Virus record (IMG/VR): IMGVR_UViG_3300042691_013609
Coordinates: 32,001-96,000 of that record
Length of the DNA: 64,000 bases
Source: a virus
Reading direction: 5' to 3' (one strand)
Position numbers and translations under genes: made by a program. Positions 1 through 64,000 of the stretch are shown here, piece after piece. Below the pieces are notes generated by a model that was not told where the DNA came from, ran no database searches, and saw nothing but the letters and a program-made list of their open reading frames with translations. Numbering within the stretch: the stretch's first letter is position 1; the number at the start of each line of letters is the position of its first letter.

Positions 1-3000
1 AAGGGGCAGTAGCTACGAATAAGGTAGATGCAATAGATAAGTTAAACGGATTTTTAAGACAGGCTTTCCCAACCACTAGCTTCTTTACTACACAAGAGGC
101 TTGGGATGCTGTTATGGAGAATGGATCGATAGACAAGAAGTCTGTTGATGGTAATGTCCTTTATGGGTTTACTGCTAATGGGAATGTTTATATCAACCCA
201 GATATAAAAACAGCTAAAGCTCCTTTACACGAAGTAGGACACTTATGGGTTAATTTTGTTAAGGATACAAACCCGGCTCTTTATGAGAAAGGATTGGCAT
301 TAACAGAAGGTACTGCCGAGTTAGCCACAGAGATGGAAAAATATGGGGACACAAATCTAGCTAGAGAAGAAGCTTTAGTTAAATTGATGTCTACCAAAGG
401 TGAGACCATTGTAAATACAGCCCAGAAGGCTGAGTTTAAAGAATGGTTGTTATCTATGTGGAAGTATGTGAAGGATAATTTTAAATCTTTATTAGATATT
501 CCAGCCGACCAAGTTGAAGACATTACTTTAGACCAGTTCTTAAAGGGGATGTTGGCAGATGTACTTGGTGGAAAAGAGTTAGTTCCGCCTAAAAAAGCTA
601 AAAAAACTAAAGGTACTAAAGAGATTACAGTAAATAAATCTTCGAGGGAAGATGTTAAGAAGGCTATAGAAGATATTGCTTTAGTTGATAAAGACATAGT
701 GGCTAATGCGGCTTCAAAAGTGTTTAAAGATCCTGGTTACCATAGGGGCATTTTAGGTAAAAAATCAGATTTCACCGATAGATCTTATCATGGTGAGATG
801 CCTTATACTGGATATTATTTTGTATCCGACCCTAAAGAAGTTGTTCTAGGTCAATCTAGATGGGGAGACCCAAGGGCTTTTAGAATTGTAGATTTTTCTA
901 AATATAACTTAGTTAAATTCACTGGGGCGGAAGAATATTTTTCTTTAAAAATAGCTTTGAAGAGTTTAGCGGTAGATCTGTTAAGAGGTGAGATTAAAAT
1001 TGAGGAGGCGTTAAAAAATTTCCTTGAAAAACCATATACCTCTTTACCTAATTCTGTAGTAAGAGCTATACGAGATTACGATGGTAACAAACTTCAAAAA
1101 CAAGATCTTTCAAGAGAGAAGTTTCAATTAGAAGAAAGATTAAACACAGTTCGTAGTAATAAAGAGTTTGATGAGATAAGCAATAGAATAAACGAGATAA
1201 ATTCGGAAATATCTAAGATAGGTAAAAAACCATTTAGCGAGGCTTTGGGTGGTGTATTAGATGAATACGAAAAGCAAAGAAGTGCCCCACAAAAATCAGA
1301 AGAAGATCCTCCAGGAAGGGCTGAAAGGCTAGAAACTTTAATACTAAAAGAGTTAGGTTTTGAGGGTATAGATGCCAGACGTGTAAAAGCTGAGAATGGG
1401 CTAAAATCTCCAGATGATTTTTCACATGGGTCTACTATATTTGATTTAAAGCCTGGTACTGCCACATCATTACATGATGCTTATGTAGATGCTAAAGAGA
1501 ATAACACTAACCCAGAGCTAGTACAAGCTATGGATGATATGTTAGACCAAGAACGTGAAATAATTGTAAATAAATCCTCTAAAATACCCGGACCCGCTAG
1601 AATTGATAGGGAACTTCCAACTCCAAATAAAGAAAGAATTACAAATGCAACTGAGAATTTGCAGAAAAAATTCAGAAGGGATGGGGTTCGTTTAACCGAA
1701 AAAGAGGGAATGGAGATAGTTAAAGAATTATCTTCTTGGAAAGATTGGTATGAAGGTATAGCAGCTAAAGTGCAAGAAGCTTTTGGTGAATACTCTGCTG
1801 ATTACATGATGTTTATGTTTGGATCCGCTGTAGCTGCGAATAGCGCATCTACTATTGGCACATCTTTAAATAATCTGCAAAGATTATATGAAGGACAAGA
1901 TATAAAAGGTTTGCCTATAATGAAAAGAAATATTTATGAAATTCTTTCTAACTTGCCTGTCACAAGTGATAAGATAAGAAACTTCATAGCCGCCGGATTA
2001 GGCGATAAAAACGCCATACCTGTAGATATGCATGTTTGGAGTTTTATAAATTCATTTCCTACTTTAAAAACACCAAGTAAAAAAAATTTTGAAAAAGCTA
2101 AAGAGTTTGTTAGAAGTATTGCAGATGGTCTTAAATGGGACCCAAGAGAAGTGCAAGCAGCTATGTGGGCAGCTAACATGCTTAGATTAGGATTAGAACC
2201 AGACACTTATGAAGAATACATCCAAAGAAAAGTTGAGCGAGGACTCAAAGATCAGATCCAAAAATGGCGCGAAAAAGGTTATAAGCCAATTTTTGAAGTT
2301 CGTGAAGTCGGAGGGAAGTTAGAAACTTCCTTTATAGACGAAGTTAAGATTGACGCTTTGCAAAAATTAGAAGAGACTAATAGAAAAATAAGTAATAAAA
2401 AAGAAGAAATTACAGTAAGTAAATCTTCAAAAACCCAAAAGACAAAATTTGATCCTAGGGATAGAGGCCAAATGCTGGAAGACGAGTTCCTTAAAACAAA
2501 GGAAACTCTTATAAAAATGATCAGCGCCAGCTATAGAAATTCCATTAGTAAGGGTAAGAAATTTACCGAAGAAGACTTCAAGAAAATCCTAGATAAGTTT
2601 AATATTTCTATAGATGATAGTGGCATAGAGTTGTTGTTTAAGAGGGCTGTTAGATATAACTCTTATCCTAGAACAATCCAAAGAATTATTCTTACCCCTT
2701 CCATCCCCGACAATGTTAAAGATGCTTTATTAGATAACGCTAAACCAAAAGAAGTTATTACTGATGAGCACGTTGAAATCTTAGCAGATGCAATAGTAGC
2801 ACCAGGAAGGGAGGCAGAAACTAATGAAGAAGCAGTAGAAATCTTTGATAACTTACAAAAAGATTTGATTGATTCTTTAGCCAGGGAGTTAACAAACATA
2901 AGAGATGGGGCCCAGAGCCAGATTACTTACGAGATTAGGGCGTTGAAGAAAATTGCCCAAAGTCTTATTGAGATGGGAGATGTGAAGAGATCCGCAGATG

Positions 3001-6000
3001 TACTGGCGAAGATTACTTCTTTAGGTTCTTTATTTGGTAAGGAGCTTAGGGAGATTGGTTTGAACTCAATGGATGCAGTTTATATTGTCCACTTATCTAG
3101 GGAATCCGATGAGAATAGAGAAGAAGTTTTAAATGCCCCGGCTAAAGGGTATGAAAAAACAACTAATAGAGAAAGGATCGATAGCCAAAACAAAGCAGCA
3201 GAAGAAGCTTTAAAAGAAGGTGTTAGCGAAAGAAAAAAAGAAACGGCTAAAAAAGTACAAGAGAAATACGATAAGAGGACTAGTACAGAGAAAGTAAAAG
3301 AGGCTACCGAAGAAAGAGAGACTGCGCATGCTGCCGAAAAGAAAAAAGGACTTTTTGATAAGATAGTTGGGTCAGTTAAAGATTTCTTTGGTGTTAGCAA
3401 ATCTTCTTTAAATAAAAAGAATCCTCTTGCAGATACAGCCGGGAAAACTATTCCAGCAGCCCAGTTGGCACAGGTTGCCAAGGACTATTTTATGTATGCC
3501 TTTTATAACAATAATGGTAACACACAAAAAGCCCGCGAAGAATTTTTAAGTAAAAAAGAATTAAAAGGGGCGCACGGAGACATAGACCAGATCATAGGCA
3601 GTTTAGTTAGTGATGGTACATTGGATACGGCTACAAGAGAATTAGCCCAAGCCAAGATATTAGAAGCTCTACAGGAAGTACAAACTCCAAGCAATGTAAG
3701 AAAGCTTAGTCCTGCGCAATTAATTGCCATGAGGGTAAAAGCAATTGATAAGAGAAATGAAAAGGCTAAACCTAAAAGGAAAACTTTAGAACAAAAGATC
3801 GCAGAGAATGATGTAGATATAGAAACATTAACTGAACTTAGGAATGCTATTAATGCTGAATTAATGCAGTTGCCGGCCAATAAGAAAGAAGAAGTATTGG
3901 CAAGGGTAGATGATATTTTAGTTAACCTAAGAGCCGAAAAATTAAAGAATAGGGCTACACCATGGATAACTAAAGCTAAGATTAGGGAAGACTTCAAAAG
4001 AGGTTTATCTTCTTTAGGAGAAACTGTTGAAGACCTAATGGATGATCTATCTAAAATAGATGTCTATACTAATTCTATTGCCCAGGAGTTTATACAAAGA
4101 ACAGGTATGACTGCCGAAGAGGCAGCGCCATTCGTAAAGATTATAGAAGATGAAATTAAAAACATAGTAGATACTAAGGTCAAAGCTGCTTTAGAAAAAG
4201 AATACTTAGATTCTTTACAAGGAAACAGAGACGACTTAGTTAATGCTGCCGAAGAGTACGCCCAAAAAGCTTCAGATTTTGAAGCAGAAGCAGATAAACT
4301 ACGTAATAAAACTAAGACACCTGAAGAAGTTGAAAGGTTAAAGACAGCACAAAGAGAAGCAGCAAGATACAAAAAACTTGCAGCTAGAGCTAAGTCAAGG
4401 TTAAAAACATTTGACGAAAAAGCTGCCAAGCGTTTAAAAAGTGGAGATTTCTACCAGATTTTAAAGACTATTACGCAAGGTGGATTAACACAAGAAACCG
4501 TAGTAAATGCTTTAGCTAATTCTTTAAGAGTAGAGGTAATCTCTAAAGAGCAACTAAACCATATTGAGATTCTATCTGAAAAGATAAGGAATGCAACTAT
4601 GGCTAAGAATTCTGTGGACGAGGAAAAAGCTATAACTGAATTAAAGAAATACCTATACGGAATAAGTAATGTATCTTTCTTAGATATTTTTAAACGTATG
4701 TGGGAATCTTTTATGTACGGTAATATGCTTTCTAGCCCACGAACAGCAGAGGTTGCTTTCTTTTCTGGTACGATAGGTTTAATTAGAGATGTTATTGCAA
4801 ATTTCTTCCAAGCTTTAGCTGTAGATATATTAAATTTTTCACCTATTACCATAGGCAAGGATGGGATTAAAACAAGACGAGTAAAACCTGATTTTAGAAA
4901 TTTAAGAACATTAGGTAATGCATTATTAGATATAGTTGGTAGTAATAATATTTTTTCTTTTTCTACATTCTTTGAGGTATTAAAAGGTGCCGAAGGTATT
5001 TCTATACAGCAGATGGATGTCTCTGGTAAGACTAAAGATAGATTATCTAATTCTTTAGCTGAAATAGATAAGGCGGATGTTGCTATAGATAGGATAAAAC
5101 AAGATCCTAATTGGAAAATAAAGCCTAATAAAATAGCTGCTGTAGGAGCTTTAGAGGCTTTCAAATTACAACAAAGGATAGCTAGATTACTTGTTGCTAT
5201 GGACTATGCCGCTAGAAGTGCAGCCATACCTTACGCAATAAGAATGACCACTGCCCAAATAGCTACGGAGTCTTTGCCGATTAGTGCTACCTATAAAGAT
5301 ATTTATAATAAGACAAATGAAATTATAAATAGAGGTGAAGCAAAAGCAATAGCAGAAGCGAAAGCAGCCGAGATGGCAGCATTAGGTAAGAACTTTGATG
5401 AGAAAAGGTATGAGAAGAAAGTAGCTACAAGTGAGGCTGTATTACCAGCCGAGGTGCAAAGAAGAGTTAAAGAGTATGCAGATAGATTAGCCTGGACGGG
5501 TAGAATATTTGGTTACTCGGGTTGGATGGCCAACAAGTTAAATGGGGCGTTTGAAAAATTTAATGGAGAACCTATTTTACCAAATGACTCACTCCCAACT
5601 ACTTTAAGAAAATTAGCTATACAAATACCTCTTACCGCAGTTAAAATGGTGGCAATACCATTCCCAGGAGTATTATTTAGAGGTATGCAGTCTGTAAAAA
5701 ATGCTACTATTTTAGGTCTTTTCCAGAGGAAAGTCGTAAAAGGACTTGACGGGAAATACACCCAAGGAAAAGGATGGCCGTTGCAATTCTTTAAAGAACA
5801 TAGATTATATAATAGTGCAGGAAATGTAGATGAAGTAATCAAAGCTTCTAACTGGGAAGTAGCATCGAGAATAGCTTGGTCAACTGTCCCATCTGTAATG
5901 GCTTGGGCTTTATTTCAAGCTATGTTTACTTTTGATTTTGAAGACGATGAAGAAGAAAAAGAGTACAATGAGATGGGTTATTTTAATCCTCTTAAATTTG

Positions 6001-7340
6001 GTGCATTTTTTGAAAATGGAGCTACTATTAAGCTAAAATCTGATAGCGATTGGTTAATTACTGGAGAGTATGATTCTGATATGGAGGCAGTATTCAGAGG
6101 TAAAGGTTTACAGTATTTCCCTAATGCCATTTACTATAAAGGTAAGAAACTTCCTATTGTTGGTGGGTATAAAGATATGCCTTGGGGTATATTCTTTTCC
6201 GGGCTGGCGGCAGTGCAAGAAAGAGAACTTTATGCAGAAAAAGTAAAAGGGTCAAGTGATGCTACCAGAGATCCTTTAACTACTAGTGATGTCTTTAAAA
6301 TTATGGCGCTAAGTGGTGTAGGATTCCTTAGTGAATTTGGTTTGACTGGAGCTTTAGAACAACTATCCTTTATTACTGGAATATTTTCAGGAGAAGTTGA
6401 TGACAAAGTTTTCCAAAAAGCACAAAAAAATTTAGTAAGAACAAACATACCTGCTGTTGGTTTCGCCACTTGGTCAGCTAATCTCAAAGGAATGTACAAA
6501 GATGATGACAAAAGAAAAGGCATAGGTGTATTATCCGGAGCTATGGCGAATGCCTATGTGTTTGACGACTTCATTGATACATACGACTTCGACGCTTTAG
6601 GTAAAAGAATACCTTACCAAGAAAGTCCTTATCCTATTTTAGGCTCTGTTGAAAGGGCTGTGGCTTCTATAAATAATTCTAATTATTCTTTATTAACTAA
6701 TTCAACTTTTAAAGACCGCCAAACTAAAGCAGATATAATTAGATCTAAATACTCAGACTTCGCTACCTTAATTAGAAAGCAAAGCCCGAAAGATGTCTTA
6801 AAGAGTGAGAGAACTATTGTGGAGACTTTTGACGATCAGTCTAATTATGATATGGCCTTAGCTGCCGCTACCTCAAAAGGAGAAATGTTGGATACGTACT
6901 ATGAATACTTAGATGGATTAGAGAGAGGAGACTTCTCTAAAAGGCTTAGAGAAATAAACAATATAGGAAACGATCACGCCTTCTGTTCTAAAGTCTTAAC
7001 TGTATTAGAAAATAATGCCGATAAGATAATGAATGAAACAGGACTTTCCATCCAAGATATTGTCTCTAAAATAGGAATTAGACCAAAGAGTAAAATTGGA
7101 TTAACTAATGTGCAGGATAAAAACAGCAAAGGAGAATTCAAATATGATGCCAATGGAAATCCTGTAATGGTACCTGGATACTTTAAAAGATCAAAGCTAG
7201 TAGAATTGCTTTATGAATATGACATAAAAGTTACTAGCGATGGCCAATTAAAATTCAACCAAAAATACCAAGATACTTACGACAGGGAAGAGTTTGAGGA
7301 TTATATGAATTCACAAGCTGGAGATGTAGAGTCAGAGTAA
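1..7340 (+). CDS. Giant polyvalent virion/cargo protein, 5'-truncated: zincin metallopeptidase-like, ART-like and HhH-GPD-like modules plus long helical regions
   Basis: The frame of the 114..7340 ORF is open back to the window start. Motifs: HEVGH (HExxH) at 228-242; YHRG..GYYF..GFEGID (ART-like); WY..KIRNF..PVDMHVW..EVQAAMW (HhH-GPD-like). Last gene of a plus-strand block. Confidence 0.7.
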   Translation, partial: GAVATNKVDAIDKLNGFLRQAFPTTSFFTTQEAWDAVMENGSIDKKSVDGNVLYGFTANGNVYINPDIKTAKAPLHEVGHLWVNFVKDTNPALYEKGLALTEGTAELATEMEKYGDTNLAREEALVKLMSTKGETIVNTAQKAEFKEWLLSMWKYVKDNFKSLLDIPADQVEDITLDQFLKGMLADVLGGKELVPPKKAKKTKGTKEITVNKSSREDVKKAIEDIALVDKDIVANAASKVFKDPGYHRGILGKKSDFTDRSYHGEMPYTGYYFVSDPKEVVLGQSRWGDPRAFRIVDFSKYNLVKFTGAEEYFSLKIALKSLAVDLLRGEIKIEEALKNFLEKPYTSLPNSVVRAIRDYDGNKLQKQDLSREKFQLEERLNTVRSNKEFDEISNRINEINSEISKIGKKPFSEALGGVLDEYEKQRSAPQKSEEDPPGRAERLETLILKELGFEGIDARRVKAENGLKSPDDFSHGSTIFDLKPGTATSLHDAYVDAKENNTNPELVQAMDDMLDQEREIIVNKSSKIPGPARIDRELPTPNKERITNATENLQKKFRRDGVRLTEKEGMEIVKELSSWKDWYEGIAAKVQEAFGEYSADYMMFMFGSAVAANSASTIGTSLNNLQRLYEGQDIKGLPIMKRNIYEILSNLPVTSDKIRNFIAAGLGDKNAIPVDMHVWSFINSFPTLKTPSKKNFEKAKEFVRSIADGLKWDPREVQAAMWAANMLRLGLEPDTYEEYIQRKVERGLKDQIQKWREKGYKPIFEVREVGGKLETSFIDEVKIDALQKLEETNRKISNKKEEITVSKSSKTQKTKFDPRDRGQMLEDEFLKTKETLIKMISASYRNSISKGKKFTEEDFKKILDKFNISIDDSGIELLFKRAVRYNSYPRTIQRIILTPSIPDNVKDALLDNAKPKEVITDEHVEILADAIVAPGREAETNEEAVEIFDNLQKDLIDSLARELTNIRDGAQSQITYEIRALKKIAQSLIEMGDVKRSADVLAKITSLGSLFGKELREIGLNSMDAVYIVHLSRESDENREEVLNAPAKGYEKTTNRERIDSQNKAAEEALKEGVSERKKETAKKVQEKYDKRTSTEKVKEATEERETAHAAEKKKGLFDKIVGSVKDFFGVSKSSLNKKNPLADTAGKTIPAAQLAQVAKDYFMYAFYNNNGNTQKAREEFLSKKELKGAHGDIDQIIGSLVSDGTLDTATRELAQAKILEALQEVQTPSNVRKLSPAQLIAMRVKAIDKRNEKAKPKRKTLEQKIAENDVDIETLTELRNAINAELMQLPANKKEEVLARVDDILVNLRAEKLKNRATPWITKAKIREDFKRGLSSLGETVEDLMDDLSKIDVYTNSIAQEFIQRTGMTAEEAAPFVKIIEDEIKNIVDTKVKAALEKEYLDSLQGNRDDLVNAAEEYAQKASDFEAEADKLRNKTKTPEEVERLKTAQREAARYKKLAARAKSRLKTFDEKAAKRLKSGDFYQILKTITQGGLTQETVVNALANSLRVEVISKEQLNHIEILSEKIRNATMAKNSVDEEKAITELKKYLYGISNVSFLDIFKRMWESFMYGNMLSSPRTAEVAFFSGTIGLIRDVIANFFQALAVDILNFSPITIGKDGIKTRRVKPDFRNLRTLGNALLDIVGSNNIFSFSTFFEVLKGAEGISIQQMDVSGKTKDRLSNSLAEIDKADVAIDRIKQDPNWKIKPNKIAAVGALEAFKLQQRIARLLVAMDYAARSAAIPYAIRMTTAQIATESLPISATYKDIYNKTNEIINRGEAKAIAEAKAAEMAALGKNFDEKRYEKKVATSEAVLPAEVQRRVKEYADRLAWTGRIFGYSGWMANKLNGAFEKFNGEPILPNDSLPTTLRKLAIQIPLTAVKMVAIPFPGVLFRGMQSVKNATILGLFQRKVVKGLDGKYTQGKGWPLQFFKEHRLYNSAGNVDEVIKASNWEVASRIAWSTVPSVMAWALFQAMFTFDFEDDEEEKEYNEMGYFNPLKFGAFFENGATIKLKSDSDWLITGEYDSDMEAVFRGKGLQYFPNAIYYKGKKLPIVGGYKDMPWGIFFSGLAAVQERELYAEKVKGSSDATRDPLTTSDVFKIMALSGVGFLSEFGLTGALEQLSFITGIFSGEVDDKVFQKAQKNLVRTNIPAVGFATWSANLKGMYKDDDKRKGIGVLSGAMANAYVFDDFIDTYDFDALGKRIPYQESPYPILGSVERAVASINNSNYSLLTNSTFKDRQTKADIIRSKYSDFATLIRKQSPKDVLKSERTIVETFDDQSNYDMALAAATSKGEMLDTYYEYLDGLERGDFSKRLREINNIGNDHAFCSKVLTVLENNADKIMNETGLSIQDIVSKIGIRPKSKIGLTNVQDKNSKGEFKYDANGNPVMVPGYFKRSKLVELLYEYDIKVTSDGQLKFNQKYQDTYDREEFEDYMNSQAGDVESE

Positions 7341-7356
7341 ACAATATGGCTAAAAC

Positions 7357-7397
7357 AAAAAAGCCCCACCCCTAATTAAAGGAGTGGGGCTTTTTTT
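7357..7397. terminator. Bidirectional intrinsic terminator between convergent gene blocks
   Basis: AAAAAAGCCCCAC...GTGGGGCTTTTTTT: GC stem with A-tract and T-tract flanks. Confidence 0.9.
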
Positions 7398-7399
7398 AT

Positions 7400-7942
7400 T
7401 TACAGTCCTATGAATAACAATTCTATTTGTTTTACCCAACCCTCATCTGTCATATATGGGCCGGGGAAACCGCGAGATTCTAATTCCTCTTCAAACATTC
7501 TTAAATAATTCCTATTGTATTTCCTTTTCCCAGCATTGGCTTCATACAGCATAGTTTGCAAATGATCCGTATCTAGGTCACAAATAAATCTAAAGATCGG
7601 TTCGTCCAATTTAGTTAAGTCTTTATTCAGAAAAGATAACCACCCATGTGATTCTCTTTCAGTCCTGCCAAGCTTCATTAAAATATCTGACTCCTCTAAG
7701 ATATACAAAGGCTCGAAGTAATCACCACCAATACCCATGTTATAAAGCAATTGTCCGAATCTCAAATCAGGAGATTCTAACCAAGTGCCCTCGATTATTG
7801 GCAACATTTCAGTAATCTTCTTTTCCATTTTAACTAAATCAATTATCTCCTTATTGTACTGTTCATTTGGCAATCCCACTAGCTTACTAATATCCAATAC
7901 TTCTAGGAAAGGTTTTATTCTATAATGTGGTCTCATACCCAA
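7400..7942 (-). CDS. Hypothetical protein with WxxxPDLRFGQLL motif (DUF1040/YihD-like)
   Basis: ORF track; recognisable small-phage-protein motif. Confidence 0.55.
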   Translation of the reverse strand: MGMRPHYRIKPFLEVLDISKLVGLPNEQYNKEIIDLVKMEKKITEMLPIIEGTWLESPDLRFGQLLYNMGIGGDYFEPLYILEESDILMKLGRTERESHGWLSFLNKDLTKLDEPIFRFICDLDTDHLQTMLYEANAGKRKYNRNYLRMFEEELESRGFPGPYMTDEGWVKQIELLFIGL

Positions 7943-8423
7943 AAAATTTATGATTATCTGTTGTGTGAATTAATTTAGTATTTCTTTTTAACCTACTAAT
8001 GAAGGTTCTGTCGGTGGCGGTTTTAAAATTATAGAAAAAAAGAACATCACAATCCCTTCCTATATTATCAAACAACCTAACCGCAATACTATCGGAGAAC
8101 TCAGTCCTCATAAACCTACCATTAATACCATCATACTGCCCACGCTGGAAAACTACATCATGTACGCAATCTGGAAACCTATTATGCTCTATCCTATTAA
8201 GAACAGTGCTGCCTACTAAATAAGCGTCTATAGTGTCATTAGGTGCACTTTCAGCGTTAATGATACATGAGAGTAACTTCTCTTCATTTGTAAGCCCCAT
8301 ATCGATTGTAATAGGCTTATACTCAACCTTATTGATAGGATATATCAACAGCAAAAAAATAGCGACCAAATGGGCCGCTAATGCAATGATAAGTAAGAAT
8401 AAATAATTATTTATATTTTTCAT
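7920..8423 (-). CDS. Cell wall hydrolase (SleB/Hydrolase_2 family) with N-terminal membrane anchor
   Basis: IINAES..VGSTVLNR..FPD.V.DVVFQ.GQY..LFFYN..HKFF pattern; hydrophobic N-terminus. Confidence 0.85.
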   Translation of the reverse strand: MKNINNYLFLLIIALAAHLVAIFLLLIYPINKVEYKPITIDMGLTNEEKLLSCIINAESAPNDTIDAYLVGSTVLNRIEHNRFPDCVHDVVFQRGQYDGINGRFMRTEFSDSIAVRLFDNIGRDCDVLFFYNFKTATDRTFISRLKRNTKLIHTTDNHKFFGYETTL

Positions 8424-8674
8424 ATCTTTTTTTTATTTCAGCTATTTCTTTTTTTACTTCTTGAATAGCCAGGATCAAATACTTCTCTGTATCTTTTCTT
8501 TCTTCTGATGTCATGGCTTTAATTTTTCATCTAAAAATTCTCTTAATTTTTCTTTCCCATTCATGCTTGTTAAAAATAAAACAAGGTCTCCCAATAAGGA
8601 CATATCCCATACTGATTCAGGTACAAAAATATACCTCTTATACATTTTTGTGTCTTTATACTTAATCCACATAA

Positions 8675-8935
8675 TTAAACATTTTCTAATTGTAATTCTA
8701 ATTCTTTAATCAACTCTTCAAACGGACCTTCATCCAAGGGCCTAAACCTATACGCAGCAAAACCTCTATAAGGAGTTCCCAGTTCGGTAAGGTTTATTTC
8801 CTCTAACACGAAAAGGGGAACTCCATTCATATCGCTAAGTACGCTAATAACTGTATAGGCATTACCTTTTTTAACCCAATGTGTCGTTGGTATCTCATTG
8901 GGCCTAGCATTGTCGTTTACGCACTCAACCAACAT
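8675..8935 (-). CDS. Conserved small phage protein (SH3-like, VECVND..G..YTV..FAAYRF)
   Basis: ORF track; co-oriented with neighbours. Confidence 0.6.
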   Translation of the reverse strand: MLVECVNDNARPNEIPTTHWVKKGNAYTVISVLSDMNGVPLFVLEEINLTELGTPYRGFAAYRFRPLDEGPFEELIKELELQLENV

Positions 8936-8936
8936 T

Positions 8937-9269
8937 TTAACCTAGTGAATTAGCTAATTCATTAAGAGCTTCTTGGTCGGGAAAGAAATTAGAATCAAGA
9001 GTATTCAAATCTAATTCATGCACACCAACACCAGAATAACTAAGAAGAAGACCTGCATTATTCTTAGTCCAAATAGCTTCCAGGTTTTTACTTTCATTTT
9101 CCTGTATATCTTTAAGGCACTCTTCCGCAACTTGGCTGTGCATCTTAGCAATAACTTTAGCTACCTTTTCTGCTTTCTCGTAAGAATCAAAAACTCCTAC
9201 AAGGCCCAGATCAATACCATTATCATCTTCTTCTCCAGGTCTTAAACTTACAATAAAAACTTTACTCAT
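8937..9269 (-). CDS. Hypothetical protein (GVFDSYEKA motif)
   Basis: ORF track; common small phage protein motif. Confidence 0.6.
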   Translation of the reverse strand: MSKVFIVSLRPGEEDDNGIDLGLVGVFDSYEKAEKVAKVIAKMHSQVAEECLKDIQENESKNLEAIWTKNNAGLLLSYSGVGVHELDLNTLDSNFFPDQEALNELANSLG

Positions 9270-9283
9270 AATTTTAATTTGTC

Positions 9284-11146
9284 TTAGTGCACTGCGGAAT
9301 AACTATCTCCAACTTTTGGGTCAACTGCCATAGTGACATTTAACTTCAACTTTTCGTTAGCCAAAGCCACAGCTTTTTTAAAAATTTTAAATGTTTCCTG
9401 CTCCTTATCTGCCGGAGCGTAGCATAAAATCTCATCATGCATTTGAAGTCTTATTTTAAGTCCAAGTAACCTACAGTACATAATAAAGACATCCATAAAG
9501 TAAGTGGATAAATTTTGGTTCAAAGCACTAAACCTATCCTTGTCATTTCTTAACTCTAACCAAAAGCCAGATACTGGACTTTTAATCCATGAGCATTCAA
9601 AGGCATCCTTAACCTCTGAATTATTTTCTACTTCCAATACCGCCCAGTTCCTTTCCCAATAGGCTTTAATAAAGCCCTTACATGTGTATTCAGGGAATCC
9701 TGTATTTCTTGATAGCGTAGTGGCCCCGCACTTATAAAGAACTGAGAAGTTAATTACTTTGGCAACCTTTCGTTGCTTGCCATGATCCTCCTCTCCTTTT
9801 TTGTGTGCAGCAGCTTGCTCTTGAGTGAGTAGGCTAGTCCTTACTGCCATATCTAAGTGGGCATCAAAGTCTGGCGAACTCATCTCTTCTACGTACTTAG
9901 GGTCATAAGGTTTTATGAAATGATCCCTTGTCTTTGCCTCTGAGGAAACTACGTCAACCCCAAAAACTACATGGTCATCAGGTGCTATAAATAACCCCCT
10001 AATTTCTTTACCCCATGGTTTGTCCACGCCTGGAAGATTTACAACCTTACCATGCTTCATTCTATGTGTGCTAGTTAGCCCAACTAATTCTTGGGACAGC
10101 CATCCATTTTTTGAATCTCTAAGGAAACCTTCTACTTGTGCTATCCTATGATTTAAAACACCTAATCCTTCAAGTTCTGAAATCTCTGGGTGTTTTTCGG
10201 ATAGAACTAAAACAGAATTGCATAACTCTTTATTGTCTTTAATAATTTGAGGTATCTGTTTTATAGTGCCAGTTTCTTTATTCCTTACAAATTTGTGGGT
10301 GGCCGGCTGCCATCCTAAATTAGTTAACCAATCTTTTATCTGTGTGGTGGATGATGGATTAGGTTCTTTATAAGATTTAATGTAAACTACAGGTCCGTTT
10401 GTTTCTTCAGGTAGTTTAGCCCTTCTTAAAAAATCATACCAATCTTTTCCGGAAGCCGATAAAGAACCATCTTTTTTGTAAAGAATTTTTGGTTTAATTT
10501 TATTAGCCAAGATCTTTACTTTTGGCATGACTTGTTTTAGTTTCTCTAATTTCTCATCCCTCTTCACACACATATCTACAAGTATATCCTGGGCTTTGTT
10601 TATATCAATCCTACAAGGATTCATTATCTGCTCAAAAGCACAGGATGCTTTGAATGACATATATTTTAGAAGATCGCCCAATGATTTCTCATCCCCATCG
10701 TATAAAACTTCAAGACGTGATTTGATGCGCATGTAAAGATTTGAATTTATCTTTACGTCTGTCTCACATCTGTTAGTGTATTCTTCTCTACTTAAATTAC
10801 TCCAATCACTTATCTTAACTTTCTCAACCCCAAAGTCTACACCGAAAGATTCCAAAGAATATTCATTTCTTTTCGGGAAAATATAATGAGATAAAAAAAG
10901 AGTGTCATAAAAAGGAAAGTCGATTTCAACACCGACTATCCTTTCAAGAACAGCTAAGTCATAATTACTGATAAAGTGGCCGATAAATATAGCATCAGTC
11001 TGTTTAAAGAAGTTTACTATATCAGAATACTCATACAACGATCTTACCTTCCATTCACCGACTATAGTGTAACTTAAACAGTGAACTTTTGTTACATCAT
11101 TTAAAAGAGCATCAGCCTCTATGTCGAATATTATTTCTTTAGCCAT
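9284..11146 (-). CDS. polA: DNA polymerase family A with 3'-5' exonuclease domain
   Basis: ExoI FDIEAD, ExoII GHFISNYD, motif A GVDVVSSE, motif B RKVAKVINFSVLY, motif C QMHDE. Confidence 0.93.
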   Translation of the reverse strand: MAKEIIFDIEADALLNDVTKVHCLSYTIVGEWKVRSLYEYSDIVNFFKQTDAIFIGHFISNYDLAVLERIVGVEIDFPFYDTLFLSHYIFPKRNEYSLESFGVDFGVEKVKISDWSNLSREEYTNRCETDVKINSNLYMRIKSRLEVLYDGDEKSLGDLLKYMSFKASCAFEQIMNPCRIDINKAQDILVDMCVKRDEKLEKLKQVMPKVKILANKIKPKILYKKDGSLSASGKDWYDFLRRAKLPEETNGPVVYIKSYKEPNPSSTTQIKDWLTNLGWQPATHKFVRNKETGTIKQIPQIIKDNKELCNSVLVLSEKHPEISELEGLGVLNHRIAQVEGFLRDSKNGWLSQELVGLTSTHRMKHGKVVNLPGVDKPWGKEIRGLFIAPDDHVVFGVDVVSSEAKTRDHFIKPYDPKYVEEMSSPDFDAHLDMAVRTSLLTQEQAAAHKKGEEDHGKQRKVAKVINFSVLYKCGATTLSRNTGFPEYTCKGFIKAYWERNWAVLEVENNSEVKDAFECSWIKSPVSGFWLELRNDKDRFSALNQNLSTYFMDVFIMYCRLLGLKIRLQMHDEILCYAPADKEQETFKIFKKAVALANEKLKLNVTMAVDPKVGDSYSAVH

Positions 11147-11153
11147 AATTTAG

Positions 11154-11783
11154 TTAATCTACGATAGCATAATCGATAAGCATCTCAGCTATTGTAAGAA
11201 CATCATTGACTGCACCTTCAGAATCGACTGACCCATCCGGCTTTACCCAACGGCCCTTTGGGGAGGCTATAGAGAGTATTTCTATAGCAGCCTTAATCGA
11301 ACTCTGTCTAACAATAGAAAGTTGCCTACGTTCGTCCGGAGAGTACTGTACGACCTTATTTAGCCCTACAAAGAAAGTACCTTTACCTTCAACTTCTTTT
11401 GTGTCCGAATACTGGATTAGAGTGCCGGGCTTTAAAGAAGATAAATTCTTTCTAGAATCAGAGAAGTGAAAGCCTACTACTTCGTCTTCAGTCTCTACCT
11501 CCATGTAGAAAGTATTATTATTTCCTACCGATATAGATCCAACTCTTTTAATTTTTGTGGTAACCATGTCTTTAATTTTTGTTAATCCGTTAATTTTTTC
11601 TCGACCAGCAAATACTTTGGTATCAATGTATCTTACTTTACTTCCTTTTGTAAAGGAGGAGAGGGCCTCCCTGTCATTTGGGTAATACCCTCTCGTTCCA
11701 TCTTCTAACTCTAAATCAACGTAAGCATAACCGTGATCATCGGTTTTTATTTTACTTACTTTTTTGATTTTGGTTTCCTTCAT
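11154..11783 (-). CDS. Putative ssDNA-binding/annealing protein with tandem duplicated beta-domain
   Basis: Two similar ~70-aa repeats followed by RQLSIVRQSSIKAA; lies between SSB and PolA. Confidence 0.5.
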   Translation of the reverse strand: MKETKIKKVSKIKTDDHGYAYVDLELEDGTRGYYPNDREALSSFTKGSKVRYIDTKVFAGREKINGLTKIKDMVTTKIKRVGSISVGNNNTFYMEVETEDEVVGFHFSDSRKNLSSLKPGTLIQYSDTKEVEGKGTFFVGLNKVVQYSPDERRQLSIVRQSSIKAAIEILSIASPKGRWVKPDGSVDSEGAVNDVLTIAEMLIDYAIVD

Positions 11784-11784
11784 C

Positions 11785-12453
11785 TTAGAAAGGTAAATCT
11801 CCGTCTAAGAATTCATCAGAAGGAATAAAGTCTTCAACTGTCTTTTCTGGTCTTGGAGCAGTTGCCTTTTTGAGTTTTCTCTCGTTGAAGATATTGTTAA
11901 CAACACCTTCAAAGAATTTAAGTTGGTCTGTGTCATCGTAGACTTTCTCTCCTTTGACTACCAACTCTTTTAACTCAGGTCTGCCTTGTGGGTTATCTTT
12001 AGAGTATTTAAACCTAACCCACTCCCAAGAACCATTGTCATCTTTGTGATGCATCCAAATGGCAGTATTCTTTACAGTCTTACCATTCTTCTCCTCTTCC
12101 TTATAAGAACAAGAGATACGGATAGGTCTATCCAAGTTTACATTCTCTACTTGATTCAAGAAGCTTTTAGAATAGCCGGATGAATACTTAAAAGTAATGA
12201 TGTAAACTTCGTCTCCATCTGTTACTTTAACTACCCATCTTTTTCCGTAATCACTGTCTTCAGAATAGACATCACTCAAAAACCCTTCAACGTGATCGAA
12301 CTCTTTAACGTACTTGGTTACCTTCTTTCCGTCTGAAGTCTCCACGTTTCTTTCAATAAATCCTTCGCGCTTTTCTTTAACGCCCCACTCAAATTTCCCG
12401 TTCACGGGCTTTAACCAATAGGTCTTACTTTCTGATCTGTTACCTAGTGCCAT
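11785..12453 (-). CDS. ssb: Single-stranded DNA-binding protein
   Basis: Beta-rich core with acidic tail ending DGDLPF; replication-module context. Confidence 0.7.
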   Translation of the reverse strand: MALGNRSESKTYWLKPVNGKFEWGVKEKREGFIERNVETSDGKKVTKYVKEFDHVEGFLSDVYSEDSDYGKRWVVKVTDGDEVYIITFKYSSGYSKSFLNQVENVNLDRPIRISCSYKEEEKNGKTVKNTAIWMHHKDDNGSWEWVRFKYSKDNPQGRPELKELVVKGEKVYDDTDQLKFFEGVVNNIFNERKLKKATAPRPEKTVEDFIPSDEFLDGDLPF

Positions 12454-12479
12454 AATAATTGAAATTTTAATTAATGATA

Positions 12480-12487
12480 CAAATATA
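12480..12487 (-). promoter_or_regulatory. Bacteroidota-type -7 promoter element (TATATTTG) upstream of ssb
   Basis: Matches TAnnTTTG in an AT-rich intergenic gap. Confidence 0.7.
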
Positions 12488-12524
12488 AGGATAATAAATA
12501 AACAAAAACTATATTAACAAAAAT

Positions 12525-13556
12525 TTAACTATCGAAATCAATAACGACAATCTTCTCTTCATTGAACACAGGCTTTTGTTTAGTTGTATTTTGTGACAAA
12601 GATTCTTTAGGTCTTTGGTCCTCTTCTATTACTTTAATAAATAAATCTTTTGTGCCGAAGCCATCAGCGAATCTGTTCTTTAGTATTTCAATAAAGACCC
12701 GGCCATAAGTTAAAAAAGAAACCTTAGTACCAGACTTATTAAAATCTCCATAATGTTCAGCAAGATGATCGTAGTAATAAGGAGATACAAGTCTGTATTG
12801 TTCTACACCTAATTTATAAGGTGTTGATAGACAAGCAACTACGTCACTAACCTGGAACAAAGCATCTGATTGATACAAATCATTTCTTCTTGATTTCATA
12901 TCTTCACTCTTGTCGGAAACTCGTGACAAAGATTCACGGTTAAACTGGGATACATTTAAAAAGAATGTATTTGGATATGCTTTCTTTAGAAAATTTTGAT
13001 GCTCAAAGATACCATCCATAACTTTCTTTTTATCCGATCCTTTTGCTAGAGCAACGTGATCGAAATCAATACCTATTAGATCTTTATCTTTAAACTTAAT
13101 ACAGAATGCTTCTATTGATTCTAGAAAATCATCCGCAGTCATAGGTTCTTCATTAAGGTAGAACCTATCATCTGTTTTATATTTTAAATAATCCCTTACA
13201 CTTTGCTTTTCTTCAGCTGTGAAGTGGTTCAACATTATATCTTTTTTAGACTTGCATAAATGAGATGATAAGTTCCTAAGAGTAGTCATAAGATTAGTCA
13301 TCTCCAATGAATTACTTAACCAAACAAAATTGTCCGCCTTCGAGTTATATTCAATGGACATGATATTAGATTTTATATCTTCCATCAGAATAGTCTTACC
13401 GGTAAAAGAAGCCCCAGCTAAAGTAACAATACTTCCTGGGGTTAATCCATCTAAAAATTCATGGCCACTATTTATAATAAGTTTGCGCCTATCTTGGTAA
13501 GACTTTATCTCTTGCAAGGACTCTACGGCTGCATGCCTGTATGGTCTTATATTCAT
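12525..13556 (-). CDS. DnaB-like (SF4) replicative helicase
   Basis: Walker A GASFTGKT, SLEM, IDFDHV, SQFNR, DLYQSD, ILKNR motifs. Confidence 0.88.
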   Translation of the reverse strand: MNIRPYRHAAVESLQEIKSYQDRRKLIINSGHEFLDGLTPGSIVTLAGASFTGKTILMEDIKSNIMSIEYNSKADNFVWLSNSLEMTNLMTTLRNLSSHLCKSKKDIMLNHFTAEEKQSVRDYLKYKTDDRFYLNEEPMTADDFLESIEAFCIKFKDKDLIGIDFDHVALAKGSDKKKVMDGIFEHQNFLKKAYPNTFFLNVSQFNRESLSRVSDKSEDMKSRRNDLYQSDALFQVSDVVACLSTPYKLGVEQYRLVSPYYYDHLAEHYGDFNKSGTKVSFLTYGRVFIEILKNRFADGFGTKDLFIKVIEEDQRPKESLSQNTTKQKPVFNEEKIVVIDFDS

Positions 13557-13557
13557 T

Positions 13558-13932
13558 TTATTTATTTTTAAAATACTTTATAAAAATGTGTGCGGATTTG
13601 TAATTGGTTGCTAAAGGGACTTCATGCACATCGCATAACCTCATAAGCATACTAACGTCTACTTCGTGAGGATGTTTATCAAGTGGGTCTCTAAAAAATA
13701 TTACTGCATCAATTTCTTTCCTGGAAACCATTGCGCCAATCTCTGCATCCCCACCCCTTGGACCACTATTTACACACTCAACCTTCTCCACCCCAGCCCT
13801 CTCTACCATCAACCCTGTCGTACCCGTAGCCACAATCTCTACATCTTCGCGGGTAAAAAAATCTAACCTCTTTAATACAAAAGAAACTAATTCGTGCTTC
13901 TTCCCATCATGTGCTATAAGTGCAATTCGCAT
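13558..13932 (-). CDS. mgsA: Methylglyoxal synthase
   Basis: IALIAHDGKK, ATGTTG, SGPRGGDAEIG, FFRDP..HPHEVDV, PLATN: full MgsA signature set. Confidence 0.95.
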   Translation of the reverse strand: MRIALIAHDGKKHELVSFVLKRLDFFTREDVEIVATGTTGLMVERAGVEKVECVNSGPRGGDAEIGAMVSRKEIDAVIFFRDPLDKHPHEVDVSMLMRLCDVHEVPLATNYKSAHIFIKYFKNK

Positions 13933-13944
13933 ATTTTGTTTATT

Positions 13945-14886
13945 TTAAGATCCGGTGTATATAAATAAAGGTGTCTGCTCCCCAACGTAACAACAGAATG
14001 TATTAAAATATAAAAACTCACTAGCTTCTTCATCTGTCATTTCACCATCTACAGAACATATACTTATCATTTTTTCTATAGAATAAACTAACTGACCGTC
14101 TTGCGAAAGACCAACTATTGCGTTATCGTATCCGTTTACATCACCGTTAAACCCATGTGGTTTTAAAGCAGCTACTTCTTCTGCCATTTTAAGTATAAGC
14201 TCTAAGTCTATCTCTATGTTGCTCATTCTTTTTAATTTTTTAAATCTTCAACACAATCAGTGCAACGCAAGCCCCACATAAGTAAGAACATTGCAACCTG
14301 AGTTTGAAGTGCTTTTCCACGAAGATACTTATACCTCTTCTTCATCTCTACCTCTAGCCACCCTCTAAACTCTTGTTCTTTTTCTTTGGTAGTAGTAAAA
14401 CGTCTAAACCATTCTTCTCCAAACGGCATTGCATCTTCTGCTTCTTTGTTAGCTATAAGAATATCGTAATTAATATCTGTATACCCGTTAATCTCAAATT
14501 GCTTATTGATTATTCTTGCTAAAAATTCTTCGTCTGATTCTTTCTTATTTCTCATCTTTACTATTTGAAGTTTCAAAACAAATTTCTTTTCGGATGCTTT
14601 CTAAGAATGCCCAAAGACTCTCATGGCTATCACAAATTATATTCCCACACCCATCGAAAGCTTCGTATCCTTTTTGTCCAAAGTCATTATGATAACAAAA
14701 CCAATCAAACATTTCTAATCCATGTTTTCCGTATATTTCCTCTATTAATGTAGATATAATTTTATGATATAGATCAACGAACTCAATAAGATCAACATTA
14801 AGTTTGTACAATTCAGAAATTACTCTTCCTTCTTTTTGTAAGGATAAGGTAACTTTTAAAAAATTTTCATAGGTCATAAGTTCCAA
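13945..14886 (-). other. Three small hypothetical CDSs (13945-14226, 14232-14576, 14545-14886)
   Basis: ORF track; tightly packed and co-oriented. Confidence 0.6.
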
Positions 14887-15506
14887 GCATTTAAAGTGTG
14901 TTGAAAAGGATTTCCTTCTATATTTTTAACTAAATTAAGCATCTGTCTTGCTATCTCTTGTATTTCAACTTGCGCATGATCGTCCATCCGCTGGGTTAAA
15001 AAGTTATGAAACGATCTCATATTAAACATAACATCAGACTCTATCTGTGAGTTGTATGTCTTAAAGAATCTTGCTGACTCCTTTGCACGTTTTCTACCTA
15101 AGATAGGAGTGAGTTCTTCAAGACATTGATGATACCATTGGTTAGACATTTGAGTAAACCCTATCAAATGACGTTGTGCTTCTTGTGGCCAATCATCTGG
15201 GATGTAATACTTATCTTCTTTTAATTCTTTATAACGAGCCGACTCAGCATTAATTGATGAGATACGATGTTTCAACAAATGTATATGGCTAGCAATATCG
15301 CAGTTAACTAAAAAATGTACCATACCTTTCTCAAAAGGTGTTCCATGCGGTACAGGTTCTGCATTCCATAATTGTTCTATCAATGCAGGAATTCTTTCCC
15401 TTTTCTCAGGTGATAAATCTCTTGAGGTACTCGTCCACGCGCTGCAAGAAATTGCTTCGTCACCTCCGTACCATCCAATTAGTTTTACGCTATTATTCAT
15501 TGTCAT
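14874..15506 (-). CDS. thyX: Flavin-dependent thymidylate synthase
   Basis: HGTPFE, HLLKHR.SS.NAESARY (RHR-type motif variant), AKESAR, NMRSF, R...HAQ.EI. Confidence 0.92.
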   Translation of the reverse strand: MTMNNSVKLIGWYGGDEAISCSAWTSTSRDLSPEKRERIPALIEQLWNAEPVPHGTPFEKGMVHFLVNCDIASHIHLLKHRISSINAESARYKELKEDKYYIPDDWPQEAQRHLIGFTQMSNQWYHQCLEELTPILGRKRAKESARFFKTYNSQIESDVMFNMRSFHNFLTQRMDDHAQVEIQEIARQMLNLVKNIEGNPFQHTLNAWNL

Positions 15507-16255
15507 TATTTAATTGGTTCAATCGATGGAAAATTCTTTGGATTGGTTGTTGTACTCGATCCTTGCGTTATTTTATAATCCCCATATTTTGCGGGATTTG
15601 GAACCATTTTATTTGCCATTATGCAATTACATATTGTACAACCACACACTATGTGGAATGGTACTAAATCGTCTAATTTATTTATGTCCTTCATTTTTAA
15701 AATTTTAAATCTACTTTGTTGTCCACGCCTTATTTTACCCTCCCAAACATAAGGCCCATTCGCTCCTTCTTCTTCGTACATGTAAAGACTTGCTGTTCTT
15801 ATTGAAGGAAAAATCTTACCTGTTTGAGTGTCAAACACTTGTTGGCTACGAACCTCATTTGCTTTCTTAATCATATCATACCTGCGTTCAGGGTTGTTTT
15901 TATTCCACGCTCTTAGGTTATCTTCTCGTGTCAAATACTCTAAATTAGAGACGTGGTTATTTGTTTTACATTCGTCTATGTGGTTAACAGTCAACGAGTT
16001 ATCTCCTTTAATGAATGCTGAAGCAACAAGGCGGTGAACTTTAAAGCGCTTCATCTTTCCGTCTTTGTACAAGTTTACAAGGTGGTATCCGTATGCGTCT
16101 AAAATAGGCTTTAGGATTTTTTCTTTTACAACTTGATTACCTTTTAAACCGTGTGCTACAGAACGCTCGCAAGACTTAACTTGCCCACAATCTGACACCT
16201 GATAAAGGCCTTCGTATCCTAGTATATCCTTCCAAATTTCCATGTTGTTACTCAT
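15506..16255 (-). CDS. NUMOD4-HNH-NUMOD1-like homing endonuclease, fused to a small Cys-rich C-terminal ORF
   Basis: EIWKDI.GYEGLYQVS..G.VKS (NUMOD4); VHRLVA..VNHIDE.KTNN.V.NLE (HNH). Confidence 0.9.
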   Translation of the reverse strand: MSNNMEIWKDILGYEGLYQVSDCGQVKSCERSVAHGLKGNQVVKEKILKPILDAYGYHLVNLYKDGKMKRFKVHRLVASAFIKGDNSLTVNHIDECKTNNHVSNLEYLTREDNLRAWNKNNPERRYDMIKKANEVRSQQVFDTQTGKIFPSIRTASLYMYEEEGANGPYVWEGKIRRGQQSRFKILKMKDINKLDDLVPFHIVCGCTICNCIMANKMVPNPAKYGDYKITQGSSTTTNPKNFPSIEPIK

Positions 16256-16296
16256 TACTAGTTGTTACTAACCTAAAATAATGCACATTAAATACA

Positions 16297-16662
16297 TTAC
16301 TCTCCATAATAATCTTTTAAAGACATCTCTACGAGCTTATCAAAGTATTCTTGGGTATACTTTTCTCTTACTTCTTTTAAATCCCTCTCAAGCCTTAGAT
16401 GGAATGAGTTTTCGCCATCGTCGCCAGATTCAAGATAATCAACTCTGTGCGCGTACACTTGTGCTACCTTAAGAGCTAACACAGCCTCTTGGAATTTCTG
16501 AATTTCCTTAGGGCTATAATTAGAATAAAGAATACCCTCTTCCTCCCAAGAGTGTCTATCCTCTTTTCTTTTAGGTTTTCCATTCTTAATAATAATACCT
16601 TCTATGGTATCTGCTATGTGACCAATCTTATATTGGTCGTAGCCGAAAAATCCTCCTGACAT
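16297..16662 (-). CDS. Conserved hypothetical phage protein (MSGG.F.Y..RVDYL.SGDDGE)
   Basis: ORF track; recognisable family pattern. Confidence 0.65.
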   Translation of the reverse strand: MSGGFFGYDQYKIGHIADTIEGIIIKNGKPKRKEDRHSWEEEGILYSNYSPKEIQKFQEAVLALKVAQVYAHRVDYLESGDDGENSFHLRLERDLKEVREKYTQEYFDKLVEMSLKDYYGE

Positions 16663-16778
16663 AATTTTAAAGTTTTAATTGTTAATTAAGAATTCAACTA
16701 TAATAATTACAAGTATTGCATTGAAAATAAACCCAATAATAAAGCCTTCCACAAAACTTTTATCGTTATCATCCATTT

Positions 16779-17354
16779 TTATTCTTCTTCTTCTTCTATT
16801 CTATGATATAAATTAACAATCTCACAATATGTAGGATAGGATGGCAATTCATTTCTCAAATCTGAGTTATTTATTTTTTCAAGCATAAACTTCTTCAACC
16901 CTTTTGTGTATACAAAATCCTCTATCATATCAGCTATTTCTTGCATTTGTTTATCGCCTGAAATAGTTATGCGGAGGTCATAATCATACCATTTAGTCTT
17001 CCAATCCCACATAAAAATACCCTTAGTAAGTTTTGTATGCAAATTATGAAGATACAAATTACGCATTCTTACAAGAGAATTGTCGCTACCAAATAGGTGC
17101 AACAATCTTAGGAACCATCTTGGACACCACCAAGGTTTAGCCTTGTAGTCCATAAATATAATAAGAGGTTCCATCATCTTAAACATATCTCCCTCTGATT
17201 TCCAAGGTATTGATCCTAAATATTGATACTTCTCGTAGAAATCTTTAGGAAAGAATACAGCCCTTAGGTGGTCTATAGTTATATCCTGGAATGTAACTAA
17301 ACCACCTTTGTGTTTGTAACCAGGGAATATTACCCAATACTTAAACTTTTTCAT
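16779..17354 (-). CDS. Hypothetical protein
   Basis: 191-aa ORF, co-oriented. Confidence 0.6.
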   Translation of the reverse strand: MKKFKYWVIFPGYKHKGGLVTFQDITIDHLRAVFFPKDFYEKYQYLGSIPWKSEGDMFKMMEPLIIFMDYKAKPWWCPRWFLRLLHLFGSDNSLVRMRNLYLHNLHTKLTKGIFMWDWKTKWYDYDLRITISGDKQMQEIADMIEDFVYTKGLKKFMLEKINNSDLRNELPSYPTYCEIVNLYHRIEEEEE

Positions 17355-18061
17355 ATTGAATCTTTTAGAAATAAAGGAGAATTGTTGTTTCTCAAATCCT
17401 GTATATGCATCAAGGCTTTAGAGAATGAAATATATCTAGCTTCATCGTATGTATCTATGGAGTCTCCCCTATTAGTAGCTAACTCTATATAGGGGTCTTC
17501 TGAAGTATAAAGCATTTTGTTTTCATCGAAAAACATTACAACATAATAATATGTTGACGGCATAATACTATCTAATTTCACAAGTAGATATATGTTGTAA
17601 TTTCTCTTTAACCAATTCTCTAAAAACAAATACTCCATATTTATTTCCCTGCTATCTAAAGAACACTTATCCAATTCTTTAGCTGATATAGGATAATTCA
17701 TTTTATAACCTAACTCACAGGCTCTCTCAAATAAGCCACGACATTTTTTACTTGAAGCAGGATTGTTTCCAGTCACAATAGAAGTCTTTCGACCTACGTG
17801 TAAATCTTTATCTACTTCTTTTTTTACCGGAACTTGGTCTTGAAGTTTGCTTTCCCCATCTTTTCTTATTCTACTCATTGCCGCTTCACAATATAAAGCA
17901 AAATCCATAGCTTCGGCCTGTGCCTCTTTTAACCAATCTATTAGATTGTAATCATCCCTTTCAAGAGTAGTACCATATTTTTCTAACCCAACTATGGATC
18001 TATCTGTAATTTTCCTAATTACGCTGCGGACATGGCGGTCATAAACAAATTCTTCGTGCAT
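17351..18061 (-). CDS. Putative all-alpha NTP-pyrophosphatase-like domain (R..VG..KYGTTL.R..WL..AQ.E..D..LY) fused to an unknown domain
   Basis: Motif at the N-terminus. Start moved to ATG 18061 because a TATCTTTG promoter element sits at 18080-18087. Confidence 0.55.
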   Translation of the reverse strand: MHEEFVYDRHVRSVIRKITDRSIVGLEKYGTTLERDDYNLIDWLKEAQAEAMDFALYCEAAMSRIRKDGESKLQDQVPVKKEVDKDLHVGRKTSIVTGNNPASSKKCRGLFERACELGYKMNYPISAKELDKCSLDSREINMEYLFLENWLKRNYNIYLLVKLDSIMPSTYYYVVMFFDENKMLYTSEDPYIELATNRGDSIDTYDEARYISFSKALMHIQDLRNNNSPLFLKDSI

Positions 18062-18112
18062 AATATTTATTATTTTTTGCAAAGATAATTATTATTTATT
18101 AATTTTCAATAG

Positions 18113-18822
18113 TTACTCGTAAAAATTTGCATCATCTTCCATCATCTGAGTAAGGATTTCCTTTTGTTCTACCTTATCTGGAAATACTTTCTCTTCTCTA
18201 ACAAATTCAAATTCAGAGTAAGACTCTTTCTGATCTTTAAAGTAATAGTCCAAAAGAATATACAACTCCCACACAGCAGCGTAATCTAATTTAATTTTGC
18301 CGAAGTTAAAGTCATCATTAAAATGTTTTACATTAACCCCATTTCCAGTATCAACTAACCTCATCAACTTTTGGCCTTTAAGACTATCTACCCATTCAGA
18401 ATCTTTTCCATAAAACATTGTCCAAATGTCTTTATCCATGCCCTTAACACTTCTCTCTATTTCGTAATTTCCATAATTATTTTCTAAGATTTTTACTTTT
18501 ACTTTATTACTCATATTTTTTCAATTTTGTACAATGAATTTTTTGTTTTAAAAATAATATACTCATCGGTTTGTTCTACAATCTGAGTGACCCCAGTAGT
18601 TTGCCACGTGAACAAGGCTCCAAATTGTGGATCTAACACCAAGCTCCTGCCAAAATCAGGCTCATCAAAGGCTTCCTTAAATGTTCCATTTTCATTGAAC
18701 TCAATCCATTTAATCTTCTCAGCTGTTTTTAGAAAGGAAGGATCATTTGGCTTCGTAAGATTATAATTAACCTCTCCTTGTATTATGTCCATTAGTAGGA
18801 CGGGTCTTTTAATCTTGCTCAT
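18113..18822 (-). other. Two hypothetical CDSs (18113-18514, 18511-18822)
   Basis: ORF track; overlapping stop and start. Confidence 0.6.
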
Positions 18823-18861
18823 TATTTTCCAAATCTTTTACCGATTATTTTTTGAAAAAAT

Positions 18862-18990
18862 GCTCCTTATTCTCTTACCCTTTTATTTCGGAGCTGACCT
18901 GCTTATCCACATTCTTATAACTTCTCGTGTCCAAATGATTATGGACCGTTGTGTCTTTGAATTGATACGAGTTTCTCAAGGGTACAGGCC
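18862..18990 (-). ncRNA. Candidate pseudoknotted structured RNA
   Basis: Minus-strand stems GGCCTG/CAGGTC, CTCGT/ACGAG, GTCCA/TGGAC and GCTCC/GGAGC, plus a TACCCTT/AAGGGTA cross-pairing; no credible minus-strand ORF. Confidence 0.5.
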
Positions 18991-19280
18991 AAAATATTGC
19001 AAATTGCAATATACAATAATATTGTCAATACAGATACTCCACCTACGTTTAAGGCTGGCTTGTGGGGCGAGGACTACCTACGGCTCTTTTATCTGTATTT
19101 ATTTTTAATAAGTTCCTCCGACAGTTCTTGGAAGACTTTTTACAACTTTTTGAACCTCTTCTGAATTCAATTTAATTGTAACCCCGTCTTTTGTTATAAA
19201 CATTTCTAAACCTTCAGCCCAGTGCGAATAAGATTTAGTTGAATTGTTACATGATGTTATTGTAAATACAGAAAATTCAC

Positions 19281-19769
19281 TCATGATTTATTTAAAATTT
19301 TAAACCTAATTTGTGTGCCTCTTATTATTTTACTTTTCCAAGCAAAAGGGCCACTCGCGCCTTCTTCTTCATACATATATAAACTTGCTTCTTTAATAGA
19401 AGAAAATACCTTATTAGTTTGTGTATCTAAAACTTTTCTGCTACAGACCTCTTTTGATTTTTTAGTCATCTCAGCCAAATATTCTGAATCGTTTTTTATC
19501 CTGCCTTTATCTACGGCATCTTGCCAATTATCTTTGGCTGAACCTAAGAATAGATGATCCGGGTTAACACATTTTCTATTGTCACATGAGTGACATACAT
19601 ACATACCTTTAGGAATCTCTCCTTTATGTAGAGTATAAGAAAGCCTGTGGGCATCTAATACTTTTCCATCTACTTTGATAGCGCCATAACCTGTCTTACC
19701 TCTTAGACCGGCCGTCCATTCCCAACATCCGTCTTCTATCTTATTTATTTTACTATAAAACCTTTCCAT
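19281..19769 (-). CDS. HNH homing endonuclease (HNH_3-like plus NUMOD1-like)
   Basis: CWEW..GYG..AHRLSY..VCHSCDNRKCVNPDHLFLG..DN. Confidence 0.9.
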   Translation of the reverse strand: MERFYSKINKIEDGCWEWTAGLRGKTGYGAIKVDGKVLDAHRLSYTLHKGEIPKGMYVCHSCDNRKCVNPDHLFLGSAKDNWQDAVDKGRIKNDSEYLAEMTKKSKEVCSRKVLDTQTNKVFSSIKEASLYMYEEEGASGPFAWKSKIIRGTQIRFKILNKS

Positions 19770-19787
19770 TTATTTTACTTTTTTTAA

Positions 19788-19912
19788 AAAGATATGTGGT
19801 GTCGCTCCACTGCCTCTACAACCTAAGAATTTCGCTCAAAAGGGACTTCTAGAACTTATGTCCGTTTCGTACTAATCCGAATTGCTAACACCATTTTTGA
19901 ATGGATATCTTT
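19788..19912 (-). ncRNA. Candidate multibranch structured RNA upstream of the HNH gene
   Basis: Outer stem AAAGATAT/ATATCTTT, TGGTGT/ACACCA, inner hairpins TTCG/CGAA and GGAC/GTCC. Confidence 0.4.
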
Positions 19913-19929
19913 GTATTAATTGTGGTCAC

Positions 19930-20121
19930 TCATAACCATTTTCCAAATCTAAAATTAGTAAACCCTATTCCAGATATATCTGGATCATTTTTATATATCT
20001 CTTCTAATTCTTTATAATACGGAGATTCTTTAGGTTCGCTAGTAGCCTCTGTTTTATACAGTATTTTTTCACATGGTTTATCTCTACGAAGATAATAAAA
20101 AATATATTCTCGTTTTGCCAT
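19930..20121 (-). CDS. Small hypothetical protein
   Basis: 63-aa ORF with A-rich leader. Confidence 0.55.
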   Translation of the reverse strand: MAKREYIFYYLRRDKPCEKILYKTEATSEPKESPYYKELEEIYKNDPDISGIGFTNFRFGKWL

Positions 20122-20142
20122 TCTATTTTTTATTTTATTATT

Positions 20143-20478
20143 TTAAAAACCCGCAAGATACATGATGCGTCCATCAGTAGAGCTTGCAGGATACGTTACA
20201 ATTTATACCTTGGGCTATTCATTGTAACAAGAAGACCAGAGGGCAGTTCTTTGGGATGCTTCCTGGTACGTTATTAAAAAGCCAGGAAAGCGAGCGTGGA
20301 CACCACGCTCCTAAACTCTCCTAGCACGAAATTCTCCACTAAGTCTCGGTATACACAACATAGGAGAATTAGAAATAGGGAGCTACCCATCTTTCCTATA
20401 ACCGATCGCATCCTATAGAGGCTGGTAGTATTATTCCACCCAGAAGTTTAAAACTTCCTTTCATTGCACCTATAGCGA
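20143..20478 (-). ncRNA. Large (~330 nt) multi-hairpin non-coding RNA directly downstream of the tRNA
   Basis: At least 7 stems (e.g. AATTCTCC/GGAGAATT, GAGCGTGG/CCACGCTC, GTTACAAT/ATTGTAAC, CCTGCAAG/CTTGCGGG followed by a U-tract); no ORF; GC above background. Confidence 0.65.
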
Positions 20479-20485
20479 AACTGGG

Positions 20486-20559
20486 TGGGCTAAATAGGGC
20501 TTGAACCTATGACCTACTGATTATGAGTCAGTTGCTCTAACCTACTGAGCTATTAGCCC
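20486..20559 (-). tRNA. tRNA with CAT anticodon (Ile2-lysidine or elongator Met)
   Basis: GGGCTAA/TTAGCCC acceptor, TAGCTCAGTAGGTTAGAGCA D-arm, CTGA-CTCATAA-TCAG anticodon arm, GGTTCAAGCCC T-arm; CCA not encoded. Confidence 0.92.
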
Positions 20560-20572
20560 TTAAAGATGATTA

Positions 20573-20580
20573 CAAATTTA
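20573..20580 (-). promoter_or_regulatory. TAAATTTG -7 promoter element driving the tRNA/ncRNA transcript
   Basis: TAnnTTTG about 14 nt upstream of the tRNA 5' end. Confidence 0.7.
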
Positions 20581-20620
20581 GTACATATTTTTATATTATA
20601 TTGTTAAATGATTGTTAAAT

Positions 20621-20650
20621 ATAGGGGGAGTTTTATTTTCCTCCCCCTAT
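20621..20650 (-). terminator. Hairpin, probable terminator after the primase operon
   Basis: ATAGGGGGAG..CTCCCCCTAT, a perfect 10-bp stem. Confidence 0.6.
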
Positions 20651-20680
20651 CCGTGGCAGACACGTTATCAGAGGCGTATA

Positions 20681-21208
20681 TTATTGGAAGTTAAACTTCT
20701 CTTTGTTTGAATCATACCAAGTAAATAACCTACTATGCTGTAAATTTGGTTGGCTATACGCATTTTCGGGTTTAAAAAATAGGTAATCTAATCTTTTATT
20801 ATACACAGATTCCTCCGTTTCAAAGTAAGAAACAATTAGACTATATATCTCTTTATGGGTAAAAGATGTCTCCGCCCTAAACCAAGCGATAAGTTTTAAT
20901 AGTTTATTTTTTGGACATATTACTAATTCTTCTTCTTTGTATTTATCTAATAGGTAATCGGCAAGTTTCTCATCGTTCTCATGGTAATTAGGTATTTGTA
21001 TCTTGTCTAAGATTTCTTTTCCTTTTTTATTTAATCTTACTTCCCCGTTTTTCAGAGTCTGAGTGTAATCTGATAGATGCAGTATAGTAAAGTTATCAAC
21101 TATGTACTGGTTCAAATCCTCTGTACGATTTTGATGTATCGCTTGCAAAGCCACTATATCTGCTACAGATAGTTCTACTTTTTTCAAGTAGTTAAAATTT
21201 ATATACAT
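20681..21208 (-). CDS. Hypothetical replication-module protein
   Basis: ORF track; downstream of primase. Confidence 0.55.
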   Translation of the reverse strand: MYINFNYLKKVELSVADIVALQAIHQNRTEDLNQYIVDNFTILHLSDYTQTLKNGEVRLNKKGKEILDKIQIPNYHENDEKLADYLLDKYKEEELVICPKNKLLKLIAWFRAETSFTHKEIYSLIVSYFETEESVYNKRLDYLFFKPENAYSQPNLQHSRLFTWYDSNKEKFNFQ

Positions 21209-21561
21209 TGATCTGAATTTTCTATGTTATCTTCCTCCTCTTCTTTAAAGGATACTATGTTGTTGTATTTTATATAAGCTGTTTCCCACCTTGCTAAGTA
21301 AGCAGTTATTACTTTTGATTCGTTTTCTGATGTTTTAAAATTTTTAACCAGCCATTTTTGCATTACATAAACATTGCAATTTTGCTCTTTGTCATCAGTC
21401 TCTTCACAGCCTGGTATAAAAGATAGTAACTCACTATTTTTTAGTGGTTCTATTAATTCATAACCATCCCCGACATCATCTAAATAAAAGTTATTCCTTC
21501 TTTCATAAACAACCTGCCCAGGTTTTAACTTACTTTTTGTTAACTTCTTCAATTTTTTCAT
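21199..21561 (-). CDS. Hypothetical protein
   Basis: ORF overlaps both neighbours. Confidence 0.55.
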   Translation of the reverse strand: MKKLKKLTKSKLKPGQVVYERRNNFYLDDVGDGYELIEPLKNSELLSFIPGCEETDDKEQNCNVYVMQKWLVKNFKTSENESKVITAYLARWETAYIKYNNIVSFKEEEEDNIENSDQCI

Positions 21562-22526
21562 ATCAATATCTTTTCTATAAGGCGTTTTAAGGCGGAATAG
21601 CCAAGGTTTACGGCAACTTCGTCTACATCCTTGATACCTTTCGTATATAGGTAATTGGATACGTCTAAAGGCAAATAAACGCCCTTTATACGGCCATTAC
21701 TTTCATTCTCAATACTTTGTGTGCTGTTTTCACCAGCCCGGTCAAAATCTAATAAACAATAAATATTATCATATTGTTTAAAATCATTTTCAATTTCCTT
21801 TAAAAGACCCCTGTAGTTACCTTCAGCTAATACGGAAGTAGTATCAAATGGTAGTTTTAAATTATCAAAAACCATTTTGTCTTTCTTAGAAGATAGTATT
21901 ACTAAATCTTTATTTATATTTTTGAGCGGGGATTCGTAGTTAACTAAAGAGATGTTGTGCGACATCCACTTTAAATCACCTTGATCCATAGGACTATACA
22001 ACTTCCAAGAAGACTTGTCACCCCTCATGTAATATATAAACTTAGGTAAATCAGGAGTTGATGTACATTTAAACTTACCATCTATTAGAAGCATCTTTAA
22101 AGGAAAGACTAAGTTGTCAGTGAGTTGTGCTTCTGTTACTCCCCTTTTATCCCAATACTCCAACTCAAACTTTCTATAAGATGTGAATGGTATTACATCT
22201 CTTTTTACTTGTTTAACATGTTTTTTGCGTACATTTTCTATTGAATGACTATTACCTTTCAGTATTTCCTTTGCTGTTCTCAATGCATCAGCGAACCCAA
22301 CTGATTCGATAGCCATGATAAACTCAAAAATATTACCACCTTCACCAGTACCAAAGTCTTTCCATCTTATGTTTCCATTTGTTTCGTATGTGGAAAAACT
22401 TGGATTACCCTCGTCTCTTAAAGGAGAGTGTACCCTATAAAATAACTTAACACCGTAGTGTTCATAAATTTGCTCCTGCTCCACAAGAGTAAATAATTTT
22501 TTATCTTGACTAGCAACTAACGCCAT
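21558..22526 (-). CDS. DNA primase (degenerate CHC2-like N-domain plus TOPRIM)
   Basis: SPLR.E.NPSF..WKDFGTGEGG.IF.F; SS.KD; LDFDRAG; KDVDE. Confidence 0.85.
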   Translation of the reverse strand: MALVASQDKKLFTLVEQEQIYEHYGVKLFYRVHSPLRDEGNPSFSTYETNGNIRWKDFGTGEGGNIFEFIMAIESVGFADALRTAKEILKGNSHSIENVRKKHVKQVKRDVIPFTSYRKFELEYWDKRGVTEAQLTDNLVFPLKMLLIDGKFKCTSTPDLPKFIYYMRGDKSSWKLYSPMDQGDLKWMSHNISLVNYESPLKNINKDLVILSSKKDKMVFDNLKLPFDTTSVLAEGNYRGLLKEIENDFKQYDNIYCLLDFDRAGENSTQSIENESNGRIKGVYLPLDVSNYLYTKGIKDVDEVAVNLGYSALKRLIEKILI

Positions 22527-22715
22527 TGTTATTTATTTTTTATTTCTTAATCATTCTTCGTATTTGTAATAATATTTATCAATTAAATAAGATATAAGTG
22601 ATAGTATAAATAGAATAATTACCATTTAGTATTTATATTGTGGGGGGATGTTTTAACCACCACATTTGAAAAAATCAATTCACAAATCAATAATTGGGCA
22701 GCCTCCGCGAATATG

Positions 22716-25700
22716 CTAATCTGTGGAACCTGCTGCTGCGGTAACGTCTTCACCTTTTAAAACTTTATCTAAAAAGTCTTTGAACTTGATTGGTGGTTGC
22801 TTCTTAACATCGTAGAACAAATCGAAATCATCTACATTAACTTGAGACAATATGGAATCCTCCTTCTCATAGAGTGGGTCTGATAAGTTAAACCATTCTT
22901 TTGTTTTGATTATCGCGGAATCTAATTGGACTAGCCCGTCTTTAGTTTCGCCTGATATAGTCCCAATAAAGTCAACACCTAAATGAGAACCATAAACCAT
23001 AGTACCTTTGCTATACTTCATATAATTTATTTAAAATACAAAAATAATGTTTTATTATTAATAAGTCAAGAGTTTTTGAGAATATTTTTTATCTCATCAT
23101 TTGTAGTCCATATCATACTATACGATGGCGCTCCTTTTAATGTAGGTATTTCTCTTACCTCCCCGGAATACTTAGATCTTGGTAACAAATCGAGCGATGC
23201 TTCCATATATTTCATAATGCAATTACTATTAAGTATTGATTTTTTATTTAAAGAGATTGATTCTTTTAATCTCGCCCTGTAGGCGGGGCGGGAGACAATT
23301 GTCTTCACCACCCCTACCTCAAGGGAATCAATAACCAAATCAACTAACCTATGCAAATCACTTTCTATCATTATTATTTATTTACATCAACTACTTGAGA
23401 TACTTTTCTTTTTCTTCCTCTCTTCTTTAAGACTTTTGCCGGCAACTCTGATTTCTCCTGCTGAGGCTTGTAATCACTATGCTTCTTCGCTAATTCAAGT
23501 GCCGTGTAATACACAGATAAAGGGAAGATAGTTGTGATAAGTGCATAGAAAAAGAATCTAAAAGATAAGTCGTGTTGTATATAAGACATACCTATATTGA
23601 TGAATATAGCAAACCATAGATACATAACTGCCAACTTATGGTTGCCTCTGATGGAGAATATAACAATGTACAACTCAACACAGATTGCAAGTAACGCACT
23701 ATGTAACCATGCCCAAAACCCATCGCCAATGAATGTTAGGTTGGCTATTACCATTGCGGTATGCACTGCCTGTAATAAAGAAGTCGCAGTAAGTATCGTG
23801 ATGATCATATTGCGTGACTTAAAAAACTTTTCTAAGTCTGTTTGATTGTTGCTTATTAGGCTCATCTTTTTTTGATTTTGTTTTAAAGTTAAAATAATAT
23901 TCTTTATATCATCCTTGTGAAACCAGTCGTTGTACTTGTCTTTCATTAAGGTCTTACTCCTATCTGATTCTCTATCGAGCCACAAAGATAATGCATCTAA
24001 ATCATTAGCCATATTAAATTAAAAAACTTGTGAGTTTATTTTATTTAGTTGGTCTTTTGTAAATAGGTATTCGTTGCCTGGTTCTAAGTTTATATATGCT
24101 GAGGTCTTCACCTTGTCTACATATATCCTCCCGATAAGCAACCCTTCAAGTTGTTCTAATACTATCTCTTGCATAAAATAATTGTAATTGTTTGTTTAAA
24201 AAATTTCTAAGTCTCTGTTCTTCTTCCATGTCAGACTTTGTATAAAAGTATTCCCTCTTCCTTGATGCTGAATCTTTTAATACTATCTCTAACATATCTT
24301 TTAAGTTTGTTAACTTCCTTCCTTGGCTTGATGTAAGATACCATTTACCATCATCCTCGTAACATCTTATTGGCGGCTTCTTCATATTTGAATTATCGAA
24401 CAAGAAGTTTAATTTAGTAACTGCTTCTTTCTTTGACTCATATGGTTTCTTATCTTCTCTCATTTTAATTTAATTTTTAATTAATCATAATTTCTAATTT
24501 TGTTTGGCTCAATTATTTTCCACGCATTCAATATCCTATCCACACGATTGACATTTAAAACTGCTCTGCCAGCGTGTTTTAAATACAAAGATACGACAGA
24601 TACATGGACACCCGAATACAAAGAAAGCAAACTAATCTCCTTGTGTTGTATAACTTTCCTTATTCTTTTTAGTTGTTCTACTTTATTCATTATAATCTTT
24701 TACAGATATAACAAAATTCTTTATAGTATCGTATGTTCCGACAGGCACTTGTGTTGAATGCTCGTCTATGATATACCCAAACTCATCTGATATAGTTACG
24801 TGTGACATATCACCAAGCCAAGAGTCTGATACTTTAGAATAGTTTACTTGGTAATTGCTATCATTATAACAAACAATCATATTGTATGAAGTTGTCTTTG
24901 TGCAAGACTCGATGAATGGTGCAGACACACCTGCCGAATTACCATCCCATTCCAAATACTCTATAACCCCTTTATCAAAGGCTTCGTCAATATCTTGATA
25001 GCCATTAACTAAACACCAAAACGTTGCATCTTCAGAGTACTTAAAGAAGTATTCTTCATCATTTAGTTTGGCATAGTAGCCAGAGTTCATACCTTCTCCG
25101 GTAGCGGAGCAAACCTTAGCATAATTGATTCTCATCATTGTTGTATTATTTGGTCAGAAAAATAAATGTCAATACTAATACCATCATAGTTTGTATAGTT
25201 GCCTGCATCCACATACTCAGACAAATCTTCTTCTGAGATGTCCCCTTCTTCTTCACGTATTAAATCCATGAACATCTGTTCTGCATCTACAATTACATCA
25301 GATGATTTTTCCTCGTCAGTAATTATGTAGGAGTATGATTCACTAATCATACCCCTATCAGTTTTTAAAACGTTGATTATTCTCATATCTATTTTAATTT
25401 ATCATCTAAGAAATCTTCCAATAAATCAAAGAACTCTCCGTCTTCTAAAGGAAGATCTCTTGTAGCGAGAAAATGTTCAAACTCAAATGTCAAGTCTTCG
25501 GCTAATTCGTAGAGACCACCTATACCTTGCATGGTATCAATCGTAATTATTTTATCAGAGGTCTCAGCGTTGCTCATAATATAAGACGCTATTTCAAAAT
25601 GTGTTTCTAATAAATTAGACAGACCTCTTGGTGTTTGAATGTGTTGTGTTATTTGCTGCATTGTATTTATTTTAATTAATAAGATACTATTATTTCATCT

Positions 25701-27367
25701 GAGTCTAAGTACATTTCATATGGAGCATTGGCGTATGCCTTATCAATCATATCTTGTATGTCTTTGTCAGCGTCTATGTAAGGTACAATATCATTGTCGT
25801 TAAGGTTATTAGGTACTTCTACGATAAGTTCTATCTCCTTAAAGAACTTTACTATACCTGTCAATTTGATTTGTCTTGTTTCCATTTTAATTTAATTTTC
25901 TTTTGTGTATAAAACATAAGATACAAATACCCCAGACAATGATAAGTCATTGTTTAAGTCATCCATAAAGTCAGATATCCTTTCGACTGATATATAATCC
26001 TCATTGATATCGCTAAACTCTCTTTGAATCATATCCTTAACATACCATTGACCAGACCCTTCGTAGTCGGGCGGTGATGTGAAGACACTATTCTCCAACT
26101 TTTCGCATACCTTACGTGCGTTATGGTAGAATACCCTTATTAATACTATAAATATTTCGTGTTTCATTTTAATTTGTTTTACCAAGATGCTAAATAAGTA
26201 TAGCCAACCCATACATCATCGTCTTCGTCAATGTCATCAATCTCATTCTGCAATATATCTATTGTGAACTCTACATCTTTAATATAAAATTCATCAACCT
26301 CTTGACCGCCAAAAAAGAAACCAGCGACAGGTGGCATCAACTCCTCAGCACACGCATAGTTTGCGTCACGTATCGCGATAAGCATATCAAGTATGTTTGT
26401 CAAGTCTTCCTTTGTAAGTCGTACCTCTTGGCAATTGTCTACTTGATTTGCAAAGTTCTCAATTATATATCCGTGTAGTGCGTTGAACTTTCTCCAATAG
26501 GCTACCTCTTCTTTGATGTAGGCTACTCTTTCTGGTTTAATCTTTGTGGCATGACCACCTCTTTTTACATCAACATCAAATCTCTCTTCTTTAGAAGAGA
26601 ACGACCAATTCTTTACGTAAGTTTGTTTGTATAAATACATATCAAGTCCCATAATTATTTATTTAATAAGTTAATATAATTGTTTGCCTCCTCTTGAGAC
26701 CTAAACTGACCTATGCTTTCAACTATCTTCTCGTTGTAAACCTCGACCAACTCGTACCAAAAGTGATTGTACCTTGAATGAATAATTCTGTACTCTCCTT
26801 GTTTGTTTGTCTTTACTGCTTCCATATCATACAAATAATTGTTCACAATATTCATCGAACTCTTGTTCGGTACAGCAGGACAGGTACTCTTTCTCTTCGG
26901 TTGCTTCAGAACTTGTATTCCAATTTGTTATCTCCAAATCAGTAAGCCTTATAACGGCTGTGTAGTTATTCCAAATCTCTTGGAAGAATTGAAACTTGTT
27001 TGTCTCTCTAATTAAGTGTGTCATAATAAATATTTAATCGTTAAAGAATTCGCTCTCATTTATGAGCCACAAAGATAATATAACTAAAGCAATTAACAAA
27101 ATAATCATTGGAATATTTTTAGTTTCAAGGAATAAGTAACTCATCAATGTGACCAACCACGTTACATTCTAAATCAAATACTGCATTCATAACAGATGAA
27201 TCTGTGTACCATCGCTTAACGAACCTAACTAAGTCACTATGGGATACCCTCTCTTGGGTAGTGAATGAAGCAAAGTCATCTGCTAACTTTTCATTGTCTC
27301 TATCTAAAAAGTGTTTCAATACATCGGATGAGAAGTAATAAGTCTCTGAAAATATTTTATGTGCCAT
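22716..27367 (-). other. Cluster of about 14 small hypothetical CDSs, including a multi-pass membrane protein (23374-24012) and an MGLDMYL..YWRK family protein (26179-26652)
   Basis: ORF track; dense, co-oriented, A/T-rich leaders. Confidence 0.65.
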
Positions 27368-27463
27368 GTTAAATTATTTTATTAGTTAAAAAATATTGTG
27401 CGTTATTGTTTGAGTGTATAACTCTGTACTCGCCTTGCTTGTTTTTTTTCATATCCATTGTAT

Positions 27464-27904
27464 TTAACTAAACATATACTCACCGAAAAGAATGTACTGC
27501 AACAGAACGTCGCAGTCCTCAGCATCAGACTCTTCATGATACACCCTATCGAATGCTAATTGGAATGCATCGCTTGGTTCTTCTTCTAAGAATTTCCACA
27601 AGGCTTTCTCTACTACATCTAAGGTAAGGGGGGTTATTTGCACATCGAAACCTTCTTTGAGTACAAACTTTATATCGCCACCTGCAATAATCATCTCAGC
27701 ATATATACACTCAAGCGTTTGGTCTAATTTTTGTTTCGCCAATCGAGACCTTGCTTCTCTATACTTCTCCTTGTCCCAATCAATATAGAATCCATACGCA
27801 CTAAAGTAATAGATGCCATCTGAAAGAATGGTGGAAATAAAATCTCTATAAGAGATCGTAACTTCCTTACAGATACGGAACGTTCCGTTGTGTGTGTTTG
27901 TCAT
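27464..27904 (-). CDS. Hypothetical protein, paralog of 27925-28335
   Basis: Shared MTNT, G.YYFS.YG and DAE.CDV.LQ.IL.G motifs. Confidence 0.7.
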   Translation of the reverse strand: MTNTHNGTFRICKEVTISYRDFISTILSDGIYYFSAYGFYIDWDKEKYREARSRLAKQKLDQTLECIYAEMIIAGGDIKFVLKEGFDVQITPLTLDVVEKALWKFLEEEPSDAFQLAFDRVYHEESDAEDCDVLLQYILFGEYMFS

Positions 27905-27924
27905 TGTGTTTGTTTTTAATTAGG

Positions 27925-28335
27925 TTAACCAAATATAATATCTCCATAAAGAATACATTGCAGTATTACATCACACGTCTCAGCATCGTCCTCCTCTGCT
28001 AAGAGAGTGTCTACTGCATTGGTAAAAGTGGGGTTGACCCCATACAAGTTCTTTAAACCATCTTCAACAGATTGTAGCGTTAGGTCTGCGTTCATCTCAC
28101 CATCACCCTCTATGTCATCAAAATGTAACGTATAACCATCAATAATCATTTGAGTTAATACATCCTCCCATGCTGGGTCTGAAAGTGTAGAACTTTCTTT
28201 TGTAAGTTCATAACCCTTTCGGCTATAGTTTAACTGAATGCCGTATCCGGAAAAGTAATACATACCATTACATAGTAAGTTGCAGATAAATTCTCTGATG
28301 TGAGGGGTCTTATCTATTTGAAGTGTGTTTGTCAT
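27925..28335 (-). CDS. Hypothetical protein, paralog of 27464-27904
   Basis: Same shared motifs as its neighbour. Confidence 0.7.
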   Translation of the reverse strand: MTNTLQIDKTPHIREFICNLLCNGMYYFSGYGIQLNYSRKGYELTKESSTLSDPAWEDVLTQMIIDGYTLHFDDIEGDGEMNADLTLQSVEDGLKNLYGVNPTFTNAVDTLLAEEDDAETCDVILQCILYGDIIFG

Positions 28336-28361
28336 TGTGTTTTATTTATTTGATTAATTAA

Positions 28362-28922
28362 TTACTTAATGAATTCTCTATAAAATTTCGTAAACCTCTG
28401 CACGAATCTATCGTTAGCAAACAAATCAGATAACGTTGGTGCAACGATATTGCAATAATTTCTTTCCTCCTGCACTACTCTGTAAGTTCCGTCTAATACG
28501 ACGTATGTCTCCCCATTATCAGCAGTGTACCTTTTGCCGTGAGCATAGTACTTTATTACTAAAAATGAAGTGTCAGACTTGCCCTTTATTATTATTTTTC
28601 CAAGAATGTTGTCTCTTTCGTAATCCGGAAGACCTTTCCATTCGTCATCTAACCATATGCTTAATTCGATTTGCATTGTTGGCGGCATATCTTGCTTGAG
28701 CAAATTGAAATCTGTTTCAAGTAACTCTACCAATGGTTTAACCATTGACTTATTTATTATCCTTGCCTCCTCTATCTGCGCTTTAGAACGCTGATTGTCG
28801 GCATCTAAAACTGAGATATCGAAAAAGTTGAAAGACTTGTTTGCAAAGTTTCTTTGCTCGTTGAAAGACAAGAACTCTTGTGTAATTGAGTTAATAATTT
28901 CTTGTTGATTCTGTGTTAACAT
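28362..28922 (-). CDS. Hypothetical protein
   Basis: 186-aa ORF. Confidence 0.65.
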   Translation of the reverse strand: MLTQNQQEIINSITQEFLSFNEQRNFANKSFNFFDISVLDADNQRSKAQIEEARIINKSMVKPLVELLETDFNLLKQDMPPTMQIELSIWLDDEWKGLPDYERDNILGKIIIKGKSDTSFLVIKYYAHGKRYTADNGETYVVLDGTYRVVQEERNYCNIVAPTLSDLFANDRFVQRFTKFYREFIK

Positions 28923-29045
28923 TTTAATTATATTTAATTGTTTAATAAAATTAATTTTAAGGTACTTGCGGTGCGTTCTGTTGGACTTTCTCCTATCAAG
29001 TGGTACTTGGTATCATATAATAAAAGAAAGTCCATTAGAATCGAT

Positions 29046-29261
29046 TTAAAAAGCCATCTCTCTTTTTGCTTTTTTATCTGCAAGATAAAGTTCTTTATGT
29101 GCTTTAGACCAATAGGCGTGACCCTCAATGGTATCACCCCATATGAAAGCCTCTTCCAATGTCTTCTGATAAATAGATAACTCAGTTAATCCTGGGCGTT
29201 GTTCCAAAGCGTTGGCTATTGCTCTGTGTCTGAGTACGAGTGGGAGTTTTGCAATTGTCAT
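29046..29261 (-). CDS. Small hypothetical protein (AFIW..T.EG..YW motif)
   Basis: ORF track; palindrome about 17 nt upstream. Confidence 0.6.
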   Translation of the reverse strand: MTIAKLPLVLRHRAIANALEQRPGLTELSIYQKTLEEAFIWGDTIEGHAYWSKAHKELYLADKKAKREMAF

Positions 29262-29312
29262 TTTGAAAAAGATTGTAGCAGTTACCTCCGAGGTAACTGC
29301 CGTGTTATAAAA

Positions 29313-30197
29313 TTAGTTTAGTTGTGCAAGTGCTGCGCTGAATGTGTTCTGTACCAATGTATTCACTGAAGAGTAAAGAAGTTTCTCCTCATTCTTATTC
29401 GACTTGTCATGTGTAGCGTACCTTGTGAACCCATTCACAACAGAGAACAAGTTGTCGCCGGTATTACTCATCTCGATAGCCACACTTCTGTTGATTGCAT
29501 CAAGCATTGTCCGTGACTGCGCACTCATGGTCTTGTAATCCTTTGCTGAAAGACCTGTTACTTTCTTAATGAAAGAATCAAGTTCATTACTATCGATCCT
29601 CAATGATGCCATGCGCCCGAAGTCTATAAGGAACTCATTGTTCTTTTCTATGGTGTTGGCAATGTACCCACACAGATTATAAATCTTCATGTGGTTATTA
29701 GTGGTGTTCTTGAATGACATAACTTGTGAGTGGGGCGAAGATGCACCATTACTGCACCAAAGTCTGTACATATACTCTGTAATGGATGTCTTGGTAAGTC
29801 CGTCAAATCCAGTTCTGAATTCAAGTCTACGCTTTATCACATCTCCAACCATAGGTGAACCTTTTATCTCGGTAGTTGGTAGTGCCAATGTGAATGCCAC
29901 CTTCTTGCCACCATGGTATTCTTTAAAGTCCAAAGTTGAAAGATCGATATTCACATCACAACTCATAACAGACTGCACAATACTCTCAAGCATTATCTCA
30001 AGATTCATTGGTGAATATCTGCTGCCGACTACGCCAAGAGCAGCACCGCCTGAGTTCTTATACACACCGAATGCATCAGGGCTATCGAACATCTCGTTGC
30101 CAGTGTGTAGTTGGATAAGTTTAGGTTCAAACAACTTCTCTCTTACTGCTTCGATGTTGTCGAACTCTCTTTCGATTTGATTTAAAATGTTACTCAT
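29313..30197 (-). CDS. DUF932-family protein
   Basis: LGVVG.RY, GFDG, RLWCSNG, NG.T.YATH motifs. Confidence 0.8.
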   Translation of the reverse strand: MSNILNQIEREFDNIEAVREKLFEPKLIQLHTGNEMFDSPDAFGVYKNSGGAALGVVGSRYSPMNLEIMLESIVQSVMSCDVNIDLSTLDFKEYHGGKKVAFTLALPTTEIKGSPMVGDVIKRRLEFRTGFDGLTKTSITEYMYRLWCSNGASSPHSQVMSFKNTTNNHMKIYNLCGYIANTIEKNNEFLIDFGRMASLRIDSNELDSFIKKVTGLSAKDYKTMSAQSRTMLDAINRSVAIEMSNTGDNLFSVVNGFTRYATHDKSNKNEEKLLYSSVNTLVQNTFSAALAQLN

Positions 30198-30547
30198 TTG
30201 TTTGATGTTTTAGATTTAAGAATAATTGCTACAATAATTAAGATTAAAAGATAGATGTTCATGGCGTGTCTTGTATTACGATTGCGTTTGATTTAATCAT
30301 GCCCCACACTTTAGATACTGCTGAGTTCCAATTGGTTCTCAGTTTAGATGCAAGTTCTCTTACCTTGCCGAGATAGTTACGAAACCAAATGATTACCTTC
30401 CACGCCCAAAGCAGATGGAAGATAGACACCATGTCGTTTCCAAACTTATCCTTCTTTCCGTACAATGATATGGTTTCCTTTGCGTAATGCACATCCACCA
30501 TGCTATAAAAGTTTTTCATGCTAATTGATTTTTAAATTATTGATTAT

Positions 30548-30588
30548 CAGTTCATTCTAAAATTGAGCAGTATAAATAAACTCAGGGT
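30548..30588. repeat. 41-nt exact repeat, copy 1
   Basis: CAGTTCATTCTAAAATTGAGCAGTATAAATAAACTCAGGGT is identical to 44621-44661. Confidence 0.95.
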
Positions 30589-30712
30589 GTTTATATATAG
30601 TATAATATGTATGCTATACAACATAGTGTATATAATAAAGCAATAGTAATAAAAGCACCCATCTGAATTAAAGATTTGTTTTCCATGTTGATTATATTTA
30701 ATGATTAATAAA

Positions 30713-30940
30713 TTAAAATTGCGCTAAGAACTGCTGCTTTGCAGGGATACGTACTCTTTTCTTTTGCGTTTTCCTACCCTTACACGCATTGAAAACCATT
30801 GTGCTGCTATCCCATACTCCATTCAACTCACGTTGTTTCTGTTTAACCAATAGGTTGAATGGTTTCCAATCACTCTCCCATGGTTGTGGGTAGTACCCTA
30901 ATTCGTAGACTGCCATCTCTTCTGCTAATGAAAGTTTCAT
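30713..30940 (-). CDS. Small hypothetical protein
   Basis: ORF preceded by a palindrome and a promoter. Confidence 0.6.
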   Translation of the reverse strand: MKLSLAEEMAVYELGYYPQPWESDWKPFNLLVKQKQRELNGVWDSSTMVFNACKGRKTQKKRVRIPAKQQFLAQF

Positions 30941-31001
30941 ATCTTGTTTTAGTTTGCGGCAGTTACCTCCGAGGTAACTACCCTTGTTATAAAATGATAT
31001 A

Positions 31002-31009
31002 CAAATATA
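31002..31009 (-). promoter_or_regulatory. TATATTTG -7 promoter element, early class
   Basis: TAnnTTTG plus an upstream block (plus-strand TTAATTAAAAAAGTTCCTA) shared with the 34521 promoter. Confidence 0.75.
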
Positions 31010-31075
31010 AGTGAATTAATTTAATTAAAAAAGTTCCTATTGATTTATTTTGTAGCCTGCCGGAATAATTTCAGA

Positions 31076-31345
31076 CTACCTATTCCAATTGATTTCACCA
31101 CACTTAATACAGACTATGTTATCTTCCTTTACCATTCTGTACCCAGACTTGCACCACAATGTAATGAGACCTTTTGATTCGGGGTTAAACTTCAACCCAC
31201 CGCCCTTCACATCTTTCCTTACCCCAGTTCTGAACACTCGTGTGACCTGCTCTCCTTTCGCACCACTCTTTGAGTCAGTGCTTCTTTCAAATGTCACCGA
31301 TACAAACCTTCCGTTTGTCTGTTTGATTACTTCTCTTGCTTTCAT
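31076..31345 (-). CDS. Small SH3/WYL-like fold phage protein
   Basis: FVSVTF..RTGV..LITLW..GYRM pattern; start set to ATG 31345. Confidence 0.55.
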   Translation of the reverse strand: MKAREVIKQTNGRFVSVTFERSTDSKSGAKGEQVTRVFRTGVRKDVKGGGLKFNPESKGLITLWCKSGYRMVKEDNIVCIKCGEINWNR

Positions 31346-31455
31346 ATGTTTAAAATTTGGTGGTTTATCTGCCATCTGCTGCACTTTATTGGCGCAGATG
31401 GACAGACACCCCACAGGTTAAATAATAATTCGTTACAACGTATCTAATGAGGTCA

Positions 31456-32130
31456 TTACAAATCGACCACAAATCCAGACTTGTCTTGCTTCGCCTTACC
31501 CTTGGCAACCAAGCCTATAATGACACCCGATTCGTCCAAGAATCTTGTATCTGATTCGTCACCATCGATTACTTTGTAACCCCAAAAGGTTTCCGGCAAT
31601 CTGTTTCTGAACACTACCGCCACGTTGACCCCATTGGATAACATCTCTTTACAGATGTCATCGTTGTCTTCGCTCCGACTGAACGTGACATGGTAGTTAG
31701 GTACGTTCTTCGATGACCTTGCGAAGTTAGGATTCTTTGTGTAGTCATACCACACTATAGATGGGAACTTCCCATTCATCTTCTTTATGTACGGCATCCA
31801 GTTCAGATCGGACGTACCATTCAATCTGATGGCAAGTTTCTGATGCTTTCTTGAATGCTTTTCTATCTCAGATGTGAGGTTCACCATGAACCCTACCCTA
31901 TCCTTCACATAGTGTAGTGTTCGGTTGACCCTTGTCTGCTGAACGTTTGTAAACTTACCACGACCTGCCGTGTTAAGACACGCAGCCTTGCATCCTGCCG
32001 ATGCATTAGGGCATACGTTGTACCCGCTTTCGTCAGCGGGTGCAAGGTACATGATGAAGTTTTCGTAGTCAGAATACTTGTCTGACTTGTCTATCTTTGC
32101 TGACTTGCCTAATAAATATCCGTATTTCAT
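31456..32130 (-). CDS. Gp88-like phage protein with Cys cluster (radical-SAM-like)
   Basis: CP.AS.GC..ACL, IRLNGTSD, YDYTK, YH.TFS.SE, DGD..D.RFLD, GL.AKG. Confidence 0.75.
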   Translation of the reverse strand: MKYGYLLGKSAKIDKSDKYSDYENFIMYLAPADESGYNVCPNASAGCKAACLNTAGRGKFTNVQQTRVNRTLHYVKDRVGFMVNLTSEIEKHSRKHQKLAIRLNGTSDLNWMPYIKKMNGKFPSIVWYDYTKNPNFARSSKNVPNYHVTFSRSEDNDDICKEMLSNGVNVAVVFRNRLPETFWGYKVIDGDESDTRFLDESGVIIGLVAKGKAKQDKSGFVVDL

Positions 32131-32138
32131 GGCAAATA

Positions 32139-32471
32139 TTATTTTGTAGGGTAAGCAAATGCGGTTCTTTCATTCTTCCAAAAGACTACAATGCCGTCTT
32201 GTTGTTCGACCCTCTGTACAATCTTTTGTGTTGCTCCATCAACCCAAACGTTGCTACCTTCTATTCGGTAAAACTCTTGGATAGATGTTTGTGATACACG
32301 GAATGCAACTACATCTGCACACACTTGAGTGTAGATGCATTCTTTCTTTGTTACTTTGCCGTCCTTCGATTCACTCTGCTTGAATGAATGTCTTTGAATG
32401 GTATTGCAGTCTGACTGCGCTGACAATGTGGTTACCGCGAATAAGAATGCGGTGATAAGAATGTTTCTCAT
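32139..32471 (-). CDS. Secreted hypothetical protein
   Basis: Signal peptide MRNILITAFLFAVTTLSA-Q, with the +1 Gln typical of Bacteroidota. Confidence 0.65.
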   Translation of the reverse strand: MRNILITAFLFAVTTLSAQSDCNTIQRHSFKQSESKDGKVTKKECIYTQVCADVVAFRVSQTSIQEFYRIEGSNVWVDGATQKIVQRVEQQDGIVVFWKNERTAFAYPTK

Positions 32472-32562
32472 AAGATAATATTTGATAAGGTTTAAAAATT
32501 GTTTTGAGTAGTTACCTCCGAGGTAACTGCGACATCTCTTTCTGATGTTGCCGTTAACACTA

Positions 32563-32570
32563 CAAAGATA
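32563..32570 (-). promoter_or_regulatory. TATCTTTG -7 promoter element, early class
   Basis: TAnnTTTG; leader sequence similar to 34494-34530. Confidence 0.75.
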
Positions 32571-32632
32571 AGCAATATTTTTTTAACTAAAAAATTCTTG
32601 GCTAATTATTTTCGGTTCTGATGGGAATAATT

Positions 32633-33171
32633 TTAGATACCATTTCTGTAGCAGAAATTGTCGTAGTACGCATCCTCTTCCGCACTGATATACGATCTGG
32701 TATCTGATGCTTCTTTTTCTTCTCTATATTTTTTGGATGCCGAGCAGTATGCCTTCTTAGTATGGAAGCAATACCAAATGTCGTGACCTTTCATGATGAA
32801 TGTGTCTGTCTCTGCGCACAGAGAACCTATCTTTGACTTCATAAATTTACCACTCATGGTTTATTGTTTTTTAGGTTAGATAAAAAAGGCAGTTACCTCC
32901 GAGGTAACTGCCCTATAAGAATTTAGATTGCAAACATGAACACCCCAGGACTTACCTCGATTCTTTCCACTCTCATTCTTTTATTCTGTGCAACGACATC
33001 TAATGTGGCGTTGTACATTAGGGCTGCGTGTACTTCATCATCTGGGTATCTTCTCCCGATGAAGTACTTCAGACTATTCATAGCCCTCTCCTGCTCCTGC
33101 TCAGTCTTTGCATTCTCCAACCTGCCTTTCCAATACATAATCTTTTGCAGGTAACCGTCTTTTTGTCTCAT
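32633..33171 (-). other. Two small hypothetical CDSs (32633-32857, 32923-33171)
   Basis: ORF track; separated by a palindrome copy. Confidence 0.6.
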
Positions 33172-33365
33172 ACTAAAATAAATTTGAGGTTAAAAAATAA
33201 ATTACAATTCTACGTCCTTATCAAACGGACGCTTGGTCTCTCTCCAAATGTAGGGTAAGTAGCATATACCCGCCACCCAAGAAACGATTTTTAAAACTAA
33301 TACTACAGACATATCCATCGGTTTTGTGTAGTTACCTCCGAGGTAACTACGTTGTGAAAAAATAG

Positions 33366-33436
33366 TTGCCGTAGTTGGACTCGAACCAACACCCCACACC
33401 ATACCATGTGTGTGGGTAACCTATATGCTACGGCAA
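33366..33436 (-). ncRNA. D-arm-less tRNA-like RNA, copy A
   Basis: Acceptor-like TGCCGTA/TACGGCA, T-arm GTTGG-TTCGAGT-CCAAC, stem CCCACAC/GTGTGGG with loop ACATGGTATG. Confidence 0.75.
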
Positions 33437-33442
33437 ATTCTG

Positions 33443-33823
33443 TTATACGGAGGCGAGAGATAGAGCATCCTCCACAGCATCCTCATAGGTGTCAAATACA
33501 CCTAATACAGACACTACATTAGTGCCTTTTATAAGAAGAACACTATGCTTGTCACCTTCACCTGTCCACTGAACACATAAGAACTCATGCGCCTTCACGG
33601 CAGCACTTAATTCTTCAGCAGAAGTGATGCCTGTAAATTCCTCAATGGTCTTAGTCCAAAACTGAAGACCGCTCCACAAATCAGAGGGTTCTGCACCCTC
33701 TACATATTGCAGAAGAGGGTAGAATCCTTCACACCCATTGTTCTCAAGAAAGGATACTAAACCACAATGGTGGACATGAGATGTCATCTCAGACACTTTA
33801 CCATTTACTAAATACTTTGCCAT
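33443..33823 (-). CDS. Hypothetical protein flanked by the two tRNA-like RNAs
   Basis: Likely start ATG 33823 (MAKYLV); C-terminal GVFDTYEDA motif. Confidence 0.65.
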   Translation of the reverse strand: MAKYLVNGKVSEMTSHVHHCGLVSFLENNGCEGFYPLLQYVEGAEPSDLWSGLQFWTKTIEEFTGITSAEELSAAVKAHEFLCVQWTGEGDKHSVLLIKGTNVVSVLGVFDTYEDAVEDALSLASV

Positions 33824-33882
33824 AATAAATAAAATTTGTGCAATGCCTTTATTGTTTACAGACATTGCGGGTTAATTAATAG

Positions 33883-33953
33883 TTGCCACAATGGGACTCG
33901 AACCCATACCACAAGCCATACCATGTGCGTGTGTATCCAATATGCTGTGGCAA
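33883..33953 (-). ncRNA. D-arm-less tRNA-like RNA, copy B
   Basis: TGCCACA/TGTGGCA, T-arm ATGGG-TTCGAGT-CCCAT, identical loop ACATGGTATG; compensatory changes relative to copy A. Confidence 0.75.
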
Positions 33954-34031
33954 TACCATTGAGTAGTTACCTCAGAAGTAACTACTCAGAACAGATTTAA
34001 TGCCCGAGTAGTTACCTCCGAGGTAACTGGG

Positions 34032-34412
34032 TTAGTCAAGAACGTAGTGGATTGTACCGCTGTCGGTTGTATCGACAGCATTCATCTTAACTACAATCAT
34101 AGAGTCCCCACTTACATCCGGGACTCTGACTAATACCTTTCCATTCACGACCTCCACTTCCGTGTAGGTCATTATAGATTTTGCATTCCATTCAAAAAAT
34201 TCATTTGAATGTGCTGCGGAAATTGAGTCAAGGAAAGCAGACATTGCATCCATTGACTTAAAAGTTGAATCGATCCGACCTGTTTCTGTGCCAAGGGTAA
34301 GACCTTTGACATAGTAAATGTCAGACGTACCATAGACCGAAAGGTCATACGGCTTTGCAGCATACCAACCCACAAGGATTCCAAATGCTGCGCTGAATAA
34401 AGATTTAGACAT
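34032..34412 (-). CDS. Membrane-anchored hypothetical protein
   Basis: Likely start ATG 34412 (MSKSLFSAAFGILVGWY); the ORF-track extension runs through a palindrome. Confidence 0.6.
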   Translation of the reverse strand: MSKSLFSAAFGILVGWYAAKPYDLSVYGTSDIYYVKGLTLGTETGRIDSTFKSMDAMSAFLDSISAAHSNEFFEWNAKSIMTYTEVEVVNGKVLVRVPDVSGDSMIVVKMNAVDTTDSGTIHYVLD

Positions 34413-34520
34413 AAAAAATAAATTTAGAAACCAAGCGCAGAATCGAACTGCCGTAGTTACCTCCGAGGTAACTGCCAAACCATTCAAGGTTACCGACATC
34501 TCTCAATGCCGTTTGCACTA

Positions 34521-34528
34521 CAAAGATA
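34521..34528 (-). promoter_or_regulatory. TATCTTTG -7 promoter element, early class
   Basis: TAnnTTTG with conserved upstream block. Confidence 0.75.
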
Positions 34529-34599
34529 ATGCAAATAGTTTAATTAAAAAAGTTCCTACCCAACTATTTTCAGAAGGATAGAAACTTTTCCCCTCAGAA

Positions 34600-34863
34600 T
34601 CAGAACCCTTTCTTTCCTGCTCTCGCAGGTACTGGGGCAAGTAATCTCTCCCTTGTCAGTGGGGAGTGACCAACGGGAAGCCATGTGTTGACAGTATTAA
34701 TATACTTGTCAACAATCTCATCACCTCCATAGTGGAGGGATGAATTGTAGTTACCCTTTCTGTAATCAGAGACTAATTCAATAGCCCTCTTACCTCTGTA
34801 AAGGGCGGATGTCTGTACACCATCATTGTACCATGATGTGTACGCAAATTTAATATTACTCAT
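34600..34863 (-). CDS. Small hypothetical protein
   Basis: 87-aa ORF; inverted palindrome copy about 17 nt upstream. Confidence 0.6.
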   Translation of the reverse strand: MSNIKFAYTSWYNDGVQTSALYRGKRAIELVSDYRKGNYNSSLHYGGDEIVDKYINTVNTWLPVGHSPLTRERLLAPVPARAGKKGF

Positions 34864-35250
34864 TTTAAATATGGTTTGCGGTAGTTACCTCGGAGGTAAC
34901 TACCATGGTTAAAAAATCATTTTTTTGTAGTTACCTCCGAGGTAACTGCCAAGAGACATTTTCGTTCCTAAGTAGTTACCTCCGAGGTAACTACTTTTTT
35001 GTTTGGTGTAGTTACCTCCGAGGTAACTGGCGAAAATGGCGGGTAAAAAACTGAATAAAGACATTGGTTGCCATCATCAGCACTACATACCCCTATGTAG
35101 CGGACACAATACACCATAGTACCATGTTTCGGCTTCATGTATGCAGTTACCTCCAAGGTAACTACAAAAATGCATCGATTGCGATGCAATCAAAAACCCA
35201 TTTACCCCTACCTACACAAAGCAGATAGGGGTAAAGGGAGGGAGTGGTGC

Positions 35251-35877
35251 TTATTCAGCACCCTCCAATGAATCCCAACGCTGACGGGCAGCATTGACGA
35301 TTGTTTCCAAATCGGAAATATCCGCCTGCCCAATAAAGGCAAGCACCGCCTCCAAGGATGTGACATTTGTAGTTACCTCCGAGGTAACTGCCTCGTCAGT
35401 ACCCTCACCCTCAGACTCAGAGGCAGCCTTGCGACCGCCCGATTTCGTGTTTCCGGTCGCCTCATTCACCGCGCTCGCAAGCGCGTTAAGAGACCAAATG
35501 CCCTCCTCCATGTAGAGGGTTCTCGCCACATCGGGGTGCTTGCCGATTGTGGCATAAATGGTACATTGCTTGTACCCAAAGGCCCGAGGGCCAAATTTCT
35601 TGTCGCCCATCCAAGATTTGAATGAGGTGTAGTTGCCGAGATTGGCAAGGTTGCTCTCCACTACCGCGCGGAGGGCAAGTACTGCCTTTCCTACCGCGAT
35701 GTATCCGTCCACAATGGACGTGTGTTCGCGGTGGCAAGCAGCGGTTAATTCTCTTTCCGCGTCCGACACCATGGACGCGAGGGTGGCTTGTTCTGTTGTG
35801 GTCAACCAAATGCCCTTAACGTCTTCGATTACGACTTCAGGGACGATTACTGCGGTGGATACTGATTTCTTTGACAT
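35251..35877 (-). CDS. DUF3102-like putative DNA-binding protein, first gene of the early block
   Basis: YIAVGKAVLALR..SFKSWM..FGYKQCTIYATIG resembles the DUF3102 helical/HTH pattern; visibly GC-rich; contains the palindrome in frame (AVTSEVTT). Confidence 0.55.
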   Translation of the reverse strand: MSKKSVSTAVIVPEVVIEDVKGIWLTTTEQATLASMVSDAERELTAACHREHTSIVDGYIAVGKAVLALRAVVESNLANLGNYTSFKSWMGDKKFGPRAFGYKQCTIYATIGKHPDVARTLYMEEGIWSLNALASAVNEATGNTKSGGRKAASESEGEGTDEAVTSEVTTNVTSLEAVLAFIGQADISDLETIVNAARQRWDSLEGAE

Positions 35878-35944
35878 GACTAAAAAATTGATAGGTTACT
35901 GCCTTTGGTGGTGTTTCTCGTGTCCCTACTTTCAAAAGCATACG

Positions 35945-35952
35945 CAAATTTA
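35945..35952 (-). promoter_or_regulatory. TAAATTTG -7 promoter element for the first early gene
   Basis: TAnnTTTG about 70 nt upstream of ATG 35877, with an upstream T-tract as in other early promoters. Confidence 0.65.
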
Positions 35953-36049
35953 CATACTTATTCCGATATACCAAACTTTTTACCTAAAAAAATTCACTTT
36001 TTTTGAAATTTTTTTTTGGACCACTCAGTTACCTCCGAGGTAACTACAC

Positions 36050-36510
36050 ATATATAAAAAAACACAATATAACAAAGGGGTATCATATAATGATTATACA
36101 TATATGTGTGTGATGTTGTGAGAGACAACCTATAGTGCTATGTGACCATGATGTGTATCATATTATGTATATTCATATATGTTTGATGTGTATGGTATGG
36201 TATGGTATGGTATATACTTTATGGTTTCATATGTGTATACTATATGCCATGAAACCAAAAACCAAAAACTCCATGTAGGGGGTAGGTTGAAAACGCGCAC
36301 GTGGGGGTGGGGGGCACTAGGCTTGGGACCCCACCTCATATATGTATATGTCCAGAAATGTTGTGACTCTTATATATGTATATGTCCGAAATTGGGTAGT
36401 CGGTATTGTGTCTGTCTTATAGTCAAAGGCTTTATATGTAGCGAGGGTGGGGCGGGGGTATTTTTTATAGTGTAGTTTCTATGGTTATTTTGGTATAGGG
36501 GGTTATAGAA
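36050..36510. other. Non-coding skewed region, candidate genome terminus, packaging site or origin
   Basis: G/T-rich plus strand, (TATGG)4 at 36191, ATATATGTATATGTCC twice (36338, 36372), G-runs; sits at a module boundary. Confidence 0.45.
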
Positions 36511-36511
36511 T

Positions 36512-36556
36512 AAAAAAAAAGCCCCAATATACGTTTTATTGTATACCGGGGCTTTT
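36512..36556 (-). terminator. Intrinsic terminator ending the nucleotide-metabolism block
   Basis: A9-GCCCC..TATAC..GTATA..GGGGC-TTTT. Confidence 0.8.
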
Positions 36557-36924
36557 GTTAGTGTTTCCTTTTATTTGTTTATGTTACCTTTTGTAGGTAT
36601 GTCTTTACTATATAGAATATGGTAGTTAGTAGTATTGTGGTTAGTACCAGGTTTCTTTTATTGATTTTTAACCCGCCGCAGCAGGACTGCTCAACGTACT
36701 TGTCTAATACATAGACAGAGAAAAAGACAAATATTACTATAAATAATGTACTCATTGTTCATTTATTTTTTCCTTTTTATTCTGTTCTTTAGGGAGAGTA
36801 TAAGGAGGTTCAAAGAAAGCGTCGTACTCCGTAAAGGTATATTCAGTATACATACGTAAGAACCTAATCGTTTGTACCCTTTTCTTTTTTATGAACCTCT
36901 TTATAAAATTAAACATAAACTATC

Positions 36925-37575
36925 TTATTTATTGTACTCAAAGTCTAATATCTTTCCTACTACATCTGACCTGTGGTTCTCGTGTAGTTTTACCCATTTT
37001 ATTTCCGGGATTCTTTTAGATAACTCAATGGCATAGGATAAACCGTTGTACTCATCCTTGATATCCTTCTGCTCGTTGTCACCTATGATGATAATACGAC
37101 CACCCTTACCAAGCCTCGTTAACAAACCAAGCATTTGGTGCTTACTCGTGTTTTGTGATTCATCACATACAAGTATCTTACCTTGTTTAATTGTTTTACC
37201 ACGGGCAAACTGTATTGCGAAACCCTCAAACCTTCCCTCTTCCATTGTCTTATCAATCTTTGTTCGGTCATAACATTGGTACAGGTTGTCCTTAAAAGGA
37301 TCCAAGTAGGGGTCTAGTTTTTGGTCTAAGGTTCCTGGAAGGAAACCAAGGCTGTCGCCCATCTGTTGTGTCGGTCTTGTTACGTAGACTTTGTCAACAT
37401 CCTGCTTAAAGATTAAGTCTAAAGCTGTTTGAGCGGCAGTTAAGGTTTTACCACAACCCGCACGTCCTGTTATGATTACTATTTCATTATCCATTATAAG
37501 CCTCTTAGCCTCCTTCTGCTCATCGTTTAGGTTGACTAAGTACTTAATGTCGTTTTTTCTTTCTCTAGCACACAT
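36925..37575 (-). CDS. phoH: PhoH-like ATPase
   Basis: GRAGCGKT, TRP, GFLPG, RG.T, DESQN, LTRLG, GD..Q.D, HRS. Confidence 0.93.
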   Translation of the reverse strand: MCARERKNDIKYLVNLNDEQKEAKRLIMDNEIVIITGRAGCGKTLTAAQTALDLIFKQDVDKVYVTRPTQQMGDSLGFLPGTLDQKLDPYLDPFKDNLYQCYDRTKIDKTMEEGRFEGFAIQFARGKTIKQGKILVCDESQNTSKHQMLGLLTRLGKGGRIIIIGDNEQKDIKDEYNGLSYAIELSKRIPEIKWVKLHENHRSDVVGKILDFEYNK

Positions 37576-38105
37576 TAGTTAATCAATTTATATTTTTTAA
37601 TTACTTCTTCATCCGAAAAAAATTGCCTTTTTATTTTATTTAACTCGTCATACCATACGTAAACATCTTCTCCTTTTTTAATTTTAGCTATATCTGCTTT
37701 GGATAAACCAATTTGCATATATTGGGCGTATATATCTTCGTTCATAACTTCTAGTAATTCTTTAGCCTTAGAACCAAACACACCTTGCCTAATTGTTCCT
37801 ACAGTAATGTCCGGAGCATGGAACATAAACCCTCTAAAATACTTTTGCAAAAATATCGGACCCTCATAATCACAAAGTAGTAATGTACCGGCACTAGCAA
37901 CAAAATCATAAAGAGTTAATTTTAATGTATCTGTTTTACTTCTGTAATTAAGAAAATCAATTAATATATTCATTTCATTAATTACACCCCCGTCAGTAGA
38001 GAAATATAAATTAACAAATGGGTAGCTATTTATTTCATCAATTACACTAGCTACGTTTTCTGTGTTAATTGAACTATTAAAAATAACTGTGTGATCAAAG
38101 GTCAT
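37575..38105 (-). CDS. ClpP-like (S14) protease
   Basis: LYFSTDGG, VASAGTLL (catalytic Ser), FMFH. Confidence 0.7.
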   Translation of the reverse strand: MTFDHTVIFNSSINTENVASVIDEINSYPFVNLYFSTDGGVINEMNILIDFLNYRSKTDTLKLTLYDFVASAGTLLLCDYEGPIFLQKYFRGFMFHAPDITVGTIRQGVFGSKAKELLEVMNEDIYAQYMQIGLSKADIAKIKKGEDVYVWYDELNKIKRQFFSDEEVIKKYKLIN

Positions 38106-38610
38106 TTTTTAAATCTTTTGAGTTTCTAAAAACAATTGAATATCTTTTTTGGGATGCCGTTAAAGAGTGCTCCCAGTCGTACCTTAATTCGTCACTGAAT
38201 TTGCATAAAGAATATCTTGGTAAATAAAAGACTTTTGTAATTAATTTATCACCTTCTCTTTTTCTGAATTTTATTTCAGCCGGACTTAATAAACTAATTA
38301 TAATTATTTCTTTTAAATCTAACGGATGATCTACGTGCCAATTTATTGTTTGATTAGGATAGTATTCATTTATTGTTATTGAGTCATAAACAAATGTATC
38401 TTTGAACCTATCGAATATATCTGGAATTGTACTTGAAATAATATTATCATTATACGGTCTGTTATGCCCATACCTGAGTATTTGATTTCTTCCTTTTCCA
38501 TTTGCTAATCTATTTGGAATTAGTTTTAGTACTTCATTCTCAAAGTACTCATCTACATAATCCTCGATTACTTCAATCGTTTTAATTTCCTGTTGAGCCA
38601 AATCCTCCAT
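38095..38610 (-). CDS. AlkB-like 2OG-Fe(II) dioxygenase
   Basis: INEY..I.WHVD (HxD), ISL, WEH, RYSIVFR. Confidence 0.85.
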   Translation of the reverse strand: MEDLAQQEIKTIEVIEDYVDEYFENEVLKLIPNRLANGKGRNQILRYGHNRPYNDNIISSTIPDIFDRFKDTFVYDSITINEYYPNQTINWHVDHPLDLKEIIIISLLSPAEIKFRKREGDKLITKVFYLPRYSLCKFSDELRYDWEHSLTASQKRYSIVFRNSKDLKNDL

Positions 38611-39010
38611 CTCCTCTTTGTGTTTCAGTTAATTCATCTGCTTCTTCAAATTCAATTTTAGGGTAAGGTATAATAATCATTTGACCAACCTTATCACCAA
38701 CATTGTAAGAATTAGTTCCACTAATATATTTAAACCTAAACTTTATTTCTCCACGGTAACCACTATCAATTACACCAACAGAGTTGGTAAGAAGCATACC
38801 TGTTTTTGAAATAGAACTTCTTGGGAAGATTAAGCCTACATATCCTTCTGGTATTTCTACACAGATTCCTGTTCCGTATTCAAAATATCCGTATTTATTA
38901 TGGTCTTCTACTGTAATCCATGTTGCAACTAAATCTAAACCAGCGTCACCTGAATTTGCATAAGATGGTATTACGGCTTCAGGGACTAATTTTTTAATTT
39001 TTACTTTCAT
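38582..39010 (-). CDS. dut: Trimeric dUTPase
   Basis: AGLDL, PRSS, GVIDSGYRGEI, RGDGGFGSTG. Confidence 0.97.
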   Translation of the reverse strand: MKVKIKKLVPEAVIPSYANSGDAGLDLVATWITVEDHNKYGYFEYGTGICVEIPEGYVGLIFPRSSISKTGMLLTNSVGVIDSGYRGEIKFRFKYISGTNSYNVGDKVGQMIIIPYPKIEFEEADELTETQRGDGGFGSTGN

Positions 39011-39126
39011 TTCTAAATTTTAAATTTTAAAAATACCTGCACTTATCGTTGATTAAACTCAGAACACTAAATATAACGTCTCAAGGTAATAGTGCGGCAG
39101 GGTTACGACTTGTACAATCCTTCTAA

Positions 39127-40776
39127 TTAAGCTTCACAACTTACGCAGTCGTTGATGTTTCTGGCAAATGCCTGGGCAGAGTTCTCTGAAAATTGATAAT
39201 ACAGACTCTTTATCCCTAGTTCCCACGCCTCGATGTAAAGCTTGTTAATATCCTTGACAGGTGTGCTTGGGTGTACAGCTAAGTTAAAACTAATACCTTG
39301 ATCGATATACTTTTGCCTAGCTGAGTTTTGTCTTACAAGCTCCATTTGGCTTACTTCGACAAAAGTCTTAAAGACAAATTTCTCCTTGTCACTCAGAAAC
39401 TCAAGATGCTGAACAGATCCATCTTTAGATAGAATGCTATCCCACACATCTTTAGTATTCATCCCTTTAGACTCCAGGAGTTTTACCAACTCTGGATTCT
39501 TATACACTGTTTTGGACTTAGCCAAATCTTTTATAAAGTAGTTTGATTTAATAGGCTCTATGCCCATAGAAACTTGACCTAATATAAAAGATGACGATTT
39601 TGTTGGAGCTATAGCTAATGTTGTTACATTCCTTCTGCTGCTTCCTTGCAGCAGTTTGGGTACTCCATAAATACCAGCTAATTCTTCAGTTGCCTTATCG
39701 GCACAAGATCTGATATTCTTGAACATCTGCACATTGATTAACTTAGCGTCCATTGATTCAATAGGAATCATATTCTTTTGCAAGTAAGAATGCCAACCAA
39801 GAACTCCCAAGCCTAAAGCTCTTTGTTCTTTAGCAAACTTAACTGCCCTTTTCATAAATGGGATTGATCTAGCTTTTCTTATAAACTCAGACATCACTGC
39901 ATCCAAAAAGAATACCATAGTCTCAACTAAATCACTATCCTTCCACTCATCGTAATGATAAAGATTTAAAGATGATAAGCAACAAACAAATGACTCCTCA
40001 GAATTTGAATTTAAGAAAATTTCGGTGCAAAGATTTGACGCTACTATTTTCTTTCCGTTTTCTTTATACTCCTTTGGAGCGTTATTGTTTGCATTATCTA
40101 TAAAAATAACATAAGGGAATCCTATGTCTGATCTGCTGGATATTACTTTAGCCCATATTCTTCTTTTATCCTTGTCACCATCAATCATGCTTTTCATAAA
40201 GTCATCAGTGACTGTTACCCCATATTGCAGATTTTGAATAGGATGACCCTCATGTTTAATTTGTAAAAACTCTTCTATGTCTTTGTGTTCAATAGGAAGA
40301 TATACGGCACAAGCACCTCTTCTAGTATCAGCTTGTTTTGCCACATCAACCATTGTGTCAGTCAGTTTAGCAAAGTTAACAGGCCCATCTGAAAGACCTC
40401 CGCTTGTTATAACCGAACCCCTTGGTCTCAGATCCCCAAGATAAAGAGATGTTCCGCCTCCTTGCTTAGACATCATACCTACCTCTGAGTTTGAATACAG
40501 GATACCTTCCATCGTATCTTCGCTATAAGAACCATAGCAACTAATAGGTAAAGCTCTCAGCCCGAAATTAGCCCACACAGGAGTGGATAAAGAAATCCAA
40601 CCCCTTGACATATAATCTTCAAACTTATCAGCATACCCTTCTATTCCAAGAATACGCTCTGCCGTATCTGCAATTTCTCTAACTCTCTGCTCTGCTGTAT
40701 TCCCTTCTTGTATATAACCTCTTGATAGAAACTCCCGGCTTTCATCATTAAGCCAATAATATTTAGAATAAGTCAT
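39127..40776 (-). CDS. nrdA: Ribonucleotide reductase class I alpha subunit
   Basis: PISC, GGG, SNLCTEI, CCLSS, AIAPT.SSS, SLYY, C-terminal CVSCEA; start set to ATG 40776. Confidence 0.95.
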   Translation of the reverse strand: MTYSKYYWLNDESREFLSRGYIQEGNTAEQRVREIADTAERILGIEGYADKFEDYMSRGWISLSTPVWANFGLRALPISCYGSYSEDTMEGILYSNSEVGMMSKQGGGTSLYLGDLRPRGSVITSGGLSDGPVNFAKLTDTMVDVAKQADTRRGACAVYLPIEHKDIEEFLQIKHEGHPIQNLQYGVTVTDDFMKSMIDGDKDKRRIWAKVISSRSDIGFPYVIFIDNANNNAPKEYKENGKKIVASNLCTEIFLNSNSEESFVCCLSSLNLYHYDEWKDSDLVETMVFFLDAVMSEFIRKARSIPFMKRAVKFAKEQRALGLGVLGWHSYLQKNMIPIESMDAKLINVQMFKNIRSCADKATEELAGIYGVPKLLQGSSRRNVTTLAIAPTKSSSFILGQVSMGIEPIKSNYFIKDLAKSKTVYKNPELVKLLESKGMNTKDVWDSILSKDGSVQHLEFLSDKEKFVFKTFVEVSQMELVRQNSARQKYIDQGISFNLAVHPSTPVKDINKLYIEAWELGIKSLYYQFSENSAQAFARNINDCVSCEA

Positions 40777-41737
40777 CTTCTGTAACTGATTTAGATTTTT
40801 TATTATATGCGTTACTAGTCTTGTTAAAGAAGTCATCCTCTTTAACAGATAAAAGTTGTACTTCAAACCACTCTGTAGATTCAAGTAGCTTTTTATCCAC
40901 TTCAAAAACAGGATCAAATTTTCCGTTTTTTAGAACGACATTAAACCTATTCTTAATGAATTCTTTTACAACTTCTTTTGGGAGAAAATCTAAATCCCCC
41001 TCTTCGTACATCCAGTCAACAATTTCACACTCAGCTTTAAAAGCTTTAAGACACGCACTCTGAATCATTTCTACCATATCTTGGTCGAACCAATCAGGAT
41101 GCTCAGATCTTATTATATTGATTATCTCTGCACCAAATAGGCCATGTACTTGCTCCTCAAGAGAAGTTGCCTCTACAACGTTGCTAATGCCCTTTAAGAG
41201 GTTCTTTTCTTTATTAAAGGCCATGATAATCAAGAACTGAGAAAATAAAGACACATGCTCTATAAACATAGAGAACAACAATATAGTCTTAGTATATACT
41301 CTATCGTCTTTACTTCTTGTGCCATCTAAATACTTTGTGAGATATGCCACTCTACCTTTTATAGCCGGTACTTCTAATATCTCTTCAAATTTGTCGTTAA
41401 GACCAAGAACTTCTAAAAGTTGTGCATACGCTCTTTCATGCCTCACTTCAGATTCAGCAAATGTCATACCAACTACAGCCACTTCTGGCTTAGGCAACCT
41501 TTTATACAGGTCTGCCCAATATGTTTTAACATTTGTCTCAATTTGAGATATGGCCAGCATAGCCCTCTCGATAACAGATCTTTCGGCTTTTGAAAGCCTT
41601 ACTTTAAAGTCTTGGATGTCTTCAGTGAAATTAAATTCACTTACAAGCCAATAAGACTTATTAATTGAGTCTGCATAAGGTATCAACTGTGGATACTCAA
41701 ATGGCTTGAAATTTACACGTTTACTAAATATACTCAT
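40763..41737 (-). CDS. nrdB: Ribonucleotide reductase class I beta subunit
   Basis: E.RH..AY, IEHVSLFSQF, EE..H, DFF..AY. Confidence 0.95.
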   Translation of the reverse strand: MSIFSKRVNFKPFEYPQLIPYADSINKSYWLVSEFNFTEDIQDFKVRLSKAERSVIERAMLAISQIETNVKTYWADLYKRLPKPEVAVVGMTFAESEVRHERAYAQLLEVLGLNDKFEEILEVPAIKGRVAYLTKYLDGTRSKDDRVYTKTILLFSMFIEHVSLFSQFLIIMAFNKEKNLLKGISNVVEATSLEEQVHGLFGAEIINIIRSEHPDWFDQDMVEMIQSACLKAFKAECEIVDWMYEEGDLDFLPKEVVKEFIKNRFNVVLKNGKFDPVFEVDKKLLESTEWFEVQLLSVKEDDFFNKTSNAYNKKSKSVTEDDLF

Positions 41738-42272
41738 TGTTAACTAATTTTAATCCAGATTCTGCTATACAAATAGCATCACAAACATGCTCCATTCTAC
41801 CTTCTACTAGGGAGCCGTCTTTCTTTCTTTCAAACAAGAAATTTGGGTATTTGTTTTCACAATATGCCATTATTTCTTTTTTTGTTGCATTTTTATTTCC
41901 AATAGCATCAAGCTTTACGGCAGATGCAGTGACAGTGACTACTTGACGGCACCTTAAATTTAATGAAGCTATAATACAACAACTAATTCCAACACCAATA
42001 GAAGCATTTGACGACTGAGAACCAGTAGGTAACTCTACAAAACAGACATCTGGATTTATTTCGTCTAATATATCTTTTAAAGATCGCAGTATAGTCGTAG
42101 ATCTATGTATAAGATCTGGTATTACTTTTTCACCTTTCTTTTTTTCTGTGTGTATTAGTTTGTAATTATAAAAATTCATGGAGTTGTCTGGGTATATATC
42201 CCCCCATACAATAGCTGTATTAGACAAAGAGGGATCTACAGAAAGGAAGGTTATGACAGGATCTATAAACAT
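41724..42272 (-). CDS. RuvC-like Holliday junction resolvase
   Basis: SVDPSLSNT, FVELP, G.KNATK, CDAI.IA; start set to ATG 42272. Confidence 0.8.
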   Translation of the reverse strand: MFIDPVITFLSVDPSLSNTAIVWGDIYPDNSMNFYNYKLIHTEKKKGEKVIPDLIHRSTTILRSLKDILDEINPDVCFVELPTGSQSSNASIGVGISCCIIASLNLRCRQVVTVTASAVKLDAIGNKNATKKEIMAYCENKYPNFLFERKKDGSLVEGRMEHVCDAICIAESGLKLVNNEYI

Positions 42273-42280
42273 TACATATA

Positions 42281-42667
42281 TTATTTTGACAGAACAAGTT
42301 TTTTGTTCCCGGAAACTAAATGAATTTCGCAATTAGACATTTTTAAAACCTCCCACTTTTGATTTAATATATAAAGACTACACACACTAGGTAATATAAA
42401 GGTAATAAATTTTTTACCACCCTCTTCTCCAAACAAGAAGTAACCGCCAAATATATAACCTGGGCAAGTACCGTCCACAAAATCAGAACACCCAAATTCT
42501 GGATTATCATTCAAGATAAACGAGTGGTTAGTAAATACGCTTATATGATTTACACCTTCATAGTAGGAACTAACTCTCCACAAGCCAAAAATCTCACACT
42601 TTAATTCTTTTTCAGGAGTATAACATGTAAATAGAAAAAATAAAGGTATTAAAAATAAATATTTCAT
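42281..42667 (-). CDS. Putative lipoprotein
   Basis: MKYLFLIPLFFLFTC, a lipobox-like N-terminus. Confidence 0.55.
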   Translation of the reverse strand: MKYLFLIPLFFLFTCYTPEKELKCEIFGLWRVSSYYEGVNHISVFTNHSFILNDNPEFGCSDFVDGTCPGYIFGGYFLFGEEGGKKFITFILPSVCSLYILNQKWEVLKMSNCEIHLVSGNKKLVLSK

Positions 42668-42680
42668 TTTTTATTATTTG

Positions 42681-42765
42681 TACTCGAAGTGGGAATCGAA
42701 CCCACACTCCCTCAATGGGAACAGGATTTTAAGTCCTGCGTGTCTACCTATTCCACCATTCGAGC
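42681..42765 (-). tRNA. tRNA-Leu (TAA)
   Basis: GCTCGAA/TTCGAGT acceptor, GGTGGAATAGGTAGACAC D-arm, CAGGA-CTTAAAA-TCCTG anticodon arm, long variable arm, GGTTCGATTCC. Confidence 0.95.
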
Positions 42766-42772
42766 TTATTAT

Positions 42773-43321
42773 TTATTCTTTTAGGAATCTATTTTGTGGC
42801 GGGTGCTTTGGCTTAGGTGTATATTTCTTCTTCTTATATGAAGATTTGTTTTTTCTTTTTGTGTTAAATTCATGCAATGTATTATTCATGTCATTATTCA
42901 CAAACTCTTTTAACCTCCTATATATCCTATCAAAATGAAGGGCCGGATTCCACAATTTATCATGTAATAAAGGTCCTTTCTTTTTTATTCTAAGCCTGTC
43001 TTCAGATATTTCAATTAGACCCGCGTATTCAGGTATGTCTTTTAAATCCAACATATCAAAAGGAGTAACATAAAAAAACCTATTAGCGCAATCTACACCT
43101 GCTTTTAAATTTTTATGTTTTTCTTCTTTTTCAAAATCATCAAAGAAGTCAAACTTTTTTGTCTTTATCTCAAACTCCCAGCAATGACCGTTCTCTAAAA
43201 AATGTAACGCATCTATCTCATTATTACCGAAGAAACAAATATTATGAAACAAATACTTATGAGTAGTAAAATAATAATCCCACAACCTGGCTTGCATCCA
43301 TTTTTCTGTATAAGAACTCAT
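42773..43321 (-). CDS. PD-(D/E)XK endonuclease, MmcB-like
   Basis: EIDAL..EFEIK..DF..D..NRFFYVTP..IPEYAGLI. Confidence 0.75.
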   Translation of the reverse strand: MSSYTEKWMQARLWDYYFTTHKYLFHNICFFGNNEIDALHFLENGHCWEFEIKTKKFDFFDDFEKEEKHKNLKAGVDCANRFFYVTPFDMLDLKDIPEYAGLIEISEDRLRIKKKGPLLHDKLWNPALHFDRIYRRLKEFVNNDMNNTLHEFNTKRKNKSSYKKKKYTPKPKHPPQNRFLKE

Positions 43322-43454
43322 ATCTCATTATTTTCCTTTTTCTACAAACTCATACTTTATATGAGGCTTGTTTTTTTCTTCTAGGATGTTTCTAAGTCTG
43401 ATATTTTCTAATATCGTCTCTAATAATGTATTTGTTAAACTCTCATTTTCTCTT

Positions 43455-43796
43455 TTAAGATTCTTTATCTCCTTTTTCTTTTTCATCTATTATCTTTTTT
43501 ATTTTTTGACAACCTTCATAATCTTCATTTTCTAAAAGCTGTTCAAGTAACATATTTAATTCATCAACACTTAAATCTTCAATATCTTTACCACCATCTA
43601 TTCCAAGAGATTTTCCTATTGTTGGCAAAATATATCTTACAAAATAATCACTTGCAATTGCAGAAGGTATATCAACTGTTAACGACACTCCGGCATATCT
43701 AACTTTTATTAAACCATCTTCTTCAAATTTTACATGAAAAGAATCATCAATAATATACCACTTGTCTTTTTTTAAAGTTTTAAAAAAGTCAAACAT
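43455..43796 (-). CDS. Hypothetical protein with C-terminal UVR-like motif
   Basis: LEQLLENEDYEGCQKIKKII. Confidence 0.6.
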   Translation of the reverse strand: MFDFFKTLKKDKWYIIDDSFHVKFEEDGLIKVRYAGVSLTVDIPSAIASDYFVRYILPTIGKSLGIDGGKDIEDLSVDELNMLLEQLLENEDYEGCQKIKKIIDEKEKGDKES

Positions 43797-44543
43797 TTAT
43801 TTAATTTTTATTTTGAACAAATCTAATGAAGATGTTATGTAAAGATCTCTTGTGTATATGTTGTTATCTTTTTTTCTATAGACGGATCTTCTAGAGACCC
43901 TATCTTCAGCAATTGATTTGCTCATGGGTTTTAAATTTTTAGAACAATTTATGTCTATAAGTAGATATTTATTTATATCTCTTTCTTTAGACTCTTTTCT
44001 CCACCTAGTTATTGTGGATTCTGATATATTCATTATCCTAGATATCTCTGCATTGAAAGCCCTTCCAGAAACGGAAGTGTTACCAAAAGTGTCAATTTTC
44101 TTTTCTGTATTAAGCAAAGCCCTAGAGCCCACCCTGAGTTTATCCCAATTGACTTTTATTTTCTTTCCCAAAGAATCTATCTTAATTCTCTTTTTATCTT
44201 TTATAGAACTTTTTACATCAAGTAAATACTTTTCTGTAGTAGCTATTAGCATAGCTTTAAAACTAGATATATCAACTAAGTTCTCTTCTGATAGATTGAA
44301 GTATATATTTTTACAACTGTATTTATTTAAAACTTTTCTATAGTTAACTACTTTCTCTTTAGTTACCCAACCCATTTTTAATAACTTAGGAAGGACATCA
44401 TATTTTTCTGTTTTTGAAAAAGTAAAACCTAAATAAGAACCACCATTTAAAGCAGCATACATCCTAAGTCTATAGAACAAGAACAGTTCTACTACTTTGT
44501 CAGTATTTTGATTATTGAAATGTATGTTGCTTTTAATTATCAT
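43797..44543 (-). CDS. Basic HTH-containing protein, possibly replication-related
   Basis: NAEISRIMNISESTITRW HTH; own TATATTTG promoter at 44548-44555. Confidence 0.55.
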   Translation of the reverse strand: MIIKSNIHFNNQNTDKVVELFLFYRLRMYAALNGGSYLGFTFSKTEKYDVLPKLLKMGWVTKEKVVNYRKVLNKYSCKNIYFNLSEENLVDISSFKAMLIATTEKYLLDVKSSIKDKKRIKIDSLGKKIKVNWDKLRVGSRALLNTEKKIDTFGNTSVSGRAFNAEISRIMNISESTITRWRKESKERDINKYLLIDINCSKNLKPMSKSIAEDRVSRRSVYRKKDNNIYTRDLYITSSLDLFKIKIK

Positions 44544-44620
44544 AATGCAAATATAAGTATATTATAAATACCGTGCTTCATATTAACAATATTTTAACAA
44601 ACTTACAATTCGTTGATTTC

Positions 44621-44661
44621 CAGTTCATTCTAAAATTGAGCAGTATAAATAAACTCAGGGT
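44621..44661. repeat. 41-nt exact repeat, copy 2
   Basis: Identical to 30548-30588. Confidence 0.95.
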
Positions 44662-44662
44662 A

Positions 44663-45523
44663 TTAATTATAGTATAACCCACTAATGTTCTTCCATGCTT
44701 CTTGAAAGCTATCCATAAGTATACTATCATACTTAGCAGGATACATCTTAGCTTTATTAATATCATAATTTAAGTAATGAGTAAAAGAGCAATACCTAGG
44801 TGTGAAGCCGTGCGTTGCCATTAATTTAGCCCCAAACATTACTTGAAGTTTATACTTATCTTCAGAACTATCGTATATGTTATGAAGAGGTTCCTTTAGA
44901 AAAGATGAAGTATTTTTATAAGGTCTTTTTTTATTTGTCTTATAATCATCAACATCAACATATCTAACTCCATCTACAGTTTCAATAAAACACCTGTCTA
45001 TCTGTGTTACAAAAGTTGCATTCTGCGGCATAGTGAAATCCCACACTAGAAGTTCAGGATAATACCCATCTTCCAAATCTATTAAACAATCAAAAGCAGA
45101 CTGATTATCGTATTCCTTTTTTATAGAAATAGTTTGAAACCTATCTTCAGTAAACGGATTAATCTCGTATCCTCTTGAGTATGAAAGATCTTCTTGCTCT
45201 TTATGAAATTTAGACCCAAGTATATTTGAGTAATCCCATTCATAAGATAGCTCATTTTTTAGATGAGTTATATCATCAGTTACAATACCTGATAAATAAT
45301 CAGCCACTTCCTTTTGGTTTAGGTTAAACAACCTATTAAACTCTCCTTTAACCAGAGAATTGTATCTTTCATCACCAAGTAGAAGTTTATAAGCAGATAT
45401 AGTTAGCTGATTCTCTCTGTCAAATCCTTTTGAAAAATTACTTATAAGCTTAGTCCACCCAACCAATTTGGTTCCCGACTCTAAATGTCTATAATCGTGA
45501 GTCTCTTCAGAAAAAATTATCAT
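44663..45523 (-). CDS. PD-(D/E)XK exonuclease
   Basis: F.EETH.Y, G..FH, PE, QID..DDYKT, Y.LQ. Confidence 0.8.
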   Translation of the reverse strand: MIIFSEETHDYRHLESGTKLVGWTKLISNFSKGFDRENQLTISAYKLLLGDERYNSLVKGEFNRLFNLNQKEVADYLSGIVTDDITHLKNELSYEWDYSNILGSKFHKEQEDLSYSRGYEINPFTEDRFQTISIKKEYDNQSAFDCLIDLEDGYYPELLVWDFTMPQNATFVTQIDRCFIETVDGVRYVDVDDYKTNKKRPYKNTSSFLKEPLHNIYDSSEDKYKLQVMFGAKLMATHGFTPRYCSFTHYLNYDINKAKMYPAKYDSILMDSFQEAWKNISGLYYN

Positions 45524-45742
45524 TTTTTGAAACTTTTTTTATGTTATAAATGTTACTATATAGTAACATTTTTAGTATTTACTTAGTTCAAACAATTCAT
45601 AATTAATTGATAATTAATATTTTTTGACAACTACAACAAAAAAATTATAAATTAATTACTTGATTATCAATAAGTTACAATAGTTGTTGTAATTTTTAGA
45701 AACAATTTTTGTAAAAACAGATAAAAAACGATTTTTTATTAT

Positions 45743-45750
45743 TATATTTG
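45743..45750 (+). promoter_or_regulatory. TATATTTG -7 promoter element starting the plus-strand block
   Basis: TAnnTTTG at the end of a divergent AT-rich intergenic region. Confidence 0.7.
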
Positions 45751-45765
45751 CATAAACATTTTACT

Positions 45766-46170
45766 GTGATCAATATAGTAAGGAATGAAATTAGGGATAA
45801 ACAAATTTATCGGTGCACAGATAAAGTGTCTAGCGATAAGGAATACTTCTTAAAAGTAATAAGAATATTCTCTGCTGCTTTTTTAGACGGGGAGTTTCAC
45901 CTTACTGATAGAGAATGTGATTTATTATACGGAATCTATCATTGCATATCTAAAGGAGATAGAGAAATTCTTAAAGTTGATTACATAGAGAAGTATTTTT
46001 CCTCTTTTAAAGATAAAAAAACAGTACAGGTATGGATTAATAGAGTAGAAAAAAAGGGTTGGGTAACGGAGTCTAATGGAAAATATTATATAGAAGGGCA
46101 ATTTGAAAAGCTCGTACAGTTTAACATAACTGGATTTACAATAGATTTGATAAGAGATGAGATTAATTGA
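45766..46170 (+). CDS. Winged-helix-like protein
   Basis: LTDRECDLL..TVQVWINRVEKKGWV; GTG start inferred downstream of the promoter. Confidence 0.55.
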   Translation: MINIVRNEIRDKQIYRCTDKVSSDKEYFLKVIRIFSAAFLDGEFHLTDRECDLLYGIYHCISKGDREILKVDYIEKYFSSFKDKKTVQVWINRVEKKGWVTESNGKYYIEGQFEKLVQFNITGFTIDLIRDEIN

Positions 46171-46399
46171 TGAAATAATAACCCAAAGCGCTTACTTAGA
46201 TTACGATAGCAATAGCCCAATAGAATATGTTGCATTAAGTATGGATGCTTATCTTCAGATATCTAGAGAGATCTTTGAAGAAACTGACAAAGAAGAAATA
46301 GGAGATAATGATATAGAAGATTTTCTCACAATGAAGTTTGTCTTAATGCCTACTTTAATAAGTATAGACTATAGGTTTCTAAAAGAGATAAAATTGTGA
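46157..46399 (+). CDS. Small acidic hypothetical protein
   Basis: ORF overlaps its neighbours. Confidence 0.55.
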   Translation: MRLIDEIITQSAYLDYDSNSPIEYVALSMDAYLQISREIFEETDKEEIGDNDIEDFLTMKFVLMPTLISIDYRFLKEIKL

Positions 46400-46908
46400 A
46401 TGTAAGAAAAAATAGCAATTATCTTAATCAAACAAAAGAGCAGATTAAAGAATCAGCTGAGTTAGTAGATATAACAGTAGAAAGTGCTGAGAAAATAATA
46501 GATGATTTTTTCCTTATTATAAGAGACTTTCTTAATGACGAAAGGATGCCAACTTTTTATGTACCTTATCTTGGTAAATTTAGTCCAACTATAGGCAGTA
46601 TAAGAAGGTCTTTGAGAATAACTTTTAAACTTTACAGATCCGGAGCAATACCAAGACACATCGCTGTATACAGAATAAAAAAGTTTTGGCCAATAAGATG
46701 CAGACTAATAAAAGAAAAAATGGGTAATCCGCAGCACGATAATTGGAAGAATATACCAATGAACTGGCAAAAAGACGGAATATATAAAGAATACACTGAT
46801 GCATTAGAATATTATTCTAAAGGAGGCAAAGAAGAATGGGACAAGCAAAGAGGTGCTTATGATGGAAGGTTAAGAATACCTAAAACAGATAATGAATTTT
46901 GGCAATAA
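46396..46908 (+). CDS. IHF/HU-like protein
   Basis: Helical N-terminus then F.VPYLGKF; position upstream of the terminase module. Confidence 0.55.
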   Translation: MNVRKNSNYLNQTKEQIKESAELVDITVESAEKIIDDFFLIIRDFLNDERMPTFYVPYLGKFSPTIGSIRRSLRITFKLYRSGAIPRHIAVYRIKKFWPIRCRLIKEKMGNPQHDNWKNIPMNWQKDGIYKEYTDALEYYSKGGKEEWDKQRGAYDGRLRIPKTDNEFWQ

Positions 46909-46918
46909 ATAAAAATCA

Positions 46919-48574
46919 ATGGGAGAGTACATTAATAAAGGAAGCGAAAAATTAAAAGGAGTTACATGGGATTATGTACCAAGGACAAAGTTTGCGGGTA
47001 CTGAAATTACTTGGCAAAACAAAAGAGAAGTTATTAAAGAAAAAGCAAGAGAGTATAAAGAAAATAATCCTGAAGCCTCTACAGAAGAATGTGTAGAATG
47101 GGGAAGAAGATTTGCAAGGAAAGAACAAAAACACTTTAAATCTTACTTAAAAGGAAAAAATTCTTATTCGTATAAAGGTGGAAAATTCCTAGTAGAAGAT
47201 CAAAGCAGATTAGAACATTTTATTAAAATGGCTCAAATGTTTGAACAACAAAACGAGGAATATCAAAAAAGTTTATTAGAGAATAATCAAGAAGAGGAAT
47301 AAAATGGGTAAATTAGGGAAAGATTTTATATCGGAACAAGAAGTAAATTTTGCTATATCTGATTCGATTGAAACAAAAGGAATAGATGTAGAAGAATTTT
47401 ATAAACAACTAGAAGAGTTTTATAAAGACGGATATTACAAGCAAAGATTTAAAAAATGTTCTTTATCAAATAAAATAGGAATAGAGATTTTTAAATTTCA
47501 GCCAAATAGAAGTTTAAAATCAAAACTCCTTACAGTAGATTTAACAGGATCTCTTATGTCTGTTGACAATGTTTTTGAATCAACACATATAGCAAAAGTA
47601 ATTAAACTCCCAAAAGATAGCAGTAACTATGATTATTCAGAGGGTGATTTAGTTATTATGAGTTATTCAGATACTGTAGGACAAGATATTAATCCAGACT
47701 ACGCATTCTTATTGCAATTTTCTCAGAGCAATATGGAGCCAAAGATGCCTAAGTCTGTTCCTCCTTTTACACATAGGTATGTAGCAAAACTTTTTGACAA
47801 TGTGTTTTTACCTCCACATGAGTTTAACACAAAATCTGAAGATGTCAGCACGTTTGCTGTAGAGCCTTACAAAATAATCGGTAAATATGAAATATAAATT
47901 TAATGATATTATCAATCCAGTTAAATGGTGGGCTTTTTGCAAGTTTTTATTTAACAGCGTTTTTGGGGAAAGAGTTACACCAGAAGATAAACAATGGCAA
48001 TCTGAGGTTATTGTCTTCAGAGGAATAATGTGCCCAAAATGTAAAGAAGCAGGAGCATGCATTGACTGTGGTTGTAACTGGGCTGGAAAAAGCGCTGACA
48101 TGTCTTTAGAATGTAGCATGGGAAACTGGAAAGCAGTTAAAGATAAAGAAGATTGGGAAGATCAAAAGAATAAATATTTGAATGGATTAAAAATAGGTTT
48201 AGTTAAAAATGAGTAATGTAGTATTTGATAATATGGAATTTAACTTAGGTGATGTCCATTATAAGAGTGTAATAAACCTTGAAGCCGATTGCTTAGAAAA
48301 TGCAGATAGAGTGCATTATATTAATGGAGGCTGTTGGTGCACAAAACCTTCTTTTGACGGAAAGAAGCTAAAAATAGAATTTAATGTAGAGGCGGCAGTC
48401 GGGAATCTCCAAAAAGGAGAATATAAATCTGTCCCAAAATATGTTGATATTTATTTGGATAAAGAAGTGAACCACTACGTACCTGACCCTCATACTATGA
48501 AAATGATAAATAACCCTGATAAAGTTGTAATTAAGATTCCTATTAATTTCAGGGCACACGGAGATTTGGGGTAA
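46919..48574 (+). other. Four CDSs: 46919-47302, 47304-47897 (possibly GroES-like), 47887-48216 (CxxC/CxxCGC zinc-binding), 48209-48574 (DUF1573-like, GCWCT)
   Basis: ORF track and motif patterns. Confidence 0.55.
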
Positions 48575-48654
48575 TTCTCTCCACTTAGTTTTTGGTTATT
48601 TTGTCTCACCTCGATGAAGGGCGGTATCCTCTGCCGTCCTCATCTTTTTTTATT

Positions 48655-49029
48655 ATGAAATCATACACAGAAAAATCTTTAAGTAAAAGGAAGGAAGAAA
48701 GAAAAGACTTCCCTGATTTCTATAAAAAACATATTGATATAATCAAAAATAATAAAGAGTGCTGTAAAGAATGTGGTATTAGACTACTTGGAGATGTTAG
48801 TGAAGTTGCGCATATATTGAACAAAAGCTACTTTAAATCTGTTTCTATTAATGATGATAATGTAATTTATCTATGCGGATGGAAGCAGAATAATTGCCAT
48901 GATAAATTTGATAGTGGCAAAGAAAAAGAAATGAAAGTATTTAGCATTGCTAAAGAAAAGTTTAATATATTAAAGGAAGAAGTAAAAGAAAAAATCAATT
49001 ATAAAATTTGGGATAAATATGGCAACTGA
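48655..49029 (+). CDS. HNH/NinG-like zinc-binding nuclease
   Basis: CKECG..AHIL..N...LC..CHDKFD; ATG 48655 follows a terminator-like hairpin (48613-48651). Confidence 0.7.
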   Translation: MKSYTEKSLSKRKEERKDFPDFYKKHIDIIKNNKECCKECGIRLLGDVSEVAHILNKSYFKSVSINDDNVIYLCGWKQNNCHDKFDSGKEKEMKVFSIAKEKFNILKEEVKEKINYKIWDKYGN

Positions 49030-50023
49030 CGTTTTAGATGTTTTAAAGAAACTAAATAAAGACAAAGCAGAGGAAGATAAAATTAAAGTAGCAAAGGATT
49101 TGCCTGACGAATATTTTGTTAGAAATGTTATATCAACTGGAAGCCCTTATTTAGATTACAGAATAAACAGAGAAATCGGAAAAGGTGGTTTAGTAAAAGG
49201 TTCTTTCAATTTATTAATAGGAGGAGAAGGATCAGGAAAAACTTCTATAGCTCTTTTAGCTGCGGCTAATGAACAAAAAGAAACTGGAAAATATGTAGTA
49301 TTTTATGATGGAGAAGGGTCCATGAGTGAATCTTATATAGAGAGATTTGGAGTGGATAAAGAACTTCTAATATATAGAAAAGGAAGGAACTTAGAAGAAA
49401 TGCTTGACACAATTGAGGCTTTATCTTTAGCCGATAATGTTGGCATGATTATAATAGATTCTATTCCTATCTTTGTATCTTCTGTTGTAGAAGAAAAAAG
49501 TGCAGGTGATAACACAATTGGAGTTGAGGCTAAGAAGTTTTCAGCCAGAATGACAATCATAGAGGGTAATTGTAGTAGGAGAGATATTTGTCTAACAGCT
49601 TTAACATTTTATACTCTTAATCCCGGAAGCATGGGCGACCCAAGAGTATTAAAAAGAGGTGAGTGGCAAAAGTATATGTCTAATTTAACATTAGAGTTTA
49701 CTAAGAAAGATTTGATAAAAGATGAAAATGGAAGCCCTATTGGGCACATTATTGATGTTAGGACAAAAAAATCTAAACTTCAAGAGTATGACGCAAAAGA
49801 TGCCTTTCAAATAAATTTTTATTATAAAAACGGATTTAATAAATACGATGAATACGCTTCAATATTTATTGAAGAAGGTTTAATAAAACAAGGAGGCGCT
49901 TGGTTTTCTTTTGCTGATGAAAATGGAGAAGAAGTAAAGTTGAATGGAAAAAGCAAAGTAATATCTTTTTTGAAAGAAAACGAAAATCATTTTCAAACAC
50001 TATTAAATAGAATTGGAAAATGA
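49019..50023 (+). CDS. recA: RecA-like recombinase
   Basis: ISTGS..LD, GGEGSGKT, YDGE, IIIDSI, KKSK, I.Q.GAWFS. Confidence 0.9.
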   Translation: MATDVLDVLKKLNKDKAEEDKIKVAKDLPDEYFVRNVISTGSPYLDYRINREIGKGGLVKGSFNLLIGGEGSGKTSIALLAAANEQKETGKYVVFYDGEGSMSESYIERFGVDKELLIYRKGRNLEEMLDTIEALSLADNVGMIIIDSIPIFVSSVVEEKSAGDNTIGVEAKKFSARMTIIEGNCSRRDICLTALTFYTLNPGSMGDPRVLKRGEWQKYMSNLTLEFTKKDLIKDENGSPIGHIIDVRTKKSKLQEYDAKDAFQINFYYKNGFNKYDEYASIFIEEGLIKQGGAWFSFADENGEEVKLNGKSKVISFLKENENHFQTLLNRIGK

Positions 50024-51180
50024 GAGAGCTAAAAGATATACTTGAAGATTTTGATAATTTAAGACAAAACTTTAGGCATTTTACTACTAAAGGGGATGGG
50101 AATAGAATAACTCTAATTGAATATCAAGGAAGGTTTGTAGACTTAAAATCTGATTTAACATATTGGAAATCGCATTTTTTAAATGAGTGGACTAGAAGGG
50201 ACGATAAAGCTGCCACAGCTATAAAATATAGGTTAGCTGGAGCAATTAGCAGAGGCGAGTACACAGACCACACAGGAAAACTATTAGACAAATGTTCATT
50301 ATCGATTGCTGAAAAAATAGCTGCCGGTACAAAAGAGTATCAAGAATTTATTCAGCAAAGATCTCATTATAAAGAATACGCTTCAAATATTTCTGACAGA
50401 AGAGAAGATATTTTAAGTTATATAAACGAAATAAAGGACAGACTAAAGTAAAAACACTAAGTAATGAAACTGCACATTTACTCATCTAAAAATTTTCAAA
50501 ACTGGTATTCTGATGAGCAGGAAATACCAGATAAATATTGCGTTGATAGTGATTGTGTAATTACTGTAAAAAGAAGAGAATTTTGCCCAAAGGAATGCGA
50601 ATTAGATCGACCCTTTGGGCAAAATGCTTATGAGAAATCTTGTTGTAAAAATTGCTAGAATATGACACCAATAAGGGTAAAGGATATAACTAAAGACTTT
50701 TGGAATCAGAACCAGCAACTTTCTATAATGGCTCCGTTCTCTGATTTTAAAAAGGAAAAGAATTCTTCAAAAATAATGATGGCTATTTATTTGATTTATG
50801 ATAGTAAATCAGATTTTATAAAAGCCGGAATGACGACTGATGAAATAATAAAAGACGTAAATAAAAACTATTTAGAAGACGAAAATTTTCCGTGGGAAAA
50901 CTACCAAAAAATAGTTGACGCTTATAAAGAAAAATGCACATCTAGGCTTCATAAAAAAGTTATGAATATGCTAGATGAAATCGATGAGATAGAGAGATCA
51001 AGATCTGAGTTATCTTGGGACGACCCTAATGAGGCAGAATTAAAAATAAAACTTTTTGATGCTTCTAAAAAATTGTATAATGAAGCAATAGAACTTCAAA
51101 AGAAATTAAACGAGGAAGTTGCAGAGCTTGAATTAGAAGGTGATTATGTTCCTAGTTTAACTGAGGAGTTTAGTTTATGA
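50020..51180 (+). other. Three CDSs (50020-50451, 50464-50658, 50662-51180); the last may be a small terminase-like protein
   Basis: ORF track; directly upstream of TerL. Confidence 0.5.
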
Positions 51181-53537
51181 GTTTACTAGATAGATATATA
51201 AATTTTGATAACGGTGACTTTGCTGTAGATTTATTTCCATATAAGATAAAGAATGTAAATAATTTCTATTTCAGAGAGCACCCTAAAAACCTAAACCCTA
51301 AAACATTTTTATATAAAAAATATTGGGAAGAATTCCTTAAATGTTGTTTAGAAGGTAGGTGGGTTGATGATGATGGCACATGGGTATACATGATGCCTAA
51401 ATTATTTTTTTATATAAACTACGTAGTTATATCTGATGAGGACAGGGATAAAATAAACCCAAGACTTAGAGATATAGAAATGATAATGTATACATATTTT
51501 TTATGCTCAGAAGGTTTTTCTGGGTTTGATGAAGATGAAAAATATACATGTAATAAATATGTTGGAAAAATAGAAAGTGGAGAAAAATTACAGCAATACG
51601 AACAAGAAGAGTTAGATTTAGATTTATCTGCAAAAAATGAACTTGGTGAGTATAAAAAGTACGTAGACCCATGGACTTATTTAACAGAGACTTACTTATT
51701 AACTGATAATAGAAATAAACCTTTAGGTCAAGCATTGTATAATAATGGTTATTACAATGTTATGTTATTATCAGCCAGGGGCGTGGCAAAATCTTTTAAT
51801 ACCTTCTTAGGAGATTTTTTCCATGAATGGTTATTTGGAAATGTCCGCAGATACGAAGATAGGCATAAAATAAACAATGACGTTTTATTTGGTATAACGT
51901 CTCCATCTAGCAAAGCTTTGTCTAGAACTATAGCGAACTTGTCAAGATCTTATGTTCAAATGCCTGGACAGTATGAATTCCCTACAAAAAAGAAAGATAA
52001 AACTGTTAAGTACTGGGGTCCATTTTATAAAAATATAAGAGGTACTTGGTCTGTAAGTCAATCCGGTTCTAACATACAACATATTGTAAAGTCTAGGCAA
52101 GGTAAAGAATTGATAAACGGATCCCAAGTAAACATATCTTTAATGGGACCCACAGATTATAAAATATTTGCCGGAGACCGTTTTAGAAGAGCTTACGTAG
52201 AGGAGGTTGGTTTTGCCAATAATTTAAAGAAATTATTTGCAGCGACAAAAGATGCTATTACTCTTGGTAAAAAACAAGTTGGCCAGTTATTTATGATTGG
52301 TACTGGCGGAGATATGAAAACTATCGTAGAACCAAAAGAACTTTTTGAAAATCCAAGAGCGTACAATATTTTCCCTATACCTAATTACTGGTTAAGATCT
52401 GACGGTAAAGAATGTGGCCTTTTTATACCAGCTTATTATAAATCTGAACAATTTAAAAAAGACGGTAATACTAATTTGTATGATTCTCTTTTTGATATTA
52501 TAAAGACGAGAGAGAATGATAAGGCTATAAAGGATTCTGCCACATTTGGCATGGATATAATGTGGAATCCTATATATCCAAAAGAATTACTTAGGCCATC
52601 ACATAGATCTATTATTCCTGTGCAGGAACTATCTGAGCATAGAGAATATATAGTGACAAACGATGTTTTCAAAAAAGTAGCAGCAATAGGTTCCTTTAAG
52701 TATGATATGTCAGGTGAAATAAAATTTACACCTGATCTTGAAAAAACTTTAACACCTATACTAGACTGGGGAAGAGATAAAGATTTAGAAGACACTACTG
52801 GCGCTTGGATCTTATATGAGGATAGACCTGAGTTTATACCAGAAGGTTTGTATTATGTCTTATATGACCCTTATTCTCAATCAGGAGCTGGTACTTCTTT
52901 GCAATCAATTCTTGTGTATAAACACAAATTTAAAGGGCATGGAGACAATTCTTTGGAAGATACTATAGTATGCTCTTATATAGGTAGATTAAGCGATCTA
53001 GACAAGTCTTACGAGGAAGTAATAAAAGTAGCTAGATATTTTAATGCAAAGATTTTCCCGGAAATGAATACAATGGGTTTTGCAGAATATATTGTGAGAA
53101 AAAACTTACAACATATGATGCAGAGAACTCCTATAAATATTTTAGAGACTATAAAAGGAAGTACACATAAAGCTCACAAATCAAGCCCGTATATTTTTGG
53201 GATAAAAGTAAACGAGGCAATGAATATATGGAGTATAAATAAATTGGCGAATTGGTTAACGGAAGTTATTATAGAGGATGAAAATGGATTACCATTAAAA
53301 AGAAATTATCAAAAGATAAAAGATTTAAGATTACTTTCAGAATTAATTAATTTTGATTTTGAAAATAAGCAAGACTTTGACTCTGTTTCTGCACTAATGC
53401 TATTACCATTTTTATTATCTGATTTAGAAGGTTCAGTTGTAGAAATACCGTATGAGGATGATGACGATCCTTATGCAAAATACAATATAAAACCTGTTAT
53501 GGAAAAAAATTTAAAAGCTAAAATTAACCAATACTGA
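51177..53537 (+). CDS. terL: Terminase large subunit
   Basis: ARGVAKSF (Walker A variant), YVEEVG (Walker B), GTGG, nuclease domain YDPY..FD.VSA. Confidence 0.9.
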   Translation: MSLLDRYINFDNGDFAVDLFPYKIKNVNNFYFREHPKNLNPKTFLYKKYWEEFLKCCLEGRWVDDDGTWVYMMPKLFFYINYVVISDEDRDKINPRLRDIEMIMYTYFLCSEGFSGFDEDEKYTCNKYVGKIESGEKLQQYEQEELDLDLSAKNELGEYKKYVDPWTYLTETYLLTDNRNKPLGQALYNNGYYNVMLLSARGVAKSFNTFLGDFFHEWLFGNVRRYEDRHKINNDVLFGITSPSSKALSRTIANLSRSYVQMPGQYEFPTKKKDKTVKYWGPFYKNIRGTWSVSQSGSNIQHIVKSRQGKELINGSQVNISLMGPTDYKIFAGDRFRRAYVEEVGFANNLKKLFAATKDAITLGKKQVGQLFMIGTGGDMKTIVEPKELFENPRAYNIFPIPNYWLRSDGKECGLFIPAYYKSEQFKKDGNTNLYDSLFDIIKTRENDKAIKDSATFGMDIMWNPIYPKELLRPSHRSIIPVQELSEHREYIVTNDVFKKVAAIGSFKYDMSGEIKFTPDLEKTLTPILDWGRDKDLEDTTGAWILYEDRPEFIPEGLYYVLYDPYSQSGAGTSLQSILVYKHKFKGHGDNSLEDTIVCSYIGRLSDLDKSYEEVIKVARYFNAKIFPEMNTMGFAEYIVRKNLQHMMQRTPINILETIKGSTHKAHKSSPYIFGIKVNEAMNIWSINKLANWLTEVIIEDENGLPLKRNYQKIKDLRLLSELINFDFENKQDFDSVSALMLLPFLLSDLEGSVVEIPYEDDDDPYAKYNIKPVMEKNLKAKINQY

Positions 53538-56023
53538 TGACAAATCTTTATGACGGTAATATAAAACCGACCGCATCTAGGTACGAAAAGGAGAAGAATA
53601 ACTTTGAGCGTCAAATATCCATTATGGATTATTATGACACTTATTATGGTGACTATAGAGATGATGATAAGTTAAAAAAGTTTGAAATAAATTACGACTT
53701 ATCTAACGGTCGATTAGATACTTCTTTGTATGAGATAGAGGATTTCTGTATGATTGGTCAGGAGAAAGTGACTATATCAAGAGGAGAAATACCTCATATA
53801 CCTATTATAGCTCAAGTAGTTAATACTCTTAGAGGTGAACAGCTTTTAAGACCATGGAAACTATCTGTAGAAGACGAATCTCCTTTAAAAGAATCTATAC
53901 AAAACGAGGAGTATAGAAAGCTTTTTAAGAATTACATACAGACAAATATTATAGCCCCACAAGAACAACAAGCTTATCAAAAACTAAGTTCTGAAATTCA
54001 GAACTTAGATACTAGTTTGTTATCCCCAGAAGAGCTACAGCAAATACAGGCGGAAGTAGAACAAAAAGTTCAGGCAGAGGTATCGTTTAATACTCCAGAA
54101 GAAATAATGGATTATATGCAAAACCAATACCAAAACCCAATAGCTAGACAAGCCCAAGAGATTATGAATTATTTGGATAAAAAATTCAGGCTTAAAGATA
54201 TTGAGGTTGAGGGTTTTAGTCATATGGTTCCTACTGGTGAAGAGTATTATTACGTTAATATAGGTGAAAGAGGGTTAGAGTTTGATATGATTCCTCCAGA
54301 TTCTATAACATACGGTGGACCAGCAGAAGAAGTTTGGGTACAAAATATGGATTGGGCTAAAAGAGAAAGATGGACAACAATAACAGAGATAAGACATAAA
54401 TATGCTGAAGTATTAAAGTCTGAGCATATGAAAGAGTTGGATAAAATGTATGAACCAAAATTTGGATCTAAACATTATGACAACGATAAGAGTCCTTTGA
54501 CAAAAAGATACATGTTTGAATTGTCCAGAGATCCAGAAGGAATACAAGAAAAATTTGGAAATCAAGACTATAGAAAAAAAGAGAACTTTAACAATATAGC
54601 CTCTGCCTATGCAAATATTCAAGCTAGATGGGGTCTAGATGTAGACTTCTCTGAATTTGCTATTAGAGAAACTCATATAGTTTGGAGAGAGGACAGGTTA
54701 ATGTACAGAGTGTACAGATTAGAAAATGGTAAAGTAAACAGATATTATTTTGACGAACATTATGTTCCAACAGAAGAAGATCTAGAAGTCAAAAAGATAA
54801 TCGCACCTGAAATTTGGGAGGGCACAAAGATAGGAACTGAGGATCCTATCTACTTAAACATAAGACCTTTAAGAGGTCAATATTCTTCCAATAATGACCC
54901 ATATTTTGTACAGCTTCCATATATAGGCAGAAAGTACAATACTTATAGAGGAAGATCTAAAAATCTTGCTATTGTTGATTTAATGAAACAATTCCAAAGA
55001 GACATAGATACTGAAATGGCAGCATTAAGAAAAGATCTCGCTACTAACATAGGAAAGGTTTTTGTAATGCTTATGAACTCTAAGCCTCAAAACATGACCT
55101 GGAGCACTATGCTACAAATAGCTAAAGATCATAATATATTAATGATTGATCCTGTTCAAAGAGGTTTGAGTGGTGTTGACCCACAATTTATGAGAGAGGT
55201 TAATATGTCTAAAATGAGTGAGATTGCCGAAAGGGTAAATCTTATAAAAGAAATGACAAATAATCTTTATCAAGTTGCTGGGTTTAATGCTAATAGAACG
55301 GGTCAAGGAGGGCAGTATGCAAATGCCATGAACATACAGACTCAACAACAATCCTCGTATAATCAAACAGAGCCTATGTTTGAGACACACAGGATTATTG
55401 TAGAAAAGGCTTGCGACAGGTTGATGAATTTAGCAAGAGTATATTATAAAGATAACCAGGAAGAACTTAGAAATATACTATCTCCAACTTCTTATGCAGA
55501 ATTAGAATTTGGTTATCCTTTTTGGTATTCTTATTTTAACGTAAGATTAGAAAATTCAGGAAAAGTAGCCAGACAAGTAGAAATGCTAAAGCAATATATG
55601 CAAGCATTTATACAAAATGGTATGGAGCCTATTGATGTTGTACATTTGGCTTTAGCTGAAACTAAGAATGATCTTATGGATATTCTATCTAAGATAGACA
55701 AAAGACAAAAAGAAGCAGCACAGCAAGCACAGCAATCTCAGTCAGAACAAATGCAACAAGCAATGGCTATGGAAGCAGAGCAAGCTCAAGTTGAAAGAGA
55801 CTTCAAAATGGCCATTAAGAAAATGGAACTTGATGCTTCTGATATTAGATCTCAAAGAGACTCAGAGAAATTTAGAATTGCTGCTGACGTTGACTCTGAC
55901 GGCAGGTCAGATCTTCTCGAAGCTAAGATGATAGAAATAGAACAAAGAAAGAAAGAACACGAAGATAAAATGGAATTGGCTAGACAGAAAAACGCAGATA
56001 CTCAGGTCTCTGCAAGAATCTAA
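53537..56023 (+). CDS. Portal protein
   Basis: 828 aa directly after TerL; IPII..VVN.L.GE, E.WEGTKIG, LPYIG; Q-rich coiled C-terminus as in crAss-like portals. Confidence 0.88.
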   Translation: MTNLYDGNIKPTASRYEKEKNNFERQISIMDYYDTYYGDYRDDDKLKKFEINYDLSNGRLDTSLYEIEDFCMIGQEKVTISRGEIPHIPIIAQVVNTLRGEQLLRPWKLSVEDESPLKESIQNEEYRKLFKNYIQTNIIAPQEQQAYQKLSSEIQNLDTSLLSPEELQQIQAEVEQKVQAEVSFNTPEEIMDYMQNQYQNPIARQAQEIMNYLDKKFRLKDIEVEGFSHMVPTGEEYYYVNIGERGLEFDMIPPDSITYGGPAEEVWVQNMDWAKRERWTTITEIRHKYAEVLKSEHMKELDKMYEPKFGSKHYDNDKSPLTKRYMFELSRDPEGIQEKFGNQDYRKKENFNNIASAYANIQARWGLDVDFSEFAIRETHIVWREDRLMYRVYRLENGKVNRYYFDEHYVPTEEDLEVKKIIAPEIWEGTKIGTEDPIYLNIRPLRGQYSSNNDPYFVQLPYIGRKYNTYRGRSKNLAIVDLMKQFQRDIDTEMAALRKDLATNIGKVFVMLMNSKPQNMTWSTMLQIAKDHNILMIDPVQRGLSGVDPQFMREVNMSKMSEIAERVNLIKEMTNNLYQVAGFNANRTGQGGQYANAMNIQTQQQSSYNQTEPMFETHRIIVEKACDRLMNLARVYYKDNQEELRNILSPTSYAELEFGYPFWYSYFNVRLENSGKVARQVEMLKQYMQAFIQNGMEPIDVVHLALAETKNDLMDILSKIDKRQKEAAQQAQQSQSEQMQQAMAMEAEQAQVERDFKMAIKKMELDASDIRSQRDSEKFRIAADVDSDGRSDLLEAKMIEIEQRKKEHEDKMELARQKNADTQVSARI

Positions 56024-56091
56024 AATACGCCAATTCCCCGATTGAGTAAAATTAATTTTTAAATAACAGCCAATTTTGGCAAAACATGTAT

Positions 56092-56099
56092 TATATTTG
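56092..56099 (+). promoter_or_regulatory. TATATTTG -7 promoter element for the scaffold/capsid operon
   Basis: TAnnTTTG just upstream of ATG 56108. Confidence 0.65.
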
Positions 56100-56107
56100 C
56101 ATTTGAT

Positions 56108-57346
56108 ATGGACACGACTGTATTAGAAAAAGAAACAAGCGTAGAAACTGCACAAAATAACTCAGAAGATTCTGTAGAGTATAGAGGTGGCGGTTTCAAT
56201 AAGTGGGGAGTTAACGTAGAGAATAACAGCAAGTCTAGCAGACATTCAGCTTTTCTTGATGAAGAACCATCAGGAGATGATGGATCAGAGCCTCCTATAA
56301 ATATGGACCCAGGCCAAATAGGCCAAATAGCTTCATCCATAACTCCGACAGAAGAATCTGTTGAAGCAGTTAGTACTCCAGAGAGTAATGAAGAAGTTAC
56401 CTCATCTGACGAGCCACAAACTGAAAACTTTGCATATTATGTTGCAAAGCAAATGATTCAAGAAGGAGCACTTCCTAATTTTGATGATGTTGATGAAGAT
56501 ATAACTTTTGAAGATATTTATGAAAATTATAAAGTAGTAACTGAAGAAAAAGTAAAGACTCAAGTATTAGGTGAAGTACAAGCTACTTTGCAATCTGCCG
56601 GAGTCACAGATGAAAATTTGGTATTATTACAAGCAATACAAAACGGAGTTCCGTTAGATGAGTTATATGAAGTAAATAAATATCAAAAGTATTCTCAGTT
56701 TGACGACTCGGCAGATTCTGACTTAAAACTTGAAGTTATAAAAGAGTGGTATAAATCAAGAAATTTATCTGAGAGAGAGATTAATAGAAATCTAGAGGCT
56801 ATAGAATTATCAGATGAAATAGACACTGAATTTGATGATGCTAAAAACTTCTTCGCCCAAACATTAGAAGAATACCATAAAGCTCAAAGACAAATAGCTT
56901 TACAAGAATTAGAACAAAGAAAAGCAATTCAACTTAGAAATGCAGATGTTTTAAATAAAGCTGTAACTCAGGGGGTCTTAGCAAATGAAAGATTAACCTC
57001 AGAACAAAGCCAACAACTTCAAAGAGATATATACGAAAGGAATAAAGTGTATAATATTGAAGGACAACAAGTTCCGCTATCTCCATTTGAAGAATTTATG
57101 TATTTAATGAATAATGATTTTGAGTTTCAGCTTTTAAACTTTAAAAATTTTAGGTTTAAAAACTCTGAAGCAGAGATGTTAAAAGTACAAGCTCAGGAAC
57201 AAGCTGACAAAGATTACTTAGAGGCTTTTAAAAAAGCTCAGGGAAAATCAGCGATGAAGGGCTCCTTAAAGAAAAAAACGAATAATACTCAAGATGGTTA
57301 TACCTCTTATATAAACGAGACTGGAGGTAGGAGCTATGAGTTTTAA
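56108..57346 (+). CDS. Acidic scaffold-like protein
   Basis: Acidic, disordered N-terminus and helical C-terminus; lies between portal and capsid. Confidence 0.65.
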   Translation: MDTTVLEKETSVETAQNNSEDSVEYRGGGFNKWGVNVENNSKSSRHSAFLDEEPSGDDGSEPPINMDPGQIGQIASSITPTEESVEAVSTPESNEEVTSSDEPQTENFAYYVAKQMIQEGALPNFDDVDEDITFEDIYENYKVVTEEKVKTQVLGEVQATLQSAGVTDENLVLLQAIQNGVPLDELYEVNKYQKYSQFDDSADSDLKLEVIKEWYKSRNLSEREINRNLEAIELSDEIDTEFDDAKNFFAQTLEEYHKAQRQIALQELEQRKAIQLRNADVLNKAVTQGVLANERLTSEQSQQLQRDIYERNKVYNIEGQQVPLSPFEEFMYLMNNDFEFQLLNFKNFRFKNSEAEMLKVQAQEQADKDYLEAFKKAQGKSAMKGSLKKKTNNTQDGYTSYINETGGRSYEF

Positions 57347-57386
57347 TAAAACATGACAAAATAACTAAAACTAAAACTTAGAAAAA

Positions 57387-58922
57387 ATGAGCGGAATTAG
57401 AACTAAACCGTTTCCATCCAAATATATCGTTGAAGAGCAGTATGCTAATGACGATAAATTGTTTAGCGGTCACTTTAGGTATGAAAACTTGCTACAATCA
57501 AAAGGTGGAACAGTACACGATTACACAGACTTAACAGAATTAGCTAGAGGTTTCTACGCTAGAACTTCTGAAACTCTTTCTGAGAATACAGCTCCTTGGT
57601 TACAATGGATCAAAGGAACTGGCGGAATGAAAGACGTTACTACTCAGAAAGTTCGTTGGAGACACTACGGTAAGCCAAAGAGAAAATTCATTTCTCAGGG
57701 TAACCCAAACACATGTGAATATATTGGAGCAGCTGGCTCTACTTTTAAAGTAATTTTTGATGTAGACCATTTCCAGCCTTCTGATGAATTAGCACCAGTT
57801 GAAAACGGACGTGCTAAAATTATTATTGAATCTTACGCTAGAAAAGTAGCCGGTGGTTATCAGTATGATGCTGTTTTAGCAAACCCTGAAACACACTTGC
57901 CTAAAGTTTATTTACAAGGAAAATTCTGGACAAGAGCAGGTCAATCTTCTGCATATTTATCTCCTATTACAGGACGTGCAGGTAGCTTCTCTTTCAGCTC
58001 AGGTTTTGCTTATATCGAATTTGAAGTTCCTTTACACACTATGACTAAGGAGTTCTCTGTAGACATGGAGACACACCTTAAAGAAGGTTCTTTGAAAGTT
58101 GGTTGTAAGTATGACGATAATGTAATCGAAGAGAAAATTACAAATAGACTTGAGATCGAGTTTGATGCGGCTTTTGAAAAAGAAATGGAGCACATCCTCG
58201 TTCACGGAGAAATGACAAACAACAGGGTTGATCCTGTTAATAGAAAGCCTATTACAACTTCTCCTGGTCTTTACGCATATTTGGAAGAATCCAATATTAT
58301 TAAGTATAATCCATTTGTCAACAGCGTTGACATGATCATGGACCTTATCCAAGTTTACTGGTACGACCGTGTACCTACAAGCAAGAGAAATCTTGTATTG
58401 ATGACTGGAGAAGCTGGTCTTAAATTGTTCCACAACTGGTTGGTTGAGAAGTTCGGATCTATGCCTGTAGAAATTGAGCACAACTTCGTACTCGATTCTT
58501 CTAAGTCACATGACATGGCTAAGAGAGGATTTGCTCTTGGTGGATTCCAATTTACAAAGTACCACGTACAGCCATTTGGTAGCGTTACAGTAGGTCACTG
58601 GCCAATGCTTGATGACACATTGTTTGATGCTAAGACAATGCCTGGAAGTATCTATACAGTTCGTTCTCACGAGTTCATCGCTATGGACTGGGGAATGGGC
58701 GAGCCAAACGTAACTCTATTAAAGAATACTCAGAGAGATAGAGATTTGATCGTACCTGGTTACTGGTCTCCTTGGGGTGCAGTTGGTTTAAAGAACCCTT
58801 ACTTCAAGACTGTTGGTCAACCTGAATTAGAAGATACTTATTTAGTTCGTAAGAGTAGAACTTTCGGTCTTGCGGTTATGGATGTATCTAGAATCTTATT
58901 GTTCAGACCTTCTGTAGGATAA
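57387..58922 (+). CDS. Major capsid protein
   Basis: 511 aa; crAss-like synteny; VLMTGEAG...F and GFQFTKY patterns; high-expression codon bias; followed by a terminator. Confidence 0.88.
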   Translation: MSGIRTKPFPSKYIVEEQYANDDKLFSGHFRYENLLQSKGGTVHDYTDLTELARGFYARTSETLSENTAPWLQWIKGTGGMKDVTTQKVRWRHYGKPKRKFISQGNPNTCEYIGAAGSTFKVIFDVDHFQPSDELAPVENGRAKIIIESYARKVAGGYQYDAVLANPETHLPKVYLQGKFWTRAGQSSAYLSPITGRAGSFSFSSGFAYIEFEVPLHTMTKEFSVDMETHLKEGSLKVGCKYDDNVIEEKITNRLEIEFDAAFEKEMEHILVHGEMTNNRVDPVNRKPITTSPGLYAYLEESNIIKYNPFVNSVDMIMDLIQVYWYDRVPTSKRNLVLMTGEAGLKLFHNWLVEKFGSMPVEIEHNFVLDSSKSHDMAKRGFALGGFQFTKYHVQPFGSVTVGHWPMLDDTLFDAKTMPGSIYTVRSHEFIAMDWGMGEPNVTLLKNTQRDRDLIVPGYWSPWGAVGLKNPYFKTVGQPELEDTYLVRKSRTFGLAVMDVSRILLFRPSVG

Positions 58923-58951
58923 TAAAAATTATTATATAACTTTAAAATAAA

Positions 58952-58981
58952 GGTGGAGGCTTAACGGCCTCCACCATTTTT
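58952..58981 (+). terminator. Intrinsic terminator after the capsid gene
   Basis: GGTGGAGGC-TTAACG-GCCTCCACC-ATTTTT. Confidence 0.85.
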
Positions 58982-58985
58982 AGCT

Positions 58986-59219
58986 ATGAAAACAATGAAG
59001 AAAATTACATCTGCTACCACTAAGATGAAATCTGGCGGTAAAGTTAAAAAAATGCAATCTGGCGGTGAGGCTGTTTTGGTAAAATCTGCACCAAAAGATA
59101 TGTCTTTGAAGAATTATGTAAATTCTCAAAAGAATAAGACTGCAAAAGATAAACTTAAAGATGCACAATCATCTAAAAAGATGATGAACGGTGGTTACGG
59201 AAAAAAGAAAATGAAATAG
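58986..59219 (+). CDS. Small Lys-rich protein with MxxGG repeats
   Basis: MKSGG, MQSGG, MNGG. Confidence 0.65.
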   Translation: MKTMKKITSATTKMKSGGKVKKMQSGGEAVLVKSAPKDMSLKNYVNSQKNKTAKDKLKDAQSSKKMMNGGYGKKKMK

Positions 59220-59299
59220 TATGAAAGCTAAAGGACCTTGCAAACCTTGTGGAAGACCAAGGTAAGCTAACTTAATTAAATAAAAAATCAAAAAGGGGA

Positions 59300-60268
59300 A
59301 TGGAAACATTAATAGTAAGAAGAAAAAGCGATCTAAGTAAACTCAAGACTTCTGATGAAATTTATTATCAGGATTCAAAAGATTATACTAAAGATGGCGA
59401 AGCGATTGATACATTTAGTAAAAACAGTCAATCTGTAATTGGCACAATGTCTAATTTGACACCTCACTGGGACTACACTAAAAATGAGTGGTCTTTTTAT
59501 GGAGGATTTCAATCTCTTTTAGAAATTGCTAAAAAATTGCAGCTAAGAGGTCAAAATAACGAACTACTTCTACCTACTGAGTATTCTTTAAAAAATCCAA
59601 ATGATCCTTTCTTTGCTCATAAAAGTTTGTGGCAAAGTACATTCATGGAGGAAGGATCTAAGTATTTGACAGAAGAAACTCCTTTAGAGGAGTTCTATAT
59701 GCGAGTTCTAAAAGGAAGAGAAGACATTGAGCAGCCAGATAGAGAGCCAGGAGAGCAATCAGCTTTTTTAACATCTGGTTCAAAGTTGGAGATTTTATCC
59801 CCAAGGGCTGAGTTAAAAGTACAATCAAATAAAATTGACGAGGAAGTAGAAGCTATTCTATTGTACGATTCATTAAGAAAGAATTTTGATAAGATGAAGA
59901 GGATTGTGTCTATTGCAGATCCACCATCTTATGATGAATCTTATAATGACCCAGTAGCCATGGCGGCTTTGTTAAAACACGAATTAGTTGACAATACTCA
60001 ATACGTCACTAAATACGGGATGGAAGCTAGAAAATATTTTATGCATTTATGCAATTTGCCAAATGAAGATTTGGAAGTATATAGCAAAGTATTAAGAGCG
60101 GCTCAAGACGGTATTATTAGACGAAATAGTAAATCTGGGTATACAATGAAGGGTGAGTTATTAGCCGAAGGTTCTATCAGGGATGACAAGAAATTAGTAG
60201 AATTTTTCCAAAAAGACGAAAATATTTCATATTACTCCAAATTGGAGGATTTAATAGCAAATAAATAA
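59300..60268 (+). CDS. Conserved crAss-like protein downstream of the capsid gene
   Basis: 322-aa ORF; synteny. Confidence 0.6.
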   Translation: METLIVRRKSDLSKLKTSDEIYYQDSKDYTKDGEAIDTFSKNSQSVIGTMSNLTPHWDYTKNEWSFYGGFQSLLEIAKKLQLRGQNNELLLPTEYSLKNPNDPFFAHKSLWQSTFMEEGSKYLTEETPLEEFYMRVLKGREDIEQPDREPGEQSAFLTSGSKLEILSPRAELKVQSNKIDEEVEAILLYDSLRKNFDKMKRIVSIADPPSYDESYNDPVAMAALLKHELVDNTQYVTKYGMEARKYFMHLCNLPNEDLEVYSKVLRAAQDGIIRRNSKSGYTMKGELLAEGSIRDDKKLVEFFQKDENISYYSKLEDLIANK

Positions 60269-60270
60269 AT

Positions 60271-60993
60271 ATGCCTATTAGCGCCAGAAAGCTTGTTTAC
60301 GATACAGTTAGAAAACTAAATGGTTTAAATACTGGAATGGGGCAGTCTTTCAGCGTGTTAGACTTGGTCAGCGCTATTAATGATGCTTATGAAATTATTG
60401 TAGAAAATAATGTAAAGTTTACTGACACCAACTCTTTAATTAGGGACAATCTCAGAAAGCTTGAAATAAAAAATTACGAATTAGATTTATCTAACAAAGG
60501 TAATTACTATTTCGCAAAGTACCCGGACAATCTGTATAAAAGATTAAACCACGTAGCAGAAGTAACTTGTAAAGATTGTGATGGAACAAAAATTATAGTT
60601 CCAAGATTAGTACAGTCTGATGATTTACATGAAGCTAGAAAAAACCCATATAGAAAAGCTAATTATTATTGGGAACAATTAATAATGGATGAAGGTGGTG
60701 AGGGGTTATTTATTTATACTGACGGGGAAATGGAAGTAACTAAATTAACTATAGACTATTATAGACGTATAAACTACATAGAAGCACCTAGCTTGGTAGA
60801 ATGCAATGACTATGTTTATTTGAATTATGATGACAACCTCATTTCCAATGATGTTAATTTTGATTTAGATAATACATATATAGCAAGGAAGGTAACTGAT
60901 GTCGCTGTATTATTATTAAGAACTGATATTAAAGATACAGAAGCCTTCAGACTAAAGTTAGAAAGCATAATGCAAACAGACAAAATAACTTAA
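60271..60993 (+). CDS. Putative head-tail adaptor (ring) protein
   Basis: IN.A..I, LR.LE, IDYYR, VTDVAV pattern; synteny. Confidence 0.6.
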   Translation: MPISARKLVYDTVRKLNGLNTGMGQSFSVLDLVSAINDAYEIIVENNVKFTDTNSLIRDNLRKLEIKNYELDLSNKGNYYFAKYPDNLYKRLNHVAEVTCKDCDGTKIIVPRLVQSDDLHEARKNPYRKANYYWEQLIMDEGGEGLFIYTDGEMEVTKLTIDYYRRINYIEAPSLVECNDYVYLNYDDNLISNDVNFDLDNTYIARKVTDVAVLLLRTDIKDTEAFRLKLESIMQTDKIT

Positions 60994-61011
60994 ACTAAAA
61001 AAACTTAAAAA

Positions 61012-62640
61012 ATGAGTTCAGAAAAAAGCGAAATCAAAAGACACCTAGTTACTTCCGGTAACTTTGCGTTCGTTGCAACAGGTACTCCATTATATAAACT
61101 TGTTAAGACTGGAGAGAAGTTCAAGAAGTACTATAATGTAGCCCCAGGTCAACCAGTTATGTGGGTTGAGGATACAGATTGCGGGGATATTCCTGATACA
61201 ATTGCACCAGCAAACTTAACACTTGCTGACTTAGCTAATATCAAAATTGGTGTTGGTTACTCTTCACAAGGTAATGGCATGACTGATGCTATTAGACTTT
61301 TGTCACCTGTGAATATCCAAGGTTGTACAATCGACAAATTGGATGCTACTGATGCACAATGTGCAGTTCCTTGGATTAAGGCAGTTTATCCTGATTGCGT
61401 TAGCTGCGATACAGTTAGTGCCCGTGTTAGGGTTTACGACAACCAAAGTATTTCTTTCTCAGACCATCCGTTGAAAGCATACCAAGAATTTGTTGGATCT
61501 TACACTCCTGATTGCTCTTCTTGCAACGACTGTGAGCAGACAGCTACTTGCGATGAAATCGTTTGCGGTTTGGTTGATGCATTGAATAATGACACAGACC
61601 TTCGTATTGAAGGGGATCCATATCCACACTATTACAACACAGGTTTGGTTCGTCCTTACACTGCGTTTAAAATTCACAACACTTGGAAATCTTACTGTAT
61701 TTCCCCATCTATTGGTGCTGATTGTACTGAGTGTAATTCAATTTCTGCATTGACTACATTTACAATTGATGGTGACAATTATAACTTCGATTTAACAGAC
61801 CCATCAACATCTGGCGAAACACTCCAAACTTTGGTTGGTCAGTTAGAAGTTGCTGTTGACTTAATTAACGAGAAATTTACAGAAGTTTTAGGTCGTCATG
61901 CTGGTAAGGCATTCCTCTCTAAAGGAGAAGGTAAGTGCTGCCCATTGCAGTTGTTTGTTACTACTTGTGACAGCACATTTGCTATTGCAGGTTTAACTCA
62001 GTGCCAAGATGCAGTTGACCAATGGCCTGATTTCGTAACTAGCGGTTACTGCAAGCAGTGTGGTTCTACTGAAGATACTACTACTCCTAACTGCGGTATT
62101 GGTGTTTTCGTTAAGCCTGATGTTGAGCCTTGCAATTGCTGGGAATTAAACCAGCCTAAGCAGTTCAACAGCCGTTGGATTGAAATCGACATCTTGTCCG
62201 GAACTGGTAACGATAATACACCTAAGTACACTAAAAAGGCTACACTTCTTGAAGGTCAAGTTGCGAGCAACTACGGATCACAGATTCAGTACCTTGAGTA
62301 CGCACACAACATCGATGCTATCGGATTTGAAGGTTTCGATTATGAAATCGGAAATGAAGTAGCCGGATGGTTGGGAGTTCCTAATAAGAGGTCCAGAATT
62401 AGAAAAGCAATTACAGCAGACTGCGAAAAGTCATACTGTACTTATTATATGAGACATAAAGGCCAGACTGAAAAAGGTCCATTGAAGACATTCATCAATC
62501 TTTATATTGACGGATTCATTCACGTACCTGAGAATGACTTTACTACGAAGACAAGCATTAATGCCTTGTTCGACAAATTCGTTGACTTGGTTCCTCAAGA
62601 ATGTAAAGTTCTTACAAGCGCTAGCTGCTACGTAGACTAA
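61012..62640 (+). CDS. Abundant Cys-rich structural protein
   Basis: 26 Cys in 542 aa; capsid-like codon bias; terminator downstream. Confidence 0.65.
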   Translation: MSSEKSEIKRHLVTSGNFAFVATGTPLYKLVKTGEKFKKYYNVAPGQPVMWVEDTDCGDIPDTIAPANLTLADLANIKIGVGYSSQGNGMTDAIRLLSPVNIQGCTIDKLDATDAQCAVPWIKAVYPDCVSCDTVSARVRVYDNQSISFSDHPLKAYQEFVGSYTPDCSSCNDCEQTATCDEIVCGLVDALNNDTDLRIEGDPYPHYYNTGLVRPYTAFKIHNTWKSYCISPSIGADCTECNSISALTTFTIDGDNYNFDLTDPSTSGETLQTLVGQLEVAVDLINEKFTEVLGRHAGKAFLSKGEGKCCPLQLFVTTCDSTFAIAGLTQCQDAVDQWPDFVTSGYCKQCGSTEDTTTPNCGIGVFVKPDVEPCNCWELNQPKQFNSRWIEIDILSGTGNDNTPKYTKKATLLEGQVASNYGSQIQYLEYAHNIDAIGFEGFDYEIGNEVAGWLGVPNKRSRIRKAITADCEKSYCTYYMRHKGQTEKGPLKTFINLYIDGFIHVPENDFTTKTSINALFDKFVDLVPQECKVLTSASCYVD

Positions 62641-62691
62641 ATAAATCCGTCCTTGAAGACGGCTTCCTTACCCCAATCCCAATTGATTTTT

Positions 62692-62719
62692 ACAGGGGCC
62701 TAACCAGCCCCTGTTTTTT
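62692..62719 (+). terminator. Intrinsic terminator
   Basis: ACAGGGGC-CTAACCA-GCCCCTGT-TTTTT. Confidence 0.85.
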
Positions 62720-62743
62720 AGAAAAAAAAATACATGAAGTAAA

Positions 62744-63280
62744 ATGAACAATATAAAATTAACAGGAAATTCAAAACTCCTAAAAAAGACAAAATCTAAG
62801 ATCAATCCTAGAGAATTATCTCTTGCGCTGGCCGAAGCCACTGAATGTGGTAACGGCCTTAATCCGTTGAAGGGATATATTGTTCTTCCTAATTTTAATT
62901 CATCTTCAGGAGATGTTGACAATAGAGTAGCATTATATATTGTAGATGGAGAATTAGTAATTGAGCCAATCGAAGATGCAAAAGCAGCTATTTCTGCTTT
63001 CTGCTCAAACTCTTTAGTTAGCGCTACTGGAGCGTCTATATCAGGATGCTTAACTGGACAAAATTTAACAGTAGGCGGGACTAGACAATTAACAGCTTCA
63101 GTAACTCCTTCCACTGCGTTACAAACTGGTACTTGGACAACATCTAACGCGGGTAGAGCGACAGTTAACTCATCTGGATTAGTAACAGCTGTTGCAGCCG
63201 GTTCCGTGACAATTACGTTTACTTCTACTGATGGAGGATTTACGGCTACTTGCGCTATTACTGTGGTTGCTCCATTATAA
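62744..63280 (+). CDS. Structural protein with C-terminal Ig-like (Big_2) domain
   Basis: LTVG.T.QLTASV.P..W.TSN...ATVNSSGLVTAV.AG...IT.T..DGG.TATC.ITV. Confidence 0.9.
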   Translation: MNNIKLTGNSKLLKKTKSKINPRELSLALAEATECGNGLNPLKGYIVLPNFNSSSGDVDNRVALYIVDGELVIEPIEDAKAAISAFCSNSLVSATGASISGCLTGQNLTVGGTRQLTASVTPSTALQTGTWTTSNAGRATVNSSGLVTAVAAGSVTITFTSTDGGFTATCAITVVAPL

Positions 63281-63303
63281 TTTTATAATAAAAATATAAT
63301 AAC

Positions 63304-63822
63304 ATGACTAATGCTAATTGCTCCTGTATAAAAAGGGAGGATCAATCATTTGATTTCATAATCAATACTTATGATTGCAGAAGCTTAGTTATTACTGATT
63401 TAACAAATTGGATGATAGGTGATGGTTACGTTTTGCCAACAACGCACAACGTAACCGTTACCTTACCAACTCAATCAAAAGTAGATATAAAAATTATACC
63501 TAACTCAGTAACAAGTGTTAGCGCAAATACATTAGGTTTTGGCGAATGTCTAAAAGACGGTATATACGGCTTTTATACAGAGAGTTGCGGGTATAATTAT
63601 AGTAAAGTAAAAGCTGTTGTCTGTACACTTAGGTGTAAATTAGATAATTATATATCTAAGGCAATGGATAAAGAAGATTGGGATAACATAACAAGAATCT
63701 CTAACCTTATCGATTTAATAGAAATCGATGCAGAAATGGGCAATGAAATAAATGCTAAAGAAATGTTTAAGATTGTGGATAAGGAACTTGATAAACATTC
63801 TTGCACTTGCTATTGCAGGTAA
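63304..63822 (+). CDS. Putative structural protein
   Basis: 172-aa ORF with DGIY motif and Cys-rich ends; late operon. Confidence 0.6.
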   Translation: MTNANCSCIKREDQSFDFIINTYDCRSLVITDLTNWMIGDGYVLPTTHNVTVTLPTQSKVDIKIIPNSVTSVSANTLGFGECLKDGIYGFYTESCGYNYSKVKAVVCTLRCKLDNYISKAMDKEDWDNITRISNLIDLIEIDAEMGNEINAKEMFKIVDKELDKHSCTCYCR

Positions 63823-63847
63823 TTTTAAATTTAAAGTAAAAAATAGA

Positions 63848-64000
63848 ATGGCAAATATATATTCATGTTGCAATTGTTTTGGCAACTCTTTGACATTGAA
63901 CAACAACTGTAATCCAACCTCAACTAGTGAATGTGGGGGTTGTTTGACTTTAGGTCATATTATGGTTGGGTGTGAAAATAGCATCGCTCCATGCGATACC
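63848..64000 (+). CDS. Cys-rich protein, 3'-truncated
   Basis: ATG at 63848; frame open to the window end (MANIYSCCNCFG...). Confidence 0.55.
   Translation, partial: MANIYSCCNCFGNSLTLNNNCNPTSTSECGGCLTLGHIMVGCENSIAPCDT

Follow-up and report, generated by a model that had tools for sequence, protein, structure and literature searches.

A previously undescribed pseudoknotted RNA module and a terminator-bearing tail behind the tRNA-Met gene of a freshwater crAss-like phage

Small stable RNAs have been known from phage tRNA operons since T4, and their roles, those of T4 rnaC and rnaD included, are still not known (PMC3014915). In the T4 genome, tRNA-Arg occupies 71173-71247, rnaD 71053-71171 (119 nt, species 2), and rnaC 70908-71046 (139 nt, species 1). 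The large ornate RNAs GOLLD and ROOL make up a second group of relevant systems, and their occurrence near phage tRNA islands, which an earlier note on the present DNA had invoked, is indeed in print (10.1101/2024.12.08.627333). The locus described here lies in a 64,000-nt stretch (hereafter, the window) of a 121-kb virus record. Behind its tRNA-Met gene we find a 341-nt gene-free stretch that is a real, expressed, and structured non-coding region, and that is made up of two modules which can occur apart, not of a single ornate molecule.

The source is a freshwater crAss-like phage. Its contig is placed by matches to the large terminase, portal, capsid, polymerase, helicase, and primase, all of them distant, with Cellulophaga phage phi14:2 as the best isolate match (26% over the terminase), and the sequencing runs that contain the stretch derive from lake, wetland, and freshwater samples. 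The host clade is presumably Bacteroidota. All features of interest are read in minus-strand order, and positions within the RNA are numbered such that nc 1 is window position 20483 and nc n is 20484 - n (Table 1). Given the position of the tRNA gene, the stretch begins directly behind it, in keeping with the start "a few nt after the tRNA" claimed earlier. Upstream, the hairpin that follows the 175-aa open reading frame (ORF) is likely the terminator of the preceding operon, in which case the tRNA and the RNA would form a separate unit; it was not called by a simple terminator scan. A weak hint of a promoter belonging to this unit comes from the TAAATTTG box, a match to TAnnTTTG, the -7 box consensus of Bacteroidota promoters. 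The single L010 difference inside the box (L010 is a related metagenome locus, see below) falls on an N position, and the window shows no excess of such boxes (93 matches versus 88.2 +/- 9.4 expected).

Table 1. Features of the tRNA-Met locus, in minus-strand order; nc, position in the RNA
Feature	nc	Window position	Strand	Basis or remark
175-aa ORF		21208-20681	minus	Upstream of the tRNA unit
Hairpin AUAGGGGGAG...CUCCCCCUAU, then AUUU		20617..20650	minus	Just 3' of the 175-aa ORF; read from the sequence
TAAATTTG, TAnnTTTG -7 box match		20573..20580	minus	13 nt upstream of the tRNA
tRNA-Met, anticodon CAT, elongator-type stems		20484..20559	minus	ARAGORN; Rfam RF00005, 76.6 bits
Gene-free stretch, 341 nt		20483-20143	minus	Directly 3' of tRNA-Met
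Lineage-specific 5' spacer domain	1-61	20423..20483	minus	Two small hairpins closed by CUAUAG/CUAUAG
CUAUAG / CUAUAG	9 and 66		minus	
GAAGUUU / AAACUUC	27 / 35		minus	
GGUGG / CUACC	44 / 56		minus	
Module A	62-208	20276..20422	minus	nhmmer, covariance model, pair count, fold z
AUCGGU / ACCGA	78 / 134		minus	
Module A pseudoknot, 7 bp	79-83 + 85-86 with 132-138		minus	One covarying pair
Hairpin P-a	88-112 (88-91 with 109-112; 96-98 with 104-106)		minus	Invariant loop GGUAGCUCC
GGGUAGCUCCC hairpin	96		minus	
Hairpin P-b	114-121 with 147-154		minus	Three covarying pairs
AAUUCUCC / GGAGAAUU	114 / 147		minus	
Long hairpin P-c	159-168 with 194-203; 174-181 with 185-192		minus	Internal loop GUUUAGGA invariant
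GCUAGGAGAG / CUUUCCUGGC	159 / 194		minus	
GAGCGUGG / CCACGCUC	174 / 185		minus	
U5 of module A	204-208		minus	
Module B	203-341	20143..20281	minus	nhmmer, identity, fold z
Hairpin B1	217-249		minus	
ACCAG / CUGGU	217 / 245		minus	
Hairpin B2	256-289		minus	
GUUACAAU / AUUGUAAC	256 / 282		minus	
Predicted terminator hairpin B3, then U5	294-334; U5 335-339		minus	
CCUGCAAG / CUUGCGGG, then U5	294 / 327		minus	
63-aa ORF		19930..20121	minus	Directly behind module B
Free-standing HNH homing-endonuclease gene		19281..19769	minus	Pfam HNH_3, E 2.3e-12

Downstream of the stretch, no Pfam family was found for the 63-aa ORF, and a spacer of about 160 nt separates this ORF from the HNH gene, which starts about 370 nt downstream of the RNA and has a paralogue in the window at 15506-16255 (62% shared over 68 aa). 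When region 19766-19932 was tested as a further structured RNA, its fold z was -0.12, and Rfam gave two chance-level matches only (E 4.5 and 4.7, far under the gathering score). No RNA of this kind lies behind the window's tRNA-Leu gene (42680-42765), where an ORF comes next.

All the stems listed in the earlier note were found on the minus strand in their places, and the stretch does end in a hairpin and U-tract as the note had said. The predicted folding energy of all 341 nt is -108.9 kcal/mol, whereas 100 shuffles average -91.05 +/- 5.75 (z -3.10) and none of them does as well. The GC content is 0.435 in 20200-20499 and about 0.29 to 0.34 in the flanks. Under code 11 the longest frames have 48 to 57 codons. 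The sole fully open frame would have to read five TAA codons as sense, two of them in tandem, and on this ground coding under a changed stop codon was ruled out. Given these stops and the 1-2-nt indels that distinguish the homologues, we regard the stretch as not coding. The claim of a genuine structured non-coding RNA region directly behind the tRNA is upheld.

Rfam offered no name for this region. A cmscan of the window against Rfam 15 at the gathering score returned two tRNAs only, and ARAGORN likewise called two tRNAs and no tmRNA over the window. A more permissive scan of 19900-20750 (851 nt, E <= 10) listed six matches, namely, the tRNA itself, an antisense match to it that stays under the threshold, and four matches at chance level (E 0.14 to 8.8, each far short of the gathering score). 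No large ornate RNA family was among these six, nor were GOLLD, ROOL, RNase P, tmRNA, any ribozyme, or any riboswitch; tmRNA, self-cleaving ribozymes, Y RNA, and HEARO were rejected as candidates on the basis of the same six matches. A GGAAAG stretch presumably resembles the P4 strand of RNase P, and an AGAAC stretch we take to be a second RNase P-like motif. This reading was dropped, as locus L020 lacks GGAAAG and each motif belongs to a different one of the two modules, which are found apart. With no known family matched, the novelty proposed earlier stands for part of the stretch, which we consider a new class.

Homologues were sought from the neighboring genes. Single-protein look-ups in IMG/VR with the 175-aa ORF, the primase, and the helicase gave no close relatives, and the large terminase gave five fragments, none with the RNA. 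A primase search yielded 35 relatives, and an alignment of 31 pulled 14 metagenome loci. Searching 19 loci (L002-L020) with the 341 nt by nhmmer produced four matches in three loci. Locus L010 carries the stretch at 341/341 identity, directly behind tRNA-Met. In L008, positions 4840-4978 match nc 203-340 only (87%, E 4.3e-22). L020 matches twice, at 8715-8853 with nc 203-340 (E 5.5e-16) and, weakly, at 10242-10389 with nc 62-210 (E 1.4e-07). From these matches, the stretch is a composite of a 5' spacer, a module A, and a module B. The order in L020 is B, 1.4 kb of genes, and then A, and L008 has B only; the primases of L008 and L020 are 61% and 42% identical to that of the window. Seven of the 14 loci extend 1.4 kb or more past the primase gene. 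Module A is present in two of these (L010 and L020) and module B in three (L010, L008, and L020), and neither module was found in the available DNA of the other four (L014, L015, L017, and L019). The phage's own 121-kb record holds each module once.

This distribution bears on the proposal that the stretch is one unit of about 330 nt, which does not survive because nc 62-208 and nc 203-341 are found separately in other phages. The alternative offered in the earlier note, a short GOLLD/ROOL-class member or a new class, splits accordingly: the new class stands for module A, and GOLLD/ROOL membership falls on the Rfam results. We regard it as very improbable that the whole 330 nt is a single large ornate RNA of the GOLLD/ROOL kind, perhaps multimeric. 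Modules A and B do share one RNA contig in three RNA runs, and the AGCU palindrome in the P-a loop could give a loop-loop dimer, but the modules are apart and in reversed order in L020, B stands alone in L008, and the first 61 nt are missing from L020, the sole diverged copy. In the minimum-free-energy fold of all 341 nt, long-range pairs connect segments that in other phages are not together. ROOL measures about 580 nt, and ROOL membership was rejected because RF03087 was matched neither at the gathering score nor among the six matches listed at E <= 10. GOLLD membership was rejected on the lack of an RF01998 match in these two scans and on size, the 341 nt comparing with more than 800 nt for many GOLLD members; GOLLD and ROOL are often found near phage tRNA islands, and one GOLLD is located downstream of a Met-tRNA (10.1101/2024.12.08.627333).

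The first 71 nt alone fold with a z of -1.5, and 15 of 200 shuffles are as good. The 5' spacer (first ~61 nt), the pair of hairpins enclosed by CTATAG that the earlier note included in the RNA, folds no better than chance and is missing from L020, which has the sole diverged copy of module A. In a variant from DNA run X14 the spacer has three substitutions (nc 8, 18, and 43), all outside the stems, a pattern that is not significant.

Module A, in contrast to the spacer, recurs in L020. A covariance model, R1, was built from the window copy and our structure for it. Among 20 sources it matched the window, L010, and L020 only (the fourth listed match is chance, E 9.9), and it scored L020 at 71.4 bits (E ~1e-15). 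The window and L020 copies of A are 64% identical (96/149 aligned positions), and in the model-guided alignment of these two distinct sequences all 40 pairs of the six helices are standard in both, with 12 of them changed on both sides. Control alignments in which partners were slid by 1 to 3 columns had 38 to 56% of cells paired and at most two double changes, and none of 500 shuffles reached the observed values. The covariation among homologues by which the earlier note proposed to check the RNA is thus seen in module A; with only two distinct full copies and an alignment fitted to the model, we consider these 12 double-changed pairs suggestive but short of statistical robustness. On the opposite strand, eight of the G-U cells would read A-C, which identifies the minus strand as the one that folds. 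The window copy has a fold z of -3.11 and the L020 copy one of -3.17, and an independent run of RNAalifold on a MAFFT alignment recovered the pseudoknot helix, P-a, and P-c.

The pseudoknot proposed earlier as TCGGT/ACCGA is real and extends to 7 bp, one of its pairs covarying; it would tie the strand before P-a to the loop of P-b. Module A opens with a conserved GCCUCU, and this block is invariant along with the loop of P-a, which holds the palindrome AGCU, the 3' strand of the pseudoknot (UACCGAGA), UUCG, and the internal loop of P-c. A third, partial variant of A was found in DNA run X14, where one contig departs from the window at 12 positions within nc 1-273. Five of these are unpaired, four swap a pair to or from a wobble with the pairs kept, and three lie at the tip of the inner part of P-c, where a 1-nt deletion also shortens the helix. 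Both distinct copies of A (window and L020) sit behind a tRNA or tRNA-like gene; the L020 one, at 10069-10206, matches RF00005 with 29.3 bits and a 79-nt insertion, and ARAGORN did not call it. Both copies close with a long hairpin followed by U5, and in L020 an ORF starts 19 nt past the U-tract of P-c. P-c and B3 both went uncalled in the simple terminator scan. Together these properties describe module A as a predicted pseudoknotted RNA of about 145 nt that is previously undescribed and founds a new family.

The search for further copies was extended to several collections. DNA patterns for A and B in IMG/VR returned 0, 0, 4, and 2 stretches, and the six were rejected as chance, since R1 did not match them and nhmmer matched the query word alone. 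Patterns run on GTDB genomes gave nine stretches, none of which passed R1, and R1, run on a set of 151 Bacteroidota genomes, had no match in those that were searched. By blastn against GenBank phages, the tRNA part alone matched (346 records), and nothing matched the L020 and L008 versions. A word-based comparison with the other DNA windows of the same survey likewise gave no similar sequence.

Module B is a conserved tail made of two hairpins and a predicted terminator, with B3 and its U5 having the form of an intrinsic terminator. Its fold z is -3.16 and its three hairpins are predicted consistently. Identity among the window, L008, and L020 is 84 to 93%, and in both L008 and L020 B lacks an adjoining A and begins right at the stop codon that ends a 191-aa ORF. 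Of its 37 pairs, 99.1% of cells are paired and two pairs, at the tip of B3, are changed on both sides, a result equaled by 70 of 500 shuffles, so that B shows sequence conservation and not structural selection. This conservation could operate at the level of DNA or of protein binding. The 63-aa ORF behind B in the window and a 60-aa ORF behind B in L008 share 13 of 28 residues by BLASTP (E 3e-04 in a single comparison). In DNA run X14, the summed depth is 228 to 261 over B versus 8 to 31 over A, from which B seems the commoner module in that sample.

There is good evidence that an RNA of A and B exists. The stretch or part of it is contained in 20 of the 24 runs listed (16 studies), and eight of these 20 runs are on record as RNA. 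We mapped contigs of RNA runs X10, X16, and X18, from three studies, and of DNA run X14 over 19600-21300 (1.7 kb). The RNA contigs cover 20196-20469 in X10 (274 nt), 20214-20385 in X16 (172 nt), and 20255-20464 in X18 (210 nt), each with no difference to the window. The transcript that the earlier note had suggested looking for is thus represented by exact RNA-library contigs from three studies. All three lie wholly inside the stretch and span the A/B junction (~20280), which indicates that P-c is not a complete stop in the window phage. Depth in these runs is zero at 19885-20169 and 20569-21300, apart from tRNA-like pieces, and X18 has one 61-nt piece with loose ends at 19777-19837. No contig of the three runs bridges the junction of the tRNA and A; the lack of RNA contigs over B3 and over this junction is evidence neither way. 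RNA runs X19 and X20 contain small shares of the stretch only. The Logan contigs used here carry no strand, end, or level information, and abundance and stability of the A+B RNA are only hinted at. Co-transcription of the tRNA with A and B is inferred from their positions.

We favor, with a probability of roughly 0.55, the interpretation that the stretch is part of a small transcription unit of a crAss-like phage that gives rise to a processed RNA acting in trans. The unit would consist of a probable promoter, tRNA-Met, the spacer hairpins, A, B, and a terminator. Host RNA polymerase would produce a single precursor of the tRNA, A, and B, after which the tRNA-processing enzymes would cut the 3' end of the tRNA and thereby free the downstream RNA. 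The freed molecule might then persist as an abundant, stable small RNA, acting in trans via the invariant single-stranded GGUAGCUCC loop and GUUUAGGA internal loop. The whole cassette would move among phages by recombination, possibly with help from the HNH endonuclease.

The main rival to a trans-acting RNA is a cis-acting leader or attenuator, on account of the terminator-like P-c and B3 and the small ORFs downstream. Here A, as a ligand- or protein-binding fold together with P-c, and/or B would gate these ORFs. We hold this to be unlikely, and are similarly doubtful of its corollary that the short RNA in metatranscriptomes is the terminated "off" product, despite RNA contigs that cover A and B with none over the downstream ORF. 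What the element would share with terminator-type riboswitches and attenuators is a conserved pseudoknotted fold that precedes a hairpin and U-tract upstream of an ORF; both A copies close with such a hairpin, and in L020 the ORF lies 19 nt past the P-c U-tract. However, the present element is fused to the 3' end of a tRNA (in 2/2 cases for A), P-c contains an invariant internal loop that simple expression platforms do without, and RNA contigs run through P-c into B in X10, X16, and X18. No riboswitch family was among the six Rfam matches listed at E <= 10. A possible antiterminator exists in the window, where the 5' pyrimidine strand of P-b can pair over 7 bp with the 5' purine strand of P-c, but in L020 the same register gives 5/7 pairs, both strands are of low complexity, and no conserved alternative pairing was found in the comparison of the window with L020. 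Module B is situated just upstream of the weakly alike 60-63-aa ORFs in the window and L008, as gating would have it; against this, B abuts the preceding stop codon in L008 and L020, as a terminator at the end of an operon would, and in the window it separates A from the ORF with a terminator of its own.

The comparison with L010 points to mobility. Across the genes for the primase and the 120-aa and 175-aa proteins, L010 shares about 64% identity with the window. It has an additional 65-aa ORF and one of 458 aa whose motifs suggest a cytosine-5 DNA methyltransferase. From window position 20685 to 20139, where the L010 contig ends, identity rises to 98.4%. All nine differences in this 548-nt block are upstream of the tRNA, and the tRNA, A, and B are identical at 417/417 positions. 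The contig ends at the edge of the cassette. In a contig of X14, near-identity runs on from 20227 to 19870 with four differences. The simplest reading of these alignments is that distinct phages recently exchanged a cassette about 0.8 kb long, and the L010 block may also be an assembly chimera at a shared repeat. It is possible that the HNH homing endonuclease drives the spread of the cassette. A precedent is SegB of T4, encoded in the tRNA cluster, which drives preferred inheritance of that region (PMC2330249); a SegB-like role for the neighboring HNH endonuclease is inferred by analogy.

These same observations could be turned into an account in which the locus acts mainly at the level of DNA and travels with the tRNA, either as a hot spot of recombination or homing or as a regulatory region to which proteins bind, with the hairpins as incidental terminators. 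The 417/417 identity amid coding DNA of about 64%, the L010 contig that stops at the cassette edge, and the nearby HNH gene would all suit it, as would the strong conservation of B with little covariation and the X14 depth of the B-bearing contigs. We nevertheless find this account distinctly improbable, given the 12 compensated pairs of A, the G-U pairs that fit one strand only, and the RNA-library contigs confined to the element. The GC content of the element also exceeds that of its flanks, which is frequent for structured RNAs in AT-rich genomes. Moreover, mobility of the cassette and function of the RNA are compatible with each other.

Within the favored interpretation of a processed trans-acting RNA, one may speculate further that A is a new phage effector RNA on a mobile tRNA cassette. 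It might form an RNA-only dimer complex through the AGCU loop, or be a decoy that engages a tRNA-targeting nuclease or defense protein of the host, with the HNH endonuclease spreading it among co-infecting crAss-like phages. We regard this as a long shot. Read as an AGCU dimer, A would be a miniature counterpart of the ROOL and GOLLD assemblies.

No description of this RNA was found in Rfam 15, in GenBank phages by blastn, or in a full-text literature search, and no description of a structured RNA in crAss-like phages was found among the matches listed in that search, as judged by title. With module A, a new RNA family joins a known kind, the small RNAs of phage tRNA operons. It is tractable because its pseudoknotted fold (about 145 nt) is well defined, because RNA libraries of three studies contain it, and because its cassette is 100% identical in phages with adjacent genes of only about 64% identity. 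More generally, what looks like one long ornate stretch behind a phage tRNA can be a series of modules independent of each other, which affects how such candidates are aligned and named.

How, then, does this locus compare with known systems? With GOLLD and ROOL it has in common that these are phage-borne, pseudoknotted, and often found by tRNAs (10.1101/2024.12.08.627333). It differs from them in its smaller size (about 145 nt for A and 341 nt for the stretch) and its separable modules. A more distant parallel is seen in murine gammaherpesvirus 68 (MHV68), whose tRNA-miRNA units contain small viral RNAs that are joined to a tRNA and set free by tRNA-processing enzymes. There, too, a tRNA or tRNA-like gene is the 5' handle of a downstream structured RNA, in this case in a eukaryotic virus that uses RNA polymerase III and tRNase Z. 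The closest analogue is T4 rnaD and rnaC behind tRNA-Arg, and the analogy concerns layout only. With filters off, the best R1 match in T4 69000-74000 has 6 bits (E 0.83), and in nhmmer searches of the T4 locus profile A found nothing and profile B one chance-level match (E 1.8, 0.5 bits). T4 is a T-even phage of E. coli with a cluster of eight tRNAs, whereas the phage described here is crAss-like, has a presumed Bacteroidota host, and carries a lone tRNA at this locus. In both, a phage tRNA gene is followed immediately, on its own strand, by two small structured RNAs in succession, and a homing-endonuclease gene is located in or beside the tRNA region.

A stretch of 128 nt within the 243-aa ORF of the window is 76% identical to segments of three related metagenome phage loci (L008, L017, and L020), where the surrounding gene order is unlike that of the window. 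The stretch thereby adds to the evidence that this part of the genome has undergone mosaic exchange. The replication module of the window carries two free-standing HNH endonuclease genes, which have a C-terminal domain in common (62% identity over 68 aa; E = 1e-26), and L008 contains a further ORF that appears HNH-like upon motif reading. In L010, another related locus, two ORFs of 458 and 65 aa separate the 175-aa gene from the tRNA cassette (tRNA-Met with its downstream RNA modules), the longer one carrying motifs that resemble those of cytosine-5 DNA methyltransferases. Neither ORF has a counterpart between the same two landmarks in the window.

Coordinates of the features discussed in the window and in related loci
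Feature	Locus	Coordinates	Strand	Remarks
2408-aa ORF	Window	114-7340	plus	
HNH endonuclease gene	Window	15506-16255	minus	Free-standing
128-nt stretch	Window	17855-17982		
128-nt stretch	L008	3494-3621		
128-nt stretch	L017	1841-1968		
128-nt stretch	L020	7369-7496		
HNH endonuclease gene	Window	19281-19769	minus	Free-standing
Spacer	Window	19777-19898		Upstream of preceding gene
HNH-like ORF	L008	3617-4249		
458-aa ORF	L010	4230-5606		
tRNA-Leu(TAA)	Window	42680-42765	minus	
tRNA-like gene 1	L020	9841-9955		AGUCAGG start
tRNA-like gene 2	L020	10064-10206		AGUCAGG start

The spacer has diverged relatives in the DNA run X14 (16 to 19 differences per ~110 nt), and a 61-nt piece of it occurs in one contig of the RNA run X18, with flanks unlike the window. 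Its predicted fold was no better than chance (z = -0.12), and an Rfam scan of it returned two matches only, both at chance level (E = 4.5 and 4.7).

A short distance upstream of the L020 copy of the pseudoknotted RNA lie two unusual tRNA-like genes, each with a long insertion and, at the end, a canonical T-arm and acceptor strand. ARAGORN called neither in L020; the second matches RF00005 with 29.3 bits, its anticodon region being replaced by 79 nt. These genes may encode tRNAs that contain introns, or else mimics of tRNAs. Behind tRNA-Leu, the second tRNA of the window, a structured RNA was looked for and none was found; a 128-aa ORF follows within ~12 nt. As for the 2408-aa ORF, a giant ORF of such length in a crAss-like phage often encodes a subunit of the virion RNA polymerase.

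Follow-up and report, generated by a model that had tools for sequence, protein, structure and literature searches.

Fifteen copies of a 23-bp palindrome are confined to one block of this phage genome, where they most likely serve as docking sites for a phage protein that is inherited along with them and that probably controls the small accessory genes of the block. The best explanation, held tentatively, is that the palindromes are multi-site operators, recognized as double-stranded DNA by a homodimer of a 208-aa orphan protein; this operator or stoperator reading is favoured because of the half-site pattern of the motif, its co-inheritance with one gene and the predicted dimerisation of the product.

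A palindrome family confined to one block

The window (the whole 64,000-nt stretch analysed, positions 32,001 to 96,000 of virus record IMGVR_UViG_3300042691_013609) was searched with AGTTACCTCNGAGGTAACT, allowing up to two mismatches. This returned 15 sites of the form AGTTACCTC-N-GAGGTAACT between 29.28 and 36.05 kb, 13 perfect and two (33965 and 35145) with one mismatch (Table 1); 100 dinucleotide shuffles gave no match at the same threshold. A scan of the entire 121,238-bp record found the same 15 sites and nothing further, with no match to the reversed-pattern control, which bears out the original prediction of about 15 copies limited to 29.3-36.05 kb. The whole genome contains 25 perfect palindromes whose arms reach 9 bp or more, and 14 of them belong to this family; elsewhere, solitary half-sites are about as frequent as expected by chance (30 versus about 25 in shuffles). 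The record comes from an uncultured freshwater phage, and small accessory genes are interspersed with the copies.

The refined motif, G-Y-AGTTACCTC-C-GAGGTAACT-R-C, spans 23 bp, with G at -11 in 14/15 copies, Y at -10 and R at +10 in all 15, and C at +11 in 13/15. Arms have changed at 2 of 270 positions over the 15 copies and centres at 2 of 15; the plus-strand centre is C in 13 copies, A in one (33965) and G in one (34883), the last being the single exception among perfect copies that had been foreseen (C 13 versus G 1, two-sided P = 0.0018, assuming independent copies). Fourteen copies are non-coding in a 7,002-bp span of which 25.4% is non-coding (binomial P = 5e-8). Seven end 11-42 nt upstream of minus-strand ATGs (29261, 30940, 32471, 32857, 33318, 34412 and 34863), 33318 being an addition to the six already recognized, and the predicted order of TAnnTTTG, palindrome and ATG recurs in three (30961, 32510 and 34455). 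The TTTG-N19-TAAATTTG element of the 208-aa gene is presumably a Bacteroidota-type promoter; between its TTTG (-33) and copy 15 lie A9, A7, T7 and A5 tracts. Beyond copy 15, the interval from 36.05 to 36.5 kb is non-coding, carries iteron-like repeats and is preceded by a strong terminator. It had been described as a putative genome end; the contig runs continuously through it, and no molecule ends were seen in the assembled contigs. The label "early region" derives from gene content (small ORFans) and not from timing.

Table 1. Positions of the palindrome copies and neighbouring elements in the window.
Feature	Position	Strand	Remarks
Copy 1	29278..29300	.	perfect, flanks GC/GC; 15 nt past stop 29313, 18 nt before ATG 29261; T-rich minus-strand tail
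Copy 2	30959..30981	.	perfect core; starts 23 nt after TATATTTG (31009-31002), ends 20 nt before ATG 30940
TAnnTTTG, internal promoter upstream of copy 2	31002..31009	-	TATATTTG
Copy 3	32508..32530	.	perfect core; starts 35 nt after TATCTTTG (32570-32563), ends 38 nt before ATG 32471
TAnnTTTG, internal promoter upstream of copy 3	32563..32570	-	TATCTTTG
Copy 4	32889..32911	.	perfect, flanks GGC/GCC then minus-strand TTTTTT; ends 33 nt before ATG 32857
Copy 5	33328..33350	.	perfect, flanks GT/AC; 13 nt after tRNA-like element 1, 11 nt before ATG 33318
Copy 6	33963..33985	.	imperfect: centre A, +3 G>A; 9 nt before tRNA-like element 2
Copy 7	34008..34030	.	perfect core; 4 nt past stop 34032
Copy 8	34453..34475	.	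perfect core; starts 48 nt after TATCTTTG (34528-34521), ends 42 nt before ATG 34412
TAnnTTTG, internal promoter upstream of copy 8	34521..34528	-	TATCTTTG
Copy 9	34881..34903	.	perfect; sole plus-strand centre G; last of five-copy array; ends 19 nt before ATG 34863
Copy 10	34927..34949	.	array member
Copy 11	34972..34994	.	array member; flanks AAGT/ACTT
Copy 12	35008..35030	.	array member
Candidate type II hammerhead ribozyme	35062..35134	-	between copies 13 and 12; predicted cut after C 35103
Copy 13	35143..35165	.	imperfect: +1 G>A; first of array; after two terminator-like hairpins
Two terminator-like hairpins with T-runs	35171..35235	-	after 208-aa gene
208-aa orphan protein gene	35251..35877	-	candidate palindrome-binding dimer; 53% GC vs genome ~35%
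Copy 14	35369..35391	.	within 208-aa ORF; encodes V164-T169 (VTSEVT), predicted disordered linker
Promoter TTTG-N19-TAAATTTG of 208-aa gene	35945..35975	-	read from sequence
Copy 15	36025..36047	.	ends 51 nt upstream of TTTG (-33), 208-aa gene promoter; borders non-coding iteron-like region

Half-sites on duplex DNA or a selected hairpin

The flanks had been proposed to covary so as to lengthen a stem, a claim that the alignment of the copies does not sustain. Two independent half-sites, 5'-G-Y-AGTTACCTC, acting on double-stranded DNA would fit better than a selected hairpin, because positions ±10 are Y/R in 15/15 copies but form a Watson-Crick pair in only 6/15, with 7.3 expected if the sides were independent. 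Positions ±11 are a plainly conserved G/C, kept in 12/15 copies even where ±10 cannot pair; ±12 pairs in 6/15, and positions farther out are at background. C-1 and G+1 are complementary, although a hairpin whose loop is 3 nt would leave them unpaired. Judged from the rarity of changes in the arms relative to the centre, what is fixed is sequence and not structure alone. Neither RNA strand folds better, which also favours duplex DNA (means of -12.9 and -13.2 kcal/mol over the 15 copies for the mRNA sense and antisense, respectively). Binding of the palindromes as duplex DNA by some protein is fairly probable. Other observations count on the other side. Once transcribed, every copy is inevitably a hairpin as well (-8.5 to -19.7 kcal/mol), and in one slot the palindrome takes the place of a terminator in a relative; a simple helix-turn-helix dimer would be expected to read less than 23 bp; and the C/G skew of the centre would be invisible to a symmetric dimer and thus has to arise otherwise, for instance through gene conversion among direct copies or a role at the RNA level.

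Co-inheritance with the gene of a 208-aa protein

The 208-aa gene has one copy about 98 bp upstream of its transcription start and another inside the linker of its product (residues 146-173, pLDDT below 50), where the palindrome read in frame gives VTSEVT. This linker is variable among homologues, yet of the six cluster representatives with at least 64% identity, four retain VTSEVT (P0002, P0003, P0004 and P0006), as does the member P0014. P0001 differs from the window's protein by a single residue, E167A, which falls within the palindrome, P0005 has lost VTS, and all 13 representatives whose identity is 60% or lower lack VTSEVT in the linker; the internal copy is, on these sequences, not inviolable. 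The upstream copy is recognizable in a 58% homologue (P0008, P0015), where the reading frame continues upstream of the N-terminus and includes PVTSEVTT, 40 codons ahead of the true Met; the distance in this phage is 149 nt.

A relative, G001 (TerL 78% identical), is syntenic with the window from 65.5 to 36.9 kb; of the 15 block proteins, 3 have homologues there, in preserved order. Its 35 kb, of which about 3 kb cover the early block, contain no palindrome with up to three mismatches and, at the corresponding position, no 208-aa homologue, an absent/absent case. Copy 15, the promoter, the gene, its terminators and the five-copy array together fill the spot where G001 passes from the non-coding region directly to the 87-aa homologue; the slot of copy 4 is occupied in G001 by an ordinary hairpin and T-run terminator, which the palindrome replaces here. 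The palindrome appears to travel with the 208-aa gene, as seen in a few independent cases: this one truncated relative, whose early block is represented by about 3 kb, and homologues known from protein sequence.

The 208-aa protein is predicted to form a homodimer (score 0.76, best control 0.01). Among 30 proteins whose structures are pairs of one chain, 20 attain this mark, as does 1 of the 23 with single-chain structures, a calibration that is only rough because a custom alignment was used. The dimer runs share at least 53% of contacts, partner pLDDT is at least 70, and the predicted interface involves residues 24-80 and 173-204, so that most of 100-145 stays exposed. The most conserved stretch, GYKQ[CM][TS][LI]Y...GK plus NE.TGN.K.GGRK with columns invariant in A1, is basic and polar, as might be expected of a DNA-reading surface. 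Neither Pfam nor PHROGs gave a match, and profile and structure searches detected no DNA-binding fold or family: KorB matched 1 of 11 members only (E 0.08), the PDB profile search gave designed armadillo repeats alone (E 0.07 or worse), and Foldseek gave nothing at E of 0.001 or below for the whole model (best E 0.3 in PDB, 0.054 in BFVD) and a best E of 3.2 for sub-domain 70-152. DUF3102 is a weak lead (ESM rank 27; BFVD rank 5, E 0.12), and its HMM has no match in the genome.

Operators and rival readings of the palindromes

Among the four options of the original prediction, operators or stoperators are favoured. RNA processing signals (RNA hairpins) and the shuffling of gene cassettes by recombination are jointly and partly supported by circumstance: two tRNA-like elements lie inside the palindrome block, one variant lacks both palindrome 29280 and its gene, gene content between shared anchor genes differs from G001, and a candidate hammerhead ribozyme sits within the five-copy array. 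This candidate scores 30.4 bits against a gathering score of 37, with E 0.0049 in 8.5 kb, and is absent from the listing of the 64-kb scan. A centromere-like array of parS-like sites is possible, and copy density is indeed highest beside the iteron region that resembles an origin, but searches of the record detected no family of ParB_N, KorB or ParA type. Least likely are N4-type single-stranded hairpin promoters for a virion polymerase, with no T7-like or DFDxD polymerase detectable, one copy within an ORF, another preceding a promoter of the canonical host type, five in tandem, and no repeated motif in front of the orthologous genes in G001.

For the operator reading, we infer that the 208-aa protein binds DNA at all and that it binds the palindrome, an identification that is plausible but falls short of probable, with repression or a roadblock as a possible, rather unlikely effect of the bound sites. 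The 208-aa gene comes first beyond a strong terminator and the non-coding origin-like stretch, and its own host-type promoter would let the host polymerase make the protein early. The dimer would then fill all its sites: the one about 98 bp upstream of the transcription start of its own gene, with phased A/T tracts in between; the one in the 3' part of that gene; the five-site array before the next gene; three sites that follow internal promoters, at about +16 to +41; and the rest 11-42 nt before start codons. The filled sites would act as roadblocks or silencers, shutting off or insulating the small accessory genes of the 6.8-kb block. Functionally, such sites may resemble the stoperators of cluster A mycobacteriophages, and such roadblocks may resemble KorB at its O_B sites.

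The repeated palindrome and its placement

A search of the window for AGTTACCTCNGAGGTAACT with up to two mismatches returns 15 matches, of which 13 are exact and two (at 33965 and 35145) carry one mismatch each; 100 dinucleotide-preserving shuffles of the same DNA return none. The entire linear record of 121,238 bp, estimated to be ~80% complete and represented in the window by its bases 32001-96000, holds these same 15 sites and none besides, and a reversed-pattern control gives no match. The original observation that the motif is confined to this region is thus upheld by the genome-wide scan, with all 15 sites at 29.28-36.05 kb and none elsewhere in 121 kb. The whole genome has 25 perfect palindromes whose arms reach 9 bp or more, and 14 of these belong to the family; isolated 9-nt half-sites outside the 15 copies are about as common as chance predicts, at 30 (one mismatch allowed) versus ~25 in shuffles.

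When aligned, the copies define a 23-bp motif, G-Y-AGTTACCTC-C-GAGGTAACT-R-C, with G at position -11 in 14 of 15 copies and C at +11 in 13 of 15, flanking a pyrimidine (C/T) at -10 and a purine (G/A) at +10 in all of them. The bases at ±10 form a Watson-Crick pair in six of the 15 copies, compared with the 7.3 expected from the column frequencies if the two sides were independent; those at ±12 also pair in six copies, and positions farther out are at background (1-5 of 15). The flanks had been proposed to covary so as to lengthen the stem; they belong instead to a longer motif, and its two halves vary independently of each other. Across all copies, 2 of 270 arm cells (18 arm positions) are changed versus 2 of 15 centre cells, and none of the changes is compensatory, the invariant being the sequence rather than the structure. 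Read on the plus strand, 13 copies have C as their centre base, whereas 34883 has G and 33965 has A; the excess of 13 C over 1 G has P = 0.0018, assuming that the copies are independent. Since a symmetric dimer cannot read a bias at the centre base, this bias may reflect either gene conversion between direct copies or a role at the RNA level. Folded as RNA with 8-nt flanks, the copies range from -8.5 to -19.7 kcal/mol, and the similar means of the mRNA sense (-12.9) and the antisense (-13.2) indicate that neither strand is favoured.

All genes between 8 and 46 kb lie on the minus strand. The block at 29.0-36.05 kb comprises 14 ORFs, and 14 of the 15 palindromes, all of them between co-oriented genes, fall within its 25.4% non-coding part (P = 5e-8). 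Seven copies end 11-42 nt ahead of a start codon; leaving aside copies 14 and 15, the five-copy array and the three copies that follow a TAnnTTTG motif, the copies are found 4-15 nt past stop codons or 11-33 nt before start codons. The promoters of this phage are of the Bacteroidota type, and canonical host-type promoters precede four genes of the block. The copies at 34455, 32510 and 30961 start 48, 35 and 23 nt, respectively, downstream of a TAnnTTTG motif, and the promoters ahead of these three share extended upstream sequence; overall, TAnnTTTG lies upstream of three copies, downstream of one and near none of the other 11.

The operon upstream of the block includes a ribonucleotide reductase, a PhoH-like protein and a dUTPase, the last two labels being read from translations and not from family searches. 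Between the terminator that closes this operon and the block, the non-coding stretch listed in the table may be an origin of replication or serve in packaging; its repeats, at least six and CATATATGT(A/G)T-like, occur in both orientations, together with a (GTATG)n run and G-runs. The highest-numbered copy, copy 15 (36027), comes next and is followed by A9, A7, T7 and A5 tracts and by TTTG-N19-TAAATTTG ahead of the gene for a 208-residue orphan protein, which we take to be the Bacteroidota promoter consensus. As copy 15 precedes this promoter, its centre would lie ~98 bp upstream of the expected transcription start. Beyond the 208-aa gene, the final copy of the five-copy array (34883) ends 19 nt before the ATG at 34863. 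An intrinsic terminator consists of a G+C-rich hairpin and a U-tract on the transcribed strand; 13 of the 15 palindromes have no sense U-tract, a T-rich tail on the sense strand being present in two (32891 and 29280), and one copy is terminator-like on the antisense. Canonical hairpin-plus-T-run terminators are present elsewhere, at 36556-36517 and 35235-35201.

Features of the palindrome block and its upstream border (window coordinates)
Feature	Position	Strand	Remark
Strong hairpin and T-run terminator	36556-36517	minus	closes the upstream operon
Non-coding stretch, ~470 bp	36050-36520		after the 36556-36517 terminator; at least six CATATATGT-like repeats
Two terminator-like hairpins	35235-35171	minus	downstream of the 208-aa gene
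Five-copy palindrome array	35145, 35010, 34974, 34929, 34883		285 bp without ORF
Candidate type II hammerhead	35062-35134	minus (sense)	full-length Rfam Hammerhead_II match between copies 13 and 12
Two paralogous tRNA-like elements	33366-33435, 33883-33952	minus	22 bits versus the Rfam tRNA gathering score of 29

In the candidate hammerhead, the CUGAUGA, GAAA and GUC elements are intact and the alignment can be read as eight pairs in both closed stems, with a cut predicted after C35103; the match reaches 30.4 bits (E 0.0049 over 8.5 kb), short of the gathering score of 37, and is unlisted in a scan of all 64 kb. The tRNA-like elements are not called by ARAGORN, and a palindrome copy lies 9-13 nt from each of them. 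Matches to microRNA families within the array were discarded as artefacts of adjacent palindromes pairing with each other. A separate 34-nt element, CCTGAGTTTATTTATACTGCTCAATTTTAGAATG, occurs at window positions 30553-30586 (minus) and 44626-44659 (minus) and at 8537-8570 (plus) of the whole record, G000, two of these copies being exact and one having a single mismatch; all are gene-sense and lie in intergenic gaps, and the element, which is conserved in the relative G003, may be a phage-specific promoter or leader.

The phage, the 208-residue protein and the variation of the block

PHROG families cover the terminase, portal and major head protein, and the closest cultured major head proteins, those of Flavobacterium psychrophilum FpV4-type phages, are 21% identical; by sequence, the phage is distantly crAss/FpV4-like. 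The public runs that contain the stretch are freshwater, lake, wetland and similar metagenomes from 16 studies, none of them RNA. Three giant ORFs of 4,934, 1,727 and 1,689 aa have no PDB relatives. The largest runs on the plus strand from 24536 to 39340 of G000 (up to 7340 in the window), with the other two farther upstream; it has no PHROG relative either and only a sub-threshold Pfam match to DUF7178 (E 0.0014, 19 bits versus a cut-off of 27).

Several families that bear on the function of the palindrome were looked for in the record. No DFDxD polymerase motif occurs in any of its six frames and no T7-like polymerase (PF00940) is found, the latter being a weak test in which no control genome matched. 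A ParA-type ATPase (PF13614) has no match in this ~80% complete record, compared with matches in 14 of 14 control genomes, and ParB_N (PF02195) and KorB (PF08535) are absent from it. Neither an HTH_3 protein nor a tyrosine integrase is present in the record, and the Y1 transposase (PF01797) that would signal a REP/RAYT arrangement is absent as well, the 208-aa protein itself having no Pfam match.

The 208-aa gene (35877-35251) contains copy 14 and has a GC content of 53%, compared with ~35% for the genome. Neither Pfam nor PHROGs has a family for its product; among 1.84 billion cluster representatives, a profile search retrieves only five clusters, word-seeded searches bring the number to 19 in all, and no fused or longer form was found. 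The 5' leader of the gene (window 35878-35944, GTAGGGACACGAGAAACACCACCAAA...) appears conserved in the read-through N-termini of three homologues (P0008, P0012 and P0015), which read SSEVGTRDTPPQTRT in a different reading frame. An AlphaFold model, built on the homologue P0001 that differs from the window's protein by one residue, is helical over residues 27-141, disordered over 146-173 (pLDDT <50) and ends with a helical hairpin at 175-206. A homodimer is predicted with a score of 0.76, versus 0.01 for the best control; this mark is reached by 20 of 30 proteins solved as same-chain pairs and 1 of 23 solved as single chains, counts that hold only roughly here as the run used a custom alignment. 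The dimer runs agree in at least 53% of contacts with a partner pLDDT of at least 70. The predicted interface involves residues 24-80 and 173-204 and leaves free most of 100-145, a stretch that includes the invariant GYKQ..Y..GK and NE.TGN.K.GGRK motifs. In the more divergent homologues P0016-P0018, P0026 and P0027, the helix with GYKQ reads GYSQ or GYAQ instead.

In terms of fold, Foldseek finds no match to the whole model at E <=0.001 (best E 0.3 in the PDB and 0.054 in BFVD), and a mediocre model of sub-domain 70-152 (pLDDT 69.7) gives a best E of 3.2. A PDB profile search returns designed armadillo repeats and nothing else, none of them better than E 0.07, and 1 of 11 family members matches KorB, at E 0.08. 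The Pfam, PHROG, PDB profile and Foldseek searches thus yield no independent sign of DNA binding by the protein. An identity with DUF3102, which ranks 27th by ESM and fifth in BFVD (E 0.12), was considered and rejected; its HMM finds nothing in the genome, and a full-text literature search on DUF3102 gave nothing relevant among the matches listed.

Copy 14 encodes V164-T169 (VTSEVT) in the predicted disordered linker of the 208-aa protein, and both the length and the sequence of this linker vary among homologues. Compared at the level of protein sequences, VTSEVT is retained in four of six cluster representatives at >=64% identity (P0002, P0003, P0004 and P0006) as well as in the cluster member P0014, is broken by a substitution in P0001 (E167A, the one residue that sets it apart from the protein of the window) and by a deletion in P0005, and is absent from the linker in all 13 representatives at <=60% identity. 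Two homologues of 58% identity, P0008 and P0015, are called with a read-through N-terminus in which PVTSEVTT stands 40 codons before the true Met; the matching gap in this phage is 149 nt, and the peptide suggests that an upstream copy of the palindrome exists in that relative too.

Beyond this phage, no DNA near-identical to 29-37 kb was found among GenBank phages, tblastn of the homologue P0007 against the phage collection gave no hit, and no IMG/VR locus encoding the 208-aa protein or its family was found. The exact 19-mer is present once in a single IMG/VR contig, once each in nine GTDB contigs, which is about the number estimated by chance, and in 14 metagenome contigs, three of which (L034, L040 and L037) have two copies; none of these contigs is related to the phage or encodes the 208-aa protein. 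A scan with the 17-mer core finds 20 IMG/VR contigs with a single copy each, none encoding a homologue. The doublets of L034 (1257-1313) and L040 (1739-1795) are 38 bp apart with identical flanks on 70% GC contigs, in a spacer between ORFs read from translations as gmk and rpoZ, and look like the same locus; that of L037 (530-572) is 24 bp apart on an unrelated contig of 52% GC. These doublets may be a coincidence or a convergent local duplication. A full-text literature search found nothing relevant on repeated perfect palindromes between phage early genes among the matches listed.

The closest view of how the block varies comes from G001, a syntenic 35-kb IMG/VR contig whose TerL is 78% identical and which is collinear with window 65.5-36.9 kb before continuing for 3.6 kb more. 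This tail has a comparable non-coding region with its own repeats, followed by homologues of the 87-aa, 74-aa and 86-aa proteins in the same order as here (three of the 15 block proteins tested, E 1e-14 to 5e-29). The repeats in its non-coding region are three copies of CCCnTTTGTACGTGGGGAT, 44 bp apart, and differ from those at window 36050-36520. Across its 35 kb, of which the comparison spans ~3 kb of the block (the relatives G002 and G003 end before it), G001 has no homologue of the 208-aa protein, no palindrome site within three mismatches, no other repeated palindrome and no repeated motif before the orthologous genes. Ahead of its 74-aa homologue stands an ordinary 14-bp hairpin with a T-run, where the same slot here reads GGC-palindrome-GCC-TTTTTT. 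To judge from this alignment, the DNA from copy 15 to the five-copy array, with promoter, 208-aa gene and terminators between them, looks like one insertion relative to G001.

Gene content between the anchor genes common to G001 and this phage differs completely, with no breakpoint mapped to a palindrome, and the block is made up of small ORFans: of 10 proteins scanned, only two have a Pfam family (GP88 and DUF932). A ~90% identical variant on one contig (run X8, record 25) joins position 28949 to 29312 via 37 other letters, as read by hand from the alignment table, the automatic joint table listing none. The 362 bases replaced (28950-29311) hold both a 71-aa ORF (29046-29261) and copy 1, so that gene and palindrome are missing together. 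Palindromes covered by other runs are identical (32510 in X10 and 33330 in X12). No joints or molecule ends are reported among the assembled contigs, which are fragmentary and leave many bins without cover.

Duplex operator or RNA hairpin

It is quite possible, if short of probable, that the palindromes are sites on duplex DNA read by a symmetric dimer of the 208-aa protein. Recognition of a duplex is favoured over that of a hairpin because the sequence is invariant with no compensatory changes, because the two-fold symmetry extends to ±1, which cannot pair in a hairpin, and because G/C at ±11 is conserved beyond the uncoupled ±10; it is further favoured by the lack of strand preference in folding energy, by the one copy that stands upstream of a promoter and after a terminator, and by the use of ordinary terminators where the phage needs them. 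The protein is proposed as the binder on account of its co-inheritance with the palindromes and its predicted dimer, and this key link between protein and site is inferential. By analogy with KorB/O_B or with stoperators, the positions of the sites suggest roadblock repression and autoregulation, as sites would occupy +16 to +41 of three promoters (with transcription assumed to start ~7 nt past TAnnTTTG), the gaps before seven start codons and, in the form of the array, the DNA before the first downstream gene.

An alternative that we consider unlikely sees the copies as RNA hairpins, which would serve as terminators or attenuators, end-protecting stems or processing signals, need no dedicated DNA-binding protein and, together with the candidate hammerhead and tRNA-like elements of the same block, divide a polycistronic early RNA into stable pieces. 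Such roles agree with the intergenic position of 14 of the 15 copies on transcribed DNA between co-oriented genes and with the stability of the stems, into which every copy would fold in a transcript; even the imperfect copies still fold in the mRNA sense, with a U-G pair at 33965 and a loop change at 35145. The strand bias of the centre base (13 to 1), the terminator-like calls at 32891 and 29280 with their sense T-rich tails and the ordinary terminator that G001 has in the slot before its 74-aa gene point the same way. However, what is fixed is the sequence and not the structure, none of the changes being compensatory, the ±10 bases pair in only six copies although G/C beyond them is conserved, and folding energy favours neither strand. 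While canonical terminators occur elsewhere in the phage, 13 of the 15 copies have no sense U-tract, and three copies stand past promoters, where terminating transcription would be self-defeating. Copy 15, being upstream of its promoter and after a strong terminator, is probably poorly transcribed, and the orthologous genes of G001 manage without the palindrome.

It is distinctly unlikely that the palindrome is a selfish or recombinogenic repeat that spreads, is homogenised by recombination and mediates the gain, loss and exchange of ORFan cassettes in the manner of PeSL elements, its link to the 208-aa gene then being coincidental or merely historical. The setting is suited to such a repeat: a block of small ORFans (a Pfam family in 2 of 10 scanned), a gene content that differs from G001 between shared anchors and an X8 variant that is without copy 1 and the 71-aa gene together. 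The copies also hardly differ from one another, as recent spread or gene conversion would leave them, and their uniform centre base fits conversion between direct copies. On the other hand, the 80% complete record encodes no tyrosine integrase or Y1 transposase, and the placement of three copies past a promoter and one before, at varying distances, does not describe a fixed promoter-plus-stem cassette. The palindrome appears to persist upstream of a 58% homologue and inside 64-87% homologues, which is long for a neutral repeat, and the flanks, with their Y/R and G/C pattern, point to selection acting over 23 bp. Recombination between cassettes and recognition of the palindromes as operators are not mutually exclusive.

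A centromere-like or DNA-organising array, comparable to parS or sopC, that segregates, compacts or protects the phage DNA, with secondary effects on transcription, is improbable. The copies become denser toward the non-coding 36.05-36.5 kb, whose at least six CATATATGT-like repeats in both orientations resemble replication iterons, five of them are arrayed in 285 bp of non-coding DNA, and a homodimer is predicted for the candidate binder, whose own gene contains one site, much as spo0J of Bacillus subtilis contains a parS site. No ParA-type ATPase (PF13614), ParB_N or KorB domain accompanies the array in the record, however, nor was an integrase or another sign of a plasmid-prophage life style found; most sites are precisely placed relative to promoters and start codons, and the iteron-like region is only a putative origin.

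A slightly fainter prospect is that the 208-aa protein acts in the manner of lambda N on boxB, binding the RNA hairpin so that polymerase reads through, with copy 14 the first to be met in its own message, upstream of two terminators. Within the first gene, copy 14 indeed falls in the 3' part, 136 nt ahead of the two terminator-like hairpins that separate this gene from the block, and it is retained in four of six close homologue clusters; three copies stand in 5' leaders just past promoters, and the centre base is strand-biased. This sits poorly with copy 15, which is upstream of the promoter, and with features that a hairpin binder does not need, namely symmetry at the unpairable ±1 and the uncoupled ±10; the predicted symmetric dimer suits duplex DNA better, inspection of the 208-aa sequence by eye finds no N-type arginine-rich motif, and 15 sites are many for a nut-like system.

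The weakest reading, that of single-stranded hairpin promoters for a virion-packaged RNA polymerase, whether N4-like or of the crAss early type, is scarcely credible: the phage is distantly crAss/FpV4-like by sequence, encodes giant proteins of 4,934, 1,727 and 1,689 aa and has seven copies ending 11-42 nt before a start codon, but no polymerase is found (no DFDxD in any frame, no PF00940 in a weak test whose controls are unmatched, and giant proteins without PDB relatives), canonical host-type promoters precede four block genes, one copy is intragenic and five are in tandem, and G001, which is expected to share the polymerase, has no repeated motif before the orthologous genes. In phi14:2, early transcripts made by the virion polymerase had no detectable common upstream motif (10.1101/2020.03.07.982082), which would leave the type of promoter open.

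Regulation in crAss-type and other Bacteroidota phages is almost unstudied, phi14:2 being the one studied case, and the locus offers a compact and testable hypothesis with one orphan protein, one 23-bp site and 15 positions. Should the 208-aa protein bind, it would represent a new DNA-binding family and multi-site roadblock control in a virulent-type phage; should it not, the palindromes would offer a clear-cut example of a hairpin repeat that spreads through a hyperplastic part of a phage. The candidate hammerhead and both tRNA-like RNAs fall in this small region too, and the block may thus be a dense regulatory hub. An extension of the operator reading, in our view rather improbable, is that a regulator-with-own-sites module of foreign composition entered a crAss/FpV4-type virulent phage beside an origin-like iteron region and seeded copies through the accessory genes, combining plasmid-style silencing with a centromere array, KorB-like yet with an unrelated fold and no ParA. 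Host-takeover genes would then be kept silent and the DNA organised during a non-lytic carrier state.

Comparison with known systems

KorB is a global repressor with 12 O_B operators of 13 bp on plasmid RK2 and works with IncC, a ParA. The likeness lies in a single short perfect palindrome present in many copies, near promoters, far off or inside genes, and in a dimer encoded beside one of its own sites, the dimer being predicted and its binding proposed here. The motif of this phage spans 23 bp rather than 13, its sites all fall within 6.8 kb of what is a virulent-type phage and no ParB_N, KorB domain or ParA was found. The stoperators of cluster A mycobacteriophages are asymmetric 13-14-bp sites that occur genome-wide in temperate phages, are bound by the L5 gp71 immunity repressor, share one orientation relative to transcription and are thought to block elongation. 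They resemble the present sites by their many copies, which occupy short gaps between co-oriented genes inside transcribed DNA; in contrast, the site described here is palindromic, being asymmetric only at the centre base, and neither an integrase nor an HTH_3 repressor was found. Protein domains, partner ATPase, site asymmetry and temperate life style thus set the system outside both the KorB/O_B and the stoperator classes.

N4 virion RNA polymerase is T7-like and uses three hairpin promoters, all at the same end of the genome. Both phages have giant proteins and, ahead of early or putative early genes, short perfect hairpins that leave a 3-nt loop; here, the copies number 15, tandem and intragenic ones included, no polymerase is detected and promoters of the host type occur. 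The two nut sites of lambda work as RNA, and its N protein is a small arginine-rich monomer. The shared features are a hairpin-forming site past early promoters and before terminators and a candidate factor from the first early gene, whereas the symmetry features of the present site point to duplex DNA.

In the PeSL cassettes of the T4-type phages RB49 and phi1, a stem-loop is joined to a strong sigma-70-like promoter and acts as a terminator; the stem-loops are variable in sequence (polyG/polyC), occupy hyperplastic ORFan regions and are tied to gene gain and loss (Arbiol et al. 2010, PMC2839356). Measured against that description, the stem-loop repeats of this phage also occupy a hyperplastic region of small ORFans and stand mostly just upstream of one; they differ in being invariant in sequence, in lying downstream of a promoter in 3 of 15 copies and upstream in one, at varying distances, and in having a sense T-tail in only two of 15. 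Multi-copy palindromic operators with a cognate regulator have precedents; the novelty lies in the site, the orphan family, the crAss/FpV4-type setting and the presence of a ribozyme candidate and tRNA-like RNAs alongside.
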